Source of the DNA: an uncultured Draconibacterium sp.
GTDB lineage: Bacteria > Bacteroidota > Bacteroidia > Bacteroidales > Prolixibacteraceae
Assembly: GCF_913060805.1 (NCBI RefSeq)
Contig: NZ_CAJXTC010000024.1
Coordinates: 8,079-72,078 of the forward strand
DNA: 64,000 nt
Direction of reading: 5' to 3'
The translations under genes were made by a program, and so were the position numbers. This document shows positions 1 to 64,000 of the stretch, piece by piece (the first letter of the stretch is position 1; each line of letters begins with the position of its first letter). The notes under the pieces are model-generated. The model ran no database searches. It worked only from the letters and a program-made list of their open reading frames with translations, and had not been told where the DNA came from.

Positions 1-1382
1 ATTATTACGGATTGAAAGAAGCATTTGAACACCTGAAGGCGGGGGGAGTTCTCTGTCTGTTTCCGGCAATCGATGTGCACACCAAAGATCCTTATGGTAG
101 TGTAAGCGACAAAGTTTGGCAGTTTCCGGTAGTGAACTTTATAAAAATGGCGCGTGTTCCCGTTGTTCCTGTCCTTTTTCAGGGCACCAACAGTCGGTTA
201 TTGCACTTGGTGGCAAAGATCCATCCGTCGTTAAAAAGTGCGCGTTTGCCCTCGGAGATTTTGCGGAAAAAGCATAAAAAAATAAAGTTGCGAATTGGAA
301 GCCCGATAAAAGTTGACGAGCAGGATACGTATAAAGATGTGTACCAGTTAGGGCGTTTTCTACGTGCTAAAACGTATAGTATGGAGTCGGACATTGAAGT
401 GCGGCGCTTTTTTAATTATGCATTGAAACCCAATGTAAAACCCGATGAAATTATTGATCCGGTTCCGCTGGAGAAGATCAAGAAAGAAATTCAGCTCATA
501 CAATCGAAGTATACGCTATTTCAACTGAAAAATTTCACGGCGTATTGCGCTCCTTCGGCAAAGATCCCGAATATTCTGAACGAGATAGGTCGTTTGCGTG
601 AAATTACTTTCCGCGAAGTTGGCGAGGGCACCAACCGCAGCATAGACATCGATGAGTATGACCTGTACTACAACCAGATGTTTATTTGGGATGAAGATGA
701 GGATCGGATTGTTGGTGCGTATCGTTTGGGAAAAGGCAAGGATATTATGGAACAGTTGGGCCGGCGAGGATTTTACCTTCATTCGCTGTTCCGCATCTCG
801 GAGAGTTTTAAGCCGGTTTTAAAGGAAAGCATCGAGCTGGGGCGCTCGTTTGTAATTAAAGAATATCAGCGCAAACCTATGCCACTGTTTTTGCTTTGGA
901 AAGGCATTTTGTATTTCCTGCTGAAAAACCCGGAATACCGCTACCTGATTGGGCCGGTGAGTATCAGTAATAATTATTCGAAAGTGTCGAAAGACCTGAT
1001 CATTAAGTTTATTATGAAGAACCATTTGAACTGGCGAATGGCTCAGCATATAAAACCGCGCAATAGCTACAAATTTAAAAGCGATAATGTGGATTTGAAC
1101 CTGCTGATGGAAAATATGGAGCACGATATTAACCGGCTCGATAAAACCATTGGCGATTTGGATGAACAGAATTCGGGACTTCCGGTGTTGCTGAAAAAGT
1201 ACATTAAACTCAATGCTGAAATTATTGGATTTAATGTGGATCCGAAGTTTAATAATTGCCTCGATGGACTGATTGTGCTCGACGTTTACAATGTTCCGAA
1301 AAACACGATAGAGTCGCTGTCAAAAGAAGCCAATGACGGCTCCATTCTCGACCGTTTTTACGGCAGCCGTGAAGTAGAATGA
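1..1382 (+). CDS. Bifunctional lysophospholipid O-acyltransferase / GNAT-type N-acyltransferase (OlsF-like aminolipid synthase), 5' end cut by window edge
   Basis: The frame of ORF 12..1382 stays open back to base 3, so the gene enters from the left and the TTG at 12 is not a real start. The N-terminal residues look like the end of a PlsC-type acyltransferase domain (GGVLCLFPA). The C-terminal ~270 aa look like OlsB/hemolysin-like GNAT N-acyltransferases (ITFREVGEGT, DIDEYDLYY, FLLWKG). Confidence 0.65.
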   Translation, partial: YYGLKEAFEHLKAGGVLCLFPAIDVHTKDPYGSVSDKVWQFPVVNFIKMARVPVVPVLFQGTNSRLLHLVAKIHPSLKSARLPSEILRKKHKKIKLRIGSPIKVDEQDTYKDVYQLGRFLRAKTYSMESDIEVRRFFNYALKPNVKPDEIIDPVPLEKIKKEIQLIQSKYTLFQLKNFTAYCAPSAKIPNILNEIGRLREITFREVGEGTNRSIDIDEYDLYYNQMFIWDEDEDRIVGAYRLGKGKDIMEQLGRRGFYLHSLFRISESFKPVLKESIELGRSFVIKEYQRKPMPLFLLWKGILYFLLKNPEYRYLIGPVSISNNYSKVSKDLIIKFIMKNHLNWRMAQHIKPRNSYKFKSDNVDLNLLMENMEHDINRLDKTIGDLDEQNSGLPVLLKKYIKLNAEIIGFNVDPKFNNCLDGLIVLDVYNVPKNTIESLSKEANDGSILDRFYGSREVE

Positions 1383-1453
1383 AAATCAAGGTAAAAGTTA
1401 AAAGTAAAAAGGCAAAAGTAGTAATTTGAGTGCAGCGTCGGGAGCAAAAGTAT

Positions 1454-1488
1454 CTGTCATCTCGACGAGTTCGCGAGGAGAGATCTGT
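1454..1488. repeat. Solo half-copy of the 'CTGTCATYTCGACGA...GAGARATCTG' palindromic intergenic element (full copy at 15004-15082)
   Basis: ctgtcatctcgacgagttcgcgaggagagatctg aligns with ctgtcatttcgacgacgtaggaggagaaatctg at 15004. No inverted partner is found nearby. Confidence 0.5.
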
Positions 1489-1666
1489 GCCAGTTTTCAG
1501 TCTCAGTAGGCAGCTAACAATTTATCAATTTAACAATTCAGCAGTATTGCAATTTGAAAAGTTAACCACAAAGTTGCACAAAGAAGACACAAAGTTTCAC
1601 GAAGGAGAATTAAAGCACTTAAGCATTAAATCATTGGAGCATTCAGCCCCTCAATCCTTCAGTCCT

Positions 1667-1867
1667 TTAAACCTCCTGCAAAATTTTCTGTACACGCCCT
1701 ACTTCTCCGCTTTCGAGCATTACTTTTATTCCGTGTGGGTGGATGGTTGAATTGGTCAATATTCTTTTAACGATACCACAGGTTAATTCACCCGATCGCT
1801 GGTGTTCTTTTTTTACAACGGCTACGTTTAAGCCAACTTTTATATTGCTTCGTTGCTGGTTATTCAT
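1667..1867 (-). CDS. YwbE family protein (DUF2196), 66 aa
   Basis: The small ORF carries the family signature RSNIKVGLNV...QRSGELTCGIVKRILTNSTIHPHGIKVMLESGEVGRVQ. Confidence 0.8.
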   Translation of the reverse strand: MNNQQRSNIKVGLNVAVVKKEHQRSGELTCGIVKRILTNSTIHPHGIKVMLESGEVGRVQKILQEV

Positions 1868-1938
1868 GTGCTAATTTTTTAATTAATGCTTTGCACAAGC
1901 CAGGTAAGTTTTATAGGTAGTTTCTGTGATAAACAACT

Positions 1939-3558
<1,620 letters not shown>

Positions 3559-3600
3559 CTAAATTTGTTTTCAATTTTTGCCCTTTTTTCAAAGGCGGTG

Positions 3601-3608
3601 CAAACGTA
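3601..3608 (-). promoter_or_regulatory. Candidate Bacteroidota sigma-A -7 box (TAcgTTTG on minus strand) for the ABC-F gene
   Basis: Plus-strand caaacgta is tacgtttg on the minus strand, followed by cacc, ~45 nt upstream of the ATG at 3555. It matches the TAnnTTTG consensus. Confidence 0.4.
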
Positions 3609-3700
3609 TACAAATAATTGATACCGGGTGTTAAGCGATCAACAAGTAATCGTGTAGTTAGTCTTAAGTTAACGTGCCGGCCACTATTTATGATTTTTGG

Positions 3701-3731
3701 CATAAAAAAAGTCCGGAAAACCCGGACTTTT
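3701..3731 (-). terminator. Rho-independent (symmetrical, potentially bidirectional) terminator downstream of trpB
   Basis: aaaagtccgg-aaaac-ccggactttt forms a 10-bp stem with an A-run on one side and a T-run on the other, 24 nt after the trpB stop. Confidence 0.7.
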
Positions 3732-3754
3732 CAAAATATTTATGAGAATTACGC

Positions 3755-4954
3755 TTATTCAGGTAAACCATATTTTTCAACCACGAAGTCGATGTCTTTG
3801 TCGCCACGACCACTTAGGTTGATCAGAATCGATTGTTGCTGATTTTCTTTCGCCAGTTTTAAACTGTAGGCAACAGCGTGCGCACTTTCCAAAGCCGGAA
3901 TAATTCCTTCCAAACGACTTAGCTCGTAAAAAGCATCAATCGTTTCAGCATCGTCGGCAACTCCGTAGTTTACTTTGCCCATATCTTTAAGCATACTGTG
4001 CTCCGGTCCAACTCCCGGATAATCCAATCCGCTGGCTACCGAGTACACCGGTGCAGGTTCGCCTTTTTCGTCTTGCAGCGTGTAGCATTTAAAACCGTGG
4101 ATAACGCCAGGTTTCCCGTAAGTTATGGTGCTGGCGTGTTCGCCCAGTTTTGTTCCAACGCCACCCGGCTCAACACCGTGCAGTTCGGTTTCTTCAATAT
4201 CGAGGAAGCCCGAGAACATTCCCATAGCGTTACTTCCACCACCAACACAGGCCACAACGTGATCCGGATTTTCACCGGTCATTTCGAAAAATTGCTCTTG
4301 TGCTTCAATTCCAACAACACGCTGGAAATCGCGAACCATCATCGGAAACGGGTGAGGTCCAACCACCGAACCAATACAGTAGATTGTGTTTATCGGGTCT
4401 TTCAGGTACGCTTCGAAAGCCGAATCAACAGCTTCTTTAAGTGTTTTTAATCCGTGAGAAACTGGAACGACTTCAGCTCCCAAAATTTTCATACGAACCA
4501 CATTCGGGTGCTCTTTGGCAATGTCAACTTCTCCCATGTGGATTTCGCACTCTAAACCAAAATATGCCGCTGCAGTTGCCAACGCCACACCGTGTTGTCC
4601 GGCGCCGGTTTCAGCAATCAGTTTCTTTTTACCCAGGTGTTTTGCCAATAATGCCTCGCCCATACAGTGGTTGAGTTTGTGCGCTCCTGAGTGGTTCAGA
4701 TCTTCGCGTTTCAGGTAAATACGACCGCCGTATTTTGCCGACAAATTCTGGCAGTAATAAACCGGAGTCGGGCGTCCCTGAAAGTGTTTGCGAATGCTGC
4801 GAAGTTCAGAAATAAAATTGTGCGATTTGCTAATGCTGTGGTAGGCATCGGTAATTTTATCCATTTCTGTTTGCAAATCGGGTGGAATAAACGAACCACC
4901 ATATTCCTTATAGAATCCCTCTTTATTAGGGTATTGCTTGAAATAATCAGTCAT
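3755..4954 (-). CDS. trpB: Tryptophan synthase beta chain-like PLP enzyme (stand-alone TrpB)
   Basis: 399 aa with [15 protein letters not shown] (PLP lysine region), [18 protein letters not shown] and [17 protein letters not shown]. No trpA or other trp genes are adjacent. Confidence 0.8.
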
Positions 4955-5066
4955 AGGTTTTTTGAATTTTTTAATTGAACCTACGAATGTAAAATTTTAT
5001 TGCTTTGGGTTGATTCTAAATTAGAATATGAGATGAATTTTTCGTGAATTGATAACACATTGTATT

Positions 5067-5152
5067 GTCCTGAAGGGACAAAACGTGAATAACCATGTGT
5101 GAAACACATGGCAAAAACAACACAGGTGAATTCAGCCCTGAAAGGGTTGAAC
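5067..5152 (+). repeat. Composite REP element, copy A (three-hairpin unit)
   Basis: The unit is gtcctgaagggac, then acgtgaataacc + atgtgtgaaacacatgg, then a spacer, then cagccctgaaagggttgaac. It has the same architecture as the copies at 5694-5779 (inverted) and 5973-6060. Confidence 0.8.
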
Positions 5153-5235
5153 AATATCCTGAAAAGACAAGAATAATACGTTCAATTATCGTAAATTAGT
5201 AGATGTTAACTAATTGAATTTTAAACTTTTTAATC

Positions 5236-5685
5236 ATGTCCAGTTATCGCCAAATCACCTATCACATTATTTTTCGCACGAAACACAGTCAAAAAACATT
5301 AAAAACCGAACATCTAGAGATGCTGTTTAAGTACATCTGGGGAATAATAAAAAACAAAAATTGCCATTTGTACAGGATTAATGGAGTGGAGGATCATATT
5401 CACATTTTAACCGATCTTCATCCCAACATCGCTTTAGCTGACTATGTCAGAGACATTAAAACTGCTTCATCAATCTTTCTGAAAAAATCGGCCCATTTCC
5501 CTGATTTCAAAGGTTGGGCGGATGGTTATGCCGCGCTTACTTATGCGCATTGGGACAAGGACAAACTTATTAACTACATTAAAAATCAACAAGAACACCA
5601 CAAAACAGAAACTTTTGAAGCGGAGTACCGACGGCTTTTGGAAGAACACAATATTCGTATTGATGAACGATACTTTTTGAAGTAA
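5236..5685 (+). CDS. REP-associated tyrosine transposase (RAYT; IS200/IS605 TnpA-like Y1 HUH nuclease)
   Basis: 149 aa. It starts YHIIFRTKH, has the HUH motif in EDHIHILTDL and a C-terminal YIKNQQEHH tyrosine region. It is flanked on both sides by REP-like hairpin repeats. Confidence 0.8.
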   Translation: MSSYRQITYHIIFRTKHSQKTLKTEHLEMLFKYIWGIIKNKNCHLYRINGVEDHIHILTDLHPNIALADYVRDIKTASSIFLKKSAHFPDFKGWADGYAALTYAHWDKDKLINYIKNQQEHHKTETFEAEYRRLLEEHNIRIDERYFLK

Positions 5686-5693
5686 TGAACGGT

Positions 5694-5779
5694 GTTCAAC
5701 CCCTTCGGGGCTGTGATTGTTATCCTGTAAATTTCCACCGGTTTTACCGGTGGTTATTCATATTTAGTCCTTTCAGGAC
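5694..5779 (-). repeat. Composite REP element, copy B (inverted orientation)
   Basis: gttcaaccccttcggggctg ... ccaccggttttaccggtggttattca ... gtcctttcaggac is the reverse-complement architecture of copies A and C. The middle hairpin sequence differs but is compensated. Confidence 0.75.
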
Positions 5780-5972
5780 ATTATTTTTGAATTTGGGTGG
5801 GTGGAAATAATCGCTGCTGCTATCCGCAAAGCGGAAGGAAGTTTCCACTTAGTAGAATTTACGAGTCAACAGTTTACAGGTAGTCCTTTCTGGATATTTG
5901 TATATGATTTTAGATGTAGTAAACTTGTCTCTATAGCTTATCTGCTGGGCAGTTTGCAAGTTACCATGAAAA

Positions 5973-6060
5973 GTCCTGAAAGGACTAAACGTAAATAACC
6001 GTGTGTGAAACGCACGGAAAACATAACTCAATATAACCTCAGCCCCGGAAGGGGTTGAAC
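5973..6060 (+). repeat. Composite REP element, copy C
   Basis: gtcctgaaaggac-taaacgtaaataacc-gtgtgtgaaacgcacgg ... cagccccggaaggggttgaac. It lies immediately downstream of the acyl-CoA ligase stop and could also act as its terminator. Confidence 0.8.
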
Positions 6061-6088
6061 TTATTACAACGCTTGGAAAATGTCAAAT

Positions 6089-7762
6089 TTAATGATACAA
6101 GTAGCGCTTAATCTTTTGAGTGGCCGTTTTTATAAAAGGAGTAGGGTGCGAAATAAAATCCTGAACTTTGGAAAATTTGTTAACCCTTGAATTAATATAA
6201 TCTTTCAACTCCGCGCTTAACTCTTCAATTTTTTCGTCAACATGATGAGAGATTTCCTCCATTTTATCTCCGAATTCAGAACGCATTTCTTTAACTTTTT
6301 GCTCTAGCTCTTCTCGATTAAAATGAACCAGCGCCACCAGTTTTCCTTTTTTCTGAATTACAACCGATTCTACCACATGTCTGAAATTATTGATGATAGA
6401 TTCGATTTCTTCGGGGTAGATATTTTCGCCGTTGGCACCAACGATCATATTTTTCAACCGGCCTTTGTGGCTTAACCAGCCGTCTTTATCAAAAACGCCA
6501 AGATCGCCGGTTTTAAACCAGCCATCTTCGGTTAATACACGTTTTGTTTCTTCCGGATTTTTGTAGTAGCCCAACATTACATTCGGCCCTTTTGTCCAGA
6601 TTTCACCTTCGCCGGTTGCCGGGTTCTGATCATGAATTTTTATTTCGCTGTTGATCACTTTTGGGCCAATGGCTCTAAAACGCGTTGTTGTTGGATTCGA
6701 TCCCGCCACAAGCGGAGATGTTTCGGTTAAGCCGTAACCAATGGCATAAGGAAATTTGGCATCGCGCAGAAAACGTTCCACTTTACCATCAAGTTTGGCG
6801 CCGCCGATACCGAAAAATTCAAGACGGCCACCAAAAGTTTCCATCAGTTTTTTTCCTGCCAATCGGTGAATCAACTTTCGTGTTGGTTTGAACCGGTGCA
6901 TTAAACGTGTAACCGCTTTTTTGTTAATGCCGGGCAAAATGCTGCTTTTGTATACTTTTTCGATGATCATTGGAACAGTAAGCATAATGTGCGGCCGCAA
7001 CTTCTTTAAAGCCGGAAGCAAAACACTTGCGGTTGGCGGTTTGTGCAAATAAGTTACACTGGCTCCTTTGTACATGGCCAGCAAAAATCCGATGGTGTTT
7101 TCGTAGGTGTGCGATAACGGCAGAACCGAAAGAAACTTGAACTCTTCACGAATCTCCTGAACAGCTGCCGACTGTACAACATTTGCTAAAATATTTTTTT
7201 GCGATAGCATTACGCCTTTTGAGTTTCCGGTTGTTCCGGAAGTGTAAATCAAAACCGCCAGTTCATTTTCTTTTGGTTGATAGGCTTTGTTGCTGCTCGC
7301 TTTTTCATCAAAAACCACCGATGTATCTTCAGCTTTTAAAAGATTGAAATCTTCAATCTTTACGATAATATCAAGTGTAGATGTGTCAACCTCTTTTATT
7401 TTATACTGAAGGCTTGAAGAGATAAATAGGACTTTCGACTCGGAATGTTTGATCACATTCTCCAATTCGGCTGGACTAAAATCGGGAAGAACAGGAACAG
7501 CAACAATTCCGGAGCATTGCAAGGCAAAATAAACAACGCCCCAATTGGGCATATTCTGGCTGTAGATAATCACTTTGTCGCCCTCGCCAATACCCAGCTT
7601 TTCCAAAAATGCCTGAACAGCAGAAATCTTTCTACCCATTTCTGCATACGTCAGGTAGTCGCCATCAATAAAGCCCAGTGCTTCATTGCTCGCATAATTT
7701 TTTACTGACTCAGAAATGAAGGAGGAAAAGCTGTCGATTTTATCTCTCTGCATAGTGGCCAC
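6089..7762 (-). CDS. AMP-dependent synthetase/ligase (long-chain fatty acid-CoA ligase-like)
   Basis: 557 aa with the AMP-binding motif LIYTSGTTGNSKGVMLS, plus GYGLTETSP and WFKTGDLG...GRLKNMI. Confidence 0.8.
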   Translation of the reverse strand: MATMQRDKIDSFSSFISESVKNYASNEALGFIDGDYLTYAEMGRKISAVQAFLEKLGIGEGDKVIIYSQNMPNWGVVYFALQCSGIVAVPVLPDFSPAELENVIKHSESKVLFISSSLQYKIKEVDTSTLDIIVKIEDFNLLKAEDTSVVFDEKASSNKAYQPKENELAVLIYTSGTTGNSKGVMLSQKNILANVVQSAAVQEIREEFKFLSVLPLSHTYENTIGFLLAMYKGASVTYLHKPPTASVLLPALKKLRPHIMLTVPMIIEKVYKSSILPGINKKAVTRLMHRFKPTRKLIHRLAGKKLMETFGGRLEFFGIGGAKLDGKVERFLRDAKFPYAIGYGLTETSPLVAGSNPTTTRFRAIGPKVINSEIKIHDQNPATGEGEIWTKGPNVMLGYYKNPEETKRVLTEDGWFKTGDLGVFDKDGWLSHKGRLKNMIVGANGENIYPEEIESIINNFRHVVESVVIQKKGKLVALVHFNREELEQKVKEMRSEFGDKMEEISHHVDEKIEELSAELKDYINSRVNKFSKVQDFISHPTPFIKTATQKIKRYLYH

Positions 7763-7840
7763 AAATATGGTTAAACTTAGCTTTTGTGCAAATATTTGGT
7801 CTTAAAAAATGTTATTGTAAGCTTCAACTTCGATGGCATT

Positions 7841-9052
7841 TTATTTTAGGTATAGATTGCTGTCGCCGTAGCTTAAAAAGCGGAAATCGTTGGTCAAAGC
7901 ATAGTCATAAACTTCTTTCCATTTATTGCCCAAAAATGCGCTGATTAACAGCAGCAGCGTACTTTGTGGCTGGTGAAAATTGGTGAACATGCCCCTGATC
8001 AGTTTAAAATCGTAGCCCGGCAAAATGATGATTTGCGTTGAAAAACGAATGGCTTTTTCGTTATTTTCAACCAGGAAATAAATGATATTCTGCAATGACT
8101 TTTCAATAGAAATATTTGCTTCGTTTTCGTAGGGTTCCCATTGTTTTACCTCGGGATGAAACGGATCGAAACGTTTTTCTTCCAGTTGCAAACCAATCCA
8201 ATACAAACTTTCTAGTGAGCGCACCGAAGTGGTTCCCACTGCAATAATGTTTTTGGGATTTTCCACGAACGAACGTAAAATATCTATCGGAATGATCACC
8301 TGTTCGTGGTGCATGGTGTGTCCTTCAATCGTTTCCGATTTTACGGGCTGAAAAGTTCCGGCTCCCACGTGCAGAGTAATCTCATTGGTTGTAATGTTTT
8401 TATCTTCCAGTTGCGCAATTACCGGATCGGTAAAATGCAAACCGGCTGTTGGTGCCGCCACCGAACCATCGATTTTTGCATAAACTGTTTGGTAGCTTTC
8501 CTCGTCGCTTTCTTCGGTGTCGCGGTTTAAGTACGGCGGAATTGGTAATTGGCCAATGTGCTCAATAATTTCTGAGAAATGGACGCCGCCATTCCACACA
8601 AAACGAATATGAAAAGAGTTTCCTTCTTGTCCGATTTTCGCAGCGGTCAGTTCAATGGTTTTTCCGTCAATTTTAAATGTCTGACTCAAAAAAACTTCTT
8701 TCCATTTTTTTGAATTGCCCACCATACACTTCCAGGTTACTTCTTCGGTTTCCTGAAAAGCTACCTGGTAATCGGCCGGTTCAACGGGCTCCAGACAAAA
8801 GATCTCAATTTTGGCACCTGTTTCCTTGTAAAAAAATAAACGGGCATGAATTACGCGGGTATTGTTAAAAACCAGCTGTGCATCTTCCGGCAGGTAATTG
8901 GCACAGTTCTCAAAAATATCTTGTTTTATTGTACCGTTCTGTCTGATCAATAATTTTGATTTATCGCGCTCAGTAAGCGGGTATTTGGCAATTCGCTCGT
9001 CGGGCAGATTGTACGTGTAATCGCTAATCTTTATGTCTTTGTATCTGTTCAA
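7841..9052 (-). CDS. queA: S-adenosylmethionine:tRNA ribosyltransferase-isomerase
   Basis: The N-terminus ISDYTYNLPDERIAKYPL...SKLL matches QueA, as do AAPTAGLHFT, LHVGAGTFQPV and HQPQSTLLLL. The only in-frame start near the conserved N-terminus is the TTG at 9052. Confidence 0.85.
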   Translation of the reverse strand: MNRYKDIKISDYTYNLPDERIAKYPLTERDKSKLLIRQNGTIKQDIFENCANYLPEDAQLVFNNTRVIHARLFFYKETGAKIEIFCLEPVEPADYQVAFQETEEVTWKCMVGNSKKWKEVFLSQTFKIDGKTIELTAAKIGQEGNSFHIRFVWNGGVHFSEIIEHIGQLPIPPYLNRDTEESDEESYQTVYAKIDGSVAAPTAGLHFTDPVIAQLEDKNITTNEITLHVGAGTFQPVKSETIEGHTMHHEQVIIPIDILRSFVENPKNIIAVGTTSVRSLESLYWIGLQLEEKRFDPFHPEVKQWEPYENEANISIEKSLQNIIYFLVENNEKAIRFSTQIIILPGYDFKLIRGMFTNFHQPQSTLLLLISAFLGNKWKEVYDYALTNDFRFLSYGDSNLYLK

Positions 9053-9073
9053 AACAATTGTCTTTTAGGACTG

Positions 9074-9081
9074 CAAAAGTA
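9074..9081 (-). promoter_or_regulatory. Candidate -7 box (TActTTTG) for queA
   Basis: Plus-strand caaaagta is tacttttg followed by cag on the minus strand, ~22 nt upstream of the queA start. Confidence 0.45.
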
Positions 9082-9100
9082 AGAATTTATTGTTTGCTTA

Positions 9101-9131
9101 GTGATAGCCTCACCCTGAGTGAGGCTATCAC
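9101..9131. repeat. Perfect 13-bp-stem palindrome between the divergent queA and DUF2027 promoters
   Basis: gtgatagcctcac-cctga-gtgaggctatcac. Confidence 0.9.
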
Positions 9132-9143
9132 TGAAAGAAGTTG

Positions 9144-9151
9144 TACTTTTG
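9144..9151 (+). promoter_or_regulatory. Candidate -7 box (TActTTTG) for the DUF2027/Smr gene
   Basis: tacttttg followed by cagg, 17 nt upstream of the ATG at 9169. Confidence 0.45.
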
Positions 9152-9168
9152 CAGGAAATAGGAAAGTC

Positions 9169-10209
9169 ATGATAAAAGTAGGAGATAAGGTTAAGTTTTT
9201 AAACGATGTTGGTGGTGGTGTTGTAACTGGTTTTGTAAATAAGAATACGGTAAATGTTGAAGGCGACGATGGTTTTGAAGTGCCTTGTCTGATTAAAGAG
9301 CTAGTGAATGTAAGTGCGCCTGAGCTGAATGTGAGGAGCGGTACTTCGACACAACATGAAACGCCGGCAGAAGTGCAGCCCGAACCTGAATACATTGAGC
9401 CGAAAGGTGAAATCATAAACGGCAAAAATGCAGCAGAATTTTATTTCTGTTTTGTTCCAACAAATCCCAAAAATCCGCTGTCGGGAGAGATTGAGCTATA
9501 CCTGGTAAACGATAGTAACTACACGGTGCTATTCAATTACTCGTATATAAAAACTGATGGTGTTGAGGCTGTAAAACAAGGCACGGTTCGTTCCAATTCG
9601 AGGGAGAAAATCGATGCCTTGGTTCAGGAGGATTTGAGCGATTTACCTGATTTTGGATTTCAGCTGATTTATTTCCGTGAAACTGAAAGTGAGTGGAACC
9701 TGCCGATGGTGAAGAAGTTCAGAGTAAATCCGGTGAAGTTTTACAAAGAATCTACTTTCCGCGAGAATTCATATTTCAAAAGGAATGCATTGGTGCTGAA
9801 GATTACTTCTGATACCTTTCAGACTGAGTTGGATAAACTGACGCAGGATGATTTCAAAAAGGTAGTTAAAGCCAAAGAAACTGTTGAAGCACCAAAACGA
9901 AAGGAACGCAAGCGCAATGCCGAGGAAGTGGTGATCGATTTGCACATTACCGAGTTGCTCGACGAATCGGAAGGTTTGAGTAACCGTGAAATGTTGGAGA
10001 TTCAAATGGACACTGTTGAATCCGAAATGAATCTGGCTATTAAAAATCACACGAAACGAATTGTATTCATTCACGGTGTAGGGCAGGGCGTTCTAAAACA
10101 GGAAGTAACCAACCTACTGAAACGCAAATTCAAAAAATATTATTTCCAGGACGCGTCGTTTAAGGAATACGGCTACGGCGCTACAATGGTAATCCTACGG
10201 AAAGGATGA
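9169..10209 (+). CDS. DUF2027 domain protein with C-terminal Smr domain
   Basis: The start is moved to the ATG at 9169 (MIKVGDKVKFLNDVGGGVVTGF), because the track start at 9058 crosses the promoter and palindrome. The C-terminal VIDLHITEL...IVFIHGVGQGVLKQEV is Smr-like. Confidence 0.7.
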   Translation: MIKVGDKVKFLNDVGGGVVTGFVNKNTVNVEGDDGFEVPCLIKELVNVSAPELNVRSGTSTQHETPAEVQPEPEYIEPKGEIINGKNAAEFYFCFVPTNPKNPLSGEIELYLVNDSNYTVLFNYSYIKTDGVEAVKQGTVRSNSREKIDALVQEDLSDLPDFGFQLIYFRETESEWNLPMVKKFRVNPVKFYKESTFRENSYFKRNALVLKITSDTFQTELDKLTQDDFKKVVKAKETVEAPKRKERKRNAEEVVIDLHITELLDESEGLSNREMLEIQMDTVESEMNLAIKNHTKRIVFIHGVGQGVLKQEVTNLLKRKFKKYYFQDASFKEYGYGATMVILRKG

Positions 10210-10319
10210 TTGATCAAGGATAAATTCGAAGGATAAATTCGAAAGATGAAAGATTAATGATTAGGGTTTATTGGGGAGATTATGTAATTTGTGAATGTTA
10301 TCACCAATAAACTTTAATC

Positions 10320-10682
10320 ATGAACAAAGAAAAAGACCTCAAACGAAGGACTAAAAGCTTTTGTATCAATTGTATTCGTTTGGCAGAAACCCTGCCAAAT
10401 ACCTATTTGGGAAAACATATTCAAGGACAGTTAATAAGAAGCTCATCGTCGGTAGCAGCAAATTACAGAGCTGCGAAGTTGGCACAATCAACAGCTGCAT
10501 TTGTTTCGAAAATTAGCATTGTAATTGAAGAAGCAGATGAATCGCAATTCTGGCTTGAGTTAATTAAGAATTTGAAGCTCATCGATTCCGAACAAAGAAA
10601 TGTCCTTGAAAGGGAAGCTTCAGAACTAGTTGCTATTTTTGTTTCATCACGTAAAAAATTGCATCAACGTAAATTCAATTAA
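10320..10682 (+). CDS. Four-helix-bundle protein (23S rRNA intervening-sequence protein family)
   Basis: 120 aa and all-helical, with the typical motifs GKHIQGQLIRSSSSVAANYRAA, EEADESQFWLEL and EASELVAIF. Confidence 0.8.
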   Translation: MNKEKDLKRRTKSFCINCIRLAETLPNTYLGKHIQGQLIRSSSSVAANYRAAKLAQSTAAFVSKISIVIEEADESQFWLELIKNLKLIDSEQRNVLEREASELVAIFVSSRKKLHQRKFN

Positions 10683-10745
10683 TCCTTAACCCTTTCAATT
10701 CATCCTTTTTATTCATCCTTTATCAATTATCCTTAATCCTTTTAC

Positions 10746-10753
10746 TACTTTTG
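10746..10753 (+). promoter_or_regulatory. Candidate -7 box (TActTTTG) for rnpB
   Basis: tacttttg followed by cacc lies 5 nt before the predicted 5' end of the RNase P RNA. The same tacttttgcacc word precedes tRNA-Lys at 18313. Confidence 0.55.
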
Positions 10754-10757
10754 CACC

Positions 10758-11162
10758 GGCAAGCCGCTTTATCGCTGTTCTGATTTATCGGGAGAGAGGA
10801 AAGTCCGGGCAACGCAGGGCACCGTGCTTCTTAGCGAGAAGATCTTTGAAAGGGGATAGCAACGTAACAGAAAATAACCACCTTGTTGTGGCGTGTCCAC
10901 GGCAGGGAACGGGTGAAAAGGTGCGGTAAAAGCGCACCGGTGGAGGTGGCAACATCACCAGCCGTACGTCTCACGGGTTGCAAAGCCATGTATATCCAAA
11001 GTGTTTGCCGCTGTTGCGGTACAGCGAAACGGCCCGTTTTGCTCTCAACGCACAAGAGACTTTGGAGGGGTAGGCTGCAGGATCCCGGCAGTGATGTCGG
11101 GACTAGATAAATGATAAAGGACCGTCTTTTGACGGTTACAGGACCCGGCTTACAGGCTTGCC
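10758..11162 (+). ncRNA. rnpB: RNase P RNA, bacterial type A
   Basis: Universally conserved blocks are present: gaggaaagtccgggc, acagaaaa, gggtgaaaaggtgcggtaaaagcgcacc, agataaatga and acaggacccggcttac. The P1 stem pairs ggcaagcc (5') with ggcttgcc (3'). Ends are +/- a few nt. Confidence 0.9.
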
Positions 11163-11262
11163 TTTTTAAATGAAACTCAAAATTCAGGATCCGTCAATTG
11201 ACGGAGAACTGGATTTTGTTAGTTGAATTAATCCCGATAACGAAGTTCATCGGGATATTATA

Positions 11263-11314
11263 ATCAGCGGGTGACTACAAGTTAAAACAAGTAGTCACCC
11301 GCTGATTTTTTTTT
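11263..11314 (+). terminator. Rho-independent terminator after rnpB
   Basis: atcagcgggtgactac-(loop)-gtagtcacccgctgat forms a 16-bp stem followed by a 9-T run. Confidence 0.75.
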
Positions 11315-11316
11315 GC

Positions 11317-11877
11317 TTATTTTAATTGCCAGTCAATCTCTTCTTTTAGCAAATTCTCTAATGGAAACGAGAATTTTATCTGCTCGCCAAATGCAATGGC
11401 ATCAGCCAGTTTGTAACCTTTGTATTCAACCATGTAAGCCATCATAAAATTGGTTACCCGGCCGGCACTTCCACAGTGAATTAGTACCTTTTTGTATTTG
11501 CCATTCATGACCTCGGCAAATTTCTCCAGGTTTTCAGGCGTATAGCCATCATATCCTGAAACCGGCAGCGAAACGTATTTCATTTTCAATTTGGCAACCA
11601 TTTCTTCTTCGTTAAATGCTTCTTCGGCAAAATCTTCGTTTTCACCTTCTGTGCGCAGATTGATAACCAAGTCAACACCCTGATCTTTTAGCCATTCAAA
11701 AGTTTCTAGGTTGGGCTGACCACTAAAAAACATGTTGTCGCTTTTAAATAGATTGGGTGCATTATTGAGTTCTTCAACTTCAGGAACTTCTTTTTTCTGA
11801 AGATTTGAGGCATCCACCTGTGGTGGATTGAAAAGAAGAATTGTACAACAAAACAGCAGTAGAGTAAACGTTTTCAT
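11317..11877 (-). CDS. Secreted CX5R phosphatase-like protein (tyrosine/dual-specificity phosphatase superfamily, DUF442-like)
   Basis: 186 aa with an N-terminal signal peptide (MKTFTLLLFCCTILL). The active-site-like motif is IHCGSAGRV (H-C-x5-R). Confidence 0.55.
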   Translation of the reverse strand: MKTFTLLLFCCTILLFNPPQVDASNLQKKEVPEVEELNNAPNLFKSDNMFFSGQPNLETFEWLKDQGVDLVINLRTEGENEDFAEEAFNEEEMVAKLKMKYVSLPVSGYDGYTPENLEKFAEVMNGKYKKVLIHCGSAGRVTNFMMAYMVEYKGYKLADAIAFGEQIKFSFPLENLLKEEIDWQLK

Positions 11878-11961
11878 GAAATAGAATTTTAAGTTATCTC
11901 ATAAAGTTAGAAATACTGAATTGTAATTCTGTTAATGAAGTGTTATTGCTTGTTAACGAGG

Positions 11962-12012
11962 CTAAAAACAAAAGATCCGATTCTGCTCTTTTTCAGAACA
12001 TGAATCTGATCT
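11962..12012 (-). terminator. Rho-independent terminator ending the SLC13-cysD-cysNC-epimerase operon
   Basis: On the minus strand, agatcagattc-(loop)-gaatcggatct forms an 11-bp stem with one mismatch, followed by ttttgttttt. It lies 29 nt after the epimerase stop. Confidence 0.6.
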
Positions 12013-12040
12013 TTAATTATACGTTGAAATTAAACTCCAA

Positions 12041-13054
12041 CTATTGATAAAACTTTTTGTACCATTTTACAAATTCGCCAATTCCTTCTGCCAGAGGCGT
12101 ATCGGGCGAGTAGCCAAAATCTTTTTCCAGCGCACTTACATCGGCGTAGGTTTTGTAAACGTCGCCGGGTTGCATGTCGTGGTATTCCTTAACGGCTTCC
12201 TGTCCAAGAGCTTTTTCAATGGTTTCGATAAACTCCATCAGTTTAACCGGGCTTGAATTTCCAATGTTATGTACCTTGTAAGGAGCTCCTGATTCACTTG
12301 ATGGCGGTCCGTTCAGAATCTTGATAATTCCCTCAACAATATCGTCGATATAGGTAAAATCGCGGTACAGGTCGCCATGGTTAAATATCTTAATGGCATC
12401 TCCTGCCAGGATGTTTTTCGTGAACGAGAAATAGGCCATATCAGGTCGTCCCCATGGTCCGTAAACCGTGAAAAAGCGCAATCCTGTAGTTGGGATACCA
12501 AACAAATGACTGTAGGTATGCGCCATCAACTCGTTGCTCTTTTTGGTAGCCGCATATAAACTCACCGGGTTATCCACCGTGTCGTCAACCGACAGCGGCA
12601 TTTTTGCACTGTTGCCATACACACTCGACGAACTGGCGTAAACCAAATGCTGAATGTTATTATGTCGGCAAGCTTCAAGTATATTGATGAACCCAACAAT
12701 GTTGCTATCGATATAAGCTCGTGGATTTTCGATACTATAACGCACACCGGCTTGTGCAGCCAGGTTGCAAACCATATCGAACTTCTCGGTTTCGAAAAGT
12801 TGATCGATCTGCTCACGGTCTTCCAGGTTCATTCGAACAAACGAATACGCCGGATTTTTTGTACTGACAACTTTTTTATGCCAGTGCTCGGCCTCATTAG
12901 AAATACCTGCTTCGGCCAAACGGGCATATTTCAGCTCGGTAGAATAGTAGTCGTTGATATTGTCGATACCCACAACTTCTACTCCTTGCTCCAATAATTT
13001 GTTTGCAAGATGGAATCCAATGAAACCCGCTGTGCCTGTTACTAAAACTTTCAT
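12041..13054 (-). CDS. NAD-dependent nucleotide-sugar epimerase (UDP-glucuronate 4-epimerase-like SDR)
   Basis: 337 aa with the Rossmann motif VTGTAGFIGFHL and the catalytic YAATKKSNE (YxxxK). It resembles Cap1J/LpsL-type epimerases overall. Confidence 0.7.
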   Translation of the reverse strand: MKVLVTGTAGFIGFHLANKLLEQGVEVVGIDNINDYYSTELKYARLAEAGISNEAEHWHKKVVSTKNPAYSFVRMNLEDREQIDQLFETEKFDMVCNLAAQAGVRYSIENPRAYIDSNIVGFINILEACRHNNIQHLVYASSSSVYGNSAKMPLSVDDTVDNPVSLYAATKKSNELMAHTYSHLFGIPTTGLRFFTVYGPWGRPDMAYFSFTKNILAGDAIKIFNHGDLYRDFTYIDDIVEGIIKILNGPPSSESGAPYKVHNIGNSSPVKLMEFIETIEKALGQEAVKEYHDMQPGDVYKTYADVSALEKDFGYSPDTPLAEGIGEFVKWYKKFYQ

Positions 13055-13065
13055 TCTAAATATTC

Positions 13066-14985
13066 CTAGTGGTTAGGAAATACTTTGTTCATTGCTAAGT
13101 AATCCAAAATAGCATCCAGGTTTTCCTCGTTTTTCTCCGGGTTGAAAACCAGTTTTGCATTTGTTGGTGCTTCATATTCCAGATCAACACCCGGCAGACC
13201 ACTTGTTTTGCCTTCTTCCACCAATTTGTACAATTCCGGTTTATTGTTTTTGCAATACTCCAAATCGGCATCCATGTAGAACATATGGAAACGATCTTTA
13301 CCAATAATTTCTGCTACCTGATCGCGCAACGATTCGTTACGTGAGATATAGGAAGCAATGGTGATAATTCCCTGATCGTTCAATATTTTACAAATATGTG
13401 CTACACGGCGCAGATTTTCGGCACGGTCGGCAGGAGAGTAGTCAAGCTCGCGGCTCAATCCTGAGCGTACAGAACTTCCGTCGATCAACACCACTGTTGC
13501 TCCGTTGTCGAATAATTTTTTCTCCAGACTAAATGCCAATTCATTTTTACCTGAACCGTGCAGGCCGGTAATCCAGATGGTTTCACCTTTCTGGTTGTAC
13601 TTCTGAATGTATTCTTCCGGTTTGATCAACGCTTCACCTTTGGCAATTTTTTCCTTGTCAACATCGGTAATGCGCGATGGAAGGCTATTGCTGCCAAGCT
13701 TATCGATAATCATACCCACCGCTACGGTGTTATGTGTTACCGGATCGATAAGAATAAATGAACCGGTTTGATGATTCTTTTTATACGGGTCGAAGAAAAG
13801 TGGTTTGGTAGTGGTAATCACCACGCGGCCAATTTCGTTCAGCTTGAATTTTTCGATGTTCGATTTTTCAAGCGTGTTTACATCCACTTTGTATTTTATC
13901 TCGTCAAGACGAGCCTTTGTATTATTGTTGGCATGTTTGATGTAAAACTGGGTAGAAAGGTTCATGTCAGTCTCATCCATCCAAACCAACATCGCCTCAA
14001 ATTGACGCTCAACACGTGGCAGGTTATCAGGATGCACCAACATATCGCCACGCGAAATGTCAATTTCGTCCTCCAGCGTAACCGTTACCGATTGTGGCGG
14101 GAATGCGTAATCCAGTTCCCCTTCGTAAGTCACGATTTTCTCTACTTTCGATTTTTTCATCGAAGGCAGCACCATTACTTCGTCGCCTTTTTTAATTATT
14201 CCTGACGCTACAGAAGTTGAGAATCCACGGAATTTAATATCGGGGCGCAACACATACTGAACCGGGAAACGCAGGTCGTCGAAGTTACGGTCAGAGCTTA
14301 CATGAACGTTCTCCAAAAACTCCAGCAGACAAGGACCATGGTACCAATCCATGTTGTCGCCTTTTTCCACTACGTTGTCGCCTTTTAAAGCCGACAGTGG
14401 AATGAAGTTTACATCCGGCACATCAAGCTGGGTAACAAAAGCTTTATAGTCAGCTTTGATTTCCTCAAAACGCTCCTGTTTGTAATCGGCCAGGTCCATT
14501 TTATTAATGGCTACCACAACGTGTTTAATTCCCAAAAGGTTGGCCAAATAAGTGTGGCGTTTGGTCTGGGTGATTACTCCATGACGTGCGTCAATCAAGA
14601 TAATGGCCAGGTTGGCAGTCGATCCACCGGTAATCATGTTACGGGTGTATTGCTCGTGCCCCGGAGTATCCGCGATGATAAATTTACGCTTTGCAGTTGA
14701 GAAGTAGCGATAAGCCACATCAATAGTAATTCCCTGCTCGCGTTCGGCTTTCAAACCATCGAGCAACAAGGCGTAGTCGATTTCTTCGCCGGCATGGCCA
14801 ATACGTTTACTGTCGCGGTGCAAAGCTTCAAGCTGATCTTCATAAAGCATTTTACTGTCAGCCATCAGGCGTCCGATCAGCGTTGATTTGCCATCGTCAA
14901 CCGATCCTGCAGTCAGCAAGCGTAAAAGGTCTTTTTTCTGGTCTTGATCCAGAAACTCTTGTATATTAAGTTTTTTTGTTGTCAT
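13066..14985 (-). CDS. cysNC: Bifunctional sulfate adenylyltransferase subunit 1 / adenylylsulfate kinase (fused CysN-CysC, NodQ-like)
   Basis: 639 aa. The N-terminal GTPase has [17 protein letters not shown] and NKMD. The C-terminal APS kinase has the P-loop [12 protein letters not shown]. Confidence 0.85.
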
Positions 14986-15003
14986 TACTTTGCTTTAATT
15001 AAG

Positions 15004-15082
15004 CTGTCATTTCGACGACGTAGGAGGAGAAATCTGTTTCAATGTGTGAGATTTCTCGTTCGTTCCTCACTCGAAATGACAA
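15004..15082. repeat. Palindromic intergenic element (REP-like) between cysD and cysNC
   Basis: The arms are gtcatttcgacgacgtaggaggagaaatct and agatttctcgttcgttcctcactcgaaatgac. The outer 10 bp and inner 9 bp pair perfectly and the centre is imperfect. A half-copy lies at 1454-1488. Confidence 0.75.
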
Positions 15083-15098
15083 TGAATATTGAACCTTA

Positions 15099-16007
15099 CT
15101 AGAAATACCCTTCTCTTTTTTTCTGTTCCATACTTGCTTCCTGATCGAAGTCGATAACACGTGTTGTACGCTCCGAAACGGTAACGGTCATCATTTCTTC
15201 AACAATTTTCTCGATGGTATCAGCTTCCGATTCAATAGCACCGGTAAGCGGGTAACAACCCAGCGTACGGAAACGTACCATGCGCATTTCTGCTTTGTCG
15301 CGCAATTCTTTTGGCATACGTTCGTCGTCTACCATAACAAGGGTGCCATCCATTTCAACCACCGGACGTTCTTTGGCGTAATACAGCGGAACGATCGGGA
15401 TATTTTCTAAACGGATGTACTGCCAAATGTCGAGCTCAGTCCAGTTCGAGATAGGGAACACTCGAATTGATTCACCTTTTTGTACACGGCTGTTGTAGAT
15501 ATTCCAAAGCTCAGGACGCTGGTTTTTTGGGTCCCACTGATGGAATTTATCGCGAAACGAGAAAATACGCTCTTTTGCACGCGATTTTTCCTCATCACGA
15601 CGGGCACCGCCAAATGCAGCATCAAATTTGTATTTATTCAGACCACCAAGCAGGGCCTGTGTTTTCATAATATCGGTGTGAACTTTACTTCCGTGAGTAA
15701 AAGGACCTACGCCACTTTCAAAACCTTCTTTGTTGTAATGTACGATCAAGTCCCAGCCTTTTTCTTTCGCATAAGTGTCGCGGAAATCGATCATTTCCTG
15801 GAATTTCCATTTCGAGTCGATGTGCATCAACGGAAACGGAACTTTACCGGGATAAAATGCTTTTTCGGCCAGGCGAACCATCACCGACGAGTCTTTCCCG
15901 ATGGAATAAAGCATAACTGGATTTTCGAACTCGGCTGCCACCTCGCGGATGATGTGGATGGCTTCTGCCTCCAGTTCGCGAAGGTTGGTTAATGAATAAT
16001 TATCCAT
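15099..16007 (-). CDS. cysD: Sulfate adenylyltransferase subunit 2
   Basis: 302 aa with the PAPS-reductase-fold motifs [33 protein letters not shown] and a C-terminal EQKKREGYF. Confidence 0.9.
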
Positions 16008-16230
16008 TCTTTTTTATTTTAGTTTTTACAGCCCGGTATGATTATTTTTTGGGTATGTTGCTGATATCTACCAATAGTAGGCTGTAGCTGTATTAAATTC
16101 TTTCTCTTCTTTTCAAACGAATGCAAATATAGAATTTTATTCCGGTTGACTTAAGGATTAAAGCCTTTTGTCCGGTGATCGATTTCTTTCTTAAGAATGA
16201 ATTTAAATAAGGGGCAAAATGTCGCAAAAA

Positions 16231-18039
16231 CTAGAAGCTCCAGAAGTAGGGAATAAGTAGCATCGATAAAATGAATGCGATTAAATTCAGCGGAAGACCG
16301 ATTTTTAAATAGTCGCGGAATTTATAGTTACCAATCGCTTGAATAATCAAATTTGTTTGGTAACCAATTGGGGTTGAGAAACTTGCTGATGCAGCAATGG
16401 CAATGGTTACAAAAAACGGTTTCGGATCGACATTTAATTGGTGCGAAGCTGCAAGTGCAATCGGGAATACCAATGCCGCAGCAGCATTGTTGGTGATAAT
16501 CTCGGTAAAAATAGCCGTGAGAATATACAGTGCTGCCATAACGCCAAGGGGCCCAAATCCTTTCGAGAAATTAACGGTAGTGCGTGCTAAAATTTCGGCC
16601 GCACCTGAATTTTGCATGGCTTTACTAATGGCAAAGGCACAGGCAATGGTAATCAGAACGTCCCAACTAATGGCCTTGGTGTACTTTTGGTGAGGCATAA
16701 TTTTTAGCCAAATCAACAGCATGGCAGCAATTGATGCAAAAAAGAACATATCCAAGGTTAAACCATCGGGCGACGAAAGGAATTTGCCAATGGTGGTGCC
16801 CACAATCATGCCCAGCAAAATGATAAACGCTAACCATTTTTTCCAGAAAGTTCCCGTGCTGCGGTAATCGCGAATATATGATGTAAGCAAAAAGATCTTT
16901 GAATCGCCCCAGTTTTCGATAAATTTTTCGGTGGTAAGTAAAACAAGATTATCGCCGGTTTTTAGGTGCAACTTGTCTTTATTGCTGGTAATACGCTCTC
17001 CGTTTCGGTGTACGGCAAGCACCACTGCCTGGTAGTGATCGTAAAAGTTAAACTCGTGAATATTCTTGCCAATTGCCGGAAAGCGTGGCGACAATACAGC
17101 CTCGTATTGTTTCAGCTTTTCTTTTGGCACGTTTTTTATCAAATCAATACCACTCAGTTTTACATTTGAATTAGCAAGAATATAATTTAACCGATCCGAT
17201 TTTCCGGCAACAAGTAACTTGTCGTCAGCCAGAAGTTTAAACGAGCCTTTTTTAGTTTCAATTATATTGCCATCGCGGTTAATGGTTTGAATAATCAGGC
17301 CTTTAAGCTCTTTCATTCGGCCATTTTTTATTTCAAGGCCAATAAGGTTGCTGTTCTCCGTAATTATAATGTCGTAGTGGTAGTCTTTGTATTCGGTAGA
17401 GCTTTTTGAGTTGAAGAAGATTTTCTCGCCGGGCAGTAGTCGGTTACTAAAAACAGTCATGTAAATGGTACCGGCAATCGCAACAAAGCCACCTATTTTC
17501 GCCAACTCGAACATGCTGAAACCTTCGTATCCGTTCTCCAGAATCAAACCGTGTACAACAAGGTTGGTAGATGTACCGATAAGTGTACACATTCCTCCAA
17601 AAATTGTAGCGTACGAAAGTGGTATCAGAAATTTCTTGGATGAGAGGTTTAAGTTCTCCGACCATTTTTTTATGATTGGAGCAAAAATAATTACCACCGG
17701 AGTATTGTTTAAGAAAGCCGACAAAACCGAAACCGGAAGCATGATCTGTGGAATCAGTGAAACCATTTTTCTGCGTTTTCTCGGGAGATAAGTTTGTGCC
17801 AGACGGTTCAGTATTCCCGATTGCCGCACTCCTTCGCTAACAATAAACAGAATGCCGATGGTAATCATTCCCTTGTTGGAAAAACCGGCCAGCATTTCTT
17901 TGTCGCTTATTGCTCCTGTCGCCATCAGAATAATTGCCGAGGAGAAAAAGATAAGCCCCGGACGCATCAACTCTTTTGCAAGGGCGATAATCGTTAACAA
18001 TACAATTGCGAGTACAATATATCCTTCGGTACTTATCAA
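16231..18039 (-). CDS. SLC13/DASS family permease with central TrkA-C domains (putative sulfate/anion transporter)
   Basis: 602 aa and polytopic, with two cytoplasmic TrkA-C-like segments (residues ~220-390). It sits at the head of the cysD-cysNC operon. Confidence 0.7.
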   Translation of the reverse strand: MISTEGYIVLAIVLLTIIALAKELMRPGLIFFSSAIILMATGAISDKEMLAGFSNKGMITIGILFIVSEGVRQSGILNRLAQTYLPRKRRKMVSLIPQIMLPVSVLSAFLNNTPVVIIFAPIIKKWSENLNLSSKKFLIPLSYATIFGGMCTLIGTSTNLVVHGLILENGYEGFSMFELAKIGGFVAIAGTIYMTVFSNRLLPGEKIFFNSKSSTEYKDYHYDIIITENSNLIGLEIKNGRMKELKGLIIQTINRDGNIIETKKGSFKLLADDKLLVAGKSDRLNYILANSNVKLSGIDLIKNVPKEKLKQYEAVLSPRFPAIGKNIHEFNFYDHYQAVVLAVHRNGERITSNKDKLHLKTGDNLVLLTTEKFIENWGDSKIFLLTSYIRDYRSTGTFWKKWLAFIILLGMIVGTTIGKFLSSPDGLTLDMFFFASIAAMLLIWLKIMPHQKYTKAISWDVLITIACAFAISKAMQNSGAAEILARTTVNFSKGFGPLGVMAALYILTAIFTEIITNNAAAALVFPIALAASHQLNVDPKPFFVTIAIAASASFSTPIGYQTNLIIQAIGNYKFRDYLKIGLPLNLIAFILSMLLIPYFWSF

Positions 18040-18312
18040 AGTGGTGTAGTATTATGTTGTCCTTCAGTTCAAACAATAGCTGCTTGAAAGAATCAAAGCT
18101 AGTATTAAAATTTTTTCTCTTCAAATTATTTTTCTGAAATAAAACTGTTCAAATAAGTGCGTGTTTGTAAGGTGTTCTTTTTGTGGGAGATGAGCGATTT
18201 TTAAAGACAATTTGTGGTGTCTGGTCGAAATTTACTGTGCGATGAGAAATGAAAAAAATGGATTTTTTTTGAAAAAAAGTGTCTGATGATTTGTGTGGAA
18301 AAAAATAATAAT

Positions 18313-18320
18313 TACTTTTG
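18313..18320 (+). promoter_or_regulatory. Candidate -7 box (TActTTTG) for tRNA-Lys
   Basis: tacttttg followed by cacc, 35 nt upstream of the tRNA 5' end. The word is identical to the one before rnpB. Confidence 0.5.
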
Positions 18321-18355
18321 CACCCGCCTTTGAGAAACAACGGCACTACAAGGAT

Positions 18356-18431
18356 GACTCAGTAGCTCAGTTGGTAGAGCACATCCCTTTTAAGGATGGG
18401 GTCCTGGGTTCGAGACCCAGCTGAGTCACCA
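18356..18431 (+). tRNA. tRNA-Lys (anticodon UUU), CCA encoded
   Basis: The cloverleaf was folded by hand: acceptor gactcag/ctgagtc, D arm gctc/gagc, anticodon stem catcc/ggatg with loop cTTTTaa, T arm ctggg-ttcgaga-cccag, discriminator A, then CCA. Confidence 0.9.
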
Positions 18432-18452
18432 AACCGGAAATCATTCCGAACC

Positions 18453-18490
18453 AAAAGCGCTTAAATCGTTGATTTACAGCGCTTTTTTCT
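18453..18490 (+). terminator. Terminator-like hairpin after tRNA-Lys
   Basis: aaaagcgct-(16 nt)-agcgctttt followed by a T-run. Confidence 0.5.
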
Positions 18491-18716
18491 TTTGCGGTAA
18501 TTCATAATAAGTCAAAAAACACCAAAAAAAAGGGGACTAAATCGAGACCCATCGATTTTTGGCTCAAAAATAGGTCTCTTTTTCGTAACTCTCTGATATT
18601 CATAATTTAATGTGGTCTGAATTGGTCTCTTTTGCTGTTGTGAGACGGCACTTTTTGGGGTAATTTTACCCAAAAAGAGACCTATAGAGACCCTAAAACT
18701 TAAAAATTTAGGAGTT

Positions 18717-19916
18717 ATGAGAATCAGAATTAGTCTTCTGTTAAAGAAATCGAAGAGTAAGAACAGCGGGAAATGCCCTGTTTATGCGCGTTGTGTGATG
18801 GATGGACGAAGAATTGAGCTGTCAACGTCAATTTTGGTGGATGTAGATAGTTGGGATAAATCAAGGCAGGAAATTGCCGGGAATTCGCAGGAAATTAGAA
18901 TCCTCAATAATCGTTTGTTGAAATTCGTATCTGGAATTTATGATATCTATAATCAGTTGGAAGCAAGTCATGATGATTTTGATGTTTATACGATCAAAGA
19001 AAAAATCACAGGTACCAGTTCGAAAGATTATTTTATTGAGCTATTTGAGTCAGTTATCGAATCAATTGAAAAAAAGTTAGGGAAAGGCTATTCCAAAGGA
19101 ACTTTAAAACACTATCGTACTTCGTTAACGCGATTAAAGGATTTTGTAAAGGAATTTTATTTTCGGAAAGATATTGAGATAAAAAAGGTAGATTATACTT
19201 TTCTGAGTGCTTTTGACATTTATCTAAAATCGAAACACAATATAGGAACAAACACAGTGTGGGGATATCATAGGCATGTGAAAAAGGTGTTGAATGATGC
19301 GGTTTCAATGGGATTAATTGTTAGGAATCCATATGAAAACTTCAAGGTTAAGAGAGGTGATGCGAACCGAGACTTTCTCACTCTCAAGGAAATTAAAAAA
19401 ATAGAGAAGAAACGTATTCCGATTGATAGGCTTGCCATTGTGCGCGATGTTTTTATTTTCGCATGTTATACAGGTTTATCCTATTCTGATATTGCCAAAT
19501 TGAGTTACCAACATATACACAAAGGTGATGATGGTGAAGATTGGATTATTATTGATCGGAACAAAACAAAGAACCGGTGTCGTATTCCTTTACTTCCGAA
19601 TGCTTTACAAATTTTGAGAAAATATAAAGATTATGCATGGAATGAATCACAAGGCTTATTATTGCCAGTTCGTTCGAACCAAAAAATGAATGCTTATCTT
19701 AAAGAGTTGGCAACAATATGTGGAATTAAAAAGAATTTATCCATGCACGTTGCCAGGCATTCTTTTGCGACCTCTGTTACACTTTCAAATGGAATACCGA
19801 TAGAAACTGTATCAAAAATGTTAGGGCATAATTCGTTAAAAACCACACAAGTTTATGCACGAATAGTTGATAAGAAGATTTCGGATGATATGAAGAAATT
19901 GAAGGCAATTTTGTGA
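18717..19916 (+). CDS. Tyrosine-type site-specific integrase (Bacteroidota IntDOT-like subfamily: Arm-binding N domain, SAM-like core-binding domain, catalytic domain)
   Basis: 399 aa. The N-terminus LLLKKSKSKNSGKCPVYARCVMDGRRIELSTSI is typical of the Bacteroidota integrase arm-binding domain. Catalytic motifs are HVARHSFAT and LGHNSLKTTQVYA (Tyr nucleophile). It lies 286 nt downstream of tRNA-Lys. Confidence 0.85.
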   Translation: MRIRISLLLKKSKSKNSGKCPVYARCVMDGRRIELSTSILVDVDSWDKSRQEIAGNSQEIRILNNRLLKFVSGIYDIYNQLEASHDDFDVYTIKEKITGTSSKDYFIELFESVIESIEKKLGKGYSKGTLKHYRTSLTRLKDFVKEFYFRKDIEIKKVDYTFLSAFDIYLKSKHNIGTNTVWGYHRHVKKVLNDAVSMGLIVRNPYENFKVKRGDANRDFLTLKEIKKIEKKRIPIDRLAIVRDVFIFACYTGLSYSDIAKLSYQHIHKGDDGEDWIIIDRNKTKNRCRIPLLPNALQILRKYKDYAWNESQGLLLPVRSNQKMNAYLKELATICGIKKNLSMHVARHSFATSVTLSNGIPIETVSKMLGHNSLKTTQVYARIVDKKISDDMKKLKAIL

Positions 19917-20239
19917 ATTGGAATTCATCGTTCTTTTGTTCTCGATATAGTCTCTTTTAATTTGGGGTTAAATATTTTGAATTGAGATTTAGTGTGGATT
20001 GTTGAAAAAGATTTGCATGAAATATGGTTAGGAATGTATCTGCTTGACTGTTGGTCTGTGCCCAGTAAAGGACGATTTTGTATTTTCCTATGCGCTTAAA
20101 ATCAATGTCCTAGAGAGGTTGAAAATTTTTGTTCTCGGTAAAGTCTCTCTTAAATTTCAACAATAATAATTTCAATCTCAAAGATACAAAAATCGAATAA
20201 TAGTTTCCGTTGATTGATGTTATAACTGTTCTAATATTT

Positions 20240-20968
20240 TTACACCTCAAATATCTTCATTACATCTTCTTTATACATTTTTCCAACAGGCAACTTTAAA
20301 TTATCCACTTCTAGTACATTTCCCTCGAGTGAAAGGATTTCCTGAATTGCCACGATGTAAGATTTATGAATCCTTATAAATAAGTTTTTAGGGAGCGATT
20401 CCTCTAGCTCCTTTAACGATGCCAGCGCTGTAATTCGCCTTTTATTGGTGTGAAAAGTTACATAAGCTTTTTGCCCTTCAATGTATTTAATATCGTTGAA
20501 ATTTATTTTGTAGAATTTGCGGTCAGCTCTAATAGTAAGGTAAGAATCAGCGTAAGTGGTTTCCGACTGATCGGGGAGGAGTGGTAGCTGATCAGGAGCG
20601 TCAACTTTACTTCCCAATTTATCAATTACTTTGTTTACCGCCTGAAAAAAGCGTTCGAACGAAAATGGTTTTAGCAAATAGTCGATGGCACTTAAATTAA
20701 AACCTTCCAAAGCGTAGTCCTGATAAGCCGTGGTAAAAATTATTTCAGGTTTGTTTGTAAGACTCCTAACAAAATCGATTCCAGTAATATCGGGCATCTG
20801 AATGTCGATAAATAGCAAATCGACATCACCCTTTTTTATCAGTTCTGTTGCTTTTAGTGGCGAATTAAAATCGCCCATCAATTCCAATTCCGGTATTTTA
20901 CTAATATAATTCTTGATGTACTCACGTGCGAGACGTTCGTCATCAATTACCAGGCATTTAATTTTCAT
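20240..20968 (-). CDS. LytTR-family response regulator
   Basis: 242 aa with a receiver domain (IDDE...LLFIDIQMPDITG) and a C-terminal LytTR DNA-binding domain (FIRIHKSYIV). Its ATG overlaps the kinase stop (ATGA at 20965-20968). Confidence 0.85.
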   Translation of the reverse strand: MKIKCLVIDDERLAREYIKNYISKIPELELMGDFNSPLKATELIKKGDVDLLFIDIQMPDITGIDFVRSLTNKPEIIFTTAYQDYALEGFNLSAIDYLLKPFSFERFFQAVNKVIDKLGSKVDAPDQLPLLPDQSETTYADSYLTIRADRKFYKINFNDIKYIEGQKAYVTFHTNKRRITALASLKELEESLPKNLFIRIHKSYIVAIQEILSLEGNVLEVDNLKLPVGKMYKEDVMKIFEV

Positions 20969-21972
20969 GGTTCCAATATTAAGTCAACACTATAAGAACT
21001 ATTCTGCTCATCAATGAATAATTCATATTTTTGAGGATAAATAATTTCGAGTCGGTGCTTCACATTTTTTATTCCCAAACCACTTCCAGGGGCCGGTTTG
21101 TTGTTTTCCGGTAAAGTGTTTTCAATATGGAAATGTAATTTATTACTTGCGTGTTTAATACTTATATCAACATAAGCTAATTCATATTCTTCGATCCGGC
21201 TATATTTAAATGCATTTTCAATAAAGGGGATAAAAAGCATTGGCGCAATTTCAATATTGGCACCATTTACTTCTGATTCAATTTTTATATTCTGCGTAAA
21301 TTCTGATTTCATTTGCTGAAATGCCGTAAAGTTCTCGATATATTTTAACTCAGCGGAGAGAGGTACCCGGTCTTTGTTGCAATCGTAAAATACATAACGT
21401 AACATATCGGATAATTTAAGAACACTCTGAGGGGCATTTTGTGATTGCATATACGTTAGTGAATAAATGTTATTCAAGGCATTGAATATAAAATGTGGAT
21501 TGATTTGTGCTTTTAGGAGCTTTAGCTCCGTTGCTAGTTTTTCTTCCGTGAGCAGTTTTTCCAACTTCAATAGTTTATTTGTTTGCTCCATTGACCTGAA
21601 GGAGGTAGCCACGAAAAATATAAAACCAAAGCTAAAAAGATACCTAAAGATATGTAATGGAGCAGGAGGCTGGTTGGGATTGCTTGCACGAAAATCAGGA
21701 AGAATATAATAATCAACAACGATAACAACTATCGCGAATGCTATTATTACAAGAGATGAGATCCAGAAGTATTTTCTTCCTTTTTTGTGAAATCGCGGGA
21801 ATAAAAACATTGTAGTAACGTAAAACATTACACAATTAATTATTGTTTCGTATGCTGCATTTACAAATGCGAAAAGCGAACTGTTAAAATAATTTATGAT
21901 ATTAAAAATAAATAAAAACAGTACCAACCATAGTACCAATGGTATCCATATTTTTCGATGTAATTTTATCAT
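20965..21972 (-). CDS. LytS/YehU-type sensor histidine kinase (membrane 5TM-like N-terminus + His_kinase + HATPase)
   Basis: QINPHFIFNALNNIYSL is the PF06580-type H-box. The N-terminus is polytopic. The ATG at 21972 (MIKLHRKIW) is preferred over the track's GTG at 22020. Confidence 0.8.
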   Translation of the reverse strand: MIKLHRKIWIPLVLWLVLFLFIFNIINYFNSSLFAFVNAAYETIINCVMFYVTTMFLFPRFHKKGRKYFWISSLVIIAFAIVVIVVDYYILPDFRASNPNQPPAPLHIFRYLFSFGFIFFVATSFRSMEQTNKLLKLEKLLTEEKLATELKLLKAQINPHFIFNALNNIYSLTYMQSQNAPQSVLKLSDMLRYVFYDCNKDRVPLSAELKYIENFTAFQQMKSEFTQNIKIESEVNGANIEIAPMLFIPFIENAFKYSRIEEYELAYVDISIKHASNKLHFHIENTLPENNKPAPGSGLGIKNVKHRLEIIYPQKYELFIDEQNSSYSVDLILEP

Positions 21973-22160
21973 TTTACCGTCTTTGTTATAATAAGTAGAA
22001 CAGGATAGCACACTATACACTGAATCTTCGTGAAGGACAAATTTAAGCAGCCTTTTTTCAAATCAGGAAATTGTATAAACCAAAATACAAAATTCATATA
22101 CCAACCAACCATATTGTTGAACGAATGTAAGTTTTCTCGATTTCAATGCCAAAATGGCTT

Positions 22161-22190
22161 TTCGTTCATCATATAGGCGCTTTCGTTTAT
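22161..22190 (+). promoter_or_regulatory. Candidate LytTR-regulator binding site: two 9-bp direct repeats separated by 12 bp
   Basis: ttcgttcat (22161-22169) and ttcgtttat (22182-22190) match at 8 of 9 positions with a 12-bp spacer. They lie 54-83 nt upstream of the efflux operon ATG and upstream of a near-consensus -7 box, catatttg, at 22219-22226. Confidence 0.5.
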
Positions 22191-22243
22191 TATTTTTTAT
22201 AAATAAACACTGCCTCTTCATATTTGCTGTTGGAAAATTTAGA

Positions 22244-23383
22244 ATGAAAAACAGAAAACATTTAATCATGAAAAACAAACTTTTGTATGGCTTGGCGAGC
22301 CTGGTATTAATATTGGTTGCCTTTGGTGTTTCCGGGTTTTTAATTAAAACGAAACCGGAACCAGAGACGGACGGTACTGCCCACAATGTAATGTATGTTA
22401 AAGCCGATAAAGTAAAATTGGTTGAAACAGAATCAGATATGATTTATCGTGGGCGTGTTGCAGCGTTTGATAATATTTCGTTATCAGCAGAAGTATCTGG
22501 AAAGATTATGCAAGGCGATGTTCGGTTTAAAGCTGGTGAGAGTTTTAAAAAGGGTGATGTATTATTAACTATTTACAGCGAAGATGTTAAGGTCGCGCTT
22601 AAGTCGGGTAAAAGTAGTTTACTGCAGACCATTTCGCAGATTTTACCGGACATAAAAGTGGATTATCCGAATGAATTTGCAAAATGGAACACCTTTTTTA
22701 ATTCTGTTGATCCCGAAAAACCTCTTCCTCAATTACCACAAATTGATTCTGATAAAGAGAAAGTATTTTTGGCAGCGAATAGCGTTTTGACTAATTATTA
22801 TTCTTTACAACAACAAGAGATCAATCTGACCAGGTACACTATTCGTGCGCCATTTAATGGGATCTTTAAAACGGTTAATAAGGAGATAGGTGCAGTTGCT
22901 AATCCGGGTACAGAGTTGGCTAATCTCATCCGTTCTGATAAACTGGAGATTGTTGTACCTGTTTTTCCAAACGATTTGGAATGGATAAAAAGGGGTAACA
23001 GTGTACAAATTCAGGGACATAACGGACTTAAGCAAACTGCAACAGTTTCGCGCATCTCTGGTTATGTTGACGAGGAAACACAATCAGTTAATGTTTATCT
23101 GACTTATCAGGCCTTGGCTGGCAAAAAAAGTTTTCTTGAAGGAGAGTATGTCGATGTTGTATTAGGAAACTCAAGAGTTACAGGCTACGAGATTCCACGC
23201 GAAGCAGTTATTGACCAAAGTTTCGTTTATGAATTAAAAAACGGTAAGCTCGGGAAAAAAGAAATTCAGGTAGTCAGAAAACTTAACGATTCTTATATTA
23301 TTTCAGGAATAGGAGACTCACAATTAATTGTCACAGAATCACTGGCTTCTATAAACCCAAACGCAGAGTATCAGGCAAGGTAG
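22244..23383 (+). CDS. Efflux RND transporter periplasmic adaptor subunit (HlyD/MFP family)
   Basis: The start is moved to the ATG at 22244 (MKNRKHLIMKNKLLYGLASLVLILVAF signal anchor). The lipoyl, beta-barrel and hairpin architecture is typical of MFPs (GRVAAFDNISLSAEVSGKI, TIRAPFNGI). Confidence 0.8.
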   Translation: MKNRKHLIMKNKLLYGLASLVLILVAFGVSGFLIKTKPEPETDGTAHNVMYVKADKVKLVETESDMIYRGRVAAFDNISLSAEVSGKIMQGDVRFKAGESFKKGDVLLTIYSEDVKVALKSGKSSLLQTISQILPDIKVDYPNEFAKWNTFFNSVDPEKPLPQLPQIDSDKEKVFLAANSVLTNYYSLQQQEINLTRYTIRAPFNGIFKTVNKEIGAVANPGTELANLIRSDKLEIVVPVFPNDLEWIKRGNSVQIQGHNGLKQTATVSRISGYVDEETQSVNVYLTYQALAGKKSFLEGEYVDVVLGNSRVTGYEIPREAVIDQSFVYELKNGKLGKKEIQVVRKLNDSYIISGIGDSQLIVTESLASINPNAEYQAR

Positions 23384-23464
23384 CAGGTTGTTGACTTTAG
23401 CTGCTTTTAAATGTCGTATTCACCTTGCGACCCGGTACTCTTATTTTTTTAATTCAAAATAAAA

Positions 23465-26400
23465 ATGAAAAAAATATTAACACAATTTGTAAAATATCCA
23501 TTTTATGGGAAAATGGTAATTCTTGTTTTGTTGCTTATTGGCGGAATTTCACTGTACAATATGCGAAAGGCAACTTTACCTTTGGTTGAATCAAAGACCA
23601 TCACTGTAACAGTGATGTATCCGGGGGCCACACCAAAAGAGATGGATGAAGGAATTACTTCTCTGGTTGAAAACAGCATTCGTGGAATTGCCGGTATTAA
23701 AGAGTTTTCTTCACAATCACGCGAAAGTTCTGCCAGTATAACCATTACCGCATTAAATGGTTACAATATGGATGAATTGTTGGCAGAAGTAAAAAATGCA
23801 GTTGACGGCATTTCGAACTTTCCCGCGGCTGCCGAACGCCCTATTGTTTCAAAATCAAGGTCGAGAGATATGGCCATGTTTATGTCACTGGTTTCTGAAT
23901 CAAATGATATTCTGGAATTAAACCGTATGGCAAACCTGATTGAAGATGATTTGTTGGCTACAGGTAAAATCTCGCAAGTATCGATCATGGGACTACCCAG
24001 GAACCTGGAACTTGCTGTTGAACTGGATGAAACACAGATGCGCCGCTTCAATCTTACTTTCAATGAAATTCAAAATGCCATTTCCAGTAATAATCTTGAT
24101 ATTTCAGGGGGGACAATCCGTAATCCACGTGAACAAATTAAAGTTATTAGCCGCCAACGCTCTGTCGATCCGGAAGACATTAAACAAATTGTAATTAAAG
24201 CAAATGAAAACGGTCAGTTGGTAAAAATTGGCGATGTTGCAACCGTTACATTGCAAGGACCGGAAGATCCAAGCAACGGATTTATCGATAAAAAACCGGC
24301 GGTTAGTTTTATGGTTCAGAAACTAATTAGTGAAGATCTGGAGGCAATTTCAGACGAAGTTCATGCATATATCGATGAGTTTAATGCAAAACATGACGAT
24401 TTTACCATTGAAGTAAGAATGGATTTTCTTGAAATGATCGACGGGCAACTTTCCATACTGATAAATAATGGTTTACTGGGAATCTTTTTAGTCATCCTTC
24501 TTCTGTCACTGCTTTTAAATATTCGCCTTTCGTTATGGGTGGCCTGGGGTATTCCAGCTTCATTCCTTGGAATGTTTATTGTTGCTGGTATTACAGGAGT
24601 AACTATTAACTTAATAAGCCTTTTCGGGATGATTCTGATTATCGGTATCCTGGTAGATGATGGAGTGGTAATTGGCGAAAATATCTTTACGCATTTTGAA
24701 AAAGGTAAGTCCCCACGTCGCGCAGCTATTGACGGTACTCTGGAAGTTCTTCCAGCAGTATTTACATCGGTAACAACAACTATTATTGCCTTTGTTCCGC
24801 TTTTGTTTATCGAAGGCCGGATGGAAATGATGTATGAAATGGCTTTTGTTGTTATTATTTGTCTTCTGTTTTCATTACTTGAAGGAATGTTTGTTTTGCC
24901 GGGTCACCTTGCCAATCCTCATGTTTTAAAACCACAAAACGAAAAATCGTTTTACGGGAAATTACGTGTTAAAGTAGATAAAATAATCTTTGGTTTCAGG
25001 GATAAAATTTATACTCCATTTCTGCAATGGATGTTAAATCATAAAGGGCTGTCTATAGCATTTGTTACATCAATGTTTATTCTTTCCGTTGGTCTGGTAG
25101 GAAGTGGAAAAATTGCTTTTACTTTTTTCCCACAGACGCCGTCCGATATGTTTTCTATTGATTTGGCTTTAAAACCCGGAGTAAATGAAGAAATAACAAA
25201 AGAAAAGCTCTTTTATATTGAAGATAAAATTTGGGAGGTAAATAACGAGTTAATGGAAAAGTATGGTGATACAATCTCTTATGTATCATCTCTCAATGTT
25301 ACAATGGGAAGTTCGTTTAGTGGGGCCGAATCAGGAACAAATGCCGGAATGATCCGTGTGTTTCTGAATCCGCTGGAAGATACGCAGGTTTCGGATGAAC
25401 TATTGAAACGAGAAATTTCGGACAAGGTGGGTAAAATACCCGAAGCTTATAAATTTGCTGTCGGAGCTTCGAATCGTTTTGGTGCACCGGTTTCAATAAG
25501 TTTGCTGGGTTACGATCCTGATGACCTGGAAGAAGCGAAAAATGAACTGGAAGCCGAATTAGAAAAAATGCCTGCATTGTTTAATATTACCAATAACAGT
25601 CAGATCGGAAGTCAGGAGTTAAGATTAAAACTCAAACCCGAAGCATACGCCCTGGGAATTACCGAACAATCGTTGATGGCTGAAGTTAGACAAGGTTTTT
25701 ACGGAGCACTGGCGCAACGTATTCAGGAAGGCAAAGATGAAATCTGGGTTTATGTGCGTTATACACGAGATAATCGTCAAAATATTGGCCAGCTGGAAAA
25801 TATGTTAATACACACTCAAAGTGGTAATTATCCGCTGGGAAGGATCGCTGAAATCTCAACTGCACGGAGTTTGAGTACCATTAACCACTATAACGGACGT
25901 CGCGAGATTCGGGTTGATGCGTATCAAAAAGACATGAGCCAATCCGTACCGGATATATTGGATTATATCGAAACCAATATTTTACCAGAGATAGAAAAGA
26001 ATCATCCACAGTTAACCTATATGCATCAGGGGCAACAAAAAGATACGCAGGAACAGATGGGAAGTATGATGCTTTATTTCGGATTGGCGTTCTTGGTAAT
26101 TGTCTTGATAATCATGTTCTATTTTAAATCATTCCGACAGGGTATATTGGTGATCGCGATGATACCATTAGGTTTTATTGGAGCTATTTGGGGACACGGT
26201 ATTCACGGTCAACCAATTTCAATGATGAGCCTTTGGGGAATGGTTGCCCTATCGGGGGTAATAATTAACGATGCTATTGTTTTTATTGCTAAATACAACC
26301 AAAATCTTGAGAAAGGGATGAAAGTATTGGAAGCGGTTAAAGATGCCGGGAAATCACGTTTCAGGGCTATCTTTTTAACCACTGTTACAACCACGGCAGG

Positions 26401-26665
26401 TTTAATGCCACTAATACTTGAAAATAGTCCTGATGCCCGTATGCTTATTCCTATGGCAATTGCACTGGCTTATGGTATTTTGTTTGGCACTGTATTTATA
26501 CTCATCATTTTACCTGTACTAATTGTATTATCAAATAAAGCGACCCTGGTGCTTCGAAGTATTCGTTCAAAAGTGCCAATTGAACCGGAATCAGTTGAAA
26601 CAGCAGTTATTAATGCAAATATTGAACGGACGTTAAGCCAGAATATGGCCAAAGAGTTCGATTAA
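23465..26665 (+). CDS. Efflux RND transporter permease (AcrB/AcrD/AcrF family)
   Basis: 1066 aa with 12 predicted TM segments and two large periplasmic loops. IGILVDDGVVIGENI and GVIINDAIVF are typical RND TM4/TM10 motifs. Confidence 0.9.
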   Translation: MKKILTQFVKYPFYGKMVILVLLLIGGISLYNMRKATLPLVESKTITVTVMYPGATPKEMDEGITSLVENSIRGIAGIKEFSSQSRESSASITITALNGYNMDELLAEVKNAVDGISNFPAAAERPIVSKSRSRDMAMFMSLVSESNDILELNRMANLIEDDLLATGKISQVSIMGLPRNLELAVELDETQMRRFNLTFNEIQNAISSNNLDISGGTIRNPREQIKVISRQRSVDPEDIKQIVIKANENGQLVKIGDVATVTLQGPEDPSNGFIDKKPAVSFMVQKLISEDLEAISDEVHAYIDEFNAKHDDFTIEVRMDFLEMIDGQLSILINNGLLGIFLVILLLSLLLNIRLSLWVAWGIPASFLGMFIVAGITGVTINLISLFGMILIIGILVDDGVVIGENIFTHFEKGKSPRRAAIDGTLEVLPAVFTSVTTTIIAFVPLLFIEGRMEMMYEMAFVVIICLLFSLLEGMFVLPGHLANPHVLKPQNEKSFYGKLRVKVDKIIFGFRDKIYTPFLQWMLNHKGLSIAFVTSMFILSVGLVGSGKIAFTFFPQTPSDMFSIDLALKPGVNEEITKEKLFYIEDKIWEVNNELMEKYGDTISYVSSLNVTMGSSFSGAESGTNAGMIRVFLNPLEDTQVSDELLKREISDKVGKIPEAYKFAVGASNRFGAPVSISLLGYDPDDLEEAKNELEAELEKMPALFNITNNSQIGSQELRLKLKPEAYALGITEQSLMAEVRQGFYGALAQRIQEGKDEIWVYVRYTRDNRQNIGQLENMLIHTQSGNYPLGRIAEISTARSLSTINHYNGRREIRVDAYQKDMSQSVPDILDYIETNILPEIEKNHPQLTYMHQGQQKDTQEQMGSMMLYFGLAFLVIVLIIMFYFKSFRQGILVIAMIPLGFIGAIWGHGIHGQPISMMSLWGMVALSGVIINDAIVFIAKYNQNLEKGMKVLEAVKDAGKSRFRAIFLTTVTTTAGLMPLILENSPDARMLIPMAIALAYGILFGTVFILIILPVLIVLSNKATLVLRSIRSKVPIEPESVETAVINANIERTLSQNMAKEFD

Positions 26666-26739
26666 AAAAGAGGATTACAGGTAGTTTATTATTTGGCTTC
26701 CTTTACAAAAAATTATCAGCTTTTTACAAAAATATTATC

Positions 26740-28038
26740 ATGAAAAAATTAAAATATATAATTCCACTACTCATTCTATTAATAACGGGTAGTGTTCAGG
26801 CGCAACAAAGTTTATCATTAACAGATGCTATAACCATTGGTTTAGAAAACAATTACGACCTTCAGATTATTAGAAAGAATGAGCAAATAGCCAGTGTCAA
26901 TAACCACTGGGGGAATACTGGTGCTTTACCATCTGTTAATTTCAATCTGAATGGGCGAGAAAATTTCAATATAAACGACAACGAAAATTATCGCACACAA
27001 ACTATCTCGCCCGAGGTAAGCTTAAACTGGGTAGTTTTTAATGGTTTTTCAGCAAAAATTACAAAAAGTAAACTCGAAGAGATGGAAGCCCAGTCGCATG
27101 GAAATACGGCGGTTTTGGTCGAAAGTACTATACAGGATATTATTGTTGCATATAACAGCTGTTTGTTGCAAAAAGAAGTGGTTGATGTAATGAAGGAACT
27201 TAGCGATCTGTCGGAAGATCGCTATCGTCGGGCAGAAGATAGCAGAGAAATAGGTGCCAGTACTACTTATGAGATGCTACAGGCAAAAACCTCGTGGCTG
27301 GAAGATCAATCGACTTATTTGCAACAAAAAGTTGATTTCGAAAACTCGATACGGACTTTAAATTATGTTTTGGGCGTACAAGACGATATTGTATGGGAAT
27401 TCACGAGTGAATTGGAAACTACCATGCCCGAATACTCTGTAGAAGACTTGAAATCCAAAATGTTATCGAATAACCAAACTTTAAAAAACCAGTATTTAAA
27501 CCAGAGTTTACTGGCCAAAGAAACTGAACTAGCAAAAAGTAATTTTTACCCTTCTATAAGTGTAAATACCGGTATTGGAAATACCTGGATGGATAATTAT
27601 TATTCAGGCAGTACTCCTAATAACGGGCAAAACTCTGCCAGTGCTTATGTTGGGGTAACCTTGTCGTTTAATATTTTTAACGGAGGAATAACACGCCGGG
27701 GTATTCAAATTGCTAAAATTAATGAAGATGTTACAAAGGTTCAAACCGACCAGATGCAACATAGCCTAAGCAATCAGCTAGTACAATTACACAGTAACTT
27801 TAATGTACAAAAGGCGGTGCTTGAACTAGCCGAAGAAACGGTTTCTACTGCACGTTTAAACCTCGATTTATCGGAAGAAAAGTTAAAAAGCGGGGCAATT
27901 AACTCATTCAATTATCGCGATATTCAGGTGGTATATTTAAATGCCGTTGTATCAAAATACAGAGCAATTTATAACTTGATTCAGTCCAATACCGATTTAC
28001 TTCGCATTACTGGCGGGATAATTAGTGAATATGAGTAA
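26740..28038 (+). CDS. TolC-family outer membrane efflux protein
   Basis: 432 aa with a signal peptide. It starts SLSLTDAITIGLENNYDLQI and has duplicated OEP repeats. Confidence 0.8.
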   Translation: MKKLKYIIPLLILLITGSVQAQQSLSLTDAITIGLENNYDLQIIRKNEQIASVNNHWGNTGALPSVNFNLNGRENFNINDNENYRTQTISPEVSLNWVVFNGFSAKITKSKLEEMEAQSHGNTAVLVESTIQDIIVAYNSCLLQKEVVDVMKELSDLSEDRYRRAEDSREIGASTTYEMLQAKTSWLEDQSTYLQQKVDFENSIRTLNYVLGVQDDIVWEFTSELETTMPEYSVEDLKSKMLSNNQTLKNQYLNQSLLAKETELAKSNFYPSISVNTGIGNTWMDNYYSGSTPNNGQNSASAYVGVTLSFNIFNGGITRRGIQIAKINEDVTKVQTDQMQHSLSNQLVQLHSNFNVQKAVLELAEETVSTARLNLDLSEEKLKSGAINSFNYRDIQVVYLNAVVSKYRAIYNLIQSNTDLLRITGGIISEYE

Positions 28039-28392
28039 ACTGAAATCATCTTAACAGATCTTTAAAAATATCATTTTTGCCTCACTTGAGGGAGGTAGGG
28101 GGCTGATAGCAAAACAAACTATTATCATTATTTCATGAGATGTATTAATAGTCATACATTCTTATTGTGGATTGATTTGTTATCTTTATTAATATACAGG
28201 AAGCTATTGGAGATGTAGGTAGTTAATAAATTCCTTACATTTATAGAAGTAGGAAAAAGAGTTTTGATTCTAACATAAAACCTGCAACATTTGAATGTTC
28301 AAAATGCTGTAGATGGTTATTTTAATTTATATTCGGCTAAAATCGATGTGAAAAGGTACCTCAATTCCTAATATAATTTAAGGTTTGTCTTG

Positions 28393-29541
28393 ATGGAAGT
28401 AAAAATGGCAATTATATATATCGGAATGGCTCACTGTTTGTTTGCAACTTTGTTGGTTTTCTCAAAAAGACCATTACGTATTGCAGATAAGATATTGGGA
28501 GTTTGGTTGTTGATGTCTTCTTTTCTGTTTATTTTTAATTTTTTGATTGTATATTACAATATACAAAATTACATCTGGCAAATACCATATCTATTAACAA
28601 TTACTTTTCCCGAATTTCTTGTTCTGTACACTATTTTTATTACTTCCGGTGATAGTAAATTCAGGAAGAAATACATATTATTTTTTATTCCATCATTAGT
28701 TGCTTTTATTGCAATTTTCTTTTCCTATATCGCAAATCCAGGGGAATTCTTCTCTCTTGACGTTAGAGAATTAGGTTTACCTTCAAAAATGTTAACTTAT
28801 CTGTTATACCTCACACTTACAGGATATTCACTTGTTGCATTGCTGCTTATTTATTTCTATAAGAAACGAATTAGCCATTCATATTCTTTCGATTCTTCAA
28901 AAATTAACCTATCCTGGTTAATTGTGGTTATTGTAGGATACTATTTAACGAATGGTCTCCTGGTCGTATTAAGTACTTACTATTTTAAAGCATTTAACTT
29001 TGATGGATTTACTGATATTGGAAATGCAATACAATTATTATTTATATACCTGTTAAGCTACTTTGGATTTAGACAACAATACCTGATTACGGACAGAAAA
29101 CCTGTTGTGTTAAGTAAGTTTCTTTTTAAAGATTCGAGTCCTGATAAATATCAAAAATCAGGTTTGAAGGAGATTTCAAAAGTTGAGGAATACTTAAAGA
29201 AACTAGTTGATGATATGAATAAACTTGAGCCATGGAAAGACAATGAACTATCTGTTGCCAAGCTTTCAGAGATAACCGGAATTCCGAGACACTATATTAC
29301 ACAAATACTAAACGACAATCTGCAAAAAAACTTTTACACATTTGTAAATGAATATCGTACGGAGCATGCTAAAAAATTGATTGTATCACCAGATTATAGT
29401 CATTGGTCTATAGTTGCTATCGCTTACGAAAGTGGTTTTAACTCGAAAGCGGCATTCAATAACTTTTTTAAAAAATACACTGGAATAACCCCCTCTGAAT
29501 TTAAAAAGAACCACATTGTAGTTCCAAAAAAACACGATTAG
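28393..29541 (+). CDS. Membrane-embedded AraC-family transcriptional regulator (polytopic N-terminal domain + C-terminal HTH_AraC)
   Basis: About 230 N-terminal residues form ~7 hydrophobic helices. The C-terminus has LSVAKLSEITGIPRHYITQILN...GFNSKAAFNNFFKKYTGITPSEFKK (AraC HTH). ATG 28393 is preferred over the TTG at 28390. Confidence 0.75.
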   Translation: MEVKMAIIYIGMAHCLFATLLVFSKRPLRIADKILGVWLLMSSFLFIFNFLIVYYNIQNYIWQIPYLLTITFPEFLVLYTIFITSGDSKFRKKYILFFIPSLVAFIAIFFSYIANPGEFFSLDVRELGLPSKMLTYLLYLTLTGYSLVALLLIYFYKKRISHSYSFDSSKINLSWLIVVIVGYYLTNGLLVVLSTYYFKAFNFDGFTDIGNAIQLLFIYLLSYFGFRQQYLITDRKPVVLSKFLFKDSSPDKYQKSGLKEISKVEEYLKKLVDDMNKLEPWKDNELSVAKLSEITGIPRHYITQILNDNLQKNFYTFVNEYRTEHAKKLIVSPDYSHWSIVAIAYESGFNSKAAFNNFFKKYTGITPSEFKKNHIVVPKKHD

Positions 29542-29758
29542 TTAGCTATTATACATTTAAATCTGTGTTTCTTTTATTCGTGTAACTTTCAGTATTATAG
29601 TCTCCTACAAAATCGAGACGTCTAATAATTGCAAAGTCAAGACGTATATTTAATGCGGCATATGCATTGAGGCGTCAGTGTTTTCCTAATTGTATAAGAT
29701 TGTTCCTGAAACGAAAGCGATGCGTAATTCGCTTGGGAATTAATTAAATCTTATATTT

Positions 29759-32700
29759 ATGAAAAATCACAGAAATTGGGCTTTTCTGCCCATGCATGGA
29801 AAAACGTTAAGGTTTCTTTTTGCATTAGCACTCTGTACGCTGGTTACAATGAGTGTTTTTTCTCAGACTAGACCCATATCAGGGATGGTTACCGATTCAA
29901 ACGGAGAACCTCTTCCCGGGGTAACTGTAGTTGTTAAAGAAACTACGATTGGTATTACAACAGACTTTGAAGGAAACTATTTACTTCAAGTTCCAGCTGA
30001 TGCAAAAATCTTATCTTTTTCATTTGTTGGGATGAAAACTCAGGAAATTGAAATTGGTTCACAAACACAAATTAATGTTGTGCTCGAGGAAGAGACAATA
30101 GGTTTGGACGAAGTTGTTGCAATTGGTTATGGTGTTCAAAAGAAAAGCAACGTAACCGGTGCAATAAGTAGTGTAAAGGGAGAAGAGTTGGCTAGTACAC
30201 TTGGATCAAACGCGGCTTCAGCAATTCAAGGTAGAGTTTCCGGCGTACAAGTTGTTAATAACTCAGGAGCTCCAGGTGCCACACCTACTCTAAGAGTGCG
30301 TGGTTATAGCTCGAATGGGTCGAGTGATCCTCTTTATATTGTAGATGGTCTTAAAGTGAGCGATATTAGCTATTTGGAACCAAGCAGTATTGAAAGTATG
30401 GAGGTTCTAAAGGATGCCGCCAGTGCTGCAATATATGGAGCCGAAGCTGGTAACGGTGTTATTTTAATTACCACCAAATCAGGAAGCCAGGGACAGACAA
30501 AAGTTATTGTTGATGCGCAATGGTCTTTTTCCAATCTTGCCAATAAGGTAGATTTGTTAGATGCTGAGCAGTATTCGCAATTTTATACCGAAGCATTTGG
30601 TGATGTCTTTACATCTCTTTACAACGAGCACTACATTACAGGAACTGATACAGATTGGCAAGATGAAATGTATGAGACTGGCCTAATGCAGAAGTACAAT
30701 TTAAGTTTGCAGGGAGGAAACAAATCAGGAAAATTCTTTATTTCTCTTGGTTACATGGATAATGATGGAATGGTGAGGTTAGACAGGGACTACTATAAAC
30801 GCTTTACCGGACAAATTAATTCAAGCTATAACATTAAGCCATGGTTAGAAGTGGGGTCTAATAATACCATCACTAGTGTTAATAGTTCTACTTTATCTGA
30901 AAATAACGTGCAATATGGTATGATGAAAGATATTGTGCTTGCAGATCCACTGACCCCTGTTTTTTACGATTCAAATAATTTACCGTCTCGTGTTCAGACG
31001 GTTATTGCAAATGGTTTGCATCCTATAACCAGTGATGATGGGAATTATTATGGTTACAGCTGGGCACGCGATGGATTAAATCCTTTAGCCGCTGTTCAAA
31101 CCAGTAATACGGCGAATAAAACTTTCTCGGTTAATGGTATGACCTATGCAAACATTAAACCGTTTAAGAATTTTGTCTTTACATCTCGTTTAGGATATAC
31201 CCTCGGCAATGTGGCAAACCAAGAATATAATCCAACACGATGGGATGGTTACTTTAAGGATGTAGATGCTCCCCTTGTTTTGAAATCACAGCAAGTTGCT
31301 GCCAGATATTATCAGTGGGAGAACTTCATTAATTATATGCTTGAAACTGAACAAGCTGGGAATTTCTCGATTATGGCAGGAACAAGTTACATCAACAAAG
31401 AGTATAATATTGTTGGAGCACAAACAAACGAGCTGTCAAGTGAAGAGGATAATTTCGTCTATTTAAATTATAGTACCACGAGCGCTAATGATTTTGTCAC
31501 GGGAAATCTATCCTACCAACGTCAGATTGCCTATTATGGACGTTTAAGCTGGGATTATATGAATCGATACAATGTGCAGGCCAACTTTCGTGCTGATTCA
31601 TACGATGCTGCCTATTTAGACCTTGATCACAATTGGGGATACTTCCCATCTCTATCTGCCGGATGGACATTCTCTAATGAGAACTTCATGGAAAATATTA
31701 AAGGTAACTTTTTTACTTATGGTAAGTTACGTGCCAGCTATGGTATTAATGGATCTATAAGCAACCTTGGGAATTACATGTATGCCGCTACTCTCCGCAC
31801 TGGTCAATATGATCTTGAGGGGAATACCGCAAATATGGCGTACTGGTTGGACGACCAATTGTATCGGGGAACTTATCCTAATTCCGTTTTAGCAAATCCT
31901 GAGTTACGCTGGGAGCGCTCAAAACAACAAAATTATGGTCTTGATTTACGATTTATGAATGATAGGCTAAGTACTACGATTGAATATTATTATAAGCTTA
32001 CAGATGGTTTACTTGTTCAATCGGTAGCACCACTTGTAACAGGAGCAGAAACCGTTTTTCAGAATCTTGGCGAGGTAACCAATAGCGGATTAGAGCTGGA
32101 GCTTACATGGAAAGATAAAATTGGAGACTTTAGTTATGAGGTACGGGGAAGTTTTGCCACAGTAAATAATAACGTGAAAAAATATCGGGGAGAAGGAATA
32201 CGTATTCAAGGTTCGAGAATGCTTGCTGCCAGCAGCTATACAACGTTTTTTGAAGAAGGGTATCCATTATGGTATATCAGAGGGTATAAATTAGATGGAG
32301 TTGATGCGACTACCGGAGCTCCTGTATTTGCCGATCTTACAGGTGAAGGCGAAATTACAGAAGCTGATCGTACCGATCTTGGTAACGCTATACCAGACTA
32401 TACTTATGGTTTGACTTTATCTGCTTCATATAAAAATTTTGATGTAAGTATTTATGGAACTGGAACTTCTGGAAACAGCATGGTGTATGCAATGATGAGT
32501 ACTGCAGGAAATGAACAAAGTAACCGTCCTGCGTTTCTATACGAAAATCGTTGGACCAGCAGTAATTCCCAGGCTTCGCTACCTTCTCCTCTTTATCAGA
32601 TGAATGATCCTCGTTTCTATAATTCAGATGCGTTTGTGTTCGATGCTTCTTTCTTCAAAATTAAACAAATACAATTGGGATATAAGTTACCCAAAAAGCT

Positions 32701-32881
32701 GATGGATCCAATTGGAATGGAATCAGTTCGGGCATATGTACAACTTGATAATTTCTTCACATTTACAGACTATCCGGGTAGTGATCCTGAAACTAATGCA
32801 TATAATAGTGCAATGGCTCTTGACTTCGGAAGTTATCCAATAGCCAAGTCTGTATCATTTGGTTTTAATATCACATTTTAA
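29759..32881 (+). CDS. susC: SusC/RagA-family TonB-dependent outer membrane transporter
   Basis: 1040 aa with a signal peptide and a carboxypeptidase-regulatory-like domain (ISGMVTDSNGEPLPGVTVVV). The plug has DEVVAIGYGVQKKSNVTGAIS and there is a C-terminal aromatic residue (NITF). No STN/anti-sigma signalling extension is present. Confidence 0.9.
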   Translation: MKNHRNWAFLPMHGKTLRFLFALALCTLVTMSVFSQTRPISGMVTDSNGEPLPGVTVVVKETTIGITTDFEGNYLLQVPADAKILSFSFVGMKTQEIEIGSQTQINVVLEEETIGLDEVVAIGYGVQKKSNVTGAISSVKGEELASTLGSNAASAIQGRVSGVQVVNNSGAPGATPTLRVRGYSSNGSSDPLYIVDGLKVSDISYLEPSSIESMEVLKDAASAAIYGAEAGNGVILITTKSGSQGQTKVIVDAQWSFSNLANKVDLLDAEQYSQFYTEAFGDVFTSLYNEHYITGTDTDWQDEMYETGLMQKYNLSLQGGNKSGKFFISLGYMDNDGMVRLDRDYYKRFTGQINSSYNIKPWLEVGSNNTITSVNSSTLSENNVQYGMMKDIVLADPLTPVFYDSNNLPSRVQTVIANGLHPITSDDGNYYGYSWARDGLNPLAAVQTSNTANKTFSVNGMTYANIKPFKNFVFTSRLGYTLGNVANQEYNPTRWDGYFKDVDAPLVLKSQQVAARYYQWENFINYMLETEQAGNFSIMAGTSYINKEYNIVGAQTNELSSEEDNFVYLNYSTTSANDFVTGNLSYQRQIAYYGRLSWDYMNRYNVQANFRADSYDAAYLDLDHNWGYFPSLSAGWTFSNENFMENIKGNFFTYGKLRASYGINGSISNLGNYMYAATLRTGQYDLEGNTANMAYWLDDQLYRGTYPNSVLANPELRWERSKQQNYGLDLRFMNDRLSTTIEYYYKLTDGLLVQSVAPLVTGAETVFQNLGEVTNSGLELELTWKDKIGDFSYEVRGSFATVNNNVKKYRGEGIRIQGSRMLAASSYTTFFEEGYPLWYIRGYKLDGVDATTGAPVFADLTGEGEITEADRTDLGNAIPDYTYGLTLSASYKNFDVSIYGTGTSGNSMVYAMMSTAGNEQSNRPAFLYENRWTSSNSQASLPSPLYQMNDPRFYNSDAFVFDASFFKIKQIQLGYKLPKKLMDPIGMESVRAYVQLDNFFTFTDYPGSDPETNAYNSAMALDFGSYPIAKSVSFGFNITF

Positions 32882-32892
32882 AAAATAAGACG

Positions 32893-34473
32893 ATGAAACA
32901 TATATTTAGTTCAATTTTAATATTCATTCTAGTTGCAGTTTCTGTAACGTCATGTAATGAAGATTTGCTTGATATAGAGCAGCAAGGGGTTATGGGACCT
33001 TCTACCTATCAGACGGGAGATGATACTCAGGTAAAACAATTTATATCAGCTGTATATGCTCTGGTTTTGGGAGATTCATACCAGTCAGTTCTGGCGGGTG
33101 GACAAGCAAGCTACCGTTCTTTACAATACGAAATGGCTCGAATGAGTGCAGAATCTGCCAATTATTACGTTTATCAGGAAGGTTCCGATGCGGGTACCTA
33201 TTCATATATCTGGTCATATTATTATAAGATTGCTTATTACTGCAATATGATTCTGGAAGGTCTTCCGGAAAATAATGTAGCATCAGAAGATGTGAAGTCT
33301 CAGGTAATAGCTGAAGCTCGTACAATCCGTGCTATTGCAATGATGAATCTGGTTCAGTTATATGGTAATCCACCACTAGCAGATCATGTTATGGATGGCT
33401 CTGAGTTGAATACTCCTGCCTCAGAATCATGGGCGTTTATTGAAAGCGAACTGGAAGCTGCTGCTAATGACCTTCCAACAAAACCAGGGCTTGATGGACA
33501 AGCAGCAATTGGTGGCCGCCTAACTAAAGAAGCTGCCTATGCTTATCTTGGAAAAGCACAATTGTGGCAAGGCAAGTACAGCGAAGCTGCCAATACCTTA
33601 CATAGTAAGGTAATAGCCACAGGGTTGTATGAGTTGAATGATAATTTTGCTACACTTAACAGTTCAGCCGTAGATTTTAGTGCTGAAAATATTTGGGAAT
33701 TTAACTTTAGTGATGATCCTAGTGTAGCAACTGCTCAAGGAGGAACTTTTGATATCGCATGTTATTCACCTGCTGTTTCGGTTTGGTACTTTAAATATGC
33801 AAGTATTCTATTAGGTTTTGGTTTAGGATCTTATCCTTCAGCTGATTTTGCAACATTTCTGGAAACCCATGACGGTAAAGACAAAACACGTTATCAGGAA
33901 ACGTTAATGGACTATAACACTGCAAGTATGATGGGATATGTGACTCTTCCAATTGATGAATGTGAAGGGTACATAAAAGTAAAGGACATGTGTTTGGCTG
34001 AAGATTTGGTTGGTGACTTTCCGTACTATTTCAATAAACGGAGTGTTGTTTACATGCGTTACGCAGAGGTGTTGTTAAATTATGCTGAGGCTGTTGCTAT
34101 GGGAGGTTCAGAAGGTGCTATGTCTGGACTTGAAGCACTCAATCTGGTTCGTAATCGTGCAGGTCTTGAAGATGCTCCTGCACTGGATATGGATAATGAA
34201 GAATATGGTGTAAAGGCTGAGCGTCGTGCAGAACTGTATGGTGAAGGTCATCATTTTATTGATCTTGTGCGTTGGGGTGATGCACCTCAGGTACTTGCAG
34301 ATTGTGGTAAACAGGGTGTAACATTTAATGGCCTTAAAGAGGACGGAAGTTTTGATGTGGTTACCTCAAATACCGGAGGCCCTGGTTTTAAAAGTGGTAA
34401 GAATGAACTTTTTCCAATACCAACAAGTGACTTAAATAATAATCCTGAGCTTGTTCAAAATCCTGGGTGGTAA
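32893..34473 (+). CDS. susD: SusD/RagB-family nutrient-binding outer membrane lipoprotein
   Basis: 526 aa with a lipoprotein signal (VSVTSC). It sits 11 nt after SusC. TPR-like SusD motifs are present (RAIAMMNLVQLYGNPPL, YMRYAEVLLNYAEA, ERRAELYGEGHHFIDLVRWG). Confidence 0.9.
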   Translation: MKHIFSSILIFILVAVSVTSCNEDLLDIEQQGVMGPSTYQTGDDTQVKQFISAVYALVLGDSYQSVLAGGQASYRSLQYEMARMSAESANYYVYQEGSDAGTYSYIWSYYYKIAYYCNMILEGLPENNVASEDVKSQVIAEARTIRAIAMMNLVQLYGNPPLADHVMDGSELNTPASESWAFIESELEAAANDLPTKPGLDGQAAIGGRLTKEAAYAYLGKAQLWQGKYSEAANTLHSKVIATGLYELNDNFATLNSSAVDFSAENIWEFNFSDDPSVATAQGGTFDIACYSPAVSVWYFKYASILLGFGLGSYPSADFATFLETHDGKDKTRYQETLMDYNTASMMGYVTLPIDECEGYIKVKDMCLAEDLVGDFPYYFNKRSVVYMRYAEVLLNYAEAVAMGGSEGAMSGLEALNLVRNRAGLEDAPALDMDNEEYGVKAERRAELYGEGHHFIDLVRWGDAPQVLADCGKQGVTFNGLKEDGSFDVVTSNTGGPGFKSGKNELFPIPTSDLNNNPELVQNPGW

Positions 34474-34499
34474 GTATTGATAATTATCAGATGATAGTG

Positions 34500-34557
34500 A
34501 GGCTATTGTCCATAGATAGTTTTGGTTAGAAAAAGAGGTGGTTAAACACCACCTCTT
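34500..34557 (+). repeat. Repeat unit 1 with GC-rich hairpin in the susD-downstream gap
   Basis: ggctattgtccatagatagtt...aagaggtggt-taaac-accacctctt. Confidence 0.7.
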
Positions 34558-34685
34558 ATCTTAAACTTTGTTTGATACAATTTCCTGCATTATATTAAAA
34601 TTATAGAATGATTATAGATTTTGTATTCATCGCGGATGCTTAAATGTTTGGAAAATTTTTTCAAATACCACGAGAAATGAAAATA

Positions 34686-34743
34686 GTCTATTCGCATAGA
34701 TAGTTAGTTAGAGAAGAGGTGGTTATGTGAACGGCCACCTCTT
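34686..34743 (+). repeat. Repeat unit 2 with GC-rich hairpin in the susD-downstream gap
   Basis: gtctattcgcatagatagtt...aagaggtgg-(12 nt)-ccacctctt has the same leader word and the same stem sequence as unit 1, 186 bp downstream. Confidence 0.7.
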
Positions 34744-34914
34744 TAAATCCAAGCGGAATGATCAAATTTGCTTGAATCGTTTAAGGAAAAAGTAATATCA
34801 AATATGGGATTAAAATATAGATCACTGAAGCATCAGTAATATTCCTCTGTCGACTTAGAACCAGAGCAACTGTGTGGTATCGAAATTCTTTAGAGTTGGA
34901 GAAATTACAGAAGG

Positions 34915-35787
34915 ATGAAAAATGTAAATAACATAATTTTATTGGCAATTGTCCTGCTAATTTATAGTTGCCAGTTTGTTCCTAAAAATCCATTGGATTT
35001 TGGGGAGAATGACAAATATTCAATTGAAGCGATTAACTGCGTAAATACCGAGAGTAAAAACATTTACGGTGTCGCCTATATCCCAAAAGGAGAACAGGAT
35101 CAGAAATACCCATTAGTTATATTATCACATGGTTACAGCAGTTCGCATATGTTTCTCACAAGTTATGGTACTGCATTGGCCGAAAATGGTATTGCCTGTT
35201 ATACTTTCGATTTTTGTGGTGGTTCCAATCTGAGTAAAAGCGATGGAAAAACAACTGAAATGTCGGTATTAACCGAAAAGGATGATCTGGAAACAGTGTT
35301 AGCTGCATCAAAGAATTGGTCGTTTGTTGATACACTCAATATATTCTTAAGTGGTGAAAGCCAGGGAGGATTTGTTTCAGCTCTTGCAGCTGCCGAATGC
35401 GAAGAAGAAATAAGAGGTATGGTTTTGCTCTACCCAGCCTTTCACATGCCGGATGCCATGAGGAATGAATTTCCTGACAAGCAAGGAATAAAAGACGAAA
35501 TGGACTTTCCGAATAAGATGAAAATAGGCCGGTGCTATGTTGATGCACTCTATAATATGGATGCATTTGAAGTAACCAAAAACTTTGATAAAGAAGTACT
35601 ACTCATACATGGTGATAAGGACAAGGCAGTTCCCCTTTCCTATGCAGAAAGAGCCGCAAAGGAATATCCATTAGCCACTTTAAAGGTCATTAAAGGAGCT
35701 GGACATGTGTTTATTTTTAAGAGACACAGAAACAAGGCAATCAAATATTTTTTGGAATATATCAACAAGCAGGTATCAGAAAAATAA
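34915..35787 (+). CDS. Alpha/beta-hydrolase lipoprotein (cinnamoyl/feruloyl-esterase-like serine esterase)
   Basis: 290 aa with a lipoprotein signal (LLIYSC), nucleophile elbow GESQGG, and HGDKDKAVP plus a GAGH region giving Asp/His candidates. Confidence 0.6.
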   Translation: MKNVNNIILLAIVLLIYSCQFVPKNPLDFGENDKYSIEAINCVNTESKNIYGVAYIPKGEQDQKYPLVILSHGYSSSHMFLTSYGTALAENGIACYTFDFCGGSNLSKSDGKTTEMSVLTEKDDLETVLAASKNWSFVDTLNIFLSGESQGGFVSALAAAECEEEIRGMVLLYPAFHMPDAMRNEFPDKQGIKDEMDFPNKMKIGRCYVDALYNMDAFEVTKNFDKEVLLIHGDKDKAVPLSYAERAAKEYPLATLKVIKGAGHVFIFKRHRNKAIKYFLEYINKQVSEK

Positions 35788-35804
35788 AAGAAGTATAAAA
35801 AAAC

Positions 35805-38207
35805 ATGAGAAATCAACTCAACTTTCGAATAAAATTCATCATTGCAAATGTATTGTTTTTAGTACTAGGTATAACGTTACATTCATTTGCACAAAATACA
35901 AGTCAGGATATATTTGATCATAACTGGGATGCAAGCTGGATTTCGGTACCGGATATTGATCCCAACGGCTACGGTGTGTACTATTTTCGAAAGAATATTG
36001 AACTCAGCTCTATCCCGGAATCTTTCCCGGTTCATGTATCAGCTGATAATCGATACAAATTATTTGTGAATGAACAGTTGGTATCACTTGGGCCTGCACG
36101 AGGAGACCTTTTACATTGGCATTACGAAACGGTAGACTTAGGTCCCTATTTACGGCCCGGAAAAAATATTATTGCAGCACAAGTATGGAATGAGGCAGAA
36201 TATAGAGCTGAAGGACATCTATCGATGCAAACTGGATTTATTCTTCAGGGAGGCACAACAGATGCTGAAGTTTTAAATACAGATGAATCATGGAAATGTA
36301 TCCATGATAAAAGTTATAGCCCAGTGCCGGTTCGCATGGAATTGTTTTATGTGGCCGGGCCAGGTGAAAAAATTGATATGGCTTTGCAGCCTGAAAACTG
36401 GCAAACATTATCGTTTAACGACTCGGCATGGGAGAATTCAGAAGTTCTATTTCCCGGAATTCCGAAAAACATTTTAGGTTATCATGGAGTTTTGGATAGT
36501 TGGTTGCTTGTGCCGTCTGCTTTGCCGCAAATGGAACTAACAGAGCAACGTTTCCTGCAAATTCGCAAGTCTGATGGACTTTCCATCGCAGATTCATTTT
36601 TAGAAGGAAAAGCTCCGGTAACAATACCTGCAAATAGTGACGTTACAATTTTACTCGACCAAACTTTTCTTACAAATGCCTATACAAGTTTGACTTTCAG
36701 CGGTGGAAAAGATGCGGTTATTAATATTGGTTATCAGGAAGCACTGTTTACCGAATACCCTGCAAAAGGTAATCGGAATGAAGTAAATGGAAAAATACTG
36801 CTTGGAAGAAAAGACGAAATACTAGCTGATGGTTCGCAAAACCAACGCTTTACTACCCTTAATTACAGAACCTATCGTTATGTGCAGTTAAACATTACAA
36901 CAAAAAATTCTCCGCTGATACTGGAAGATATTTATGGCACATTTACGGGCTATCCTTTCCAATTGAATGCAAAACTGGAAACCAGTAAACAGGAATTGCA
37001 AAAGATGTTTGAAATAGGATGGCGTTCAGCTCGATTGTGTGCTATGGATACCTACATGGACTGTCCTTATTATGAACAATTGCAATATATCGGTGATGGT
37101 AGAATTCAGGCATTGGTTTCGTTATACAATAGCGGCGACGACAGGTTGATACGTAACGCCTTAAATTTGATGCAATATTCGCAACAACCGGAGGGCGTAA
37201 CGGCTAGTCGCCATCCATCGGTAACACCGCAATATATTTCAACGTTTTCGTTGTGGTATATTGCCATGTTGCACGATTACATGATGTATGGTAACGATCT
37301 GGATTTTGTTGCCGAAAAGCTTCAAAGTACCCGAAATGTGCTGGAATTCTTTGAAGGATATGAAAACGAAGACGGCTCGTTGAAAAATTTGCCATACTGG
37401 ACTTTTACCGATTGGGTATTTACCGACGGTTGGGAGGAGGGTATTGGCCCCATTGGAAAGGATGGAAGTTCGGCATTGTTGGATTTTCAGTTGTTGTATG
37501 CCTTCCAGGTGGCAGCCGAATTAGAACAAGAGTTGGGAATCAGAGAATTGGCAAAGAAATATACCCAGAAGGCAGCTTTGCTCGAAGCGACCATTAAGGC
37601 AAAATACTGGGATAAAAACAGACAGCTCTTTGCCGACCGTATTGAAAAAGACAAGTTTTCGCAACATGCAAATATTCTGGCTATTCTAACCGGAGTTTAT
37701 ACTCCTGAAGAGGCTAATAAAACGGCACAGAAGATCTTAGATGATAACACTCTGGCGCCAGCTTCTATTTACTTCAAATTTTACCTTCACCAAGCACTTA
37801 CAAAAGCCGGTTATGGCAACGACTATTTAAATTGGCTTGGTAAATGGCGGGAAAACATAGCGATGGGATTGACAACCTGGGCTGAAACCTCAGAGATTCA
37901 CGATACCCGTTCCGACTGCCATGCCTGGGGATCAAGTCCGAACATCGAATTTTTCCGAATCATTCTTGGAATCGATAGCGATGCGCCTTGTTTCTCTAAG
38001 GTGAAAATTGAACCGCATTTAGGCGATATCAAAGAAATAGGTGGTGAAATGCCACATCCGAATGGAAAAATTAAAGTTTCCTATAAAGTTAATAAAGGCG
38101 GTTTAAATGCAGCTGTTCTGCTTCCTCCAAATACCTCCGGAACGTTTACCTGGAATAATAAAGTTTATGAACTATCAGAGGGGAAAAATTCACTCGTTTG
38201 TAACTAA
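35805..38207 (+). CDS. Alpha-L-rhamnosidase-related glycosidase (GH78-like: rhamnosidase N domain + six-hairpin catalytic domain)
   Basis: 800 aa. The N-terminal part (WISVP...YYFRKNIEL...VSADNRYKLFVNEQLVSLGP...VDLGPYLRPGKNIIAAQVWN) is like Bac_rhamnosid_N. The catalytic-domain motif is MDCPYYEQLQYIGDG. Confidence 0.55.
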   Translation: MRNQLNFRIKFIIANVLFLVLGITLHSFAQNTSQDIFDHNWDASWISVPDIDPNGYGVYYFRKNIELSSIPESFPVHVSADNRYKLFVNEQLVSLGPARGDLLHWHYETVDLGPYLRPGKNIIAAQVWNEAEYRAEGHLSMQTGFILQGGTTDAEVLNTDESWKCIHDKSYSPVPVRMELFYVAGPGEKIDMALQPENWQTLSFNDSAWENSEVLFPGIPKNILGYHGVLDSWLLVPSALPQMELTEQRFLQIRKSDGLSIADSFLEGKAPVTIPANSDVTILLDQTFLTNAYTSLTFSGGKDAVINIGYQEALFTEYPAKGNRNEVNGKILLGRKDEILADGSQNQRFTTLNYRTYRYVQLNITTKNSPLILEDIYGTFTGYPFQLNAKLETSKQELQKMFEIGWRSARLCAMDTYMDCPYYEQLQYIGDGRIQALVSLYNSGDDRLIRNALNLMQYSQQPEGVTASRHPSVTPQYISTFSLWYIAMLHDYMMYGNDLDFVAEKLQSTRNVLEFFEGYENEDGSLKNLPYWTFTDWVFTDGWEEGIGPIGKDGSSALLDFQLLYAFQVAAELEQELGIRELAKKYTQKAALLEATIKAKYWDKNRQLFADRIEKDKFSQHANILAILTGVYTPEEANKTAQKILDDNTLAPASIYFKFYLHQALTKAGYGNDYLNWLGKWRENIAMGLTTWAETSEIHDTRSDCHAWGSSPNIEFFRIILGIDSDAPCFSKVKIEPHLGDIKEIGGEMPHPNGKIKVSYKVNKGGLNAAVLLPPNTSGTFTWNNKVYELSEGKNSLVCN

Positions 38208-38217
38208 ATCTAAAAAA

Positions 38218-40326
38218 ATGAATAAAAAATTAATCTTGATTCTCATCATGTTTCCACTTAGCTTTACAGGCTTTGCTCAACGGCAATCACTGAATGTAAT
38301 GCCTTATCCCAATAAGGTTATTGTGGGTGAAGGTGTATTCAGAATAAATTCGGATTTTGCCATATCCCTTTTGGCTGCCGATAATGATAAAACAGCAGCA
38401 GATGCAGCAAATCGCTTTTTAATAAGGTTACGACAAAAAACGCTTGTTTATTTTAATCAGGCGAGGATTGAGTCAGGTAATAATCCGACTAATCCAAATA
38501 TGTCAATTCAAATCAATACAAAAGTTGAGTCTTCAATTTATGCGGATGAATCTTATGAATTGAGCGTAACAACAGGTAGAATAGAGTTAAAGGCGCCAAC
38601 TACGATTGGAACGCTTCGGGGATTGGAAACGTTAATTCAATTGGTAACTGCCGATGAGAACGGCTATTATATCCCGGCAGTTCAAATATCCGATGAGCCC
38701 AGGTTTAAGTGGCGGGGAATGTTGGTTGATGTAGCCCGGCATTTTTTACCCATCGAAATTTTGAAGAAAAATATCGATGCGATGGCTGCCGTAAAACTCA
38801 ATATTCTTCATCTTCACCTTACCGACGATGAAGGTTTCAGAGTGGAATCAAAGCTATACCCAAAACTTCATCAAATGGGTTCGTATGGAAGATATTATAC
38901 TCAAAACGAGTTAACCGACCTGGTTAAATATGCTTCCGAAAGAGGAATTACAATTGTTCCTGAATTTGACCTTCCGGGACATTCGCGCAGCTGGTTTGCC
39001 GGTTATCCCGAGTTAGCGAGTGCGCCTGGCCCTTACAAGCCCGGTCCCCGATTTGTATTCGATGCCGATGCTCCCCGCGAGGAACTGGCAGCGGCTGTAA
39101 ACTCGGCACCAACACCAACTATTGATCCAACCAGGGAAGAGGTTTATGAATTTTTGAGTAATCTGTTTGGCGAGATGACGGACATTTTTCCTTCTCCCTA
39201 TTTTCATATTGGTGCCGACGAGAACAACGGTGCAGCCTGGCGGCAGAATCCCAACATTGCGCAGTTTATGAAGGAAAATAAAATGGAAAATACGCATGAA
39301 TTGCATAGCTACTTTGTGGGGCGGGTATACGATATATTTAAGAAACATAACCGTAAAATGATAGCATATCAGGAGGCTTATTCTGAAGAATTACCTAAAG
39401 ATGTTATTTTTCAGGCCTGGATTGCACAAGGTGGACCAATGCAAGCCGTTCCTCCTCTTGAAATTGCCGAAAAAGGAAATACTGTACTTATTAATACCGG
39501 TTTTTACATCGATCTGTTCTTTCCCTCACATGTGCATTATATAAACCCGGAAATTCCCGCCGAACCAATTGAAAATGTTTGGGGTGGAGAAGTGGCGTTG
39601 TGGTCAGAGCTGGTTGATGAGAACTGTTTTGAAGGAAGAGCATGGCCACGATCAGCGGCTGTGGCTGAACGACTTTGGTCTCCGGCAAGTATCACAGAAA
39701 TTAATGATATGTACAGAAGGCTTTACAAATTGAGTGATGAACTTGAGCAAAATGGTTTAAATCACCGTTTGAATGCAAGAAGATGGTTGTCAGTTATGGC
39801 TAACGGAACCTCTCTGGATGCTCCTTATACCATTTTTGAGATTTTAGCTCCTTTCCAGGGGTATAGAAGGTTGGCAACGACAATGATGCAACCGGCCAGT
39901 TATACCTACGAAACTGTACCACTGGTTAATTTGCCTGATATGGTTGACGTGGATTCAGAAGTGGAATGGAAATTCAGAGAACAAGTTGAAATTTATCTGA
40001 ATGAAAAGGAGCCAAAGGCAAAATGGGAAATTGAAAATCAACTGAAGAAATGGAAAGATGCCTCAGTACAACTTAAAAAACAAGTTGGACAGGCTCCAAA
40101 CCTGAAAATACTTAATGCGTACACAGATAGGATTATCAAAGCAAGTGATATTGGTTTGATGGCATTGAAAGTGAATCTAAGTGAAACAAAAAAAGAGGAA
40201 GCATTGCAACAACTAAAATCTATGAAGTTAAGAACGGATGTAGTTGAAATAAGAATCCTTGATGAGATAGAAGCTTTAGTGACTGGCAAACTCACAGAAT
40301 TATCAACAGAGTATAAAATGTATTAA
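38218..40326 (+). CDS. Beta-N-acetylhexosaminidase (GH20)
   Basis: The start is moved to the ATG at 38218 (MNKKLILILIMF signal peptide). Motifs are RFKWRGMLVDVARHF, LNILHLHLTDDEGFR (catalytic D-E) and FHIGADE. Confidence 0.85.
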   Translation: MNKKLILILIMFPLSFTGFAQRQSLNVMPYPNKVIVGEGVFRINSDFAISLLAADNDKTAADAANRFLIRLRQKTLVYFNQARIESGNNPTNPNMSIQINTKVESSIYADESYELSVTTGRIELKAPTTIGTLRGLETLIQLVTADENGYYIPAVQISDEPRFKWRGMLVDVARHFLPIEILKKNIDAMAAVKLNILHLHLTDDEGFRVESKLYPKLHQMGSYGRYYTQNELTDLVKYASERGITIVPEFDLPGHSRSWFAGYPELASAPGPYKPGPRFVFDADAPREELAAAVNSAPTPTIDPTREEVYEFLSNLFGEMTDIFPSPYFHIGADENNGAAWRQNPNIAQFMKENKMENTHELHSYFVGRVYDIFKKHNRKMIAYQEAYSEELPKDVIFQAWIAQGGPMQAVPPLEIAEKGNTVLINTGFYIDLFFPSHVHYINPEIPAEPIENVWGGEVALWSELVDENCFEGRAWPRSAAVAERLWSPASITEINDMYRRLYKLSDELEQNGLNHRLNARRWLSVMANGTSLDAPYTIFEILAPFQGYRRLATTMMQPASYTYETVPLVNLPDMVDVDSEVEWKFREQVEIYLNEKEPKAKWEIENQLKKWKDASVQLKKQVGQAPNLKILNAYTDRIIKASDIGLMALKVNLSETKKEEALQQLKSMKLRTDVVEIRILDEIEALVTGKLTELSTEYKMY

Positions 40327-40358
40327 ACCTAAAACATCAACATTTAATCAAACTAATT

Positions 40359-42491
40359 ATGAATTTTAAAATACAAACATTATTCTATCTGTTTTTAATG
40401 GCAGTAGCCTTAAATATTGAAGCACAGGAAATAAGCTCCGTGTCGACAAACGGTTATGAAACAGAAGATGAACTGTTTAGTGAACCCTATATCGACAGAA
40501 ATGAATGGCGAGATACTCCAATCGGGCACCATTATGTGCACGGGGGGTTTGAAGGAACCAATACCAAATTCTCCTTTTATTTTCCCGTAAAAGAGAAATA
40601 CGATGGTCGCTTTTTTCAATACATAACACCAATTCCAGATAATGAAAATCTTTCTCAGAATGCGCCTACTCGCGAATCGGATAAAATCAGTTTCGCCATT
40701 GAGAGCGGTGCCTACTTTATTGAAACAAATGGTGGCGGCCCGTTGGACTTTTCAAATCCGATGGCAAACGATGCTACCATCGGGGCATATCGTGCGAACG
40801 CTGCGTGTGCCCAATTTTCAAGAGTAGTTGCCAAACAGCTTTATGGAGGTGAACGTCCGTATGGATATGCATTTGGAGGTAGCGGCGGTTCTTTGCGTAC
40901 CATTGGCAGTATCGAAAATACATCGGGAGTTTGGGATGGTGTAGTTCCATATGTGATGCCAACTCCTATGTCAATCCCAAATTCTTTTACAGCTGGAATG
41001 TTGGCTGGCAGGGTACTCAAAAACAAAACATCAGAAATTGTAGATGCTTTGGCAGCAGGAAGCGAAAAAAGTGTTTACGATGTGCTGGAAACTGCTGAGG
41101 AAATTGCAGCATACTATGAAATAACGGCGTTTGGTTTTCCTCCAGGAGCATGGCGAACAGGCCAATCAGAGGGGGCCGGATTGGGAGCTTTTGCCTTGAT
41201 TCTCCCCACAATATTACAAATGGATCCGGGGTATTTTACCGATTTCTGGACTAAACCGGGTTATGCTGGTTATAATCCATCGGAATCCTTAAAAAAAGAT
41301 CGTGTTCAGTTAGTCTCAAAAGTTGAGAAGATAATATCCGCAGAAGAAGCCATGGAAATGGGGCTGGAATATGATCCGTTTGGTGAAGAATCAAGAGGAC
41401 TGGCAGCCAATGCATGGAAAGGATTAATTCAAAAAGATGCGTCGGGAAATATACCAGTTGCGATTCAACTGAAAGCAGTACCGGAGAACAAGACTGGTTC
41501 CTATGACTTGATTGTAAACAGTGGAGTTGTCAAAGGTCAAAAACTAAATATTCAGTGGATAGACGGCAATATTGTGATATTAACGGTGGGAAACAATGAG
41601 GCAGCCAAAAAGTTGAAAGTTGGCGATGAATTAAAATTTGATAATTCAAATCTATTGGCCGTTTCTTATTACCATCGCCATCAGGTTCCTGGAGATGAAT
41701 ACTATGTTTACGATCAATACAAAGATGCAAATGGAAAGCCGATTTATCCACAACGTCCGATGTTGCTGGCTCCGATGTTTGCTGCTGCTGCGTCAGGATC
41801 TGTTCCTTCCGGTAAATTTGAAGGAAGAATGATTGTTGTTCAGAATATGAACGATGGAGGTGCGCTTCCGTGGCATGCCGACTGGATGAAAAGTAGAGTA
41901 AAAGAAAATCTGGGAGACGAGCTGGATGACCATTTCTGTATCATGTTTACTGAACATGCCAATCACGGAGATTATCCTTCACAACCTGATCCAACTCACG
42001 ACATTGTATACCTCGGGGTTTTACACCAGGCATTACGCGATTTAAGCGCTTGGGTGGAGGATGGGATTAAGCCCATGGGTACCAACTATGAGGTAGAAAA
42101 CGGACAGGTAATTTTACCGGAAAAAGCAAATAAACGCGGAGGTATTCAACCTGTAATCAAGGTTAAAGCTAACGGAAAAGAGCGCACTGAGATAAAGGCC
42201 GGTGAAACAGTAACCCTGGAGGCAATTATAGAAGTTCCAAAAAATGCAGGGAAAGTGGTTCTGGCAGAATGGAATTTTGAGGGTGGAAAGGAGTTTGTTG
42301 CCGTTGATAACATTGTCCGCTATTACACAAATTCATCGGGTACAAAAGCAAAGGTTCGGACAACCTACACCTATAAATCCCCCGGAACATATTTCCCGAC
42401 CCTGCAAGGAGGATCGGAACGCTCAGGTAATTTGGAAACACCTTTCGCTGTAATTAAAAACCTGGGCAGTGCGAGAGTAATTGTTAAATAG
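40359..42491 (+). CDS. Secreted 710-aa protein of unknown function, predicted large-lid alpha/beta-hydrolase (paralog A)
   Basis: It has a signal peptide and a G-G-S-G-G nucleophile-elbow-like motif (Ser175, codon agc 40881-40883). Candidate Asp is in VVQNMNDG and candidate His in FTEHANHG. A C-terminal Ig-like domain is present. By eye it is roughly half identical to the next gene. Confidence 0.45.
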   Translation: MNFKIQTLFYLFLMAVALNIEAQEISSVSTNGYETEDELFSEPYIDRNEWRDTPIGHHYVHGGFEGTNTKFSFYFPVKEKYDGRFFQYITPIPDNENLSQNAPTRESDKISFAIESGAYFIETNGGGPLDFSNPMANDATIGAYRANAACAQFSRVVAKQLYGGERPYGYAFGGSGGSLRTIGSIENTSGVWDGVVPYVMPTPMSIPNSFTAGMLAGRVLKNKTSEIVDALAAGSEKSVYDVLETAEEIAAYYEITAFGFPPGAWRTGQSEGAGLGAFALILPTILQMDPGYFTDFWTKPGYAGYNPSESLKKDRVQLVSKVEKIISAEEAMEMGLEYDPFGEESRGLAANAWKGLIQKDASGNIPVAIQLKAVPENKTGSYDLIVNSGVVKGQKLNIQWIDGNIVILTVGNNEAAKKLKVGDELKFDNSNLLAVSYYHRHQVPGDEYYVYDQYKDANGKPIYPQRPMLLAPMFAAAASGSVPSGKFEGRMIVVQNMNDGGALPWHADWMKSRVKENLGDELDDHFCIMFTEHANHGDYPSQPDPTHDIVYLGVLHQALRDLSAWVEDGIKPMGTNYEVENGQVILPEKANKRGGIQPVIKVKANGKERTEIKAGETVTLEAIIEVPKNAGKVVLAEWNFEGGKEFVAVDNIVRYYTNSSGTKAKVRTTYTYKSPGTYFPTLQGGSERSGNLETPFAVIKNLGSARVIVK

Positions 42492-42505
42492 ATATAGAAG
42501 ATCAC

Positions 42506-44638
42506 ATGAAAAAAACAAAATTTGTCAGTTATTACATCGTATTATGTTTCTTTCTTACAGGAACATTTAAAGCGCTGGCTCAAAACCAATCATCCCTGCT
42601 GGGAACTGATTTTGCAAAAGATTTTACATTGCAGGACACGCTTTTTAAAAAGCCTTTTATTGATATAGATGAGTGGCGGGAAAAGCCGGTGAAACATCGA
42701 TATGTTCATGGAGGTTTTGATGACGGGACACGCTTTTCATTTTATTATCCTGAAAAGGAAGATTACACCGGTCGTTTTTTCCAATACATAACGCCTTTCC
42801 CCGATAGCGAAACATCGGCACAGGCGCATCCCGGAGATGTCGGCCCTATTGGTTTTAGTATTTCGCATGGGGCATATTTTGTGGAAACTAACGAAGGTGG
42901 AAAAATTGACTTTGCCGATCCTTCCACATTTAGAGATCCTTCAATTGGTGCATATCGGGCTAATGCTGCATGTGCAGAGCTATCGCGACATATCGCAAAA
43001 ATAATTTACGATTGCGATCGTCCCTATGGATACTGCTTTGGAGGTAGCGGAGGAGCATTCAGAACGATAGGCGGAATGGAAAATACCGATGGGATTTGGG
43101 ATGGAGCTGTTCCTTTTGTTATGGGTTCTCCCAATGCCATTCCCAATGTATTTGCAGTTCGCATGTATGCTTTACGAATTCTAAAAGATAAAATGGCCGA
43201 CATAGTGGATGCATTAAGGCCAGGCGGAAGTGGTGACCCTTATGCAACCTTAACTGTAGAACAGCGCCAGGTACTGCAGGAGTGTACGCGAATGGGATTT
43301 CCGATTAAATCGTGGTATGGATGGGAGTACATGGATGCACATGGTTTTTTGGTGTTATATAAAAGTATTGTGGCAATGGATGAGAAATATTTCCATGAAG
43401 ACTTTTGGAATAAACCGGGGTACTTGGGTTATGATAATCCGGCTTCATTGCAACGCGATCGCGTGCAAACCAAGGGAGTTGTCAAGCAAATTATTGGTCA
43501 AACAGAAGCCGAGGAGCTGGAACTTGTAAAACCGCTTTCGGAGGCTGATCGTGGAACGGCTGACCGTGCTTGGGCCAGCATGGGCTCCGAAATTGAAGAT
43601 AAACCTGTTGTTTATCAAATTGATGTTGATGTTAAAGATATTGGCATGGGAGGAGATCTTTTTATTCTTTCTGGTGAAGGAAAAGGGCAGGTTCTACAAA
43701 TTACCGCAACCAATGGAAAATATGTGGTTTTGGCTCCTGTAAATGAACCTCATTTACTAACCTATTTGCATGTAGGTGATTCTATTCAGGTTGATAATTC
43801 TGATTTCCTCGCGGTTGAAACGTATTATCGCCATCAGATGCCTACACCTGATTATTATGTCTGGAATCAATTTCGAGGATACAACGATGTGCCAATTTAC
43901 CCACAGCGTCCTTTTTTGGTAGGACCCATGATAACAATGGGAGCTTCTGGAACCGTTCCAGAAGGAAAGATCAATGGCAAAATGATTCTATGCTGTTCAG
44001 TATGGGATCGCGAAGCTTTTGCGTGGCAGGGCGATTGGTACAGAAACAAAGTAAAGCAACATCTTGGAGATAAAACTGACAATAACTTTCGCCTATGGTA
44101 CACTGACAGGGCGACGCATGGCGAAGTTGATGACCCAACCGAAGTGGTTTCATATCAGTCGACCCTTTATCAAGCTTTGCTTGATGTGAGTGCCTGGGTT
44201 GAAAAAGGGAATGCACCATCAAAGACATCAGCCTATAAAATTGAGAATGGCCAGGTGCAGTTATTACATAACGGGAAAAAACGCGGAGGAGTACAACCTG
44301 TTCCTTATGCAACTATTGATGGGAAGGAGCGTGTTGAAGCTAAAGTGGGTGAAGAGGTTAGTATTCATGTAGTTGTTGAGGCCCCAGAAAACACTGGAAG
44401 GATAGTGGCAGCAGAGTGGTGTCTTGATGACTCAAAACAATTCACATCTCCGGTTGATTTAAGTAAAGCTGCTTTTAGTGATGGTGGTAGCCGGATCGAG
44501 TTTGAGAAGGTGGTAAGTTTTGAGGAGACTGGAACTTATTTTCCAACAGTTCGTGTTGCTTTGCAACGCGAAGGTGATATTGAAGCTTTGTACACCAAAA
44601 TTCAAAACCTTGGAAAAGTTAGGGTGGTTGTGAAGTAG
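42506..44638 (+). CDS. Secreted 710-aa protein of unknown function, predicted large-lid alpha/beta-hydrolase (paralog B)
   Basis: It has the same length and architecture as paralog A: GGSGG (Ser181, codon agc 43046-43048), CSVWDRE, YTDRATHG, and shared blocks HxYVHGGF, GRFFQYITP, IGAYRANAACA, RPYGY.FGGSGG and YYRHQ.P. Confidence 0.45.
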   Translation: MKKTKFVSYYIVLCFFLTGTFKALAQNQSSLLGTDFAKDFTLQDTLFKKPFIDIDEWREKPVKHRYVHGGFDDGTRFSFYYPEKEDYTGRFFQYITPFPDSETSAQAHPGDVGPIGFSISHGAYFVETNEGGKIDFADPSTFRDPSIGAYRANAACAELSRHIAKIIYDCDRPYGYCFGGSGGAFRTIGGMENTDGIWDGAVPFVMGSPNAIPNVFAVRMYALRILKDKMADIVDALRPGGSGDPYATLTVEQRQVLQECTRMGFPIKSWYGWEYMDAHGFLVLYKSIVAMDEKYFHEDFWNKPGYLGYDNPASLQRDRVQTKGVVKQIIGQTEAEELELVKPLSEADRGTADRAWASMGSEIEDKPVVYQIDVDVKDIGMGGDLFILSGEGKGQVLQITATNGKYVVLAPVNEPHLLTYLHVGDSIQVDNSDFLAVETYYRHQMPTPDYYVWNQFRGYNDVPIYPQRPFLVGPMITMGASGTVPEGKINGKMILCCSVWDREAFAWQGDWYRNKVKQHLGDKTDNNFRLWYTDRATHGEVDDPTEVVSYQSTLYQALLDVSAWVEKGNAPSKTSAYKIENGQVQLLHNGKKRGGVQPVPYATIDGKERVEAKVGEEVSIHVVVEAPENTGRIVAAEWCLDDSKQFTSPVDLSKAAFSDGGSRIEFEKVVSFEETGTYFPTVRVALQREGDIEALYTKIQNLGKVRVVVK

Positions 44639-44682
44639 TTGGTAGCTGACCACATAGGTACAGAAAAAATAATTTAAGAACT

Positions 44683-46110
44683 ATGTATAGAAATGTAAAA
44701 TTCATTCTAAATCTCGCAATAGCTATTCTGATAAGTAGCAATGTGTCTGCTGGGCAAATCGAAAAACCCCGGGTAATAGTAATGACAGATGGCGAAGTGG
44801 ATGACCGTAGTTCAATGGTTAGGTTTCTGCTTTATACAAACGACATTGATTTAGAGGCTATTATTCAAACCAATTCTGTTTATCAAAAGATAGGATGGAG
44901 TTCGATCGGATGGCTCGAAGAACAAATCAATGCTTACGAAAAGGTTTACTCAAATTTAAAAATACACGATTTATCTTACCCTGCTCCTGATGTATTAAAG
45001 AGTATGATCTATGTGGGCGATGAGGATTCTTCGCATATAGTTGTTGACCCATATTCCAGCCGACGTATCCCGGGTATGGAACCGCTTATCAATCCTTCAA
45101 ATTGGAATGATACACCAGGTTCAGATCGAATCGTGGAAGTTTTACTGGATGATGATCCCAGACCGGTCTTTATCCAAGCCTGGGGAGGAGGTAACACAGC
45201 TGCACGCGCTTTTTATAAATTAAAGACTCAATATCCTAAAGATTACTCCAGAGCCATTTCTAAAGTTATTATGTATAATATTTGGTATCAGGATGGAGCC
45301 GGTAGCTACATCGAAAAGGCCCATCCGGAAGTAACTATGCTGCTCTGTCACTATTTCGATGGTACCTGGGCCTATGGTAGTATGGCTTTTACAGGTTCTT
45401 TTGTCGATGATGATGTGAAAAATGGTCATGGATCGTTAGGTGCACTTTATCCCCAGGATTACATTAGTGAAGGTGATTCACCTGCATTCTTATACACGTT
45501 GGGTAATGGATTAAGAGGTTACGAAGATCCAACCTGGGGTGGATGGGGAGGTCAGTTTTATAAAGTTGAAGGTTGCAAAAATGTGTATCGTGACGTGGAT
45601 AGAGGTTCATACCTGAGGTGGATTGAATATGTGAATCGGGATTTTAAGAACCGCCTGGATTGGTGCGTATCTGAATCTTTTGAAGAAGCAAACCATCGAC
45701 CAGAGATTGAAATTATCGGTGACCTTGACCGGACAGTCAAGTCAGGAGATCTGGTTGAGATAGATGCTCGCATCAGCGACCCCGACCCATTAAATGTGGA
45801 TTTACTTTGGGAACAGTATGCTGATGTATACAAACAGTTGGGAATGGATAAGGAGAGATTTGCAGCTTATGCACAAACCTGGCCCAAAGCTGTTCCTCTT
45901 TGGTGGCAATTCAAAGATGCCGGTACATATAACGGGATGGTTAAAATTTCTGATCCTGAAAAAAATAAAATTCAATTTGTTGCACCAGATGTTAAGGAAG
46001 CAAAAACCATTCATTTGATTTTAGAAGTAAAGGATCAGGGGGCACAGGCCTTGACCTCATTTGCACGGGTTGTTATAACTGTCTTACCATCTAATACTGA
46101 ACGAAAATAG
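44683..46110 (+). CDS. DUF1593 (nucleoside-hydrolase-like domain) protein with C-terminal Ig-like domain
   Basis: 475 aa with a signal peptide. RVIVMTDGEVDDRSSMVRFLLYTNDIDLEAIIQTNS is the characteristic DUF1593 N-terminal motif. Confidence 0.65.
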   Translation: MYRNVKFILNLAIAILISSNVSAGQIEKPRVIVMTDGEVDDRSSMVRFLLYTNDIDLEAIIQTNSVYQKIGWSSIGWLEEQINAYEKVYSNLKIHDLSYPAPDVLKSMIYVGDEDSSHIVVDPYSSRRIPGMEPLINPSNWNDTPGSDRIVEVLLDDDPRPVFIQAWGGGNTAARAFYKLKTQYPKDYSRAISKVIMYNIWYQDGAGSYIEKAHPEVTMLLCHYFDGTWAYGSMAFTGSFVDDDVKNGHGSLGALYPQDYISEGDSPAFLYTLGNGLRGYEDPTWGGWGGQFYKVEGCKNVYRDVDRGSYLRWIEYVNRDFKNRLDWCVSESFEEANHRPEIEIIGDLDRTVKSGDLVEIDARISDPDPLNVDLLWEQYADVYKQLGMDKERFAAYAQTWPKAVPLWWQFKDAGTYNGMVKISDPEKNKIQFVAPDVKEAKTIHLILEVKDQGAQALTSFARVVITVLPSNTERK

Positions 46111-46118
46111 CAAAAGTC

Positions 46119-49100
46119 ATGAGTGCGAAACGCCTTTTCTTCTTATTATTAATAGTTGTTTCAATGATCTCCTGTTCGAAGAATAACACAGGGTCTAGTG
46201 AATTATATGAACAATTTAAAAAACCAGGGAAAGAAGCTCGCCCCAGAGTTTGGTGGCATTGGATGAATGGAAATGTTACTAAAGACGGTATCCAAAAAGA
46301 TTTACTTTGGATGAAACGAAGCGGAATCGGTGGCTTTCAGAATTTCGATGCCGGGATGATGATGCCTCAGGTGGTTGAAAAAAGGCTCACATACATGACG
46401 CCGGAGTGGAAAGACGCCTTTAGGTATGCTACTCATTTGGCCGATTCTCTGGATTTGGAAATGGCAATTGCCGGTTCGCCGGGATGGAGCCAAACTGGTG
46501 GTCCCTGGGTCCCAGCCAAAGATGGTATGAAAAAGCTTGTTTGGCGCGATATTCGTGTGATCGGAGGTCATAAATTTGAAGGGGAATTGCCTGAACCTTA
46601 TACAAATTCTGGAACATTTCAAAACATATCCTTAGCAGACGACGCAACCGCTTTTACATCAGACGGAGAACAAGCTCAGGAATATTATGATGACATCGCT
46701 GTTATAGCTTATAAACTTCCTGTAAAAGATATAAATCTGGCAGAATTAAATCCTGAAGTAACTTCAAGCGGAGGTCGTTTTTCGTTAGCTCAGTTAACAG
46801 ATGGAGATTTAGCAAAAACAAATCTTTTGCCTGTATATCAAAAAGGCGACTACGGCTGGATTCAATTCAAATTCAATCAATCCCAAACCGTCAAATCGAT
46901 TACATTAGTTGGAGGTGGACTAAGAGATCAGTGGGGTGCTGTTCCTCCTGCCAATACGCGCAATCTTCAAGTCAGCGAAGACGGAGTCGTTTTTCGAGAT
47001 CTTTGCCAACTTCCTTTAGGTGGAGTTGCACAACAAACTATAAATATCCCCGAAACAACGAGCAGATATTTTAGGATCAACTTTAAAAATCCAACATCCT
47101 CTCCATATGCATCCATCGAGGCTTTATTCGGAGGACAAGTATCAGAGGTGAAGGGTACCGAAATCGCCGAAATTGTTTTGCATCCGGTTACACGTATCAA
47201 TCATACTGAAGAGAAAGCAGGTTTTGCTGCCGCATTCGATTTGGAAGAAAATCCAACCCCAGCGACCTCCGATGTCGTGGATCTGAACACCGTAATTAAT
47301 CTTACCGACAAGGTTGACGAGAATGGAGTGTTGCAATGGGATGTTCCAGATGGTGCCTGGAAGATAGTTCGGTTCGGGTATTCACTCACCGGAAAAATAA
47401 ATCATCCGGCTTCGCCGGAGGCAACAGGTCTGGAAGTGGATAAGATTGATGCTCGTGCTGTTCGGGATTATTTCAACAATTATCTTGACCAATATAAGGA
47501 CGCTACGGGAGGCTTAATGGGAGATAAAGGTCTGGAATACATTATCACAGATAGTTATGAAGCTGGCCAGATGACCTGGACACCGGCGATGGAACAGGAA
47601 TTTGCAACAAGAAGAGGATATAGTCTGCTTCCATGGATGCCTGTTTTAACAGGGCAAATTATAAAAAGCACAGAAGCTAGTGAGCAGTTTTTGTGGGATT
47701 GGCGGAAAACCATTGGTGAAATGATTGCCGAATTCCATTACGACCAGCTAACCGATATTCTGGATGAACGGGGAATGTCTCGCTATACCGAATCGCACGA
47801 AAACGGACGACTTTATTTGGTTGATGGAATGGATGCCAAACGCAAAGCAGCAGTACCCATGTCGGCAATGTGGATTTCCAGTGGGGCCGGATCTACGCCG
47901 GAAATGGCTCAGGCTGATATTCGCGAATCCGCTTCTGTTGCGCATATCTACGGACAAAACCTGGTCGCAGCTGAATCGCTGACTGCCATGGGCTTGATGG
48001 GGAATGCCTGGTCATACTGTCCCGAAAACCTGAAAGCAACTGCAGATATGGAGCTTGCCAATGGCTTAAACCGGTTTGTTATACATACTTCGGTCCATCA
48101 ACCAATTGACGATAAAATACCTGGTCTAGGATTAATGATATTTGGCCAGTGGTTTAACCGTCACGAAACCTGGGCTGAACAAGCCAAAGCGTGGACCGAT
48201 TACCTGGCGCGTAGTTCGTACTTGTTACAGCAAGGCCAGTTCGTAGCCGATATTGTCTATTACTATGGAGAAGACAATAATATTACAGGCCTATTTGGTC
48301 ACCAGCTTCCCGCAATCCCCAACGGATATAATTTCGACTTTATAAATACGGATGCACTGAATAATCTTCTTGAGGTAAAAGACGGAAATCTGGTTACTCC
48401 AAGTGGAATGAATTACAAAATATTGGTGTTGGACGAAAATTGTAAAAGAATGTCGCTGGCGGTATTGCGCAAATTGAATAAACTGGCATGTGAAGGGGCA
48501 GTCATTGTTGGAAAACGACCTGAGTTTAAAGCCGGCCTACAGGGAGACAACGAGGAATTCAATCGACTTGTGAATGATGTTTGGAATTCGGGAAAAGTCA
48601 ATGTTCGCGAAAGCGAAAGCATGGAACAGGTGCTGAATTCATTAAGTATTAAACCTGATTTTACATACACCTCAGATGATAAGGTTGAACTGTTGAATGT
48701 GCACCGAAAAGTTGGGGATGCAGACATATACTGGGTGAATAGCCGAAGTGGTCAAAGTGAAACTGTAAATGCAACATTTCGGGTCACCGGTAAAAAGCCT
48801 GAGATTTGGCATCCGGAAACAGGAGATAAAGAAGACGCATCCTTCGTTATTGAAAAAGGTACAACTACTGTCAAATTGGATTTAAGTCCTAATGATGCTG
48901 TTTTTGTTGTTTTCGGAGAACCATCAAAAGTGAATAAAGTTGAACTTCCTGAAAAACAAGAAAAAGAAGTTCATGCGGTGGAAGGCCAGTGGAATGTTGT
49001 ATTCCAATCAGGAAGAGGAGCCCCTGCATACTCAACTTTCAATAAGCTTGAATCCTATACTGAAAATTCAAATGAAGGTATAAAATACTTCTCTGGAACC

Positions 49101-49454
49101 GCATCCTACACCAAAACAATTCAGCTATCTGCGATAGATCTTTCAGTTGGAAAATTGTATCTCGACCTAGGGGAAGTGAAAAATCTGGCACAGGTAACAT
49201 TGAATGGTGTCGACTTGGGAGTTGTCTGGAAAAAACCATTTACCCTGGATATTTCTGGTGCCGTTAAGACTGGCGAGAACAAGCTGGAGGTAAAAGTTGT
49301 GAACCTTTGGGTAAATCGCTTGATTGGAGATACACAACCAGATGTAAAAGAAAAAATTACCTATACAACCATGCCGTTTTATCAGTCTCAATCTCCATTA
49401 CAGCCTTCTGGTTTATTAGGGCCTGTAAGTATTGTTTCGGTAATGAACCAATAG
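46119..49454 (+). CDS. Large glycoside hydrolase, GH106-like alpha-L-rhamnosidase family (often annotated 'GH2 sugar-binding domain protein')
   Basis: 1111 aa with a lipoprotein signal (MISC). The N-terminal motif is ARPRVWWHWMNGNVTKDGIQKDLLWMKRSGIGGFQNFD. The C-terminal galactose-binding-like domain has GIKYFSGTASYTK...LDLGEVKNLAQVTLNG...VVNLWVNRLIGD. Confidence 0.5.
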   Translation: MSAKRLFFLLLIVVSMISCSKNNTGSSELYEQFKKPGKEARPRVWWHWMNGNVTKDGIQKDLLWMKRSGIGGFQNFDAGMMMPQVVEKRLTYMTPEWKDAFRYATHLADSLDLEMAIAGSPGWSQTGGPWVPAKDGMKKLVWRDIRVIGGHKFEGELPEPYTNSGTFQNISLADDATAFTSDGEQAQEYYDDIAVIAYKLPVKDINLAELNPEVTSSGGRFSLAQLTDGDLAKTNLLPVYQKGDYGWIQFKFNQSQTVKSITLVGGGLRDQWGAVPPANTRNLQVSEDGVVFRDLCQLPLGGVAQQTINIPETTSRYFRINFKNPTSSPYASIEALFGGQVSEVKGTEIAEIVLHPVTRINHTEEKAGFAAAFDLEENPTPATSDVVDLNTVINLTDKVDENGVLQWDVPDGAWKIVRFGYSLTGKINHPASPEATGLEVDKIDARAVRDYFNNYLDQYKDATGGLMGDKGLEYIITDSYEAGQMTWTPAMEQEFATRRGYSLLPWMPVLTGQIIKSTEASEQFLWDWRKTIGEMIAEFHYDQLTDILDERGMSRYTESHENGRLYLVDGMDAKRKAAVPMSAMWISSGAGSTPEMAQADIRESASVAHIYGQNLVAAESLTAMGLMGNAWSYCPENLKATADMELANGLNRFVIHTSVHQPIDDKIPGLGLMIFGQWFNRHETWAEQAKAWTDYLARSSYLLQQGQFVADIVYYYGEDNNITGLFGHQLPAIPNGYNFDFINTDALNNLLEVKDGNLVTPSGMNYKILVLDENCKRMSLAVLRKLNKLACEGAVIVGKRPEFKAGLQGDNEEFNRLVNDVWNSGKVNVRESESMEQVLNSLSIKPDFTYTSDDKVELLNVHRKVGDADIYWVNSRSGQSETVNATFRVTGKKPEIWHPETGDKEDASFVIEKGTTTVKLDLSPNDAVFVVFGEPSKVNKVELPEKQEKEVHAVEGQWNVVFQSGRGAPAYSTFNKLESYTENSNEGIKYFSGTASYTKTIQLSAIDLSVGKLYLDLGEVKNLAQVTLNGVDLGVVWKKPFTLDISGAVKTGENKLEVKVVNLWVNRLIGDTQPDVKEKITYTTMPFYQSQSPLQPSGLLGPVSIVSVMNQ

Positions 49455-49509
49455 ATATTTAGATAAAAAAAGAATTATCGTGAATAGAGTTAAACAAAAA
49501 TTGAATCAA

Positions 49510-50475
49510 ATGAAAAAATTATCAGTTATCGTGGCAATTTGTACGCTTGCCATTTGCAGCGCAGTAGCGCAAAACAACATTGAAAAAGAAACATTTGTCT
49601 ATTCTGAAATTGATGGGCAAGAATTACTTCTTGACAAGTATGTAGACAACAGTATTGAATATGAAGGGAAACGCCCGGTAATGATTTATGTGCATGGCGG
49701 AGGTTTTGCTACCGGGAGTCGTATAAATGCACTACAGATTAAGTACAATAAACATTTTGCAGCTAAGGGCTTTGTTTCCATTGCAATTAATTACAGGTTA
49801 GGATTAAAAGATGTTGAACAGCCCAGTCCAGAAATAATGACAAATGCCATTAATGTTGCACTGGAAGACCTTCTGACAGCTACTGCTTATATCATCGAAA
49901 AAGCTGATGAATGGAACATTGATACAGAAAAAATCATGATTTCAGGAGGTAGTGCAGGAGCCATTACCTGTTTAAATGCTGAATACGAGATATGTGCAGA
50001 AAGACCACTTTCAAAACTTGTACCTGAAGGATTTAATTATGGCGGAGTGATTTCGCAAGCCGGATGTGTAATGGTTAAGGAAAAAACATTGGAATGGAAA
50101 AAAACACCGTGTCCTATACTTTTTATGCATGGCGATAAAGATATGCAGGTTCCATTCGAAAGTATGGAAATGATGGGAACATTTACGGCAGGATCAAATT
50201 ATTTGCATAAGCAGTTTGTAGAGCGTGACTTTCCACACTGGTTATATGTTGAGGAAGGTGCAGACCATATTGTGGCCTTAAAACCACTACAATACAACTT
50301 TGGCGAAATCGACACATTTATTGATCGTTTTGTGCTAAATGGAGAACATGCTATTGTAAAAACAATCTGGAAAGATAAAGAACCGGGATCGATGGATAAA
50401 ATGTTTGACATTGTTCCATTGTACATGATAGGCTGGGATAAAACAGATGAAGAGGTAGAAGCAGGTGAACAATAA
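49510..50475 (+). CDS. Alpha/beta-hydrolase carboxylesterase (HSL/CE10-like)
   Basis: The start is moved to the ATG at 49510 (MKKLSVIVAICTLA signal). The oxyanion motif is YVHGGGFATGS, the nucleophile elbow is GGSAGA, and HGDKDMQVP supplies Asp. Confidence 0.7.
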   Translation: MKKLSVIVAICTLAICSAVAQNNIEKETFVYSEIDGQELLLDKYVDNSIEYEGKRPVMIYVHGGGFATGSRINALQIKYNKHFAAKGFVSIAINYRLGLKDVEQPSPEIMTNAINVALEDLLTATAYIIEKADEWNIDTEKIMISGGSAGAITCLNAEYEICAERPLSKLVPEGFNYGGVISQAGCVMVKEKTLEWKKTPCPILFMHGDKDMQVPFESMEMMGTFTAGSNYLHKQFVERDFPHWLYVEEGADHIVALKPLQYNFGEIDTFIDRFVLNGEHAIVKTIWKDKEPGSMDKMFDIVPLYMIGWDKTDEEVEAGEQ

Positions 50476-50509
50476 AAGGAGACTTCATAAAGTGAACATA
50501 AAAATCAAC

Positions 50510-52936
50510 ATGAATAAGTTTTTATTCGTGTTGGTTTTAACCCACATCTCGCTTACGCTGGTGGTATCGTCATGTATCACTAAAAATGAGACTACAATGG
50601 ATCTGAACGCTATAGTTGATTCAATGTCTGTACAACAAAAAGCCCAACTGGTTGTTGGTACCGGACTTTATTTTGTACTTCCTGAAGCTATAAAAGAACA
50701 AATGCCGGAAAGATTTGCAAAACGACCTGAGGGTGATTCTGTTTATGTAGATATGGTTGAAAGGGTGAGAAAGTATTTGCCCGGTACTGCCGGAGTAACT
50801 GCTGAATTTTCTACCTTGGGAATTACCAGTCAAACGCTGGCTGATGGCCCCGCAGGACTTAGAATTTCACCTAGACGTGAAGGTTCTGATAGCACATTTT
50901 TTTGTACAGCATTTCCTATTGCTACTCTGTTGGCTTCTACTTGGGATACCAAACTTGTTGAACAGGTTGGTAATGCCATGGGAGAAGAATCATTAGAATA
51001 TGGAGCGGATATTCTCCTAGCTCCGGGAATGAATATTCAAAGAGATCCACTTTGTGGAAGAAATTTTGAATATTATTCAGAAGATCCACTTGTGACAGGT
51101 AAGATGGCTGCTTCAATGGTAAAAGGTATTCAATCGAATGGAGTTGGTGCTTCAGTAAAACATTTTGCAGTTAATAATCAGGAAACTTACCGGGCCTCAG
51201 CTGATGCAATTGTTAGCGAAAGAGCACTTCGTGAAATTTATCTCAAAGGATTCGAAATCGTTGTTAAAGAAGCCCAGCCGTGGACTGTGATGTCTGCTTA
51301 CAATAAAATAAATGGCTCGTATGCTTCGGAAAGCAAAGAACTTTTAACAGATGTATTACGCAACGAATGGGGATTTGACGGATATGTAGTTACCGATTGG
51401 GGAGCCGGTAATGATATTATTAAACAAATCAAGGCAGGTAATGACATGATTCAGCCCGGCTCTTTTAGTCAGGTGAAGGAAATTATTGAAGCCGTTGAAT
51501 CCGGCACCTTAGATTTAGCAGAACTGGATAAAAATATAGAAAGGATATTAGGAGTAATGGTAAATACTCCTCGATATCGAAAATATCTCAACTCTAATAA
51601 ACCTGATCTAAAAGCTAATGCATTAGTTGCTCGTCAGGCTGCTGCTGATGGGATGGTTTTACTGGAAAATAGAAATGAAACATTACCACTGGCTTCGGAT
51701 GTTGGACGTATCGCCGTTTTTGGAAATACGTCCTATGATTTCATTTCGGGAGGTACAGGCAGTGGTGACGTAAATGAAGCTTCCACTGTTTCTTTAACTC
51801 AAGGATTAGTAGAAAAAGGGTATCAGGTAAATAAGGAACTTCATACGGTATATTCCTCTTATTTGTCCCATGAAAAAGCAAAACAACACACCAATTCTAA
51901 TCCTATTCTGGCCATGTTTACCGGACCGGAAAGAATTGAGGAGTTGGTTCTTACCTCCAAGTTAATTTCAAATACTGCACAAACCGCAGACATTGCTTTA
52001 ATAACAATTGGCCGTTTGGCAGGTGAAGGAGGTGACCGAAAACTTGTGGAAGGTGATTATTATTTAAGCAGAAAGGAAAGGGAATTATTAAAAAATGTAA
52101 CAACCGCCTTTCACAAAGTTGGAAAAAAAGTAATCGTTGTTCTAAATGTGCCCGGGGTAATTGAAACAACAAGTTGGAGTGAAATTCCGGATGCTGTATT
52201 GTGTGCCTGGCAACCCGGACAAGAAGCCGGTAATGCAGTAACTGATATTCTGACAGGGAAAATTAATCCATCGGGCAAATTAGCCATAACTTTTCCAGCT
52301 AAGTATGAAGACGGCCCAACTGCTGCATACTTCCCTGGTAAATCAATAGATGGAAAGATAAATGAAATTAAAGAGTTGTCAGGATTTTCTATAAACGAAA
52401 ATGTACCGTGGCAGGTTATCTACGGGGAAGATATATATGTGGGATATCGTTATTATAACACTTTCAATGTTCCAGTAGCTTATGAATTTGGATATGGTTT
52501 GTCATACACCAATTTTCAGTATGATAAGTTGAATATTAACAGAATAGACTCCAAAGATATTTTCACGATATCAGTTGAGGTAACAAATACTGGTAATTAT
52601 CCGGGAAAAGAAGTTGTACAGGTTTATTCAAATCCCCCCAGTGGTGAAATAGAAAAACCAAAAGATGCATTAATCGCTTTTGGTAAAACCAAGTTACTTC
52701 AGCCTGGTGAATCCGAAACATTAATCCTCTCTGCAAGAAATAAAGACCTGGCTTGTTTCAATCCCAGACATTCGCAATGGATGGTCGAATCCGGAGAATA
52801 CAAAATCAAAGTTGGCCCATCATCGCGTAAAACAAAACTGGAAGCTAATATCCTTATAAACGATGATGTAGTGATTGAGAAGGTTAACAACGTTTTAAGC
52901 CCAAAAATAGAATTTGATAAAATGCACAGGAGATAG
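50510..52936 (+). CDS. Glycoside hydrolase family 3 (beta-glucosidase/beta-xylosidase-like) with C-terminal FnIII-like domain
   Basis: The start is moved to the ATG at 50510. Motifs are KHFAVNNQE, GFDGYVVTDWGA (nucleophile Asp), WQPGQEAGNAVTDILTGKINPSGKL and FGYGLSYT. Confidence 0.85.
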   Translation: MNKFLFVLVLTHISLTLVVSSCITKNETTMDLNAIVDSMSVQQKAQLVVGTGLYFVLPEAIKEQMPERFAKRPEGDSVYVDMVERVRKYLPGTAGVTAEFSTLGITSQTLADGPAGLRISPRREGSDSTFFCTAFPIATLLASTWDTKLVEQVGNAMGEESLEYGADILLAPGMNIQRDPLCGRNFEYYSEDPLVTGKMAASMVKGIQSNGVGASVKHFAVNNQETYRASADAIVSERALREIYLKGFEIVVKEAQPWTVMSAYNKINGSYASESKELLTDVLRNEWGFDGYVVTDWGAGNDIIKQIKAGNDMIQPGSFSQVKEIIEAVESGTLDLAELDKNIERILGVMVNTPRYRKYLNSNKPDLKANALVARQAAADGMVLLENRNETLPLASDVGRIAVFGNTSYDFISGGTGSGDVNEASTVSLTQGLVEKGYQVNKELHTVYSSYLSHEKAKQHTNSNPILAMFTGPERIEELVLTSKLISNTAQTADIALITIGRLAGEGGDRKLVEGDYYLSRKERELLKNVTTAFHKVGKKVIVVLNVPGVIETTSWSEIPDAVLCAWQPGQEAGNAVTDILTGKINPSGKLAITFPAKYEDGPTAAYFPGKSIDGKINEIKELSGFSINENVPWQVIYGEDIYVGYRYYNTFNVPVAYEFGYGLSYTNFQYDKLNINRIDSKDIFTISVEVTNTGNYPGKEVVQVYSNPPSGEIEKPKDALIAFGKTKLLQPGESETLILSARNKDLACFNPRHSQWMVESGEYKIKVGPSSRKTKLEANILINDDVVIEKVNNVLSPKIEFDKMHRR

Positions 52937-53028
52937 GGGAAGCGAGTCAAAAATGAATAAAGAGTCCAAATAAAATTTAGAAGCAAGAATTGAAATTACA
53001 GTAAGTGTGCAAACGAAATGAAAATTAT

Positions 53029-53898
53029 ATGAGTGAACAAATTGCTAAACTACTTGATGGTATTGTTTGGGGAGAAAGTCCAAGATGGCGCCATGATAAA
53101 TTATGGTTTTCTGACATTTTTGGGAAACAGGTAAAAAATGTTGATCTCGAAGGGAATGCCACACTTATTGCTGATGTGCCTACTATTCCTTCAGGTCTGG
53201 GATGGGGAGAGGATGGAAATTTATTAATTGCAACCGGTGCCGTTAATATCTTAAAGCAAAAAAACGGGGAATTTCAAATTTTAGCTGATTTGAGCCACTC
53301 GGCAGTCGGGATCAACGACATGGTTGTTGATACCAAAAGCAATGCATACGTTGGATGTTATGGCTACGATGTTAGAACCTACCAACCGGGAATGGATGTG
53401 GATGCCTGGGTTACGTTGGTAAGACCAGACGGAAGTTTCGAGAAAGTCGCCGACGGAATGATATGCCCCAATGGGATGGTTATTTCTGAAGATCAAAAAA
53501 AATTAATTGTAGCTGATACCTTCGCAAAACAGCTTTTATCTTTTGATATTTTGCCCGATGGTGGTTTATCAAATCGACATGTTTGGGCAGATTTGGAGGG
53601 TGGTCCGGATGGCATTACTATGGATAAGGATGGAAATGTCTGGGCCGCTATACCCCACATGGGTATAGTGATACAAGTTGAAGAAGGTGGTACTGTTTTG
53701 CAGAATATCCGGTTCAATAAAACTCCTCTGGCTTGCACATTGGGTGGCCCCAATGGAGATATATTATTTGTAGTTACTGTTGATGCACACAAAGAATTAA
53801 GCGAAGATGATTTAAAAGATCAAGATGCGGCTCTATCTAAAAAAGGATCTTGTATTGAATATATCTCGGTCGGTGCAAAAGGATTTGGTACCCCTTAG
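53029..53898 (+). CDS. SMP-30/gluconolactonase/LRE-family protein (no signal peptide)
   Basis: ~289 aa six-bladed-propeller-like protein with ESPRW....LWFSD, NDMVVD, PNGMVISEDQKKLIVADT and GGPDGITMDKDGNVWAA. Confidence 0.7.
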   Translation: MSEQIAKLLDGIVWGESPRWRHDKLWFSDIFGKQVKNVDLEGNATLIADVPTIPSGLGWGEDGNLLIATGAVNILKQKNGEFQILADLSHSAVGINDMVVDTKSNAYVGCYGYDVRTYQPGMDVDAWVTLVRPDGSFEKVADGMICPNGMVISEDQKKLIVADTFAKQLLSFDILPDGGLSNRHVWADLEGGPDGITMDKDGNVWAAIPHMGIVIQVEEGGTVLQNIRFNKTPLACTLGGPNGDILFVVTVDAHKELSEDDLKDQDAALSKKGSCIEYISVGAKGFGTP

Positions 53899-53943
53899 TA
53901 TAAGATTCAGTAAATGTTTGGTAAACAAAGAAATGATAATAAT

Positions 53944-56472
53944 ATGAAAAAATGTGATTGTAGATTATTGTCCCTGAGTTTTTTAATCATGAGCATAATG
54001 TTCTCTTGCACAAACTCTCCGAAAGAAAATTTTTCGAAGCGGACACGTTTATTTAACGACGATTGGAAATTTATAAGAGACAGTATTGGTGGTGCAGAAA
54101 AACCTGATTTTGACGACTCAAATTGGATGACGGTTGATCTGCCACACGACTTTAGTATCATGGATCTGTCCGGCGAAGATTCGGATGATCAAGTAGGGCC
54201 ATTTTCAAAAAAGGCACCGGGCAATGGCAATGGTACCGGGCACACAATGGGAGGTACAGGATGGTACCGTAAAAATTTTGTGCTTAATAAAGCCGACAGA
54301 GGGAAAATGGTGGCATTGAAGTTTGATGGTGCTTACATGGAGACCGAAGTTTGGGTAAACGGTAAAAAAGCGGGATTCAATAAGAACGGTTATACACCAT
54401 TTTATTTTGATATCAGCTCTTTATTAAATCCAGCTGGGGACGTGAATAGTATTGCTGTTAAAGTTGACAATATCGGAGCAAATTCGCGCTGGTACAGTGG
54501 CTCTGGTTTATACCGGAATGTACATTTGATTGTAACAAATCCCGTGCATGTTAGTGTGTGGGGAACAAAAATTACTACTTCTGAAATCACTTCTGCTAAT
54601 GCTTTGGTGGATGTTGAAGTTATAGTTCAGAATGGAAAAGAAGAGGCTGTAGGTGCGGAGTTAACCATCAACATAAAAGATATGGAGGGAAGTATAATGC
54701 AGTCTTCAACGCAAATAATAGATCTTTCCGCAAAGTCAGAAAAAATTGCAAAAGCGCAAATTAATGTGGAAAGCCCTTCCTTATGGTCAATTGAATCACC
54801 AAATCTTTATGAAGCTGAGGTGGTTGTGAATGTTGATAATAAAGCTTCGGACGTTTATACGCAGCATTTTGGAATCCGCTCGATTGAGTTTTCAGCCGAA
54901 AAAGGATTTTTACTGAATGGGAAGCAGGTTTTGATTAATGGTGGCTGCCTGCATCATGATAATGGCTATCTCGGTGCTGCTGCGTTCGAGCGAGCAGAGC
55001 GACGAAAGGTTGAATTGATGAAGGCTAACGGATACAATGCCATTCGTACTTCTCACAATCCATTTTCGGAAGTGTTCTTAAACGCCTGCGACGAGCTTGG
55101 AATATTGGTAATTGATGAGTTTACCGATATGTGGGAGAACTATAAGCATAAAAACGATTACTCTCGTTTTTTTAGCACCAATTGGGAGAATGATTTGAGT
55201 AATATGATAAGGAGAGACAGGAACCATCCAAGTATTATTATGTGGAGTATTGGTAATGAAATTCCTAAAAAGAATATTACCGACGGAGTGCGAATCGGCA
55301 AAATGTTGGTGGAAAAGGTTAAAGAACTAGATAATACCCGACCTACAACCGAAGGTGTTCCCAGCTTTTTGATACACGGAGGTTGGAAAAATGCAAAAAA
55401 TTACTTTGAACTGTTGGATGTTGCAGGATATAATTATATGGAAGCAGCATATGAGTCAGATCATAAGGAACATCCCGAAAGAGTAATTTATTCGTCAGAA
55501 TCATATCCAAAAGAAGCCTATAAATACTGGAAGGCGGTTGAAAAACTCCCTTATGTAATTGGTGATTTCGTTTGGACTACCATGGATTACATTGGCGAAG
55601 TTCATGTTGGCAACTCTACCTATAAAAAGGCAGAGGATATTGATCATCGGGCTTTTCAAACCATGGATGGTATCCCCGAAGGAACAAATCCTGACTTAAT
55701 TTATAATTATATGAACCAGACACCATCTACCTGGCCGGCGTTTATTTCATGGTGTGGCGATTTGGATTTGATGGGTGATAAAAAACCGCAAGGGCTTTAC
55801 CGCGATGTTTTATGGGATTTGAGCCCGATTGAAGTAAACGTGCATGAACTCATTCCTGAAGGTTATGTAGAGGATATCTCTCTTTGGGGATGGCCCAGGG
55901 AGCTGTCAGTATGGGATTGGAAAGGCAGCGAAGGCAAACCGTTACAAGTCCGTGTATTTACCAAAGCCTCGCAGGTGAAACTTGAATTGAATGGCCAACC
56001 AATTGGTGAACAGATAATCGGCGAAGATGATAAATACGTTGCTGTTTTTGAGGTTCCCTACGAACCGGGAGAACTCACAGCCATTGCTTTGAGTGATGGC
56101 AAAGAAATCGCCCGTAAAACCTTGTCAACACCAGGAGATGCATCAGCAATCAGATTGACTGCCGACAGAAAAACAATAAGAGCAGACCGCAACGATCTTG
56201 CTTATGTGAAAATTGAAATGGTTGATAAAAACGGTCAGGTGATCGTCCAGGATCCGGCGAAACTTAAAATTGATGTTTCAGGAAATGGAGAGCTTATCGG
56301 TTCCGGAAATGCTGATCCGAGCGATATGGCAAGTGTTAATAATTCGGAAGTGAATACATTTAGGGGAAAAGCACAGGCTATTATTAGACCTTTCAGTACT
56401 TCCGGTGAAATTGCAATATCAGTTAGTTCTGATAGCTTAACGTCTGGAGAAATAAAGATTATTGTTGAGTAA
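53944..56472 (+). CDS. Glycoside hydrolase family 2 (beta-galactosidase/beta-glucuronidase-like)
   Basis: The start is moved to the ATG at 53944 (lipoprotein signal IMFSC). Motifs are FDGAYMETEVWVNGK, NAIRTSHNP, HPSIIMWSIGNE (acid/base Glu) and C-terminal DUF4982-like and Ig domains. Confidence 0.8.
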   Translation: MKKCDCRLLSLSFLIMSIMFSCTNSPKENFSKRTRLFNDDWKFIRDSIGGAEKPDFDDSNWMTVDLPHDFSIMDLSGEDSDDQVGPFSKKAPGNGNGTGHTMGGTGWYRKNFVLNKADRGKMVALKFDGAYMETEVWVNGKKAGFNKNGYTPFYFDISSLLNPAGDVNSIAVKVDNIGANSRWYSGSGLYRNVHLIVTNPVHVSVWGTKITTSEITSANALVDVEVIVQNGKEEAVGAELTINIKDMEGSIMQSSTQIIDLSAKSEKIAKAQINVESPSLWSIESPNLYEAEVVVNVDNKASDVYTQHFGIRSIEFSAEKGFLLNGKQVLINGGCLHHDNGYLGAAAFERAERRKVELMKANGYNAIRTSHNPFSEVFLNACDELGILVIDEFTDMWENYKHKNDYSRFFSTNWENDLSNMIRRDRNHPSIIMWSIGNEIPKKNITDGVRIGKMLVEKVKELDNTRPTTEGVPSFLIHGGWKNAKNYFELLDVAGYNYMEAAYESDHKEHPERVIYSSESYPKEAYKYWKAVEKLPYVIGDFVWTTMDYIGEVHVGNSTYKKAEDIDHRAFQTMDGIPEGTNPDLIYNYMNQTPSTWPAFISWCGDLDLMGDKKPQGLYRDVLWDLSPIEVNVHELIPEGYVEDISLWGWPRELSVWDWKGSEGKPLQVRVFTKASQVKLELNGQPIGEQIIGEDDKYVAVFEVPYEPGELTAIALSDGKEIARKTLSTPGDASAIRLTADRKTIRADRNDLAYVKIEMVDKNGQVIVQDPAKLKIDVSGNGELIGSGNADPSDMASVNNSEVNTFRGKAQAIIRPFSTSGEIAISVSSDSLTSGEIKIIVE

Positions 56473-56498
56473 CAGATTGTTTGAAAATCAAAAAAAGG

Positions 56499-57386
56499 AT
56501 GAAAATGAAAAAGTTAGTGGTCAGTGTAATTGTGATTTTTTTTGCAATAAGTGGATTGTATGCTCAGGAAGTGATAAAGTTGTACGACGGTAAAGCACCC
56601 GGATCCGAAAATTGGGATTGGGATGAAACCGAACTTGGTGGCGGATTTCCTATGGTATATAACGTTACCGATCCGAGCCTGATTGTATGTAAACCTGAAA
56701 AAGAAGTTGCTACCGGAAAAGCTGTTGTGGTATGTCCTGGTGGCGCATTCTTAGTACAGGCAATAGGAAATGAAGGTTACGATGTTGCAAAATGGTTAAA
56801 TAGCAAAGGTATTACTGTTTTTATATTAAAATACAGGCTTGACCACATGGAGTCAAATGATATTGCAAAAGAAATGGCGGACAGGAAAATTGGAACAGAA
56901 GAACATGCAAAATCGATCCAACCAATAATTGAAATGGCCATAGCCGATGGAAGGACTGCAGTTTCGTATGTAAAACAACACGCATCTGAGTGGAGTCTTA
57001 ATCCTGATTCTGTTGGAATTATGGGATTTTCTGCCGGAGGTACGGTAGCTTCAGGCGTAGCTTTTACTTATGATGAGGAAAGCCGCCCGGCCTTTGTCGC
57101 GCCAATCTATCCTTATGTTGGCTACTATGCTGAAAATCCGGTCCCAGCCGATGCACCACCAATGTTTATCGCTTGTACTACCGATGATGGATTTGGCTTT
57201 CACACCCATGCAACCAAATTATACAATAAATGGGTGACTGTTCAAAAAGCAACTGAGCTGCATATGTACCAAAAAGGCGAGCATGGTTTTGCGGTTAAAA
57301 AGCAAGGCCTAGCAGTTGACGGATGGACAGAATTGTTCATTCAATGGTTGGATTTGCAAGGTAAGAAGAGCAGTTCTGAAAACTAA
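56499..57386 (+). CDS. Alpha/beta-hydrolase esterase (secreted)
   Basis: The start is at the ATG at 56499 or 56505. It has a signal peptide, oxyanion region VVCPGGAF, nucleophile elbow GFSAGG, Asp in CTTDDG and His in GEHGF. Confidence 0.7.
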   Translation: MKMKKLVVSVIVIFFAISGLYAQEVIKLYDGKAPGSENWDWDETELGGGFPMVYNVTDPSLIVCKPEKEVATGKAVVVCPGGAFLVQAIGNEGYDVAKWLNSKGITVFILKYRLDHMESNDIAKEMADRKIGTEEHAKSIQPIIEMAIADGRTAVSYVKQHASEWSLNPDSVGIMGFSAGGTVASGVAFTYDEESRPAFVAPIYPYVGYYAENPVPADAPPMFIACTTDDGFGFHTHATKLYNKWVTVQKATELHMYQKGEHGFAVKKQGLAVDGWTELFIQWLDLQGKKSSSEN

Positions 57387-57398
57387 AATTTAAAAGTC

Positions 57399-59039
57399 AT
57401 GATCAAACAAACAATATTCTGTGGACTCCTTCTTCTGTTTTTTAACGCAGTGACATTTGGACAAAGCAAAAAACCTTTATTAACCGATGAAGATTACATT
57501 ACACCTTATAATGCTGTTGTTATACCTGATTCGGAAGTAACTTACAATAATCCGGTTATTCCCGGTTTTTACCCCGATCCCAGTGTGTGCAGGGTTGGTG
57601 ACGATTATTATCTGGTGACTAGTACATTTGAATATTTTCCAGGAGTTCCTGTTTTTCATAGCAAGGATTTGATAAACTGGGAAAAAATAGGCTACTGTAT
57701 TGATCGTGATGATCAGCTACCAAAACCTTTAAACGTTTTCGCTCCAAACATACAATATCACAACGGTACATTTTATATGATCACAACCAATTTCGGAGAA
57801 GGAGGTGGTAATTTTTATGTTACCGCCAAAGATCCGGCTGGTCCATGGTCTGATCCGATTTGGGTAGATATTCGTGGTATTGATCCCGATTTATTCTTCG
57901 ATGATGACGGTAAAACTTATATCATCAACTCATTTTTTATGGTTTATGAAATTGATCTGGAAACTGGTAAGATATTAGATGAAGGTCGAAAACTTTGGTA
58001 TGGAAACGGCGGATCAGCCCTGGAAGGCCCGCATATTTATAAAAAGGATGGCTACTATTATATTTTAGCAGCCGAAGGTGGAACCGCCGAAGGGCATCAT
58101 GTAACCATGGCCAGGGCACTTAATTTATATGGACCATACATTAGTAATCCGGCTAACCCGGTTTTGGCACACGAAAATGCAGCGGGCCAGTTAAATGAAC
58201 TTCATGGAATTGGGCATGCTGATATTATTCATGCACACGATGGCTCGTGGTGGATGTCATTTCATGGCTATCGTTTAATTGGAAACAGGGTAAGAGGTTA
58301 TCACCATACCTTGGGAAGAGAAACTTGTATGGTGCCTATGGAGTGGCCCACAAACAGCTGGCCAGTAGTAAACGGGAATGGTACGGCAACCCTAAAAATG
58401 CATTGCCCAACCTTACCACTTCAGGAAAAATCGAAACAGTCATCTCACATTGATTTCGATAACCCGGAATTAGGAATGGAGTGGAACTATATTCAGGCAC
58501 CACTAGTTAAAAACTATTCGCTTTCAGAAAGAAAAGGATTTCTCCGTCTTAAGGGGGCTGCAAACAATATCGGTGAAAATGGTTCACCAACCTTTGTGGG
58601 AAGAAGGGTGCAGCACATAGATTTTAGGGCCACTACCGTGGTAGATTTCGATCCCGAATCCGAAAACGAAGAGGCCGGATTAACACTGGTCAACCACGGA
58701 ACTCATTTCGATATCTCGGTAAAAACACACGAGGATGAAAGAGTAGTTCAGGTTCAACTGGAGTTTGGTACCAACATTTATAAGTCAAAATCATTCTCTG
58801 TAAAGTCCGGGCCGGTAAAGCTCAGAATCGAAGGAGATACACATCATATCAGATTCCTGTATGCGCAGAATGATAATGATTTTATAGAATTAGATTCAGT
58901 TGTAACTTCCTATATAAGTTCCGAAACAGTTGGCGGATATTCTGGTGTATATGTCGGAATGTTTGCCTCCGGCAACGGAAAGATAAGTAAAGTAAATGCG
59001 GATTTTGATTGGTTTGAGTATCTGGGTAAGGAAAACTAA
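57399..59039 (+). CDS. Glycoside hydrolase family 43 (beta-xylosidase/alpha-L-arabinofuranosidase-like) with C-terminal beta-sandwich domain
   Basis: NPVIPGFYPDPSVCRVGDDYYLVTSTFEYFPGVPVFHSKDLINWE (catalytic Asp), LEGPHIYKKDGYYY (catalytic Glu region), and a GH43_C2-like C-terminus. Confidence 0.85.
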   Translation: MIKQTIFCGLLLLFFNAVTFGQSKKPLLTDEDYITPYNAVVIPDSEVTYNNPVIPGFYPDPSVCRVGDDYYLVTSTFEYFPGVPVFHSKDLINWEKIGYCIDRDDQLPKPLNVFAPNIQYHNGTFYMITTNFGEGGGNFYVTAKDPAGPWSDPIWVDIRGIDPDLFFDDDGKTYIINSFFMVYEIDLETGKILDEGRKLWYGNGGSALEGPHIYKKDGYYYILAAEGGTAEGHHVTMARALNLYGPYISNPANPVLAHENAAGQLNELHGIGHADIIHAHDGSWWMSFHGYRLIGNRVRGYHHTLGRETCMVPMEWPTNSWPVVNGNGTATLKMHCPTLPLQEKSKQSSHIDFDNPELGMEWNYIQAPLVKNYSLSERKGFLRLKGAANNIGENGSPTFVGRRVQHIDFRATTVVDFDPESENEEAGLTLVNHGTHFDISVKTHEDERVVQVQLEFGTNIYKSKSFSVKSGPVKLRIEGDTHHIRFLYAQNDNDFIELDSVVTSYISSETVGGYSGVYVGMFASGNGKISKVNADFDWFEYLGKEN

Positions 59040-59053
59040 AAATAAAAACAGAG

Positions 59054-61336
59054 ATGATAAAAAATATAAAATACCTAATGGGCTTGGTACTTTTAGTGAC
59101 AAGTGCTGTTGCCTCTTTCGGGCAGGATGATATGGATAAATTTGTATCAAACCTTCTGAATAAAATGACTCTGGAAGAAAAGCTTGGACAGATTAATTTG
59201 TCATCAGGTAATACCGGGGCAGTATTAGGAGGTGGAGGAGAAGGGCAGTTGGAAGCCATTAAAAAGGGCGAAATTGGTGCAACCGGTGGATCTTCTTTTG
59301 AGTCCATAAAGAAAATTCAAGACGCAGCAATGGAATCGCGTCTACAGATTCCGGTTTTGGTAGGCCTGGATGTTATACATGGTTACAAAACAATTTTTCC
59401 CATTCCCTTAGCTTTATCTTGTTCGTGGAATACCACCCTGATTGAGCGAAGTGCACAAATTGCGGCCAAAGAAGCCAGTGCTTCTGGTGTTTGTTGGACA
59501 TATTCACCCATGGTTGATATTTCACGCGATCCACGTTGGGGAAGAGTTTCTGAAGGATCGGGCGAAGATCCATGGTGGGGGGCTCAGGTAGCCAAAGCTA
59601 TGGTGCGCGGCTATCAGAGTAACGACCTGACAAAGAATAACACTATCATGGCCTGTGTAAAGCACTTTGCTTTATATGGTGCTTCCGAAGCAGGGAGAGA
59701 CTACAATACCGTAGATATGAGTCATCTTAGTATGTTTAATGGCTATTTTGAACCATACAAGGCCGCTTTTGACGAAGGTGCCGGTAGTGCCATGTCTTCC
59801 TTTAACCTGGTTGATGGAATCCCTGCAACAGGCAACAAATGGTTAATGTCTGATGTACTTCGTGAGCGTTGGGGATTTGATGGATTTGTGGTAACTGATT
59901 ATACTTCGATTAATGAAATGACAGCGCATGGACTGGGCGATCTAAAAAATGTTTCAGCACTTGCGCTTAAAGCCGGTATTGATATGGATATGCAAGGTTT
60001 GGGGTTTATCGGTACCTTGAAAGAGTCGCTTGATGAAGGATTGGTTTCAATGGAACACATAGACTCAGCCTGCCGCCGTGTATTAGAAGCTAAATACAAA
60101 CTGGGTTTATTTGAAGATCCATACCGCTATTTGGATGTAGAACGGTTAAACAGTGAGGTTCTGACAGATGCAAATCTGGAGGCTGCTCGTGAAGTCGCAA
60201 CACGTTCCATGGTCTTGTTGAAGAATGAAAATAATATTTTGCCCCTAAAAAAAGAAGGGAAAGTTGCCGTTATTGGACCGTTGGCCGAAGCAACTGGTGA
60301 TTTGTTAGGTGCATGGGTTATGTTTCGAAATAGGGAAATTGTCCCATCGATAGTAGACGGAATTAAAAATGTTGGTGGAGAAGATATTAATGTAGTTACC
60401 GCCAAAGGAGCTAATCTAACCGATGACCCATATCTGAGAAAGAGCCTGAGTTCCCCATACGCAATGTATATGGGTGAAAAAATGAAAATTGATGAACGTT
60501 CTCCTCAGGAACTTATCAATGAAGCTATTGAAGTTTCAAAAGATGCAGATGTAATCGTTGCTGTTTTGGGTGAATCAACAGCCATGTCAGGTGAAGCTTC
60601 CAGTAGAGCAGATATCAGTATTCCTGAAAGTCAACGAAAACTATTAAAATCTTTGTTAGAAACGGGTAACCCAGTGGTGCTGGTTTTGCTTAACGGGCGT
60701 CCACTTACCATTGAGTGGGAGAGTGAAAATGTACCTGCAATACTGGAAGCATGGGCTCCTGGTACAGCTGGAGGGAATGCCATCGCAGATGTTTTGTTTG
60801 GCGATTATAATCCTTCAGGGAAACTCACCATGACTTTTCCAAGAAGTGTAGGTCAGATACCTATTTATTATAATCATAAAAATACCGGTCGTCCTTTTGA
60901 TGAAGTAAATAAATTCACATCGAAATACTTAGATATTCCAAACGATCCACTCTATCCATTTGGCTATGGATTAAGTTATACCTCGTTTGAATACGGCGAT
61001 GTGAAATTAAATAAGACAAATTTAAAAGGGGACGATAAACTTTTGGCAACAGTTACTTTGACCAATATAGGCGACAGGGCAGGAGAAGAAGTTGTTCAGC
61101 TTTATATTTCCGATCCTGTGGCAAGTATTTCCAGACCTGTTAAGGAACTGAAGAACTTCAAAAAGGTGTTGCTTCAGCCGGGCGAGAAAAAAGAATTAGC
61201 TTTTATAATAGCACCTGAAGACTTAAAATTCTATAACTCAGATTTGATTTACGATTGGGAGCCTGGTACGTTCATAATTCAAATTGGCACCAATTCTCAA
61301 GATGTGAGCAAATCTGAAATTGTTTGGGAAAAATAA
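59054..61336 (+). CDS. Glycoside hydrolase family 3 (BglX-like periplasmic beta-glucosidase)
   Basis: 760 aa with MTLEEKLGQ, DVIHGYKTIFP, KHFALYGASEAGRDYN, GFDGFVVTDY (nucleophile), NPSGKLTMTFPRSVGQIPIYY and FGYGLSYT. Confidence 0.85.
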   Translation: MIKNIKYLMGLVLLVTSAVASFGQDDMDKFVSNLLNKMTLEEKLGQINLSSGNTGAVLGGGGEGQLEAIKKGEIGATGGSSFESIKKIQDAAMESRLQIPVLVGLDVIHGYKTIFPIPLALSCSWNTTLIERSAQIAAKEASASGVCWTYSPMVDISRDPRWGRVSEGSGEDPWWGAQVAKAMVRGYQSNDLTKNNTIMACVKHFALYGASEAGRDYNTVDMSHLSMFNGYFEPYKAAFDEGAGSAMSSFNLVDGIPATGNKWLMSDVLRERWGFDGFVVTDYTSINEMTAHGLGDLKNVSALALKAGIDMDMQGLGFIGTLKESLDEGLVSMEHIDSACRRVLEAKYKLGLFEDPYRYLDVERLNSEVLTDANLEAAREVATRSMVLLKNENNILPLKKEGKVAVIGPLAEATGDLLGAWVMFRNREIVPSIVDGIKNVGGEDINVVTAKGANLTDDPYLRKSLSSPYAMYMGEKMKIDERSPQELINEAIEVSKDADVIVAVLGESTAMSGEASSRADISIPESQRKLLKSLLETGNPVVLVLLNGRPLTIEWESENVPAILEAWAPGTAGGNAIADVLFGDYNPSGKLTMTFPRSVGQIPIYYNHKNTGRPFDEVNKFTSKYLDIPNDPLYPFGYGLSYTSFEYGDVKLNKTNLKGDDKLLATVTLTNIGDRAGEEVVQLYISDPVASISRPVKELKNFKKVLLQPGEKKELAFIIAPEDLKFYNSDLIYDWEPGTFIIQIGTNSQDVSKSEIVWEK

Positions 61337-61423
61337 TATTTAAGATATCTGAATAATTAAACAATAAAACAAGAATCAAACAACCTTGATTCTATTAATC
61401 CTTTTTAAACCAAAAAAATAGAA

Positions 61424-62569
61424 ATGAAAACTTATTCTACACTAGTTATTCTTCTTCTGCTAGTCTTACTTGGGGCAGGTAATTACAGTTATGCTCAGAA
61501 ATCTATTTCTGGGGAGTACGAAATGGTCGGAAGTTACAATCCGTTTGGAGACCTTGGCTCTGCAAGTGTTGCGCTAACCATAGCAGACGGCGGTAATGGC
61601 AAATACAAGGCTATAATGACCAGCGATGAAAGTATACCAACGCATACCATTTATCGCCCTCAAAATTTAAATGCCTTTGATGCTGAGAATCCATTACCGA
61701 TAATTGTTTTTGGAAATGGCGCTTGTTTTAACAGTTCTCAACAGCTGGTTGTATTTCTTACCGAAGTGGCATCGCATGGCTATATTGTTATCGCGCCCGG
61801 TCCGGTAAAAAATGTGGTTTTCGGTATGGATCCTTTTGAAAGTACAACTTCTCAGGCACTTCTAGATGCGATTGACTGGGCAATTGAACAGAATCAAAAC
61901 AAGGAAAGTCTGTTTTATAAAAAAATGGATGAAAATAAAATTGCAGCCATGGGAATGTCTTGCGGTGGAATGCAGGCAATTGAAATCTCAAAAGACCCAA
62001 GAATTGCAACAACCCTTGTCCTGAACAGTGGCGTATTTTCCCTTGGTTTTCCGGGATTACCAGAAGGCGTAAATATCGAAGATGTTATTGGTCAGAATAA
62101 TGAAGATTCTGAAAATAAAGCAGCTGAAGGTAGTGCAAGCGATGAAGAAGAAGATGATAATCCGATTGCAAGTTTAAAAATGGGATTGCCCAATGCGCAC
62201 ATTCCAGAATTGAAAAGTTTTCATTCACCTGTTTTATACGTTTATGGAGGCAAGTATGATATTGCAACAGTAAATGCTGAAGATAATTACCAGTACATTG
62301 GTGATATTCCTGTGTTTTTTGCCAGCTACGATTTTTCGGAACTTGTAGATAAACTTAGCATGGAGCGTCCGGGAGAGGACTTTTCTGGTTATGGTCATTA
62401 TCCGGCTACATATAAAGACCCTCACGCTGGTGAATTCGGAGAAGTTGCTGTCGCTTGGTTAGACTGGCAATTTAAAGGAGATAAAACTGCTGCCAAGCTA
62501 TTTCAGGGAAGTCCTTGTGGCCTTCAGCAAAAACAGAAATGGACAATTAAAAAGAAAAATATTGATTAA
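61424..62569 (+). CDS. Alpha/beta-hydrolase (dienelactone-hydrolase/chlorophyllase-like esterase) with internal acidic low-complexity insert
   Basis: 381 aa with a signal peptide, IIVFGNGAC, and nucleophile elbow GMSCGG. The acidic insert is NNEDSENKAAEGSASDEEEDDNP. Confidence 0.55.
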   Translation: MKTYSTLVILLLLVLLGAGNYSYAQKSISGEYEMVGSYNPFGDLGSASVALTIADGGNGKYKAIMTSDESIPTHTIYRPQNLNAFDAENPLPIIVFGNGACFNSSQQLVVFLTEVASHGYIVIAPGPVKNVVFGMDPFESTTSQALLDAIDWAIEQNQNKESLFYKKMDENKIAAMGMSCGGMQAIEISKDPRIATTLVLNSGVFSLGFPGLPEGVNIEDVIGQNNEDSENKAAEGSASDEEEDDNPIASLKMGLPNAHIPELKSFHSPVLYVYGGKYDIATVNAEDNYQYIGDIPVFFASYDFSELVDKLSMERPGEDFSGYGHYPATYKDPHAGEFGEVAVAWLDWQFKGDKTAAKLFQGSPCGLQQKQKWTIKKKNID

Positions 62570-62578
62570 TAAGAAGTT

Positions 62579-63706
62579 ATGACAGAACAAAAGACCTCGC
62601 GGTTTGTAGCCCTGGATGTTTTCAGAGGAATGACCGTTGCATTTATGATTATTGTGAATACCCCGGGAAACTATACAAAAGTATTTGCCCCATTTGATCA
62701 TGCTTCCTGGCATGGTTTTACAGCTGCCGATTTGGTGTTTCCATCTTTCCTTTTTGTGGTGGGGGCCGCAATAAGTTTTGTAATGAAAAAATGGAATACC
62801 CAACCTACAGGCAAAGTGGTTTGGAAAATTGTTAAACGTTCAATCATCATTTTTGTACTAGGCTACATTTTAATGTATCCCTATTCAATTATGATGAAAC
62901 CTGCAGTTCATGGTATCTTTCCGGCCTTTTCGCAAACCCGCATTATGGGGGTACTGCAACGTATTGCTGTGGCTTATGGAATTGTGTCACTGATGTTCTA
63001 CTATCTAAAACCGAGAACCATCGCCTGGGCAAGTGTTGCAATATTGATACTTTATTGGCCTGTGTTGGTCTTTTGGGGTAGCAGCCCCGATCCGTTAACC
63101 ATGCAGACAAACGCAGTCCTTAAGTTGGATATGTGGCTTTTGGGTGCAGGACATCTTTGGGTTGGCGATGGATTTCCGTTCGACCCGGAGGGTATTCTAA
63201 GTACAATTCCGGCTCTTGTAACGGTTATTTCAGGTGTTTTTGTAGGAAAATATGTGCAATCAAACGGTCGAACGTATGAAGGGCTTGCCAAATTATTTAT
63301 GGTTGGTTTAGTATGTTTCATCATTGCATATTTCTGGGACTTTGCATTCCCTATTAATAAAAAACTATGGACAAGTTCATTTGTACTTCATACGACAGGA
63401 CTAAATTGTATGTTGTTGGCTCTGATAATTTACGTACTCGATTTTCGTGGAATTAATTTTGGAGTGCATTTCTTCCAGGTGTTTGGCCGTAATCCACTGT
63501 TTCTGTACATGCTCTCCATGTTTGCAGCGTTGCTATTAATGATGATTCCTTTTCAGGGGACAAATTTACAAGGCTGGATTTATGAAAACATATTTGCACA
63601 TGCCGGCGAGGTCTTTGGCTCTTTTTTATATGCCGTAGTATTTATGCTATTGAATTGGTTGGTCGGCTATGTTCTTGATCGTAGAAAAATATATATAAAA
63701 GTTTAA
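62579..63706 (+). CDS. Heparan-alpha-glucosaminide N-acetyltransferase-like polytopic membrane protein (DUF5009/DUF1624 acyltransferase)
   Basis: 375 aa with ~10 TM segments. The N-terminal signature is RFVALDVFRGMTVAFMIIVNTPG...HASWHGFTAADLVFPSFLFVVGAA. Confidence 0.7.
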   Translation: MTEQKTSRFVALDVFRGMTVAFMIIVNTPGNYTKVFAPFDHASWHGFTAADLVFPSFLFVVGAAISFVMKKWNTQPTGKVVWKIVKRSIIIFVLGYILMYPYSIMMKPAVHGIFPAFSQTRIMGVLQRIAVAYGIVSLMFYYLKPRTIAWASVAILILYWPVLVFWGSSPDPLTMQTNAVLKLDMWLLGAGHLWVGDGFPFDPEGILSTIPALVTVISGVFVGKYVQSNGRTYEGLAKLFMVGLVCFIIAYFWDFAFPINKKLWTSSFVLHTTGLNCMLLALIIYVLDFRGINFGVHFFQVFGRNPLFLYMLSMFAALLLMMIPFQGTNLQGWIYENIFAHAGEVFGSFLYAVVFMLLNWLVGYVLDRRKIYIKV

Positions 63707-63717
63707 TATCATCGACA

Positions 63718-64000
63718 ATGAATAATTCACATAAAAGAAATGCAGGTTACATAAAAAATTGGATAACACGACGCTGCAAAATAAGTATGATAAACTTACT
63801 GTTTTCACTTTTTCTGTTTATTTCATCGAATGGTTTTGCACAGGAAGAGTTACCTCAACTTGGGAAAAGTTCGTTACAGGAAGTTATTGATGCGATGACC
63901 GTGGAGGAGAAGGTGAATCTGGTTGCAGCAAACGGAATCAGACAACCAGAGCTGCAAGGTCAGGTTATGGCATTGGGGCATTATATGTATGCAATCCCCC
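63718..64000 (+). CDS. Partial ORF running off the right edge, probably another GH3-type glycosidase N-terminus
   Basis: This ORF is not in the track because it has no stop. The frame is open from ATG 63718 (or ATG 63787, MINLLFSLFLFISSNGFAQ signal) to base 64000. The IDAMTVEEKVNLVAANG motif resembles the GH3 N-terminal MTxEEKxxL block of the two GH3 genes above. Confidence 0.4.
   Translation, partial: MNNSHKRNAGYIKNWITRRCKISMINLLFSLFLFISSNGFAQEELPQLGKSSLQEVIDAMTVEEKVNLVAANGIRQPELQGQVMALGHYMYAIP

Follow-up and report, generated by a model that had tools for sequence, protein, structure and literature searches.

Two adjacent genes, here called A and B, in a 64,000-nt stretch of contig NZ_CAJXTC010000024.1 of an uncultured Draconibacterium sp. 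(the window) probably encode exported, presumably periplasmic, serine carboxyl-ester hydrolases of a large uncharacterised clade that is distantly homologous to tannase, feruloyl esterase B and MHETase. We judge the pair to be a genuine variant, so far uncharacterised, of an esterase superfamily that is already known.

A tandem pair of paralogues

As the preliminary description had stated, the two genes (Table 1) lie 14 nt apart (ATATAGAAGATCAC) and each encodes 710 amino acids; both have an ATG start codon in the ORF list. BLASTP aligns the two proteins over their whole length with 306/711 identities (43%; 575 bits, E = 0), a similarity far beyond chance, and they are thus the paralogues that they had been taken for. 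The sequence blocks HxYVHGGF, GRFFQYITP, IGAYRANAACA, RPYGYxFGGSGG and the terminal ARVIVK / VRVVVK had been quoted correctly, whereas YYRHQxP is exact in B only, A having YYHRHQVP instead. The subtype to which gene B belongs is common among rumen and gut Bacteroidales.

A hydrophobic, signal-like N-terminus can be recognised by eye in both proteins (MNFKIQTLFYLFLMAVALNIEA/QE in A, MKKTKFVSYYIVLCFFLTGTFKALA/QN in B), and in the structural model of A residues 3-19 are helical and lead into a linker of low confidence. Read from their sequences, A and B would be secreted. Many members of the family have no signal peptide, and a periplasmic glycan-processing role is therefore not universal within it. 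The Ig-like C-terminus noted earlier is PKD/Ig-like both by Pfam and in the all-beta model: A scores 22.5 bits with the PKD model, the cutoff of which is 23.5, 32/50 homologues match it (best E 4.9e-10) and there are weak matches to collagenase PKD domains.

Table 1. Features of the gene pair and its surroundings (positions in the window)
Feature	Position	Strand	Basis or remark
Same-strand SusC/SusD PUL around A and B	28390..63706	+	ORF list and Pfam scans
Gene A	40359..42491	+	ORF, 710 aa; tannase-superfamily-like alpha/beta hydrolase with C-terminal PKD-like domain
A, putative signal peptide, residues 1-22, cleavage after NIEA	40359..40424	+	Read from sequence
A, strand beta3 and putative oxyanion loop, R84-FFQYITPIP-93	40608..40637	+	HMMER alignment to 6G21
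A, nucleophile elbow G173-G-S175-G-G177	40875..40889	+	Between strand 168-174 and helix 176-187 in model
A, putative catalytic Ser175	40881-40883	+	Codon check; in GGSGG
A, cap, residues 199-489	40953..41825	+	Lies between core strands 194-198 and 490-496 in model
A, putative catalytic acid Asp499 (NMNDG)	41853..41855	+	After strand 490-496 in model
A, putative catalytic base His536 (ANHG)	41964..41966	+	After strand 526-531 in model
A, C-terminal PKD/Ig-like beta-sandwich, residues 599-710	42153..42488	+	All-beta, pLDDT 94-98; PKD match
Gene B	42506..44638	+	ORF, 710 aa; paralogue of gene A (43% identity)
B, putative catalytic Ser181 (GGSGG)	43046..43048	+	Codon check; invariant column in family alignment A1
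B, putative catalytic Asp501 (VWDRE)	44006..44008	+	A/B comparison, alignment A1, codon check
B, putative catalytic His538 (ATHG)	44117..44119	+	A/B comparison, alignment A1, codon check

A peripheral branch of the tannase superfamily

Searches of the curated Pfam, NCBIfam and PDB-sequence collections gave no above-threshold match for either protein, both of which fall under the Pfam gathering score of every hydrolase model. The preliminary description had been unable to place them in a named family; this is true with respect to the thresholds of these collections, but a divergent family profile (A2; 97 members, mean column identity 28%) and structural comparison join the family to the tannase superfamily. 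Among solved structures the profile matches FoFaeC (8bhh/6fat; E 1.1e-9), AoFaeB-2 (6g21; 3.4e-9), AoFaeB (3wmt; 2.6e-7), Aspergillus niger tannase (7k4o; 4.3e-6) and Ideonella MHETase (6qg9; 1.1e-5), and its sequence matches are restricted to carboxylic ester hydrolases. The Pfam Tannase model is weakly matched by 19/50 homologues, and a few family members pass its cutoff; B itself has a weak co-linear match to it (residues 490-583 on profile positions 364-457) together with a weak Abhydrolase_10 match, and one homologue carries the automatic name 'Tannase and feruloyl es...'. The family thus lies at the periphery of the tannase superfamily, mostly below threshold, and is not unrelated to the named families. 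It comprises about 800 clusters at 50% identity from at least 517 species, some members being fused to GH43 or to SLH anchors, and our literature search found neither a characterised member nor biochemical data on any member.

Fold and putative catalytic residues

The AlphaFold (AF2) model of protein A (pLDDT 89, pTM 0.88) has an alpha/beta-hydrolase core, predicted with high confidence. When it was compared with the PDB by Foldseek, the best 28 matches were MHETase, FoFaeC, AoFaeB, 6G21 and A. niger tannase (E 2e-12 to 1e-9, probability 1.0), although the global TM-scores with the tannase-family structures are only 0.30-0.43 and the RMSD is large. These fold matches and the residue-for-residue profile alignment bear out, as regards the superfamily, the early hunch of a tannase/feruloyl-esterase-type enzyme; the best matches are all of this type, and the Pfam/NCBIfam and structure searches gave no confident match to a well-characterised non-hydrolase family.

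In the HMMER alignment the family motifs GGSGG, 'nllDee' and 'aeHg' fall on G167-C-S169-T-G-G (GCSTGG), L-M-D381-Q and A-H421-C-S of 6G21, whose catalytic residues are Ser169, Asp381 and His421 (PMC6461665). The serine, aspartate and histidine first singled out in A and B, the numbering of which is right by codon check, thus occur in the expected alpha/beta-hydrolase order and align exactly on published catalytic residues. In 97 diverse homologues they are conserved in 93 (Ser), 96 (Asp) and 95 (His) sequences. From topology and homology, Ser175, Asp499 and His536 most likely form a triad.

The oxyanion residue of 6G21, Gly91 (PMC6461665), falls within the loop R84-FFQYITPIP-93 of A, in which R84, F85, Y88, T90, P91 and P93 are invariant or almost so in the family alignments. 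By alignment the oxyanion loop is GRFFQYITPxP and not the conserved HGGF block.

The Ser-to-Asp separation of about 300 residues reported earlier (324 in A, 320 in B) does reflect a large lid or cap, which occupies the canonical lid position in the model of A. Over some 290 residues it combines a helical part with a small beta-barrel-like sub-domain (about 317-428), which bears the invariant DNSN...YHRHQ motif, and it is well conserved at N429 (97/97 sequences) and R440 (91/97). Modelled separately (pLDDT 75), the isolated cap found nothing in the PDB better than E 0.04 and no tannase-family structure.

Comparison with known esterases

The tannase / feruloyl esterase family (Pfam PF07519; ESTHER Block X 'Tannase', with 3WMT, 6G21, 6FAT/8BHH, 7K4O and 6QG9) shares with A and B a homologous alpha/beta-hydrolase core (E as low as 1e-9 by profile and about 1e-12 by Foldseek), a G-x-S-x-G-G elbow, a Ser, Asp and His that are equivalent one by one, an Asp-to-His spacing of 37 residues in A/B (MHETase 36, 6G21 40), a large lid at the same position of the fold and the WVE.G motif in the helix after the His. 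The differences are equally clear. Where tannases have a disulfide flanking the Ser and His, A, with 2 Cys in total, has Gly174 and Gly537; the oxyanion loop is YITPxP rather than GNGG; the A/B cap, of about 290 aa, exceeds theirs in length and has a beta-barrel-like sub-domain, whereas the tannase lids are alpha-helical and have no detectable similarity to it; and A and B add a PKD-like domain, both remaining under the Pfam gathering threshold.

Abhydrolase_10 (PF20091), a domain of unknown function for which we found no functional annotation, is weakly matched by 29/50 homologues and by B over about 70 residues around the post-His helix (profile 299-370), and two B-type relatives barely exceed its cutoff (24.5 and 25.3 bits against 23). 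However, this is a short C-terminal piece of a 429-position model; B scores 15.5 bits, below the cutoff, and A has no match. The TanLpl-type tannases of Lactobacillus plantarum (ESTHER Block H) are, like A and B putatively, serine esterases with a cap and without the Ser/His-flanking disulfide (PMC6461665), but they are absent from the sequence and fold matches of A/B and represent another alpha/beta-hydrolase branch with another cap. The Bacteroidota PUL esterases (BD-FAE PF20434, CE1/CE6/CE15-type) are accessory ester-removers beside glycoside hydrolases and SusC/D, a role that A and B may share, and BD-FAE genes are present in the same operon; their relationship to A/B is nevertheless limited to the general alpha/beta-hydrolase fold, A and B being two to three times larger with a tannase-type lid position.

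Gene neighbourhood

The pair does lie, as first described, within a glycoside-hydrolase gene cluster, a same-strand SusC/SusD PUL. Its gene order is AraC regulator, SusC, SusD, alpha/beta hydrolase, GH78, GH20, A, B, Sde182_NH-like, GH106, BD-FAE, GH3, SMP-30/gluconolactonase-like, GH2, BD-FAE-like, GH43, GH3 and two unassigned ORFs. This makes seven GH genes and three or four further esterases, with no SDR or GH79 in the ORF list and Pfam scans. Comparable gene sets occur in rumen Bacteroidales and in Cytophagales (e.g. L030).

The recurrent neighbours of the family are GH2, GH79-like, SDR, GH78/GH106, BD-FAE and Sde182-like genes. Over 53 loci we counted a classical SDR on the same strand in 25, NrtR/AraR-type regulators in 25, GH2 in 22, a GH79-like beta-glucuronidase in 17, TetR regulators in 16 and an aldo-keto reductase in 6. 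The neighbourhood is heterogeneous, 25/53 loci having neither a rhamnosidase nor SDR/GH79 neighbours, and the genes most often found nearby (SDR, TetR or NrtR regulators) are as compatible with small-molecule catabolism as with glycan de-esterification.

Possible function

In the mechanism that we envisage, His536, oriented by Asp499 (in B, His538 by Asp501), would activate Ser175 (Ser181) on the nucleophile elbow, which would attack the ester carbonyl; the oxyanion would be held by two backbone NH groups, those of Gly176 and of one YITPxP-loop residue, and the acyl-enzyme would form and then be hydrolysed by the classical alpha/beta-hydrolase route. The family-specific cap may set the specificity, its pocket probably lined by the invariant residues N429, R440, H441/Q442, D289, W297 and Y302. 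As diverged paralogues, A and B could remove two different ester substituents, or one substituent in two contexts, from an imported oligosaccharide or glycoside with rhamnose, galactose or glucuronate among its sugars, and so unblock it for the adjoining GH78, GH106, GH2, GH3, GH43 and GH20 enzymes. The preliminary description had proposed esterase activity and 'undescribed biochemistry' for the pair, and we infer the same: since the catalytic residues are kept and the cap is different, A and B appear to be promising candidates for an as yet undefined activity on esters.

Either protein could instead be an ordinary feruloyl/hydroxycinnamoyl or tannin (galloyl) esterase, too divergent for the Pfam model, that strips pectic or hemicellulosic side chains of their phenolic acids. 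The nearest relatives by both profile and fold are, after all, FaeB/FaeC-type feruloyl esterases and tannase, the operon also has BD-FAE-type feruloyl/acetyl esterases, GH43 and GH2, and the automatic name of the one homologue points the same way. Nevertheless, we regard this as unlikely: specificity in the superfamily is located in the lid (PMC6461665) and that of A/B matches no tannase-family lid, the global TM reaches just 0.3-0.4, A and B depart from the known enzymes both in the oxyanion loop and at the Ser/His-flanking disulfide, and MHETase combines the same core with a completely different, narrow specificity.

Perhaps the target is the non-sugar part of a small-molecule glycoside, either an ester or lactone that belongs to a lipophilic aglycone or the bond to an ester-linked sugar in an acyl-glycoside (bidesmosidic saponins or acylated flavonoid glycosides, for example). 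The chemistry would be unchanged and only the pathway logic different. GH78/GH106, GH2, GH79 and GH3 suit the Rha/Gal/GlcA/Glc chains typical of many plant glycosides, SDR, NrtR/AraR-type or TetR regulators, GH79-like, GH2 and aldo-keto reductase genes are the most frequent over the 53 loci, the closest solved relatives of the SDR include hydroxyacyl-CoA and 17-beta-hydroxysteroid dehydrogenases, and many family members are of cytoplasmic type. Yet the context of A and B themselves is a classical SusC/SusD PUL that has seven GH genes but neither SDR nor GH79, the SDR structure matches are generic and we found no support in the literature, so that this reading seems to us quite doubtful.

An S9/S28-like serine peptidase or amidase of alpha/beta-hydrolase type, with glycopeptides or proteins as its substrates, is very improbable: DPP7/DPP2 and an Aspergillus prolyl endoprotease do appear among the second-tier Foldseek matches (E 4e-7 to 1e-5), and the GH20 gene adjoining A could hint at glycoprotein substrates, but those structures trail the tannase-family ones by 5-7 orders of magnitude in E, the profile recovers carboxylic ester hydrolases exclusively, and A, B and their homologues matched zero peptidase models in Pfam/NCBIfam. 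That the proteins are non-catalytic binding proteins or pseudo-enzymes keeping the fold is hardly credible. Such losses do occur, as rarely in P0345 and P0376, which have Gly for the Ser and Asn for the His; A and B, however, retain all three triad residues and the entire GGSGG elbow, and the persistence of the triad in 93-96 of the 97 sequences, whose columns average 28% identity, indicates selection on catalysis.

A tandem pair of paralogous proteins

The adjacent genes A and B both begin with ATG, each encodes a protein of 710 aa, and the gap between them is 14 nt long (ATATAGAAGATCAC). Over their full length, with few gaps, the two proteins are 43% identical (BLASTP, 575 bits, E = 0). ORFs and alignment together confirm the adjacent paralogues of the preliminary description: every one of the shared sequence blocks that it listed is found in the A/B alignment, and its residue numbers for a putative catalytic triad are right (Ser175, Asp499 and His536 in A; Ser181, Asp501 and His538 in B). 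Proteins identical to the pair have been recorded from an uncultured Draconibacterium. Judged from sequence alone, A and B each begin with what resembles a cleavable signal peptide; reading the IVLC of B as a lipoprotein signal is unlikely from the sequence, with an atypical Leu at -1 and the Cys lying within the hydrophobic core. A recent tandem duplication was also considered, but the identity between A and B is low and most outside homologues are nearly equidistant from both, at roughly 50% identity to each. Judged by these distances, A and B are therefore old paralogues. The same A+B tandem occurs in a related Bacteroidales MAG (locus L007), and a second tandem pair is found in a Tannerellaceae MAG (L076).

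Adjacent SusC and SusD genes co-oriented with CAZyme genes define the surrounding cluster as a PUL, whose order is: AraC regulator – SusC – SusD – alpha/beta hydrolase – GH78 – GH20 – A – B – Sde182_NH-like – GH106 – BD-FAE – GH3 – SMP-30/gluconolactonase-like – GH2 – BD-FAE-like – GH43 – GH3 – two unassigned ORFs. Thus GH78, GH20, GH106, two GH3, GH2 and GH43 genes all lie on the same strand 3' of SusD. There are at least three further genes for alpha/beta-hydrolase esterases (one S9/AXE1-like, one BD-FAE and one BD-FAE/DLH-like); this esterase load is unusually high for one PUL and suggests a heavily esterified substrate.

Positions in the window of A, B and the features around them
Feature	Position	Strand	Remark
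AcrB-type RND efflux pump and outer-membrane efflux protein	23465-28038	+	directly precede the AraC regulator and the PUL
SusC-like TonB-dependent transporter	29759-32881	+	
SusD-like	32893-34473	+	
Further alpha/beta-hydrolase esterase gene	34915-35787	+	
GH78 ORF	35805-38207	+	
GH20 ORF	38107-40326	+	mechanically called; shares ~100 nt with the end of the GH78 ORF
A	40359-42491	+	ATG start, 710 aa
B	42506-44638	+	ATG start, 710 aa
Sde182 nucleoside-hydrolase-like gene	44683-46110	+	PF07632 + PF21027; directly downstream of B
Further alpha/beta-hydrolase esterase gene	49480-50475	+	
Further alpha/beta-hydrolase esterase gene	56481-57386	+	
ORF at the operon 3' end	61424-62569	+	
ORF at the operon 3' end	62579-63706	+	

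Relationship to the tannase superfamily

Neither A nor B matches a Pfam or NCBIfam model at the curated threshold, and phmmer searches with both proteins against all PDB sequences gave no match. The Tannase model (PF07519, gathering threshold 29.8 bits) scores 15.0 bits with A (E 0.012) and 13.5 bits with B (E 0.032), but these sub-threshold matches are informative because they are co-linear: residues 68-195 of A fall on profile positions 19-146 and residues 490-583 of B on positions 364-457. Abhydrolase_10 (PF20091, threshold 23 bits) gives 15.5 bits over 67 residues of B and no match to A. Among 50 diverse homologues, weak matches to Abhydrolase_10 were found in 29 and to Tannase in 19 (best E 2.6e-6). 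Some distant, signal-less members of the family do pass the Tannase cutoff (39.5, 36.3 and 35.0 bits), matching only profile positions 19-157, the N-terminal quarter.

Against the PDB, a profile of 50 family sequences found designer PPR repeat proteins alone, with 1-3 bits for each domain; we consider this a repeat artefact, and a more divergent profile was consequently needed. In an exhaustive profile search covering 1.84 billion representatives, the clusters found numbered 2356 at E <= 1e-3, 1715 at E <= 1e-10 and 797 at E <= 1e-30; 97 sequences from these, with a mean column identity of 28%, were aligned. With this second profile the PDB matches are FoFaeC (8BHH/6FAT, E 1.1e-9), AoFaeB-2 (6G21, E 3.4e-9), AoFaeB (3WMT, E 2.6e-7), A. 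niger tannase (7K4O, E 4.3e-6) and the Ideonella MHETase (6QG9, E 1.1e-5).

The AlphaFold2 model of A, computed from the 50-sequence alignment (mean pLDDT 89, pTM 0.88), has the secondary-structure order of an alpha/beta hydrolase. In it strand 168-174 and helix 176-187 flank Ser175, as in a nucleophile elbow, Asp499 follows strand 490-496 and His536 follows strand 526-531. When this model was compared with the PDB by Foldseek, the first 28 matches were exclusively tannase-family structures (E 2e-12 to 1e-9, probability 1.0), comprising the Ideonella MHETase, Fusarium FaeC, Aspergillus oryzae FaeB and FaeB-2 and A. niger tannase; the next tier consisted of TnmK1/2, DPP7/DPP2 and a prolyl endoprotease (E 1e-7 to 1e-5). 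Whole-protein TM-scores against the tannase-family structures are low (0.30-0.43), which indicates that the core is common to A and that family and the remainder is not. The structure prediction and Foldseek comparison that had been proposed as a check thus returned a canonical topology with its best matches in the tannase family, and the suspected resemblance to tannases and feruloyl esterases is supported by fold and profile alike. The pair, which the preliminary description could not place in a named CAZy or esterase family, stays below the curated Pfam and NCBIfam thresholds but forms a divergent branch of this known superfamily.

For 6G21 the active site has been published (Palm et al. 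2019, PMC6461665): its triad is S169-H421-D381, C168 and C422 form a disulfide, and G91 is the oxyanion residue. The equivalent triad of MHETase is numbered S225/D492/H528. In the alignment of the 97-sequence profile with 6G21, the GGSGG motif of the family falls on G167-C168-S169-T-G-G, its Asp on D381 and its His on H421. Since they align exactly on published catalytic residues, the Ser, Asp and His nominated earlier are homologous to a proven triad. The helix after the His is conserved as well, LrdLiaWvEkG of the family matching (L/M)VxWVExG of the tannase family. Across the 97 sequences the triad is nearly invariant (Ser in 93, Asp in 96 and His in 95). Two homologues, P0345 and P0376, have Gly for Ser plus Asn for His and keep the Asp and the remaining fold; from their sequences they are apparent pseudo-enzymes within the family. 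A and B themselves are very probably Ser-Asp-His hydrolases of the tannase superfamily.

Departures from the tannase family

In over 80% of tannase-family members a pair of Cys residues flanking the Ser and His forms a disulfide (PMC6461665). Here, in contrast, both positions are Gly (Gly174/Gly537 in A, Gly180/Gly539 in B); position 174 is Gly in 82 of the 97 aligned sequences and Cys is never among its listed residues. There are two cysteines in the whole of A. Where the tannases have the GNGG loop with their oxyanion Gly, the alignment shows another loop, R84-FFQYITPxP, that is specific to this family. HGGF was considered as an HSL-type oxyanion motif and rejected: it lies in an N-terminal strand, whereas the oxyanion Gly of 6G21 aligns after the RFFQY strand.

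Like the tannases, the family has its lid, a large insert, between nucleophile and acid in the latter half of the core. The cap between Ser and Asp that the preliminary description anticipated is predicted at this canonical place, as a single insertion in A (residues 199-489) between core strands 194-198 and 490-496. Its fold, however, does not match the lid of the tannase family, which is alpha-helical and has a structural Ca2+ site: in the models of A and of the lid alone, the approximately 290 residues form helices and a six-stranded, barrel-like sub-domain, and when the lid-alone model (pLDDT 75, moderate) was compared with the PDB, no structure scored better than E 0.04 and none of the tannase family was matched. 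Apart from the triad, the most invariant positions of the family lie in this cap (N429 in 97 of 97 sequences, R440 in 91 of 97, D289, W297 and Y302).

A further difference from the tannase family is an appended C-terminal PKD-like domain. Residues 599-710 of A are modelled as an all-beta domain with pLDDT above 94; A reaches 22.5 bits with PKD (PF00801), just below the cutoff of 23.5, B has no match, and 32 of the 50 homologues do (best E 4.9e-10). A T9SS C-terminal sorting domain, which would be confined to Bacteroidota with T9SS, was considered for the RVVVK ending and rejected: there was no NCBIfam match (Por_Secre_tail) at E <= 1, and the same domain and ending occur in Gammaproteobacteria, in Verrucomicrobia and in homologues without a signal peptide. 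Being kept in the latter, the domain is better regarded as part of the enzyme than as a sorting tag. On account of the differing disulfide, oxyanion loop and cap, the extra domain and the Pfam scores, we place the family at the periphery of the tannase superfamily, as an uncharacterised branch outside the curated family.

Distribution and genomic context

In a pattern scan that covered a single genome for each species, relatives turned up in at least 517 genomes, mostly of Bacteroidota (Cytophagales, Chitinophagales, Sphingobacteriales and Bacteroidales), with others in Cellvibrionales, Verrucomicrobia and one Anaerolineae MAG. The family is large, with about 800 clusters at 50% identity (E <= 1e-30), and its members are frequent among Bacteroidota of soil and water and among Bacteroidales of the rumen and gut. 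Metagenomes from rumen and gut are rich in B-type proteins; one sequence is present on 205 contigs. A B-type homologue, P0134, also occurs in the cultured D. orientale. Almost always, family members are annotated as 'hypothetical' or 'PKD domain-containing'. A rumen Bacteroidales cluster with a B-type gene (Sde182_NH-like, BD-FAE, SusC, SusD, GH2, family gene, GH78, GH106-GH43, GH3) has nearly the same gene set as the window.

Independently of the window, we clustered the neighbours of family genes in 53 loci of at least 15 kb. The recurrent partners are a classical SDR and a divergent NrtR/AraR-type regulator (25 loci each), GH2 (22), GH79-like (17), TetR (16), a ThuA-GSDH-cytochrome c protein (11), GH106 (9), GH3 (8) and GH78 (7). 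Rhamnosidases together with SDR/GH79 occur in 7 loci, and 25 have neither kind of neighbour. One Cytophagales locus (L030) combines GH79, SDR, GH78, NrtR, BD-FAE, the family gene, GH20 and Sde182_NH-like. In Cytophagales and Chitinophagales we observed a small recurrent module of divergent NrtR/AraR-type regulator, GH79-like, classical SDR, family gene and GH2, often with a ThuA-GSDH-cytochrome c fusion or an aldo-keto reductase nearby (L008-L086; e.g. L053 at 7553-12073, L030 and L079).

The partner GH2s, including that of the window, are closest to a Bacteroides beta-galactosidase-type GH2, the GH79-like partner is closest to heparanase and hyaluronoglucuronidase, and the SDR has generic matches; typing of these three partners pinned down no substrate. 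Fusion partners of family proteins include GH43, ThuA and SLH anchors. Taken together, partner genes and fusions point to ester-bearing glycans or glycosides with rhamnose, galactose and glucuronate as the substrate class.

Sde182_NH-like genes also lie near family members in L001-L004, L030, L045, L076 and L077, that is, in rumen Bacteroidales and several environmental Bacteroidota. In the protein P0334, the C-terminal 60% of the hydrolase is fused to a Sde182_NH-like domain; P0334 is possibly a mis-join and, with only that part of the hydrolase and no Ser, unreliable as Rosetta-stone evidence.

Proposed function

By the mechanism that we infer, His536, oriented by Asp499, would activate Ser175 for attack on an ester carbonyl, the oxyanion would be held by the NH of Gly176 and the YITPxP loop, and the acyl-enzyme would then be hydrolysed, with the cap forming the acyl/alcohol pocket. 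More speculatively, the invariant R440 might bind a carboxylate, as R411 of MHETase does (PMC6461665). Once exported to the periplasm, A and B would each strip different ester groups from the imported oligosaccharides or glycosides, letting the neighbouring exo-glycosidases proceed.

That A and B are esterases acting on the substrate of this PUL is the reading we favour, and it is probably right. The closest structures are feruloyl esterases, tannase and MHETase, so that ordinary feruloyl or tannin esterases must be weighed; with a lid of different architecture, this seems unlikely. The SDR/TetR/GH79 contexts suggest another alternative, in which an ester, lactone or acyl-glycoside bond of small-molecule glycosides is hydrolysed; against it stands the SusC/SusD PUL of the window, and we regard it as quite improbable. 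Peptidases enter the structural comparison in its second tier, behind an unbroken series of tannase-family matches, and a peptidase function is very improbable. A non-catalytic role, for which the substituted homologues would be the precedent, is hardly credible for two proteins with the complete triad.

In the literature outside subscription journals we found no characterised member or structure of the family, and nothing relevant on tannase-like enzymes in PULs, on PF20091 or on related gene sets. The family is real, widespread and unannotated; its catalytic core is known, its cap is new, and we consider it a solid candidate for both a new carbohydrate-esterase family and new ester specificities. 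As MHETase arose in the same superfamily, new specificity may plausibly come from a branch whose cap is entirely different. Tentatively, one may go further and propose a CAZy-type family with a disulfide-less tannase-type core, a new helical-plus-beta-barrel lid and a specificity outside the current CE families, the Draconibacterium pair representing two specificities needed in sequence; an ester on, or an acyl-glycosidic ester to, rhamnose/glucuronate/galactose glycans or glycosides is then a possibility.

Conceptually there is no surprise here and current understanding stands; what is filled is an annotation gap, and a new CE family could be defined. Accessory esterases are often the bottleneck when complex glycans of plants and algae are degraded, and they are sought as tools for biomass processing and the release of bioactive phenolics. 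The link to the tannase/FaeB/MHETase superfamily provides a concrete mechanism, a short list of candidate substrates and targets for mutagenesis, namely the three triad residues of A and of B.

Other genes of the locus

The true start of the GH20 gene is probably an internal Met at residue 37 (MNKKLILILIMFPLSF..., signal-peptide-like), with which the overlap with GH78 disappears. Of the two ORFs at the 3' end of the operon, one is PETase-like below threshold (26.4 bits against a cutoff of 28) and the other is without a Pfam match; both may be additional uncharacterised hydrolases of the PUL. At the opposite end, the PUL is directly preceded by the efflux genes listed in the table.
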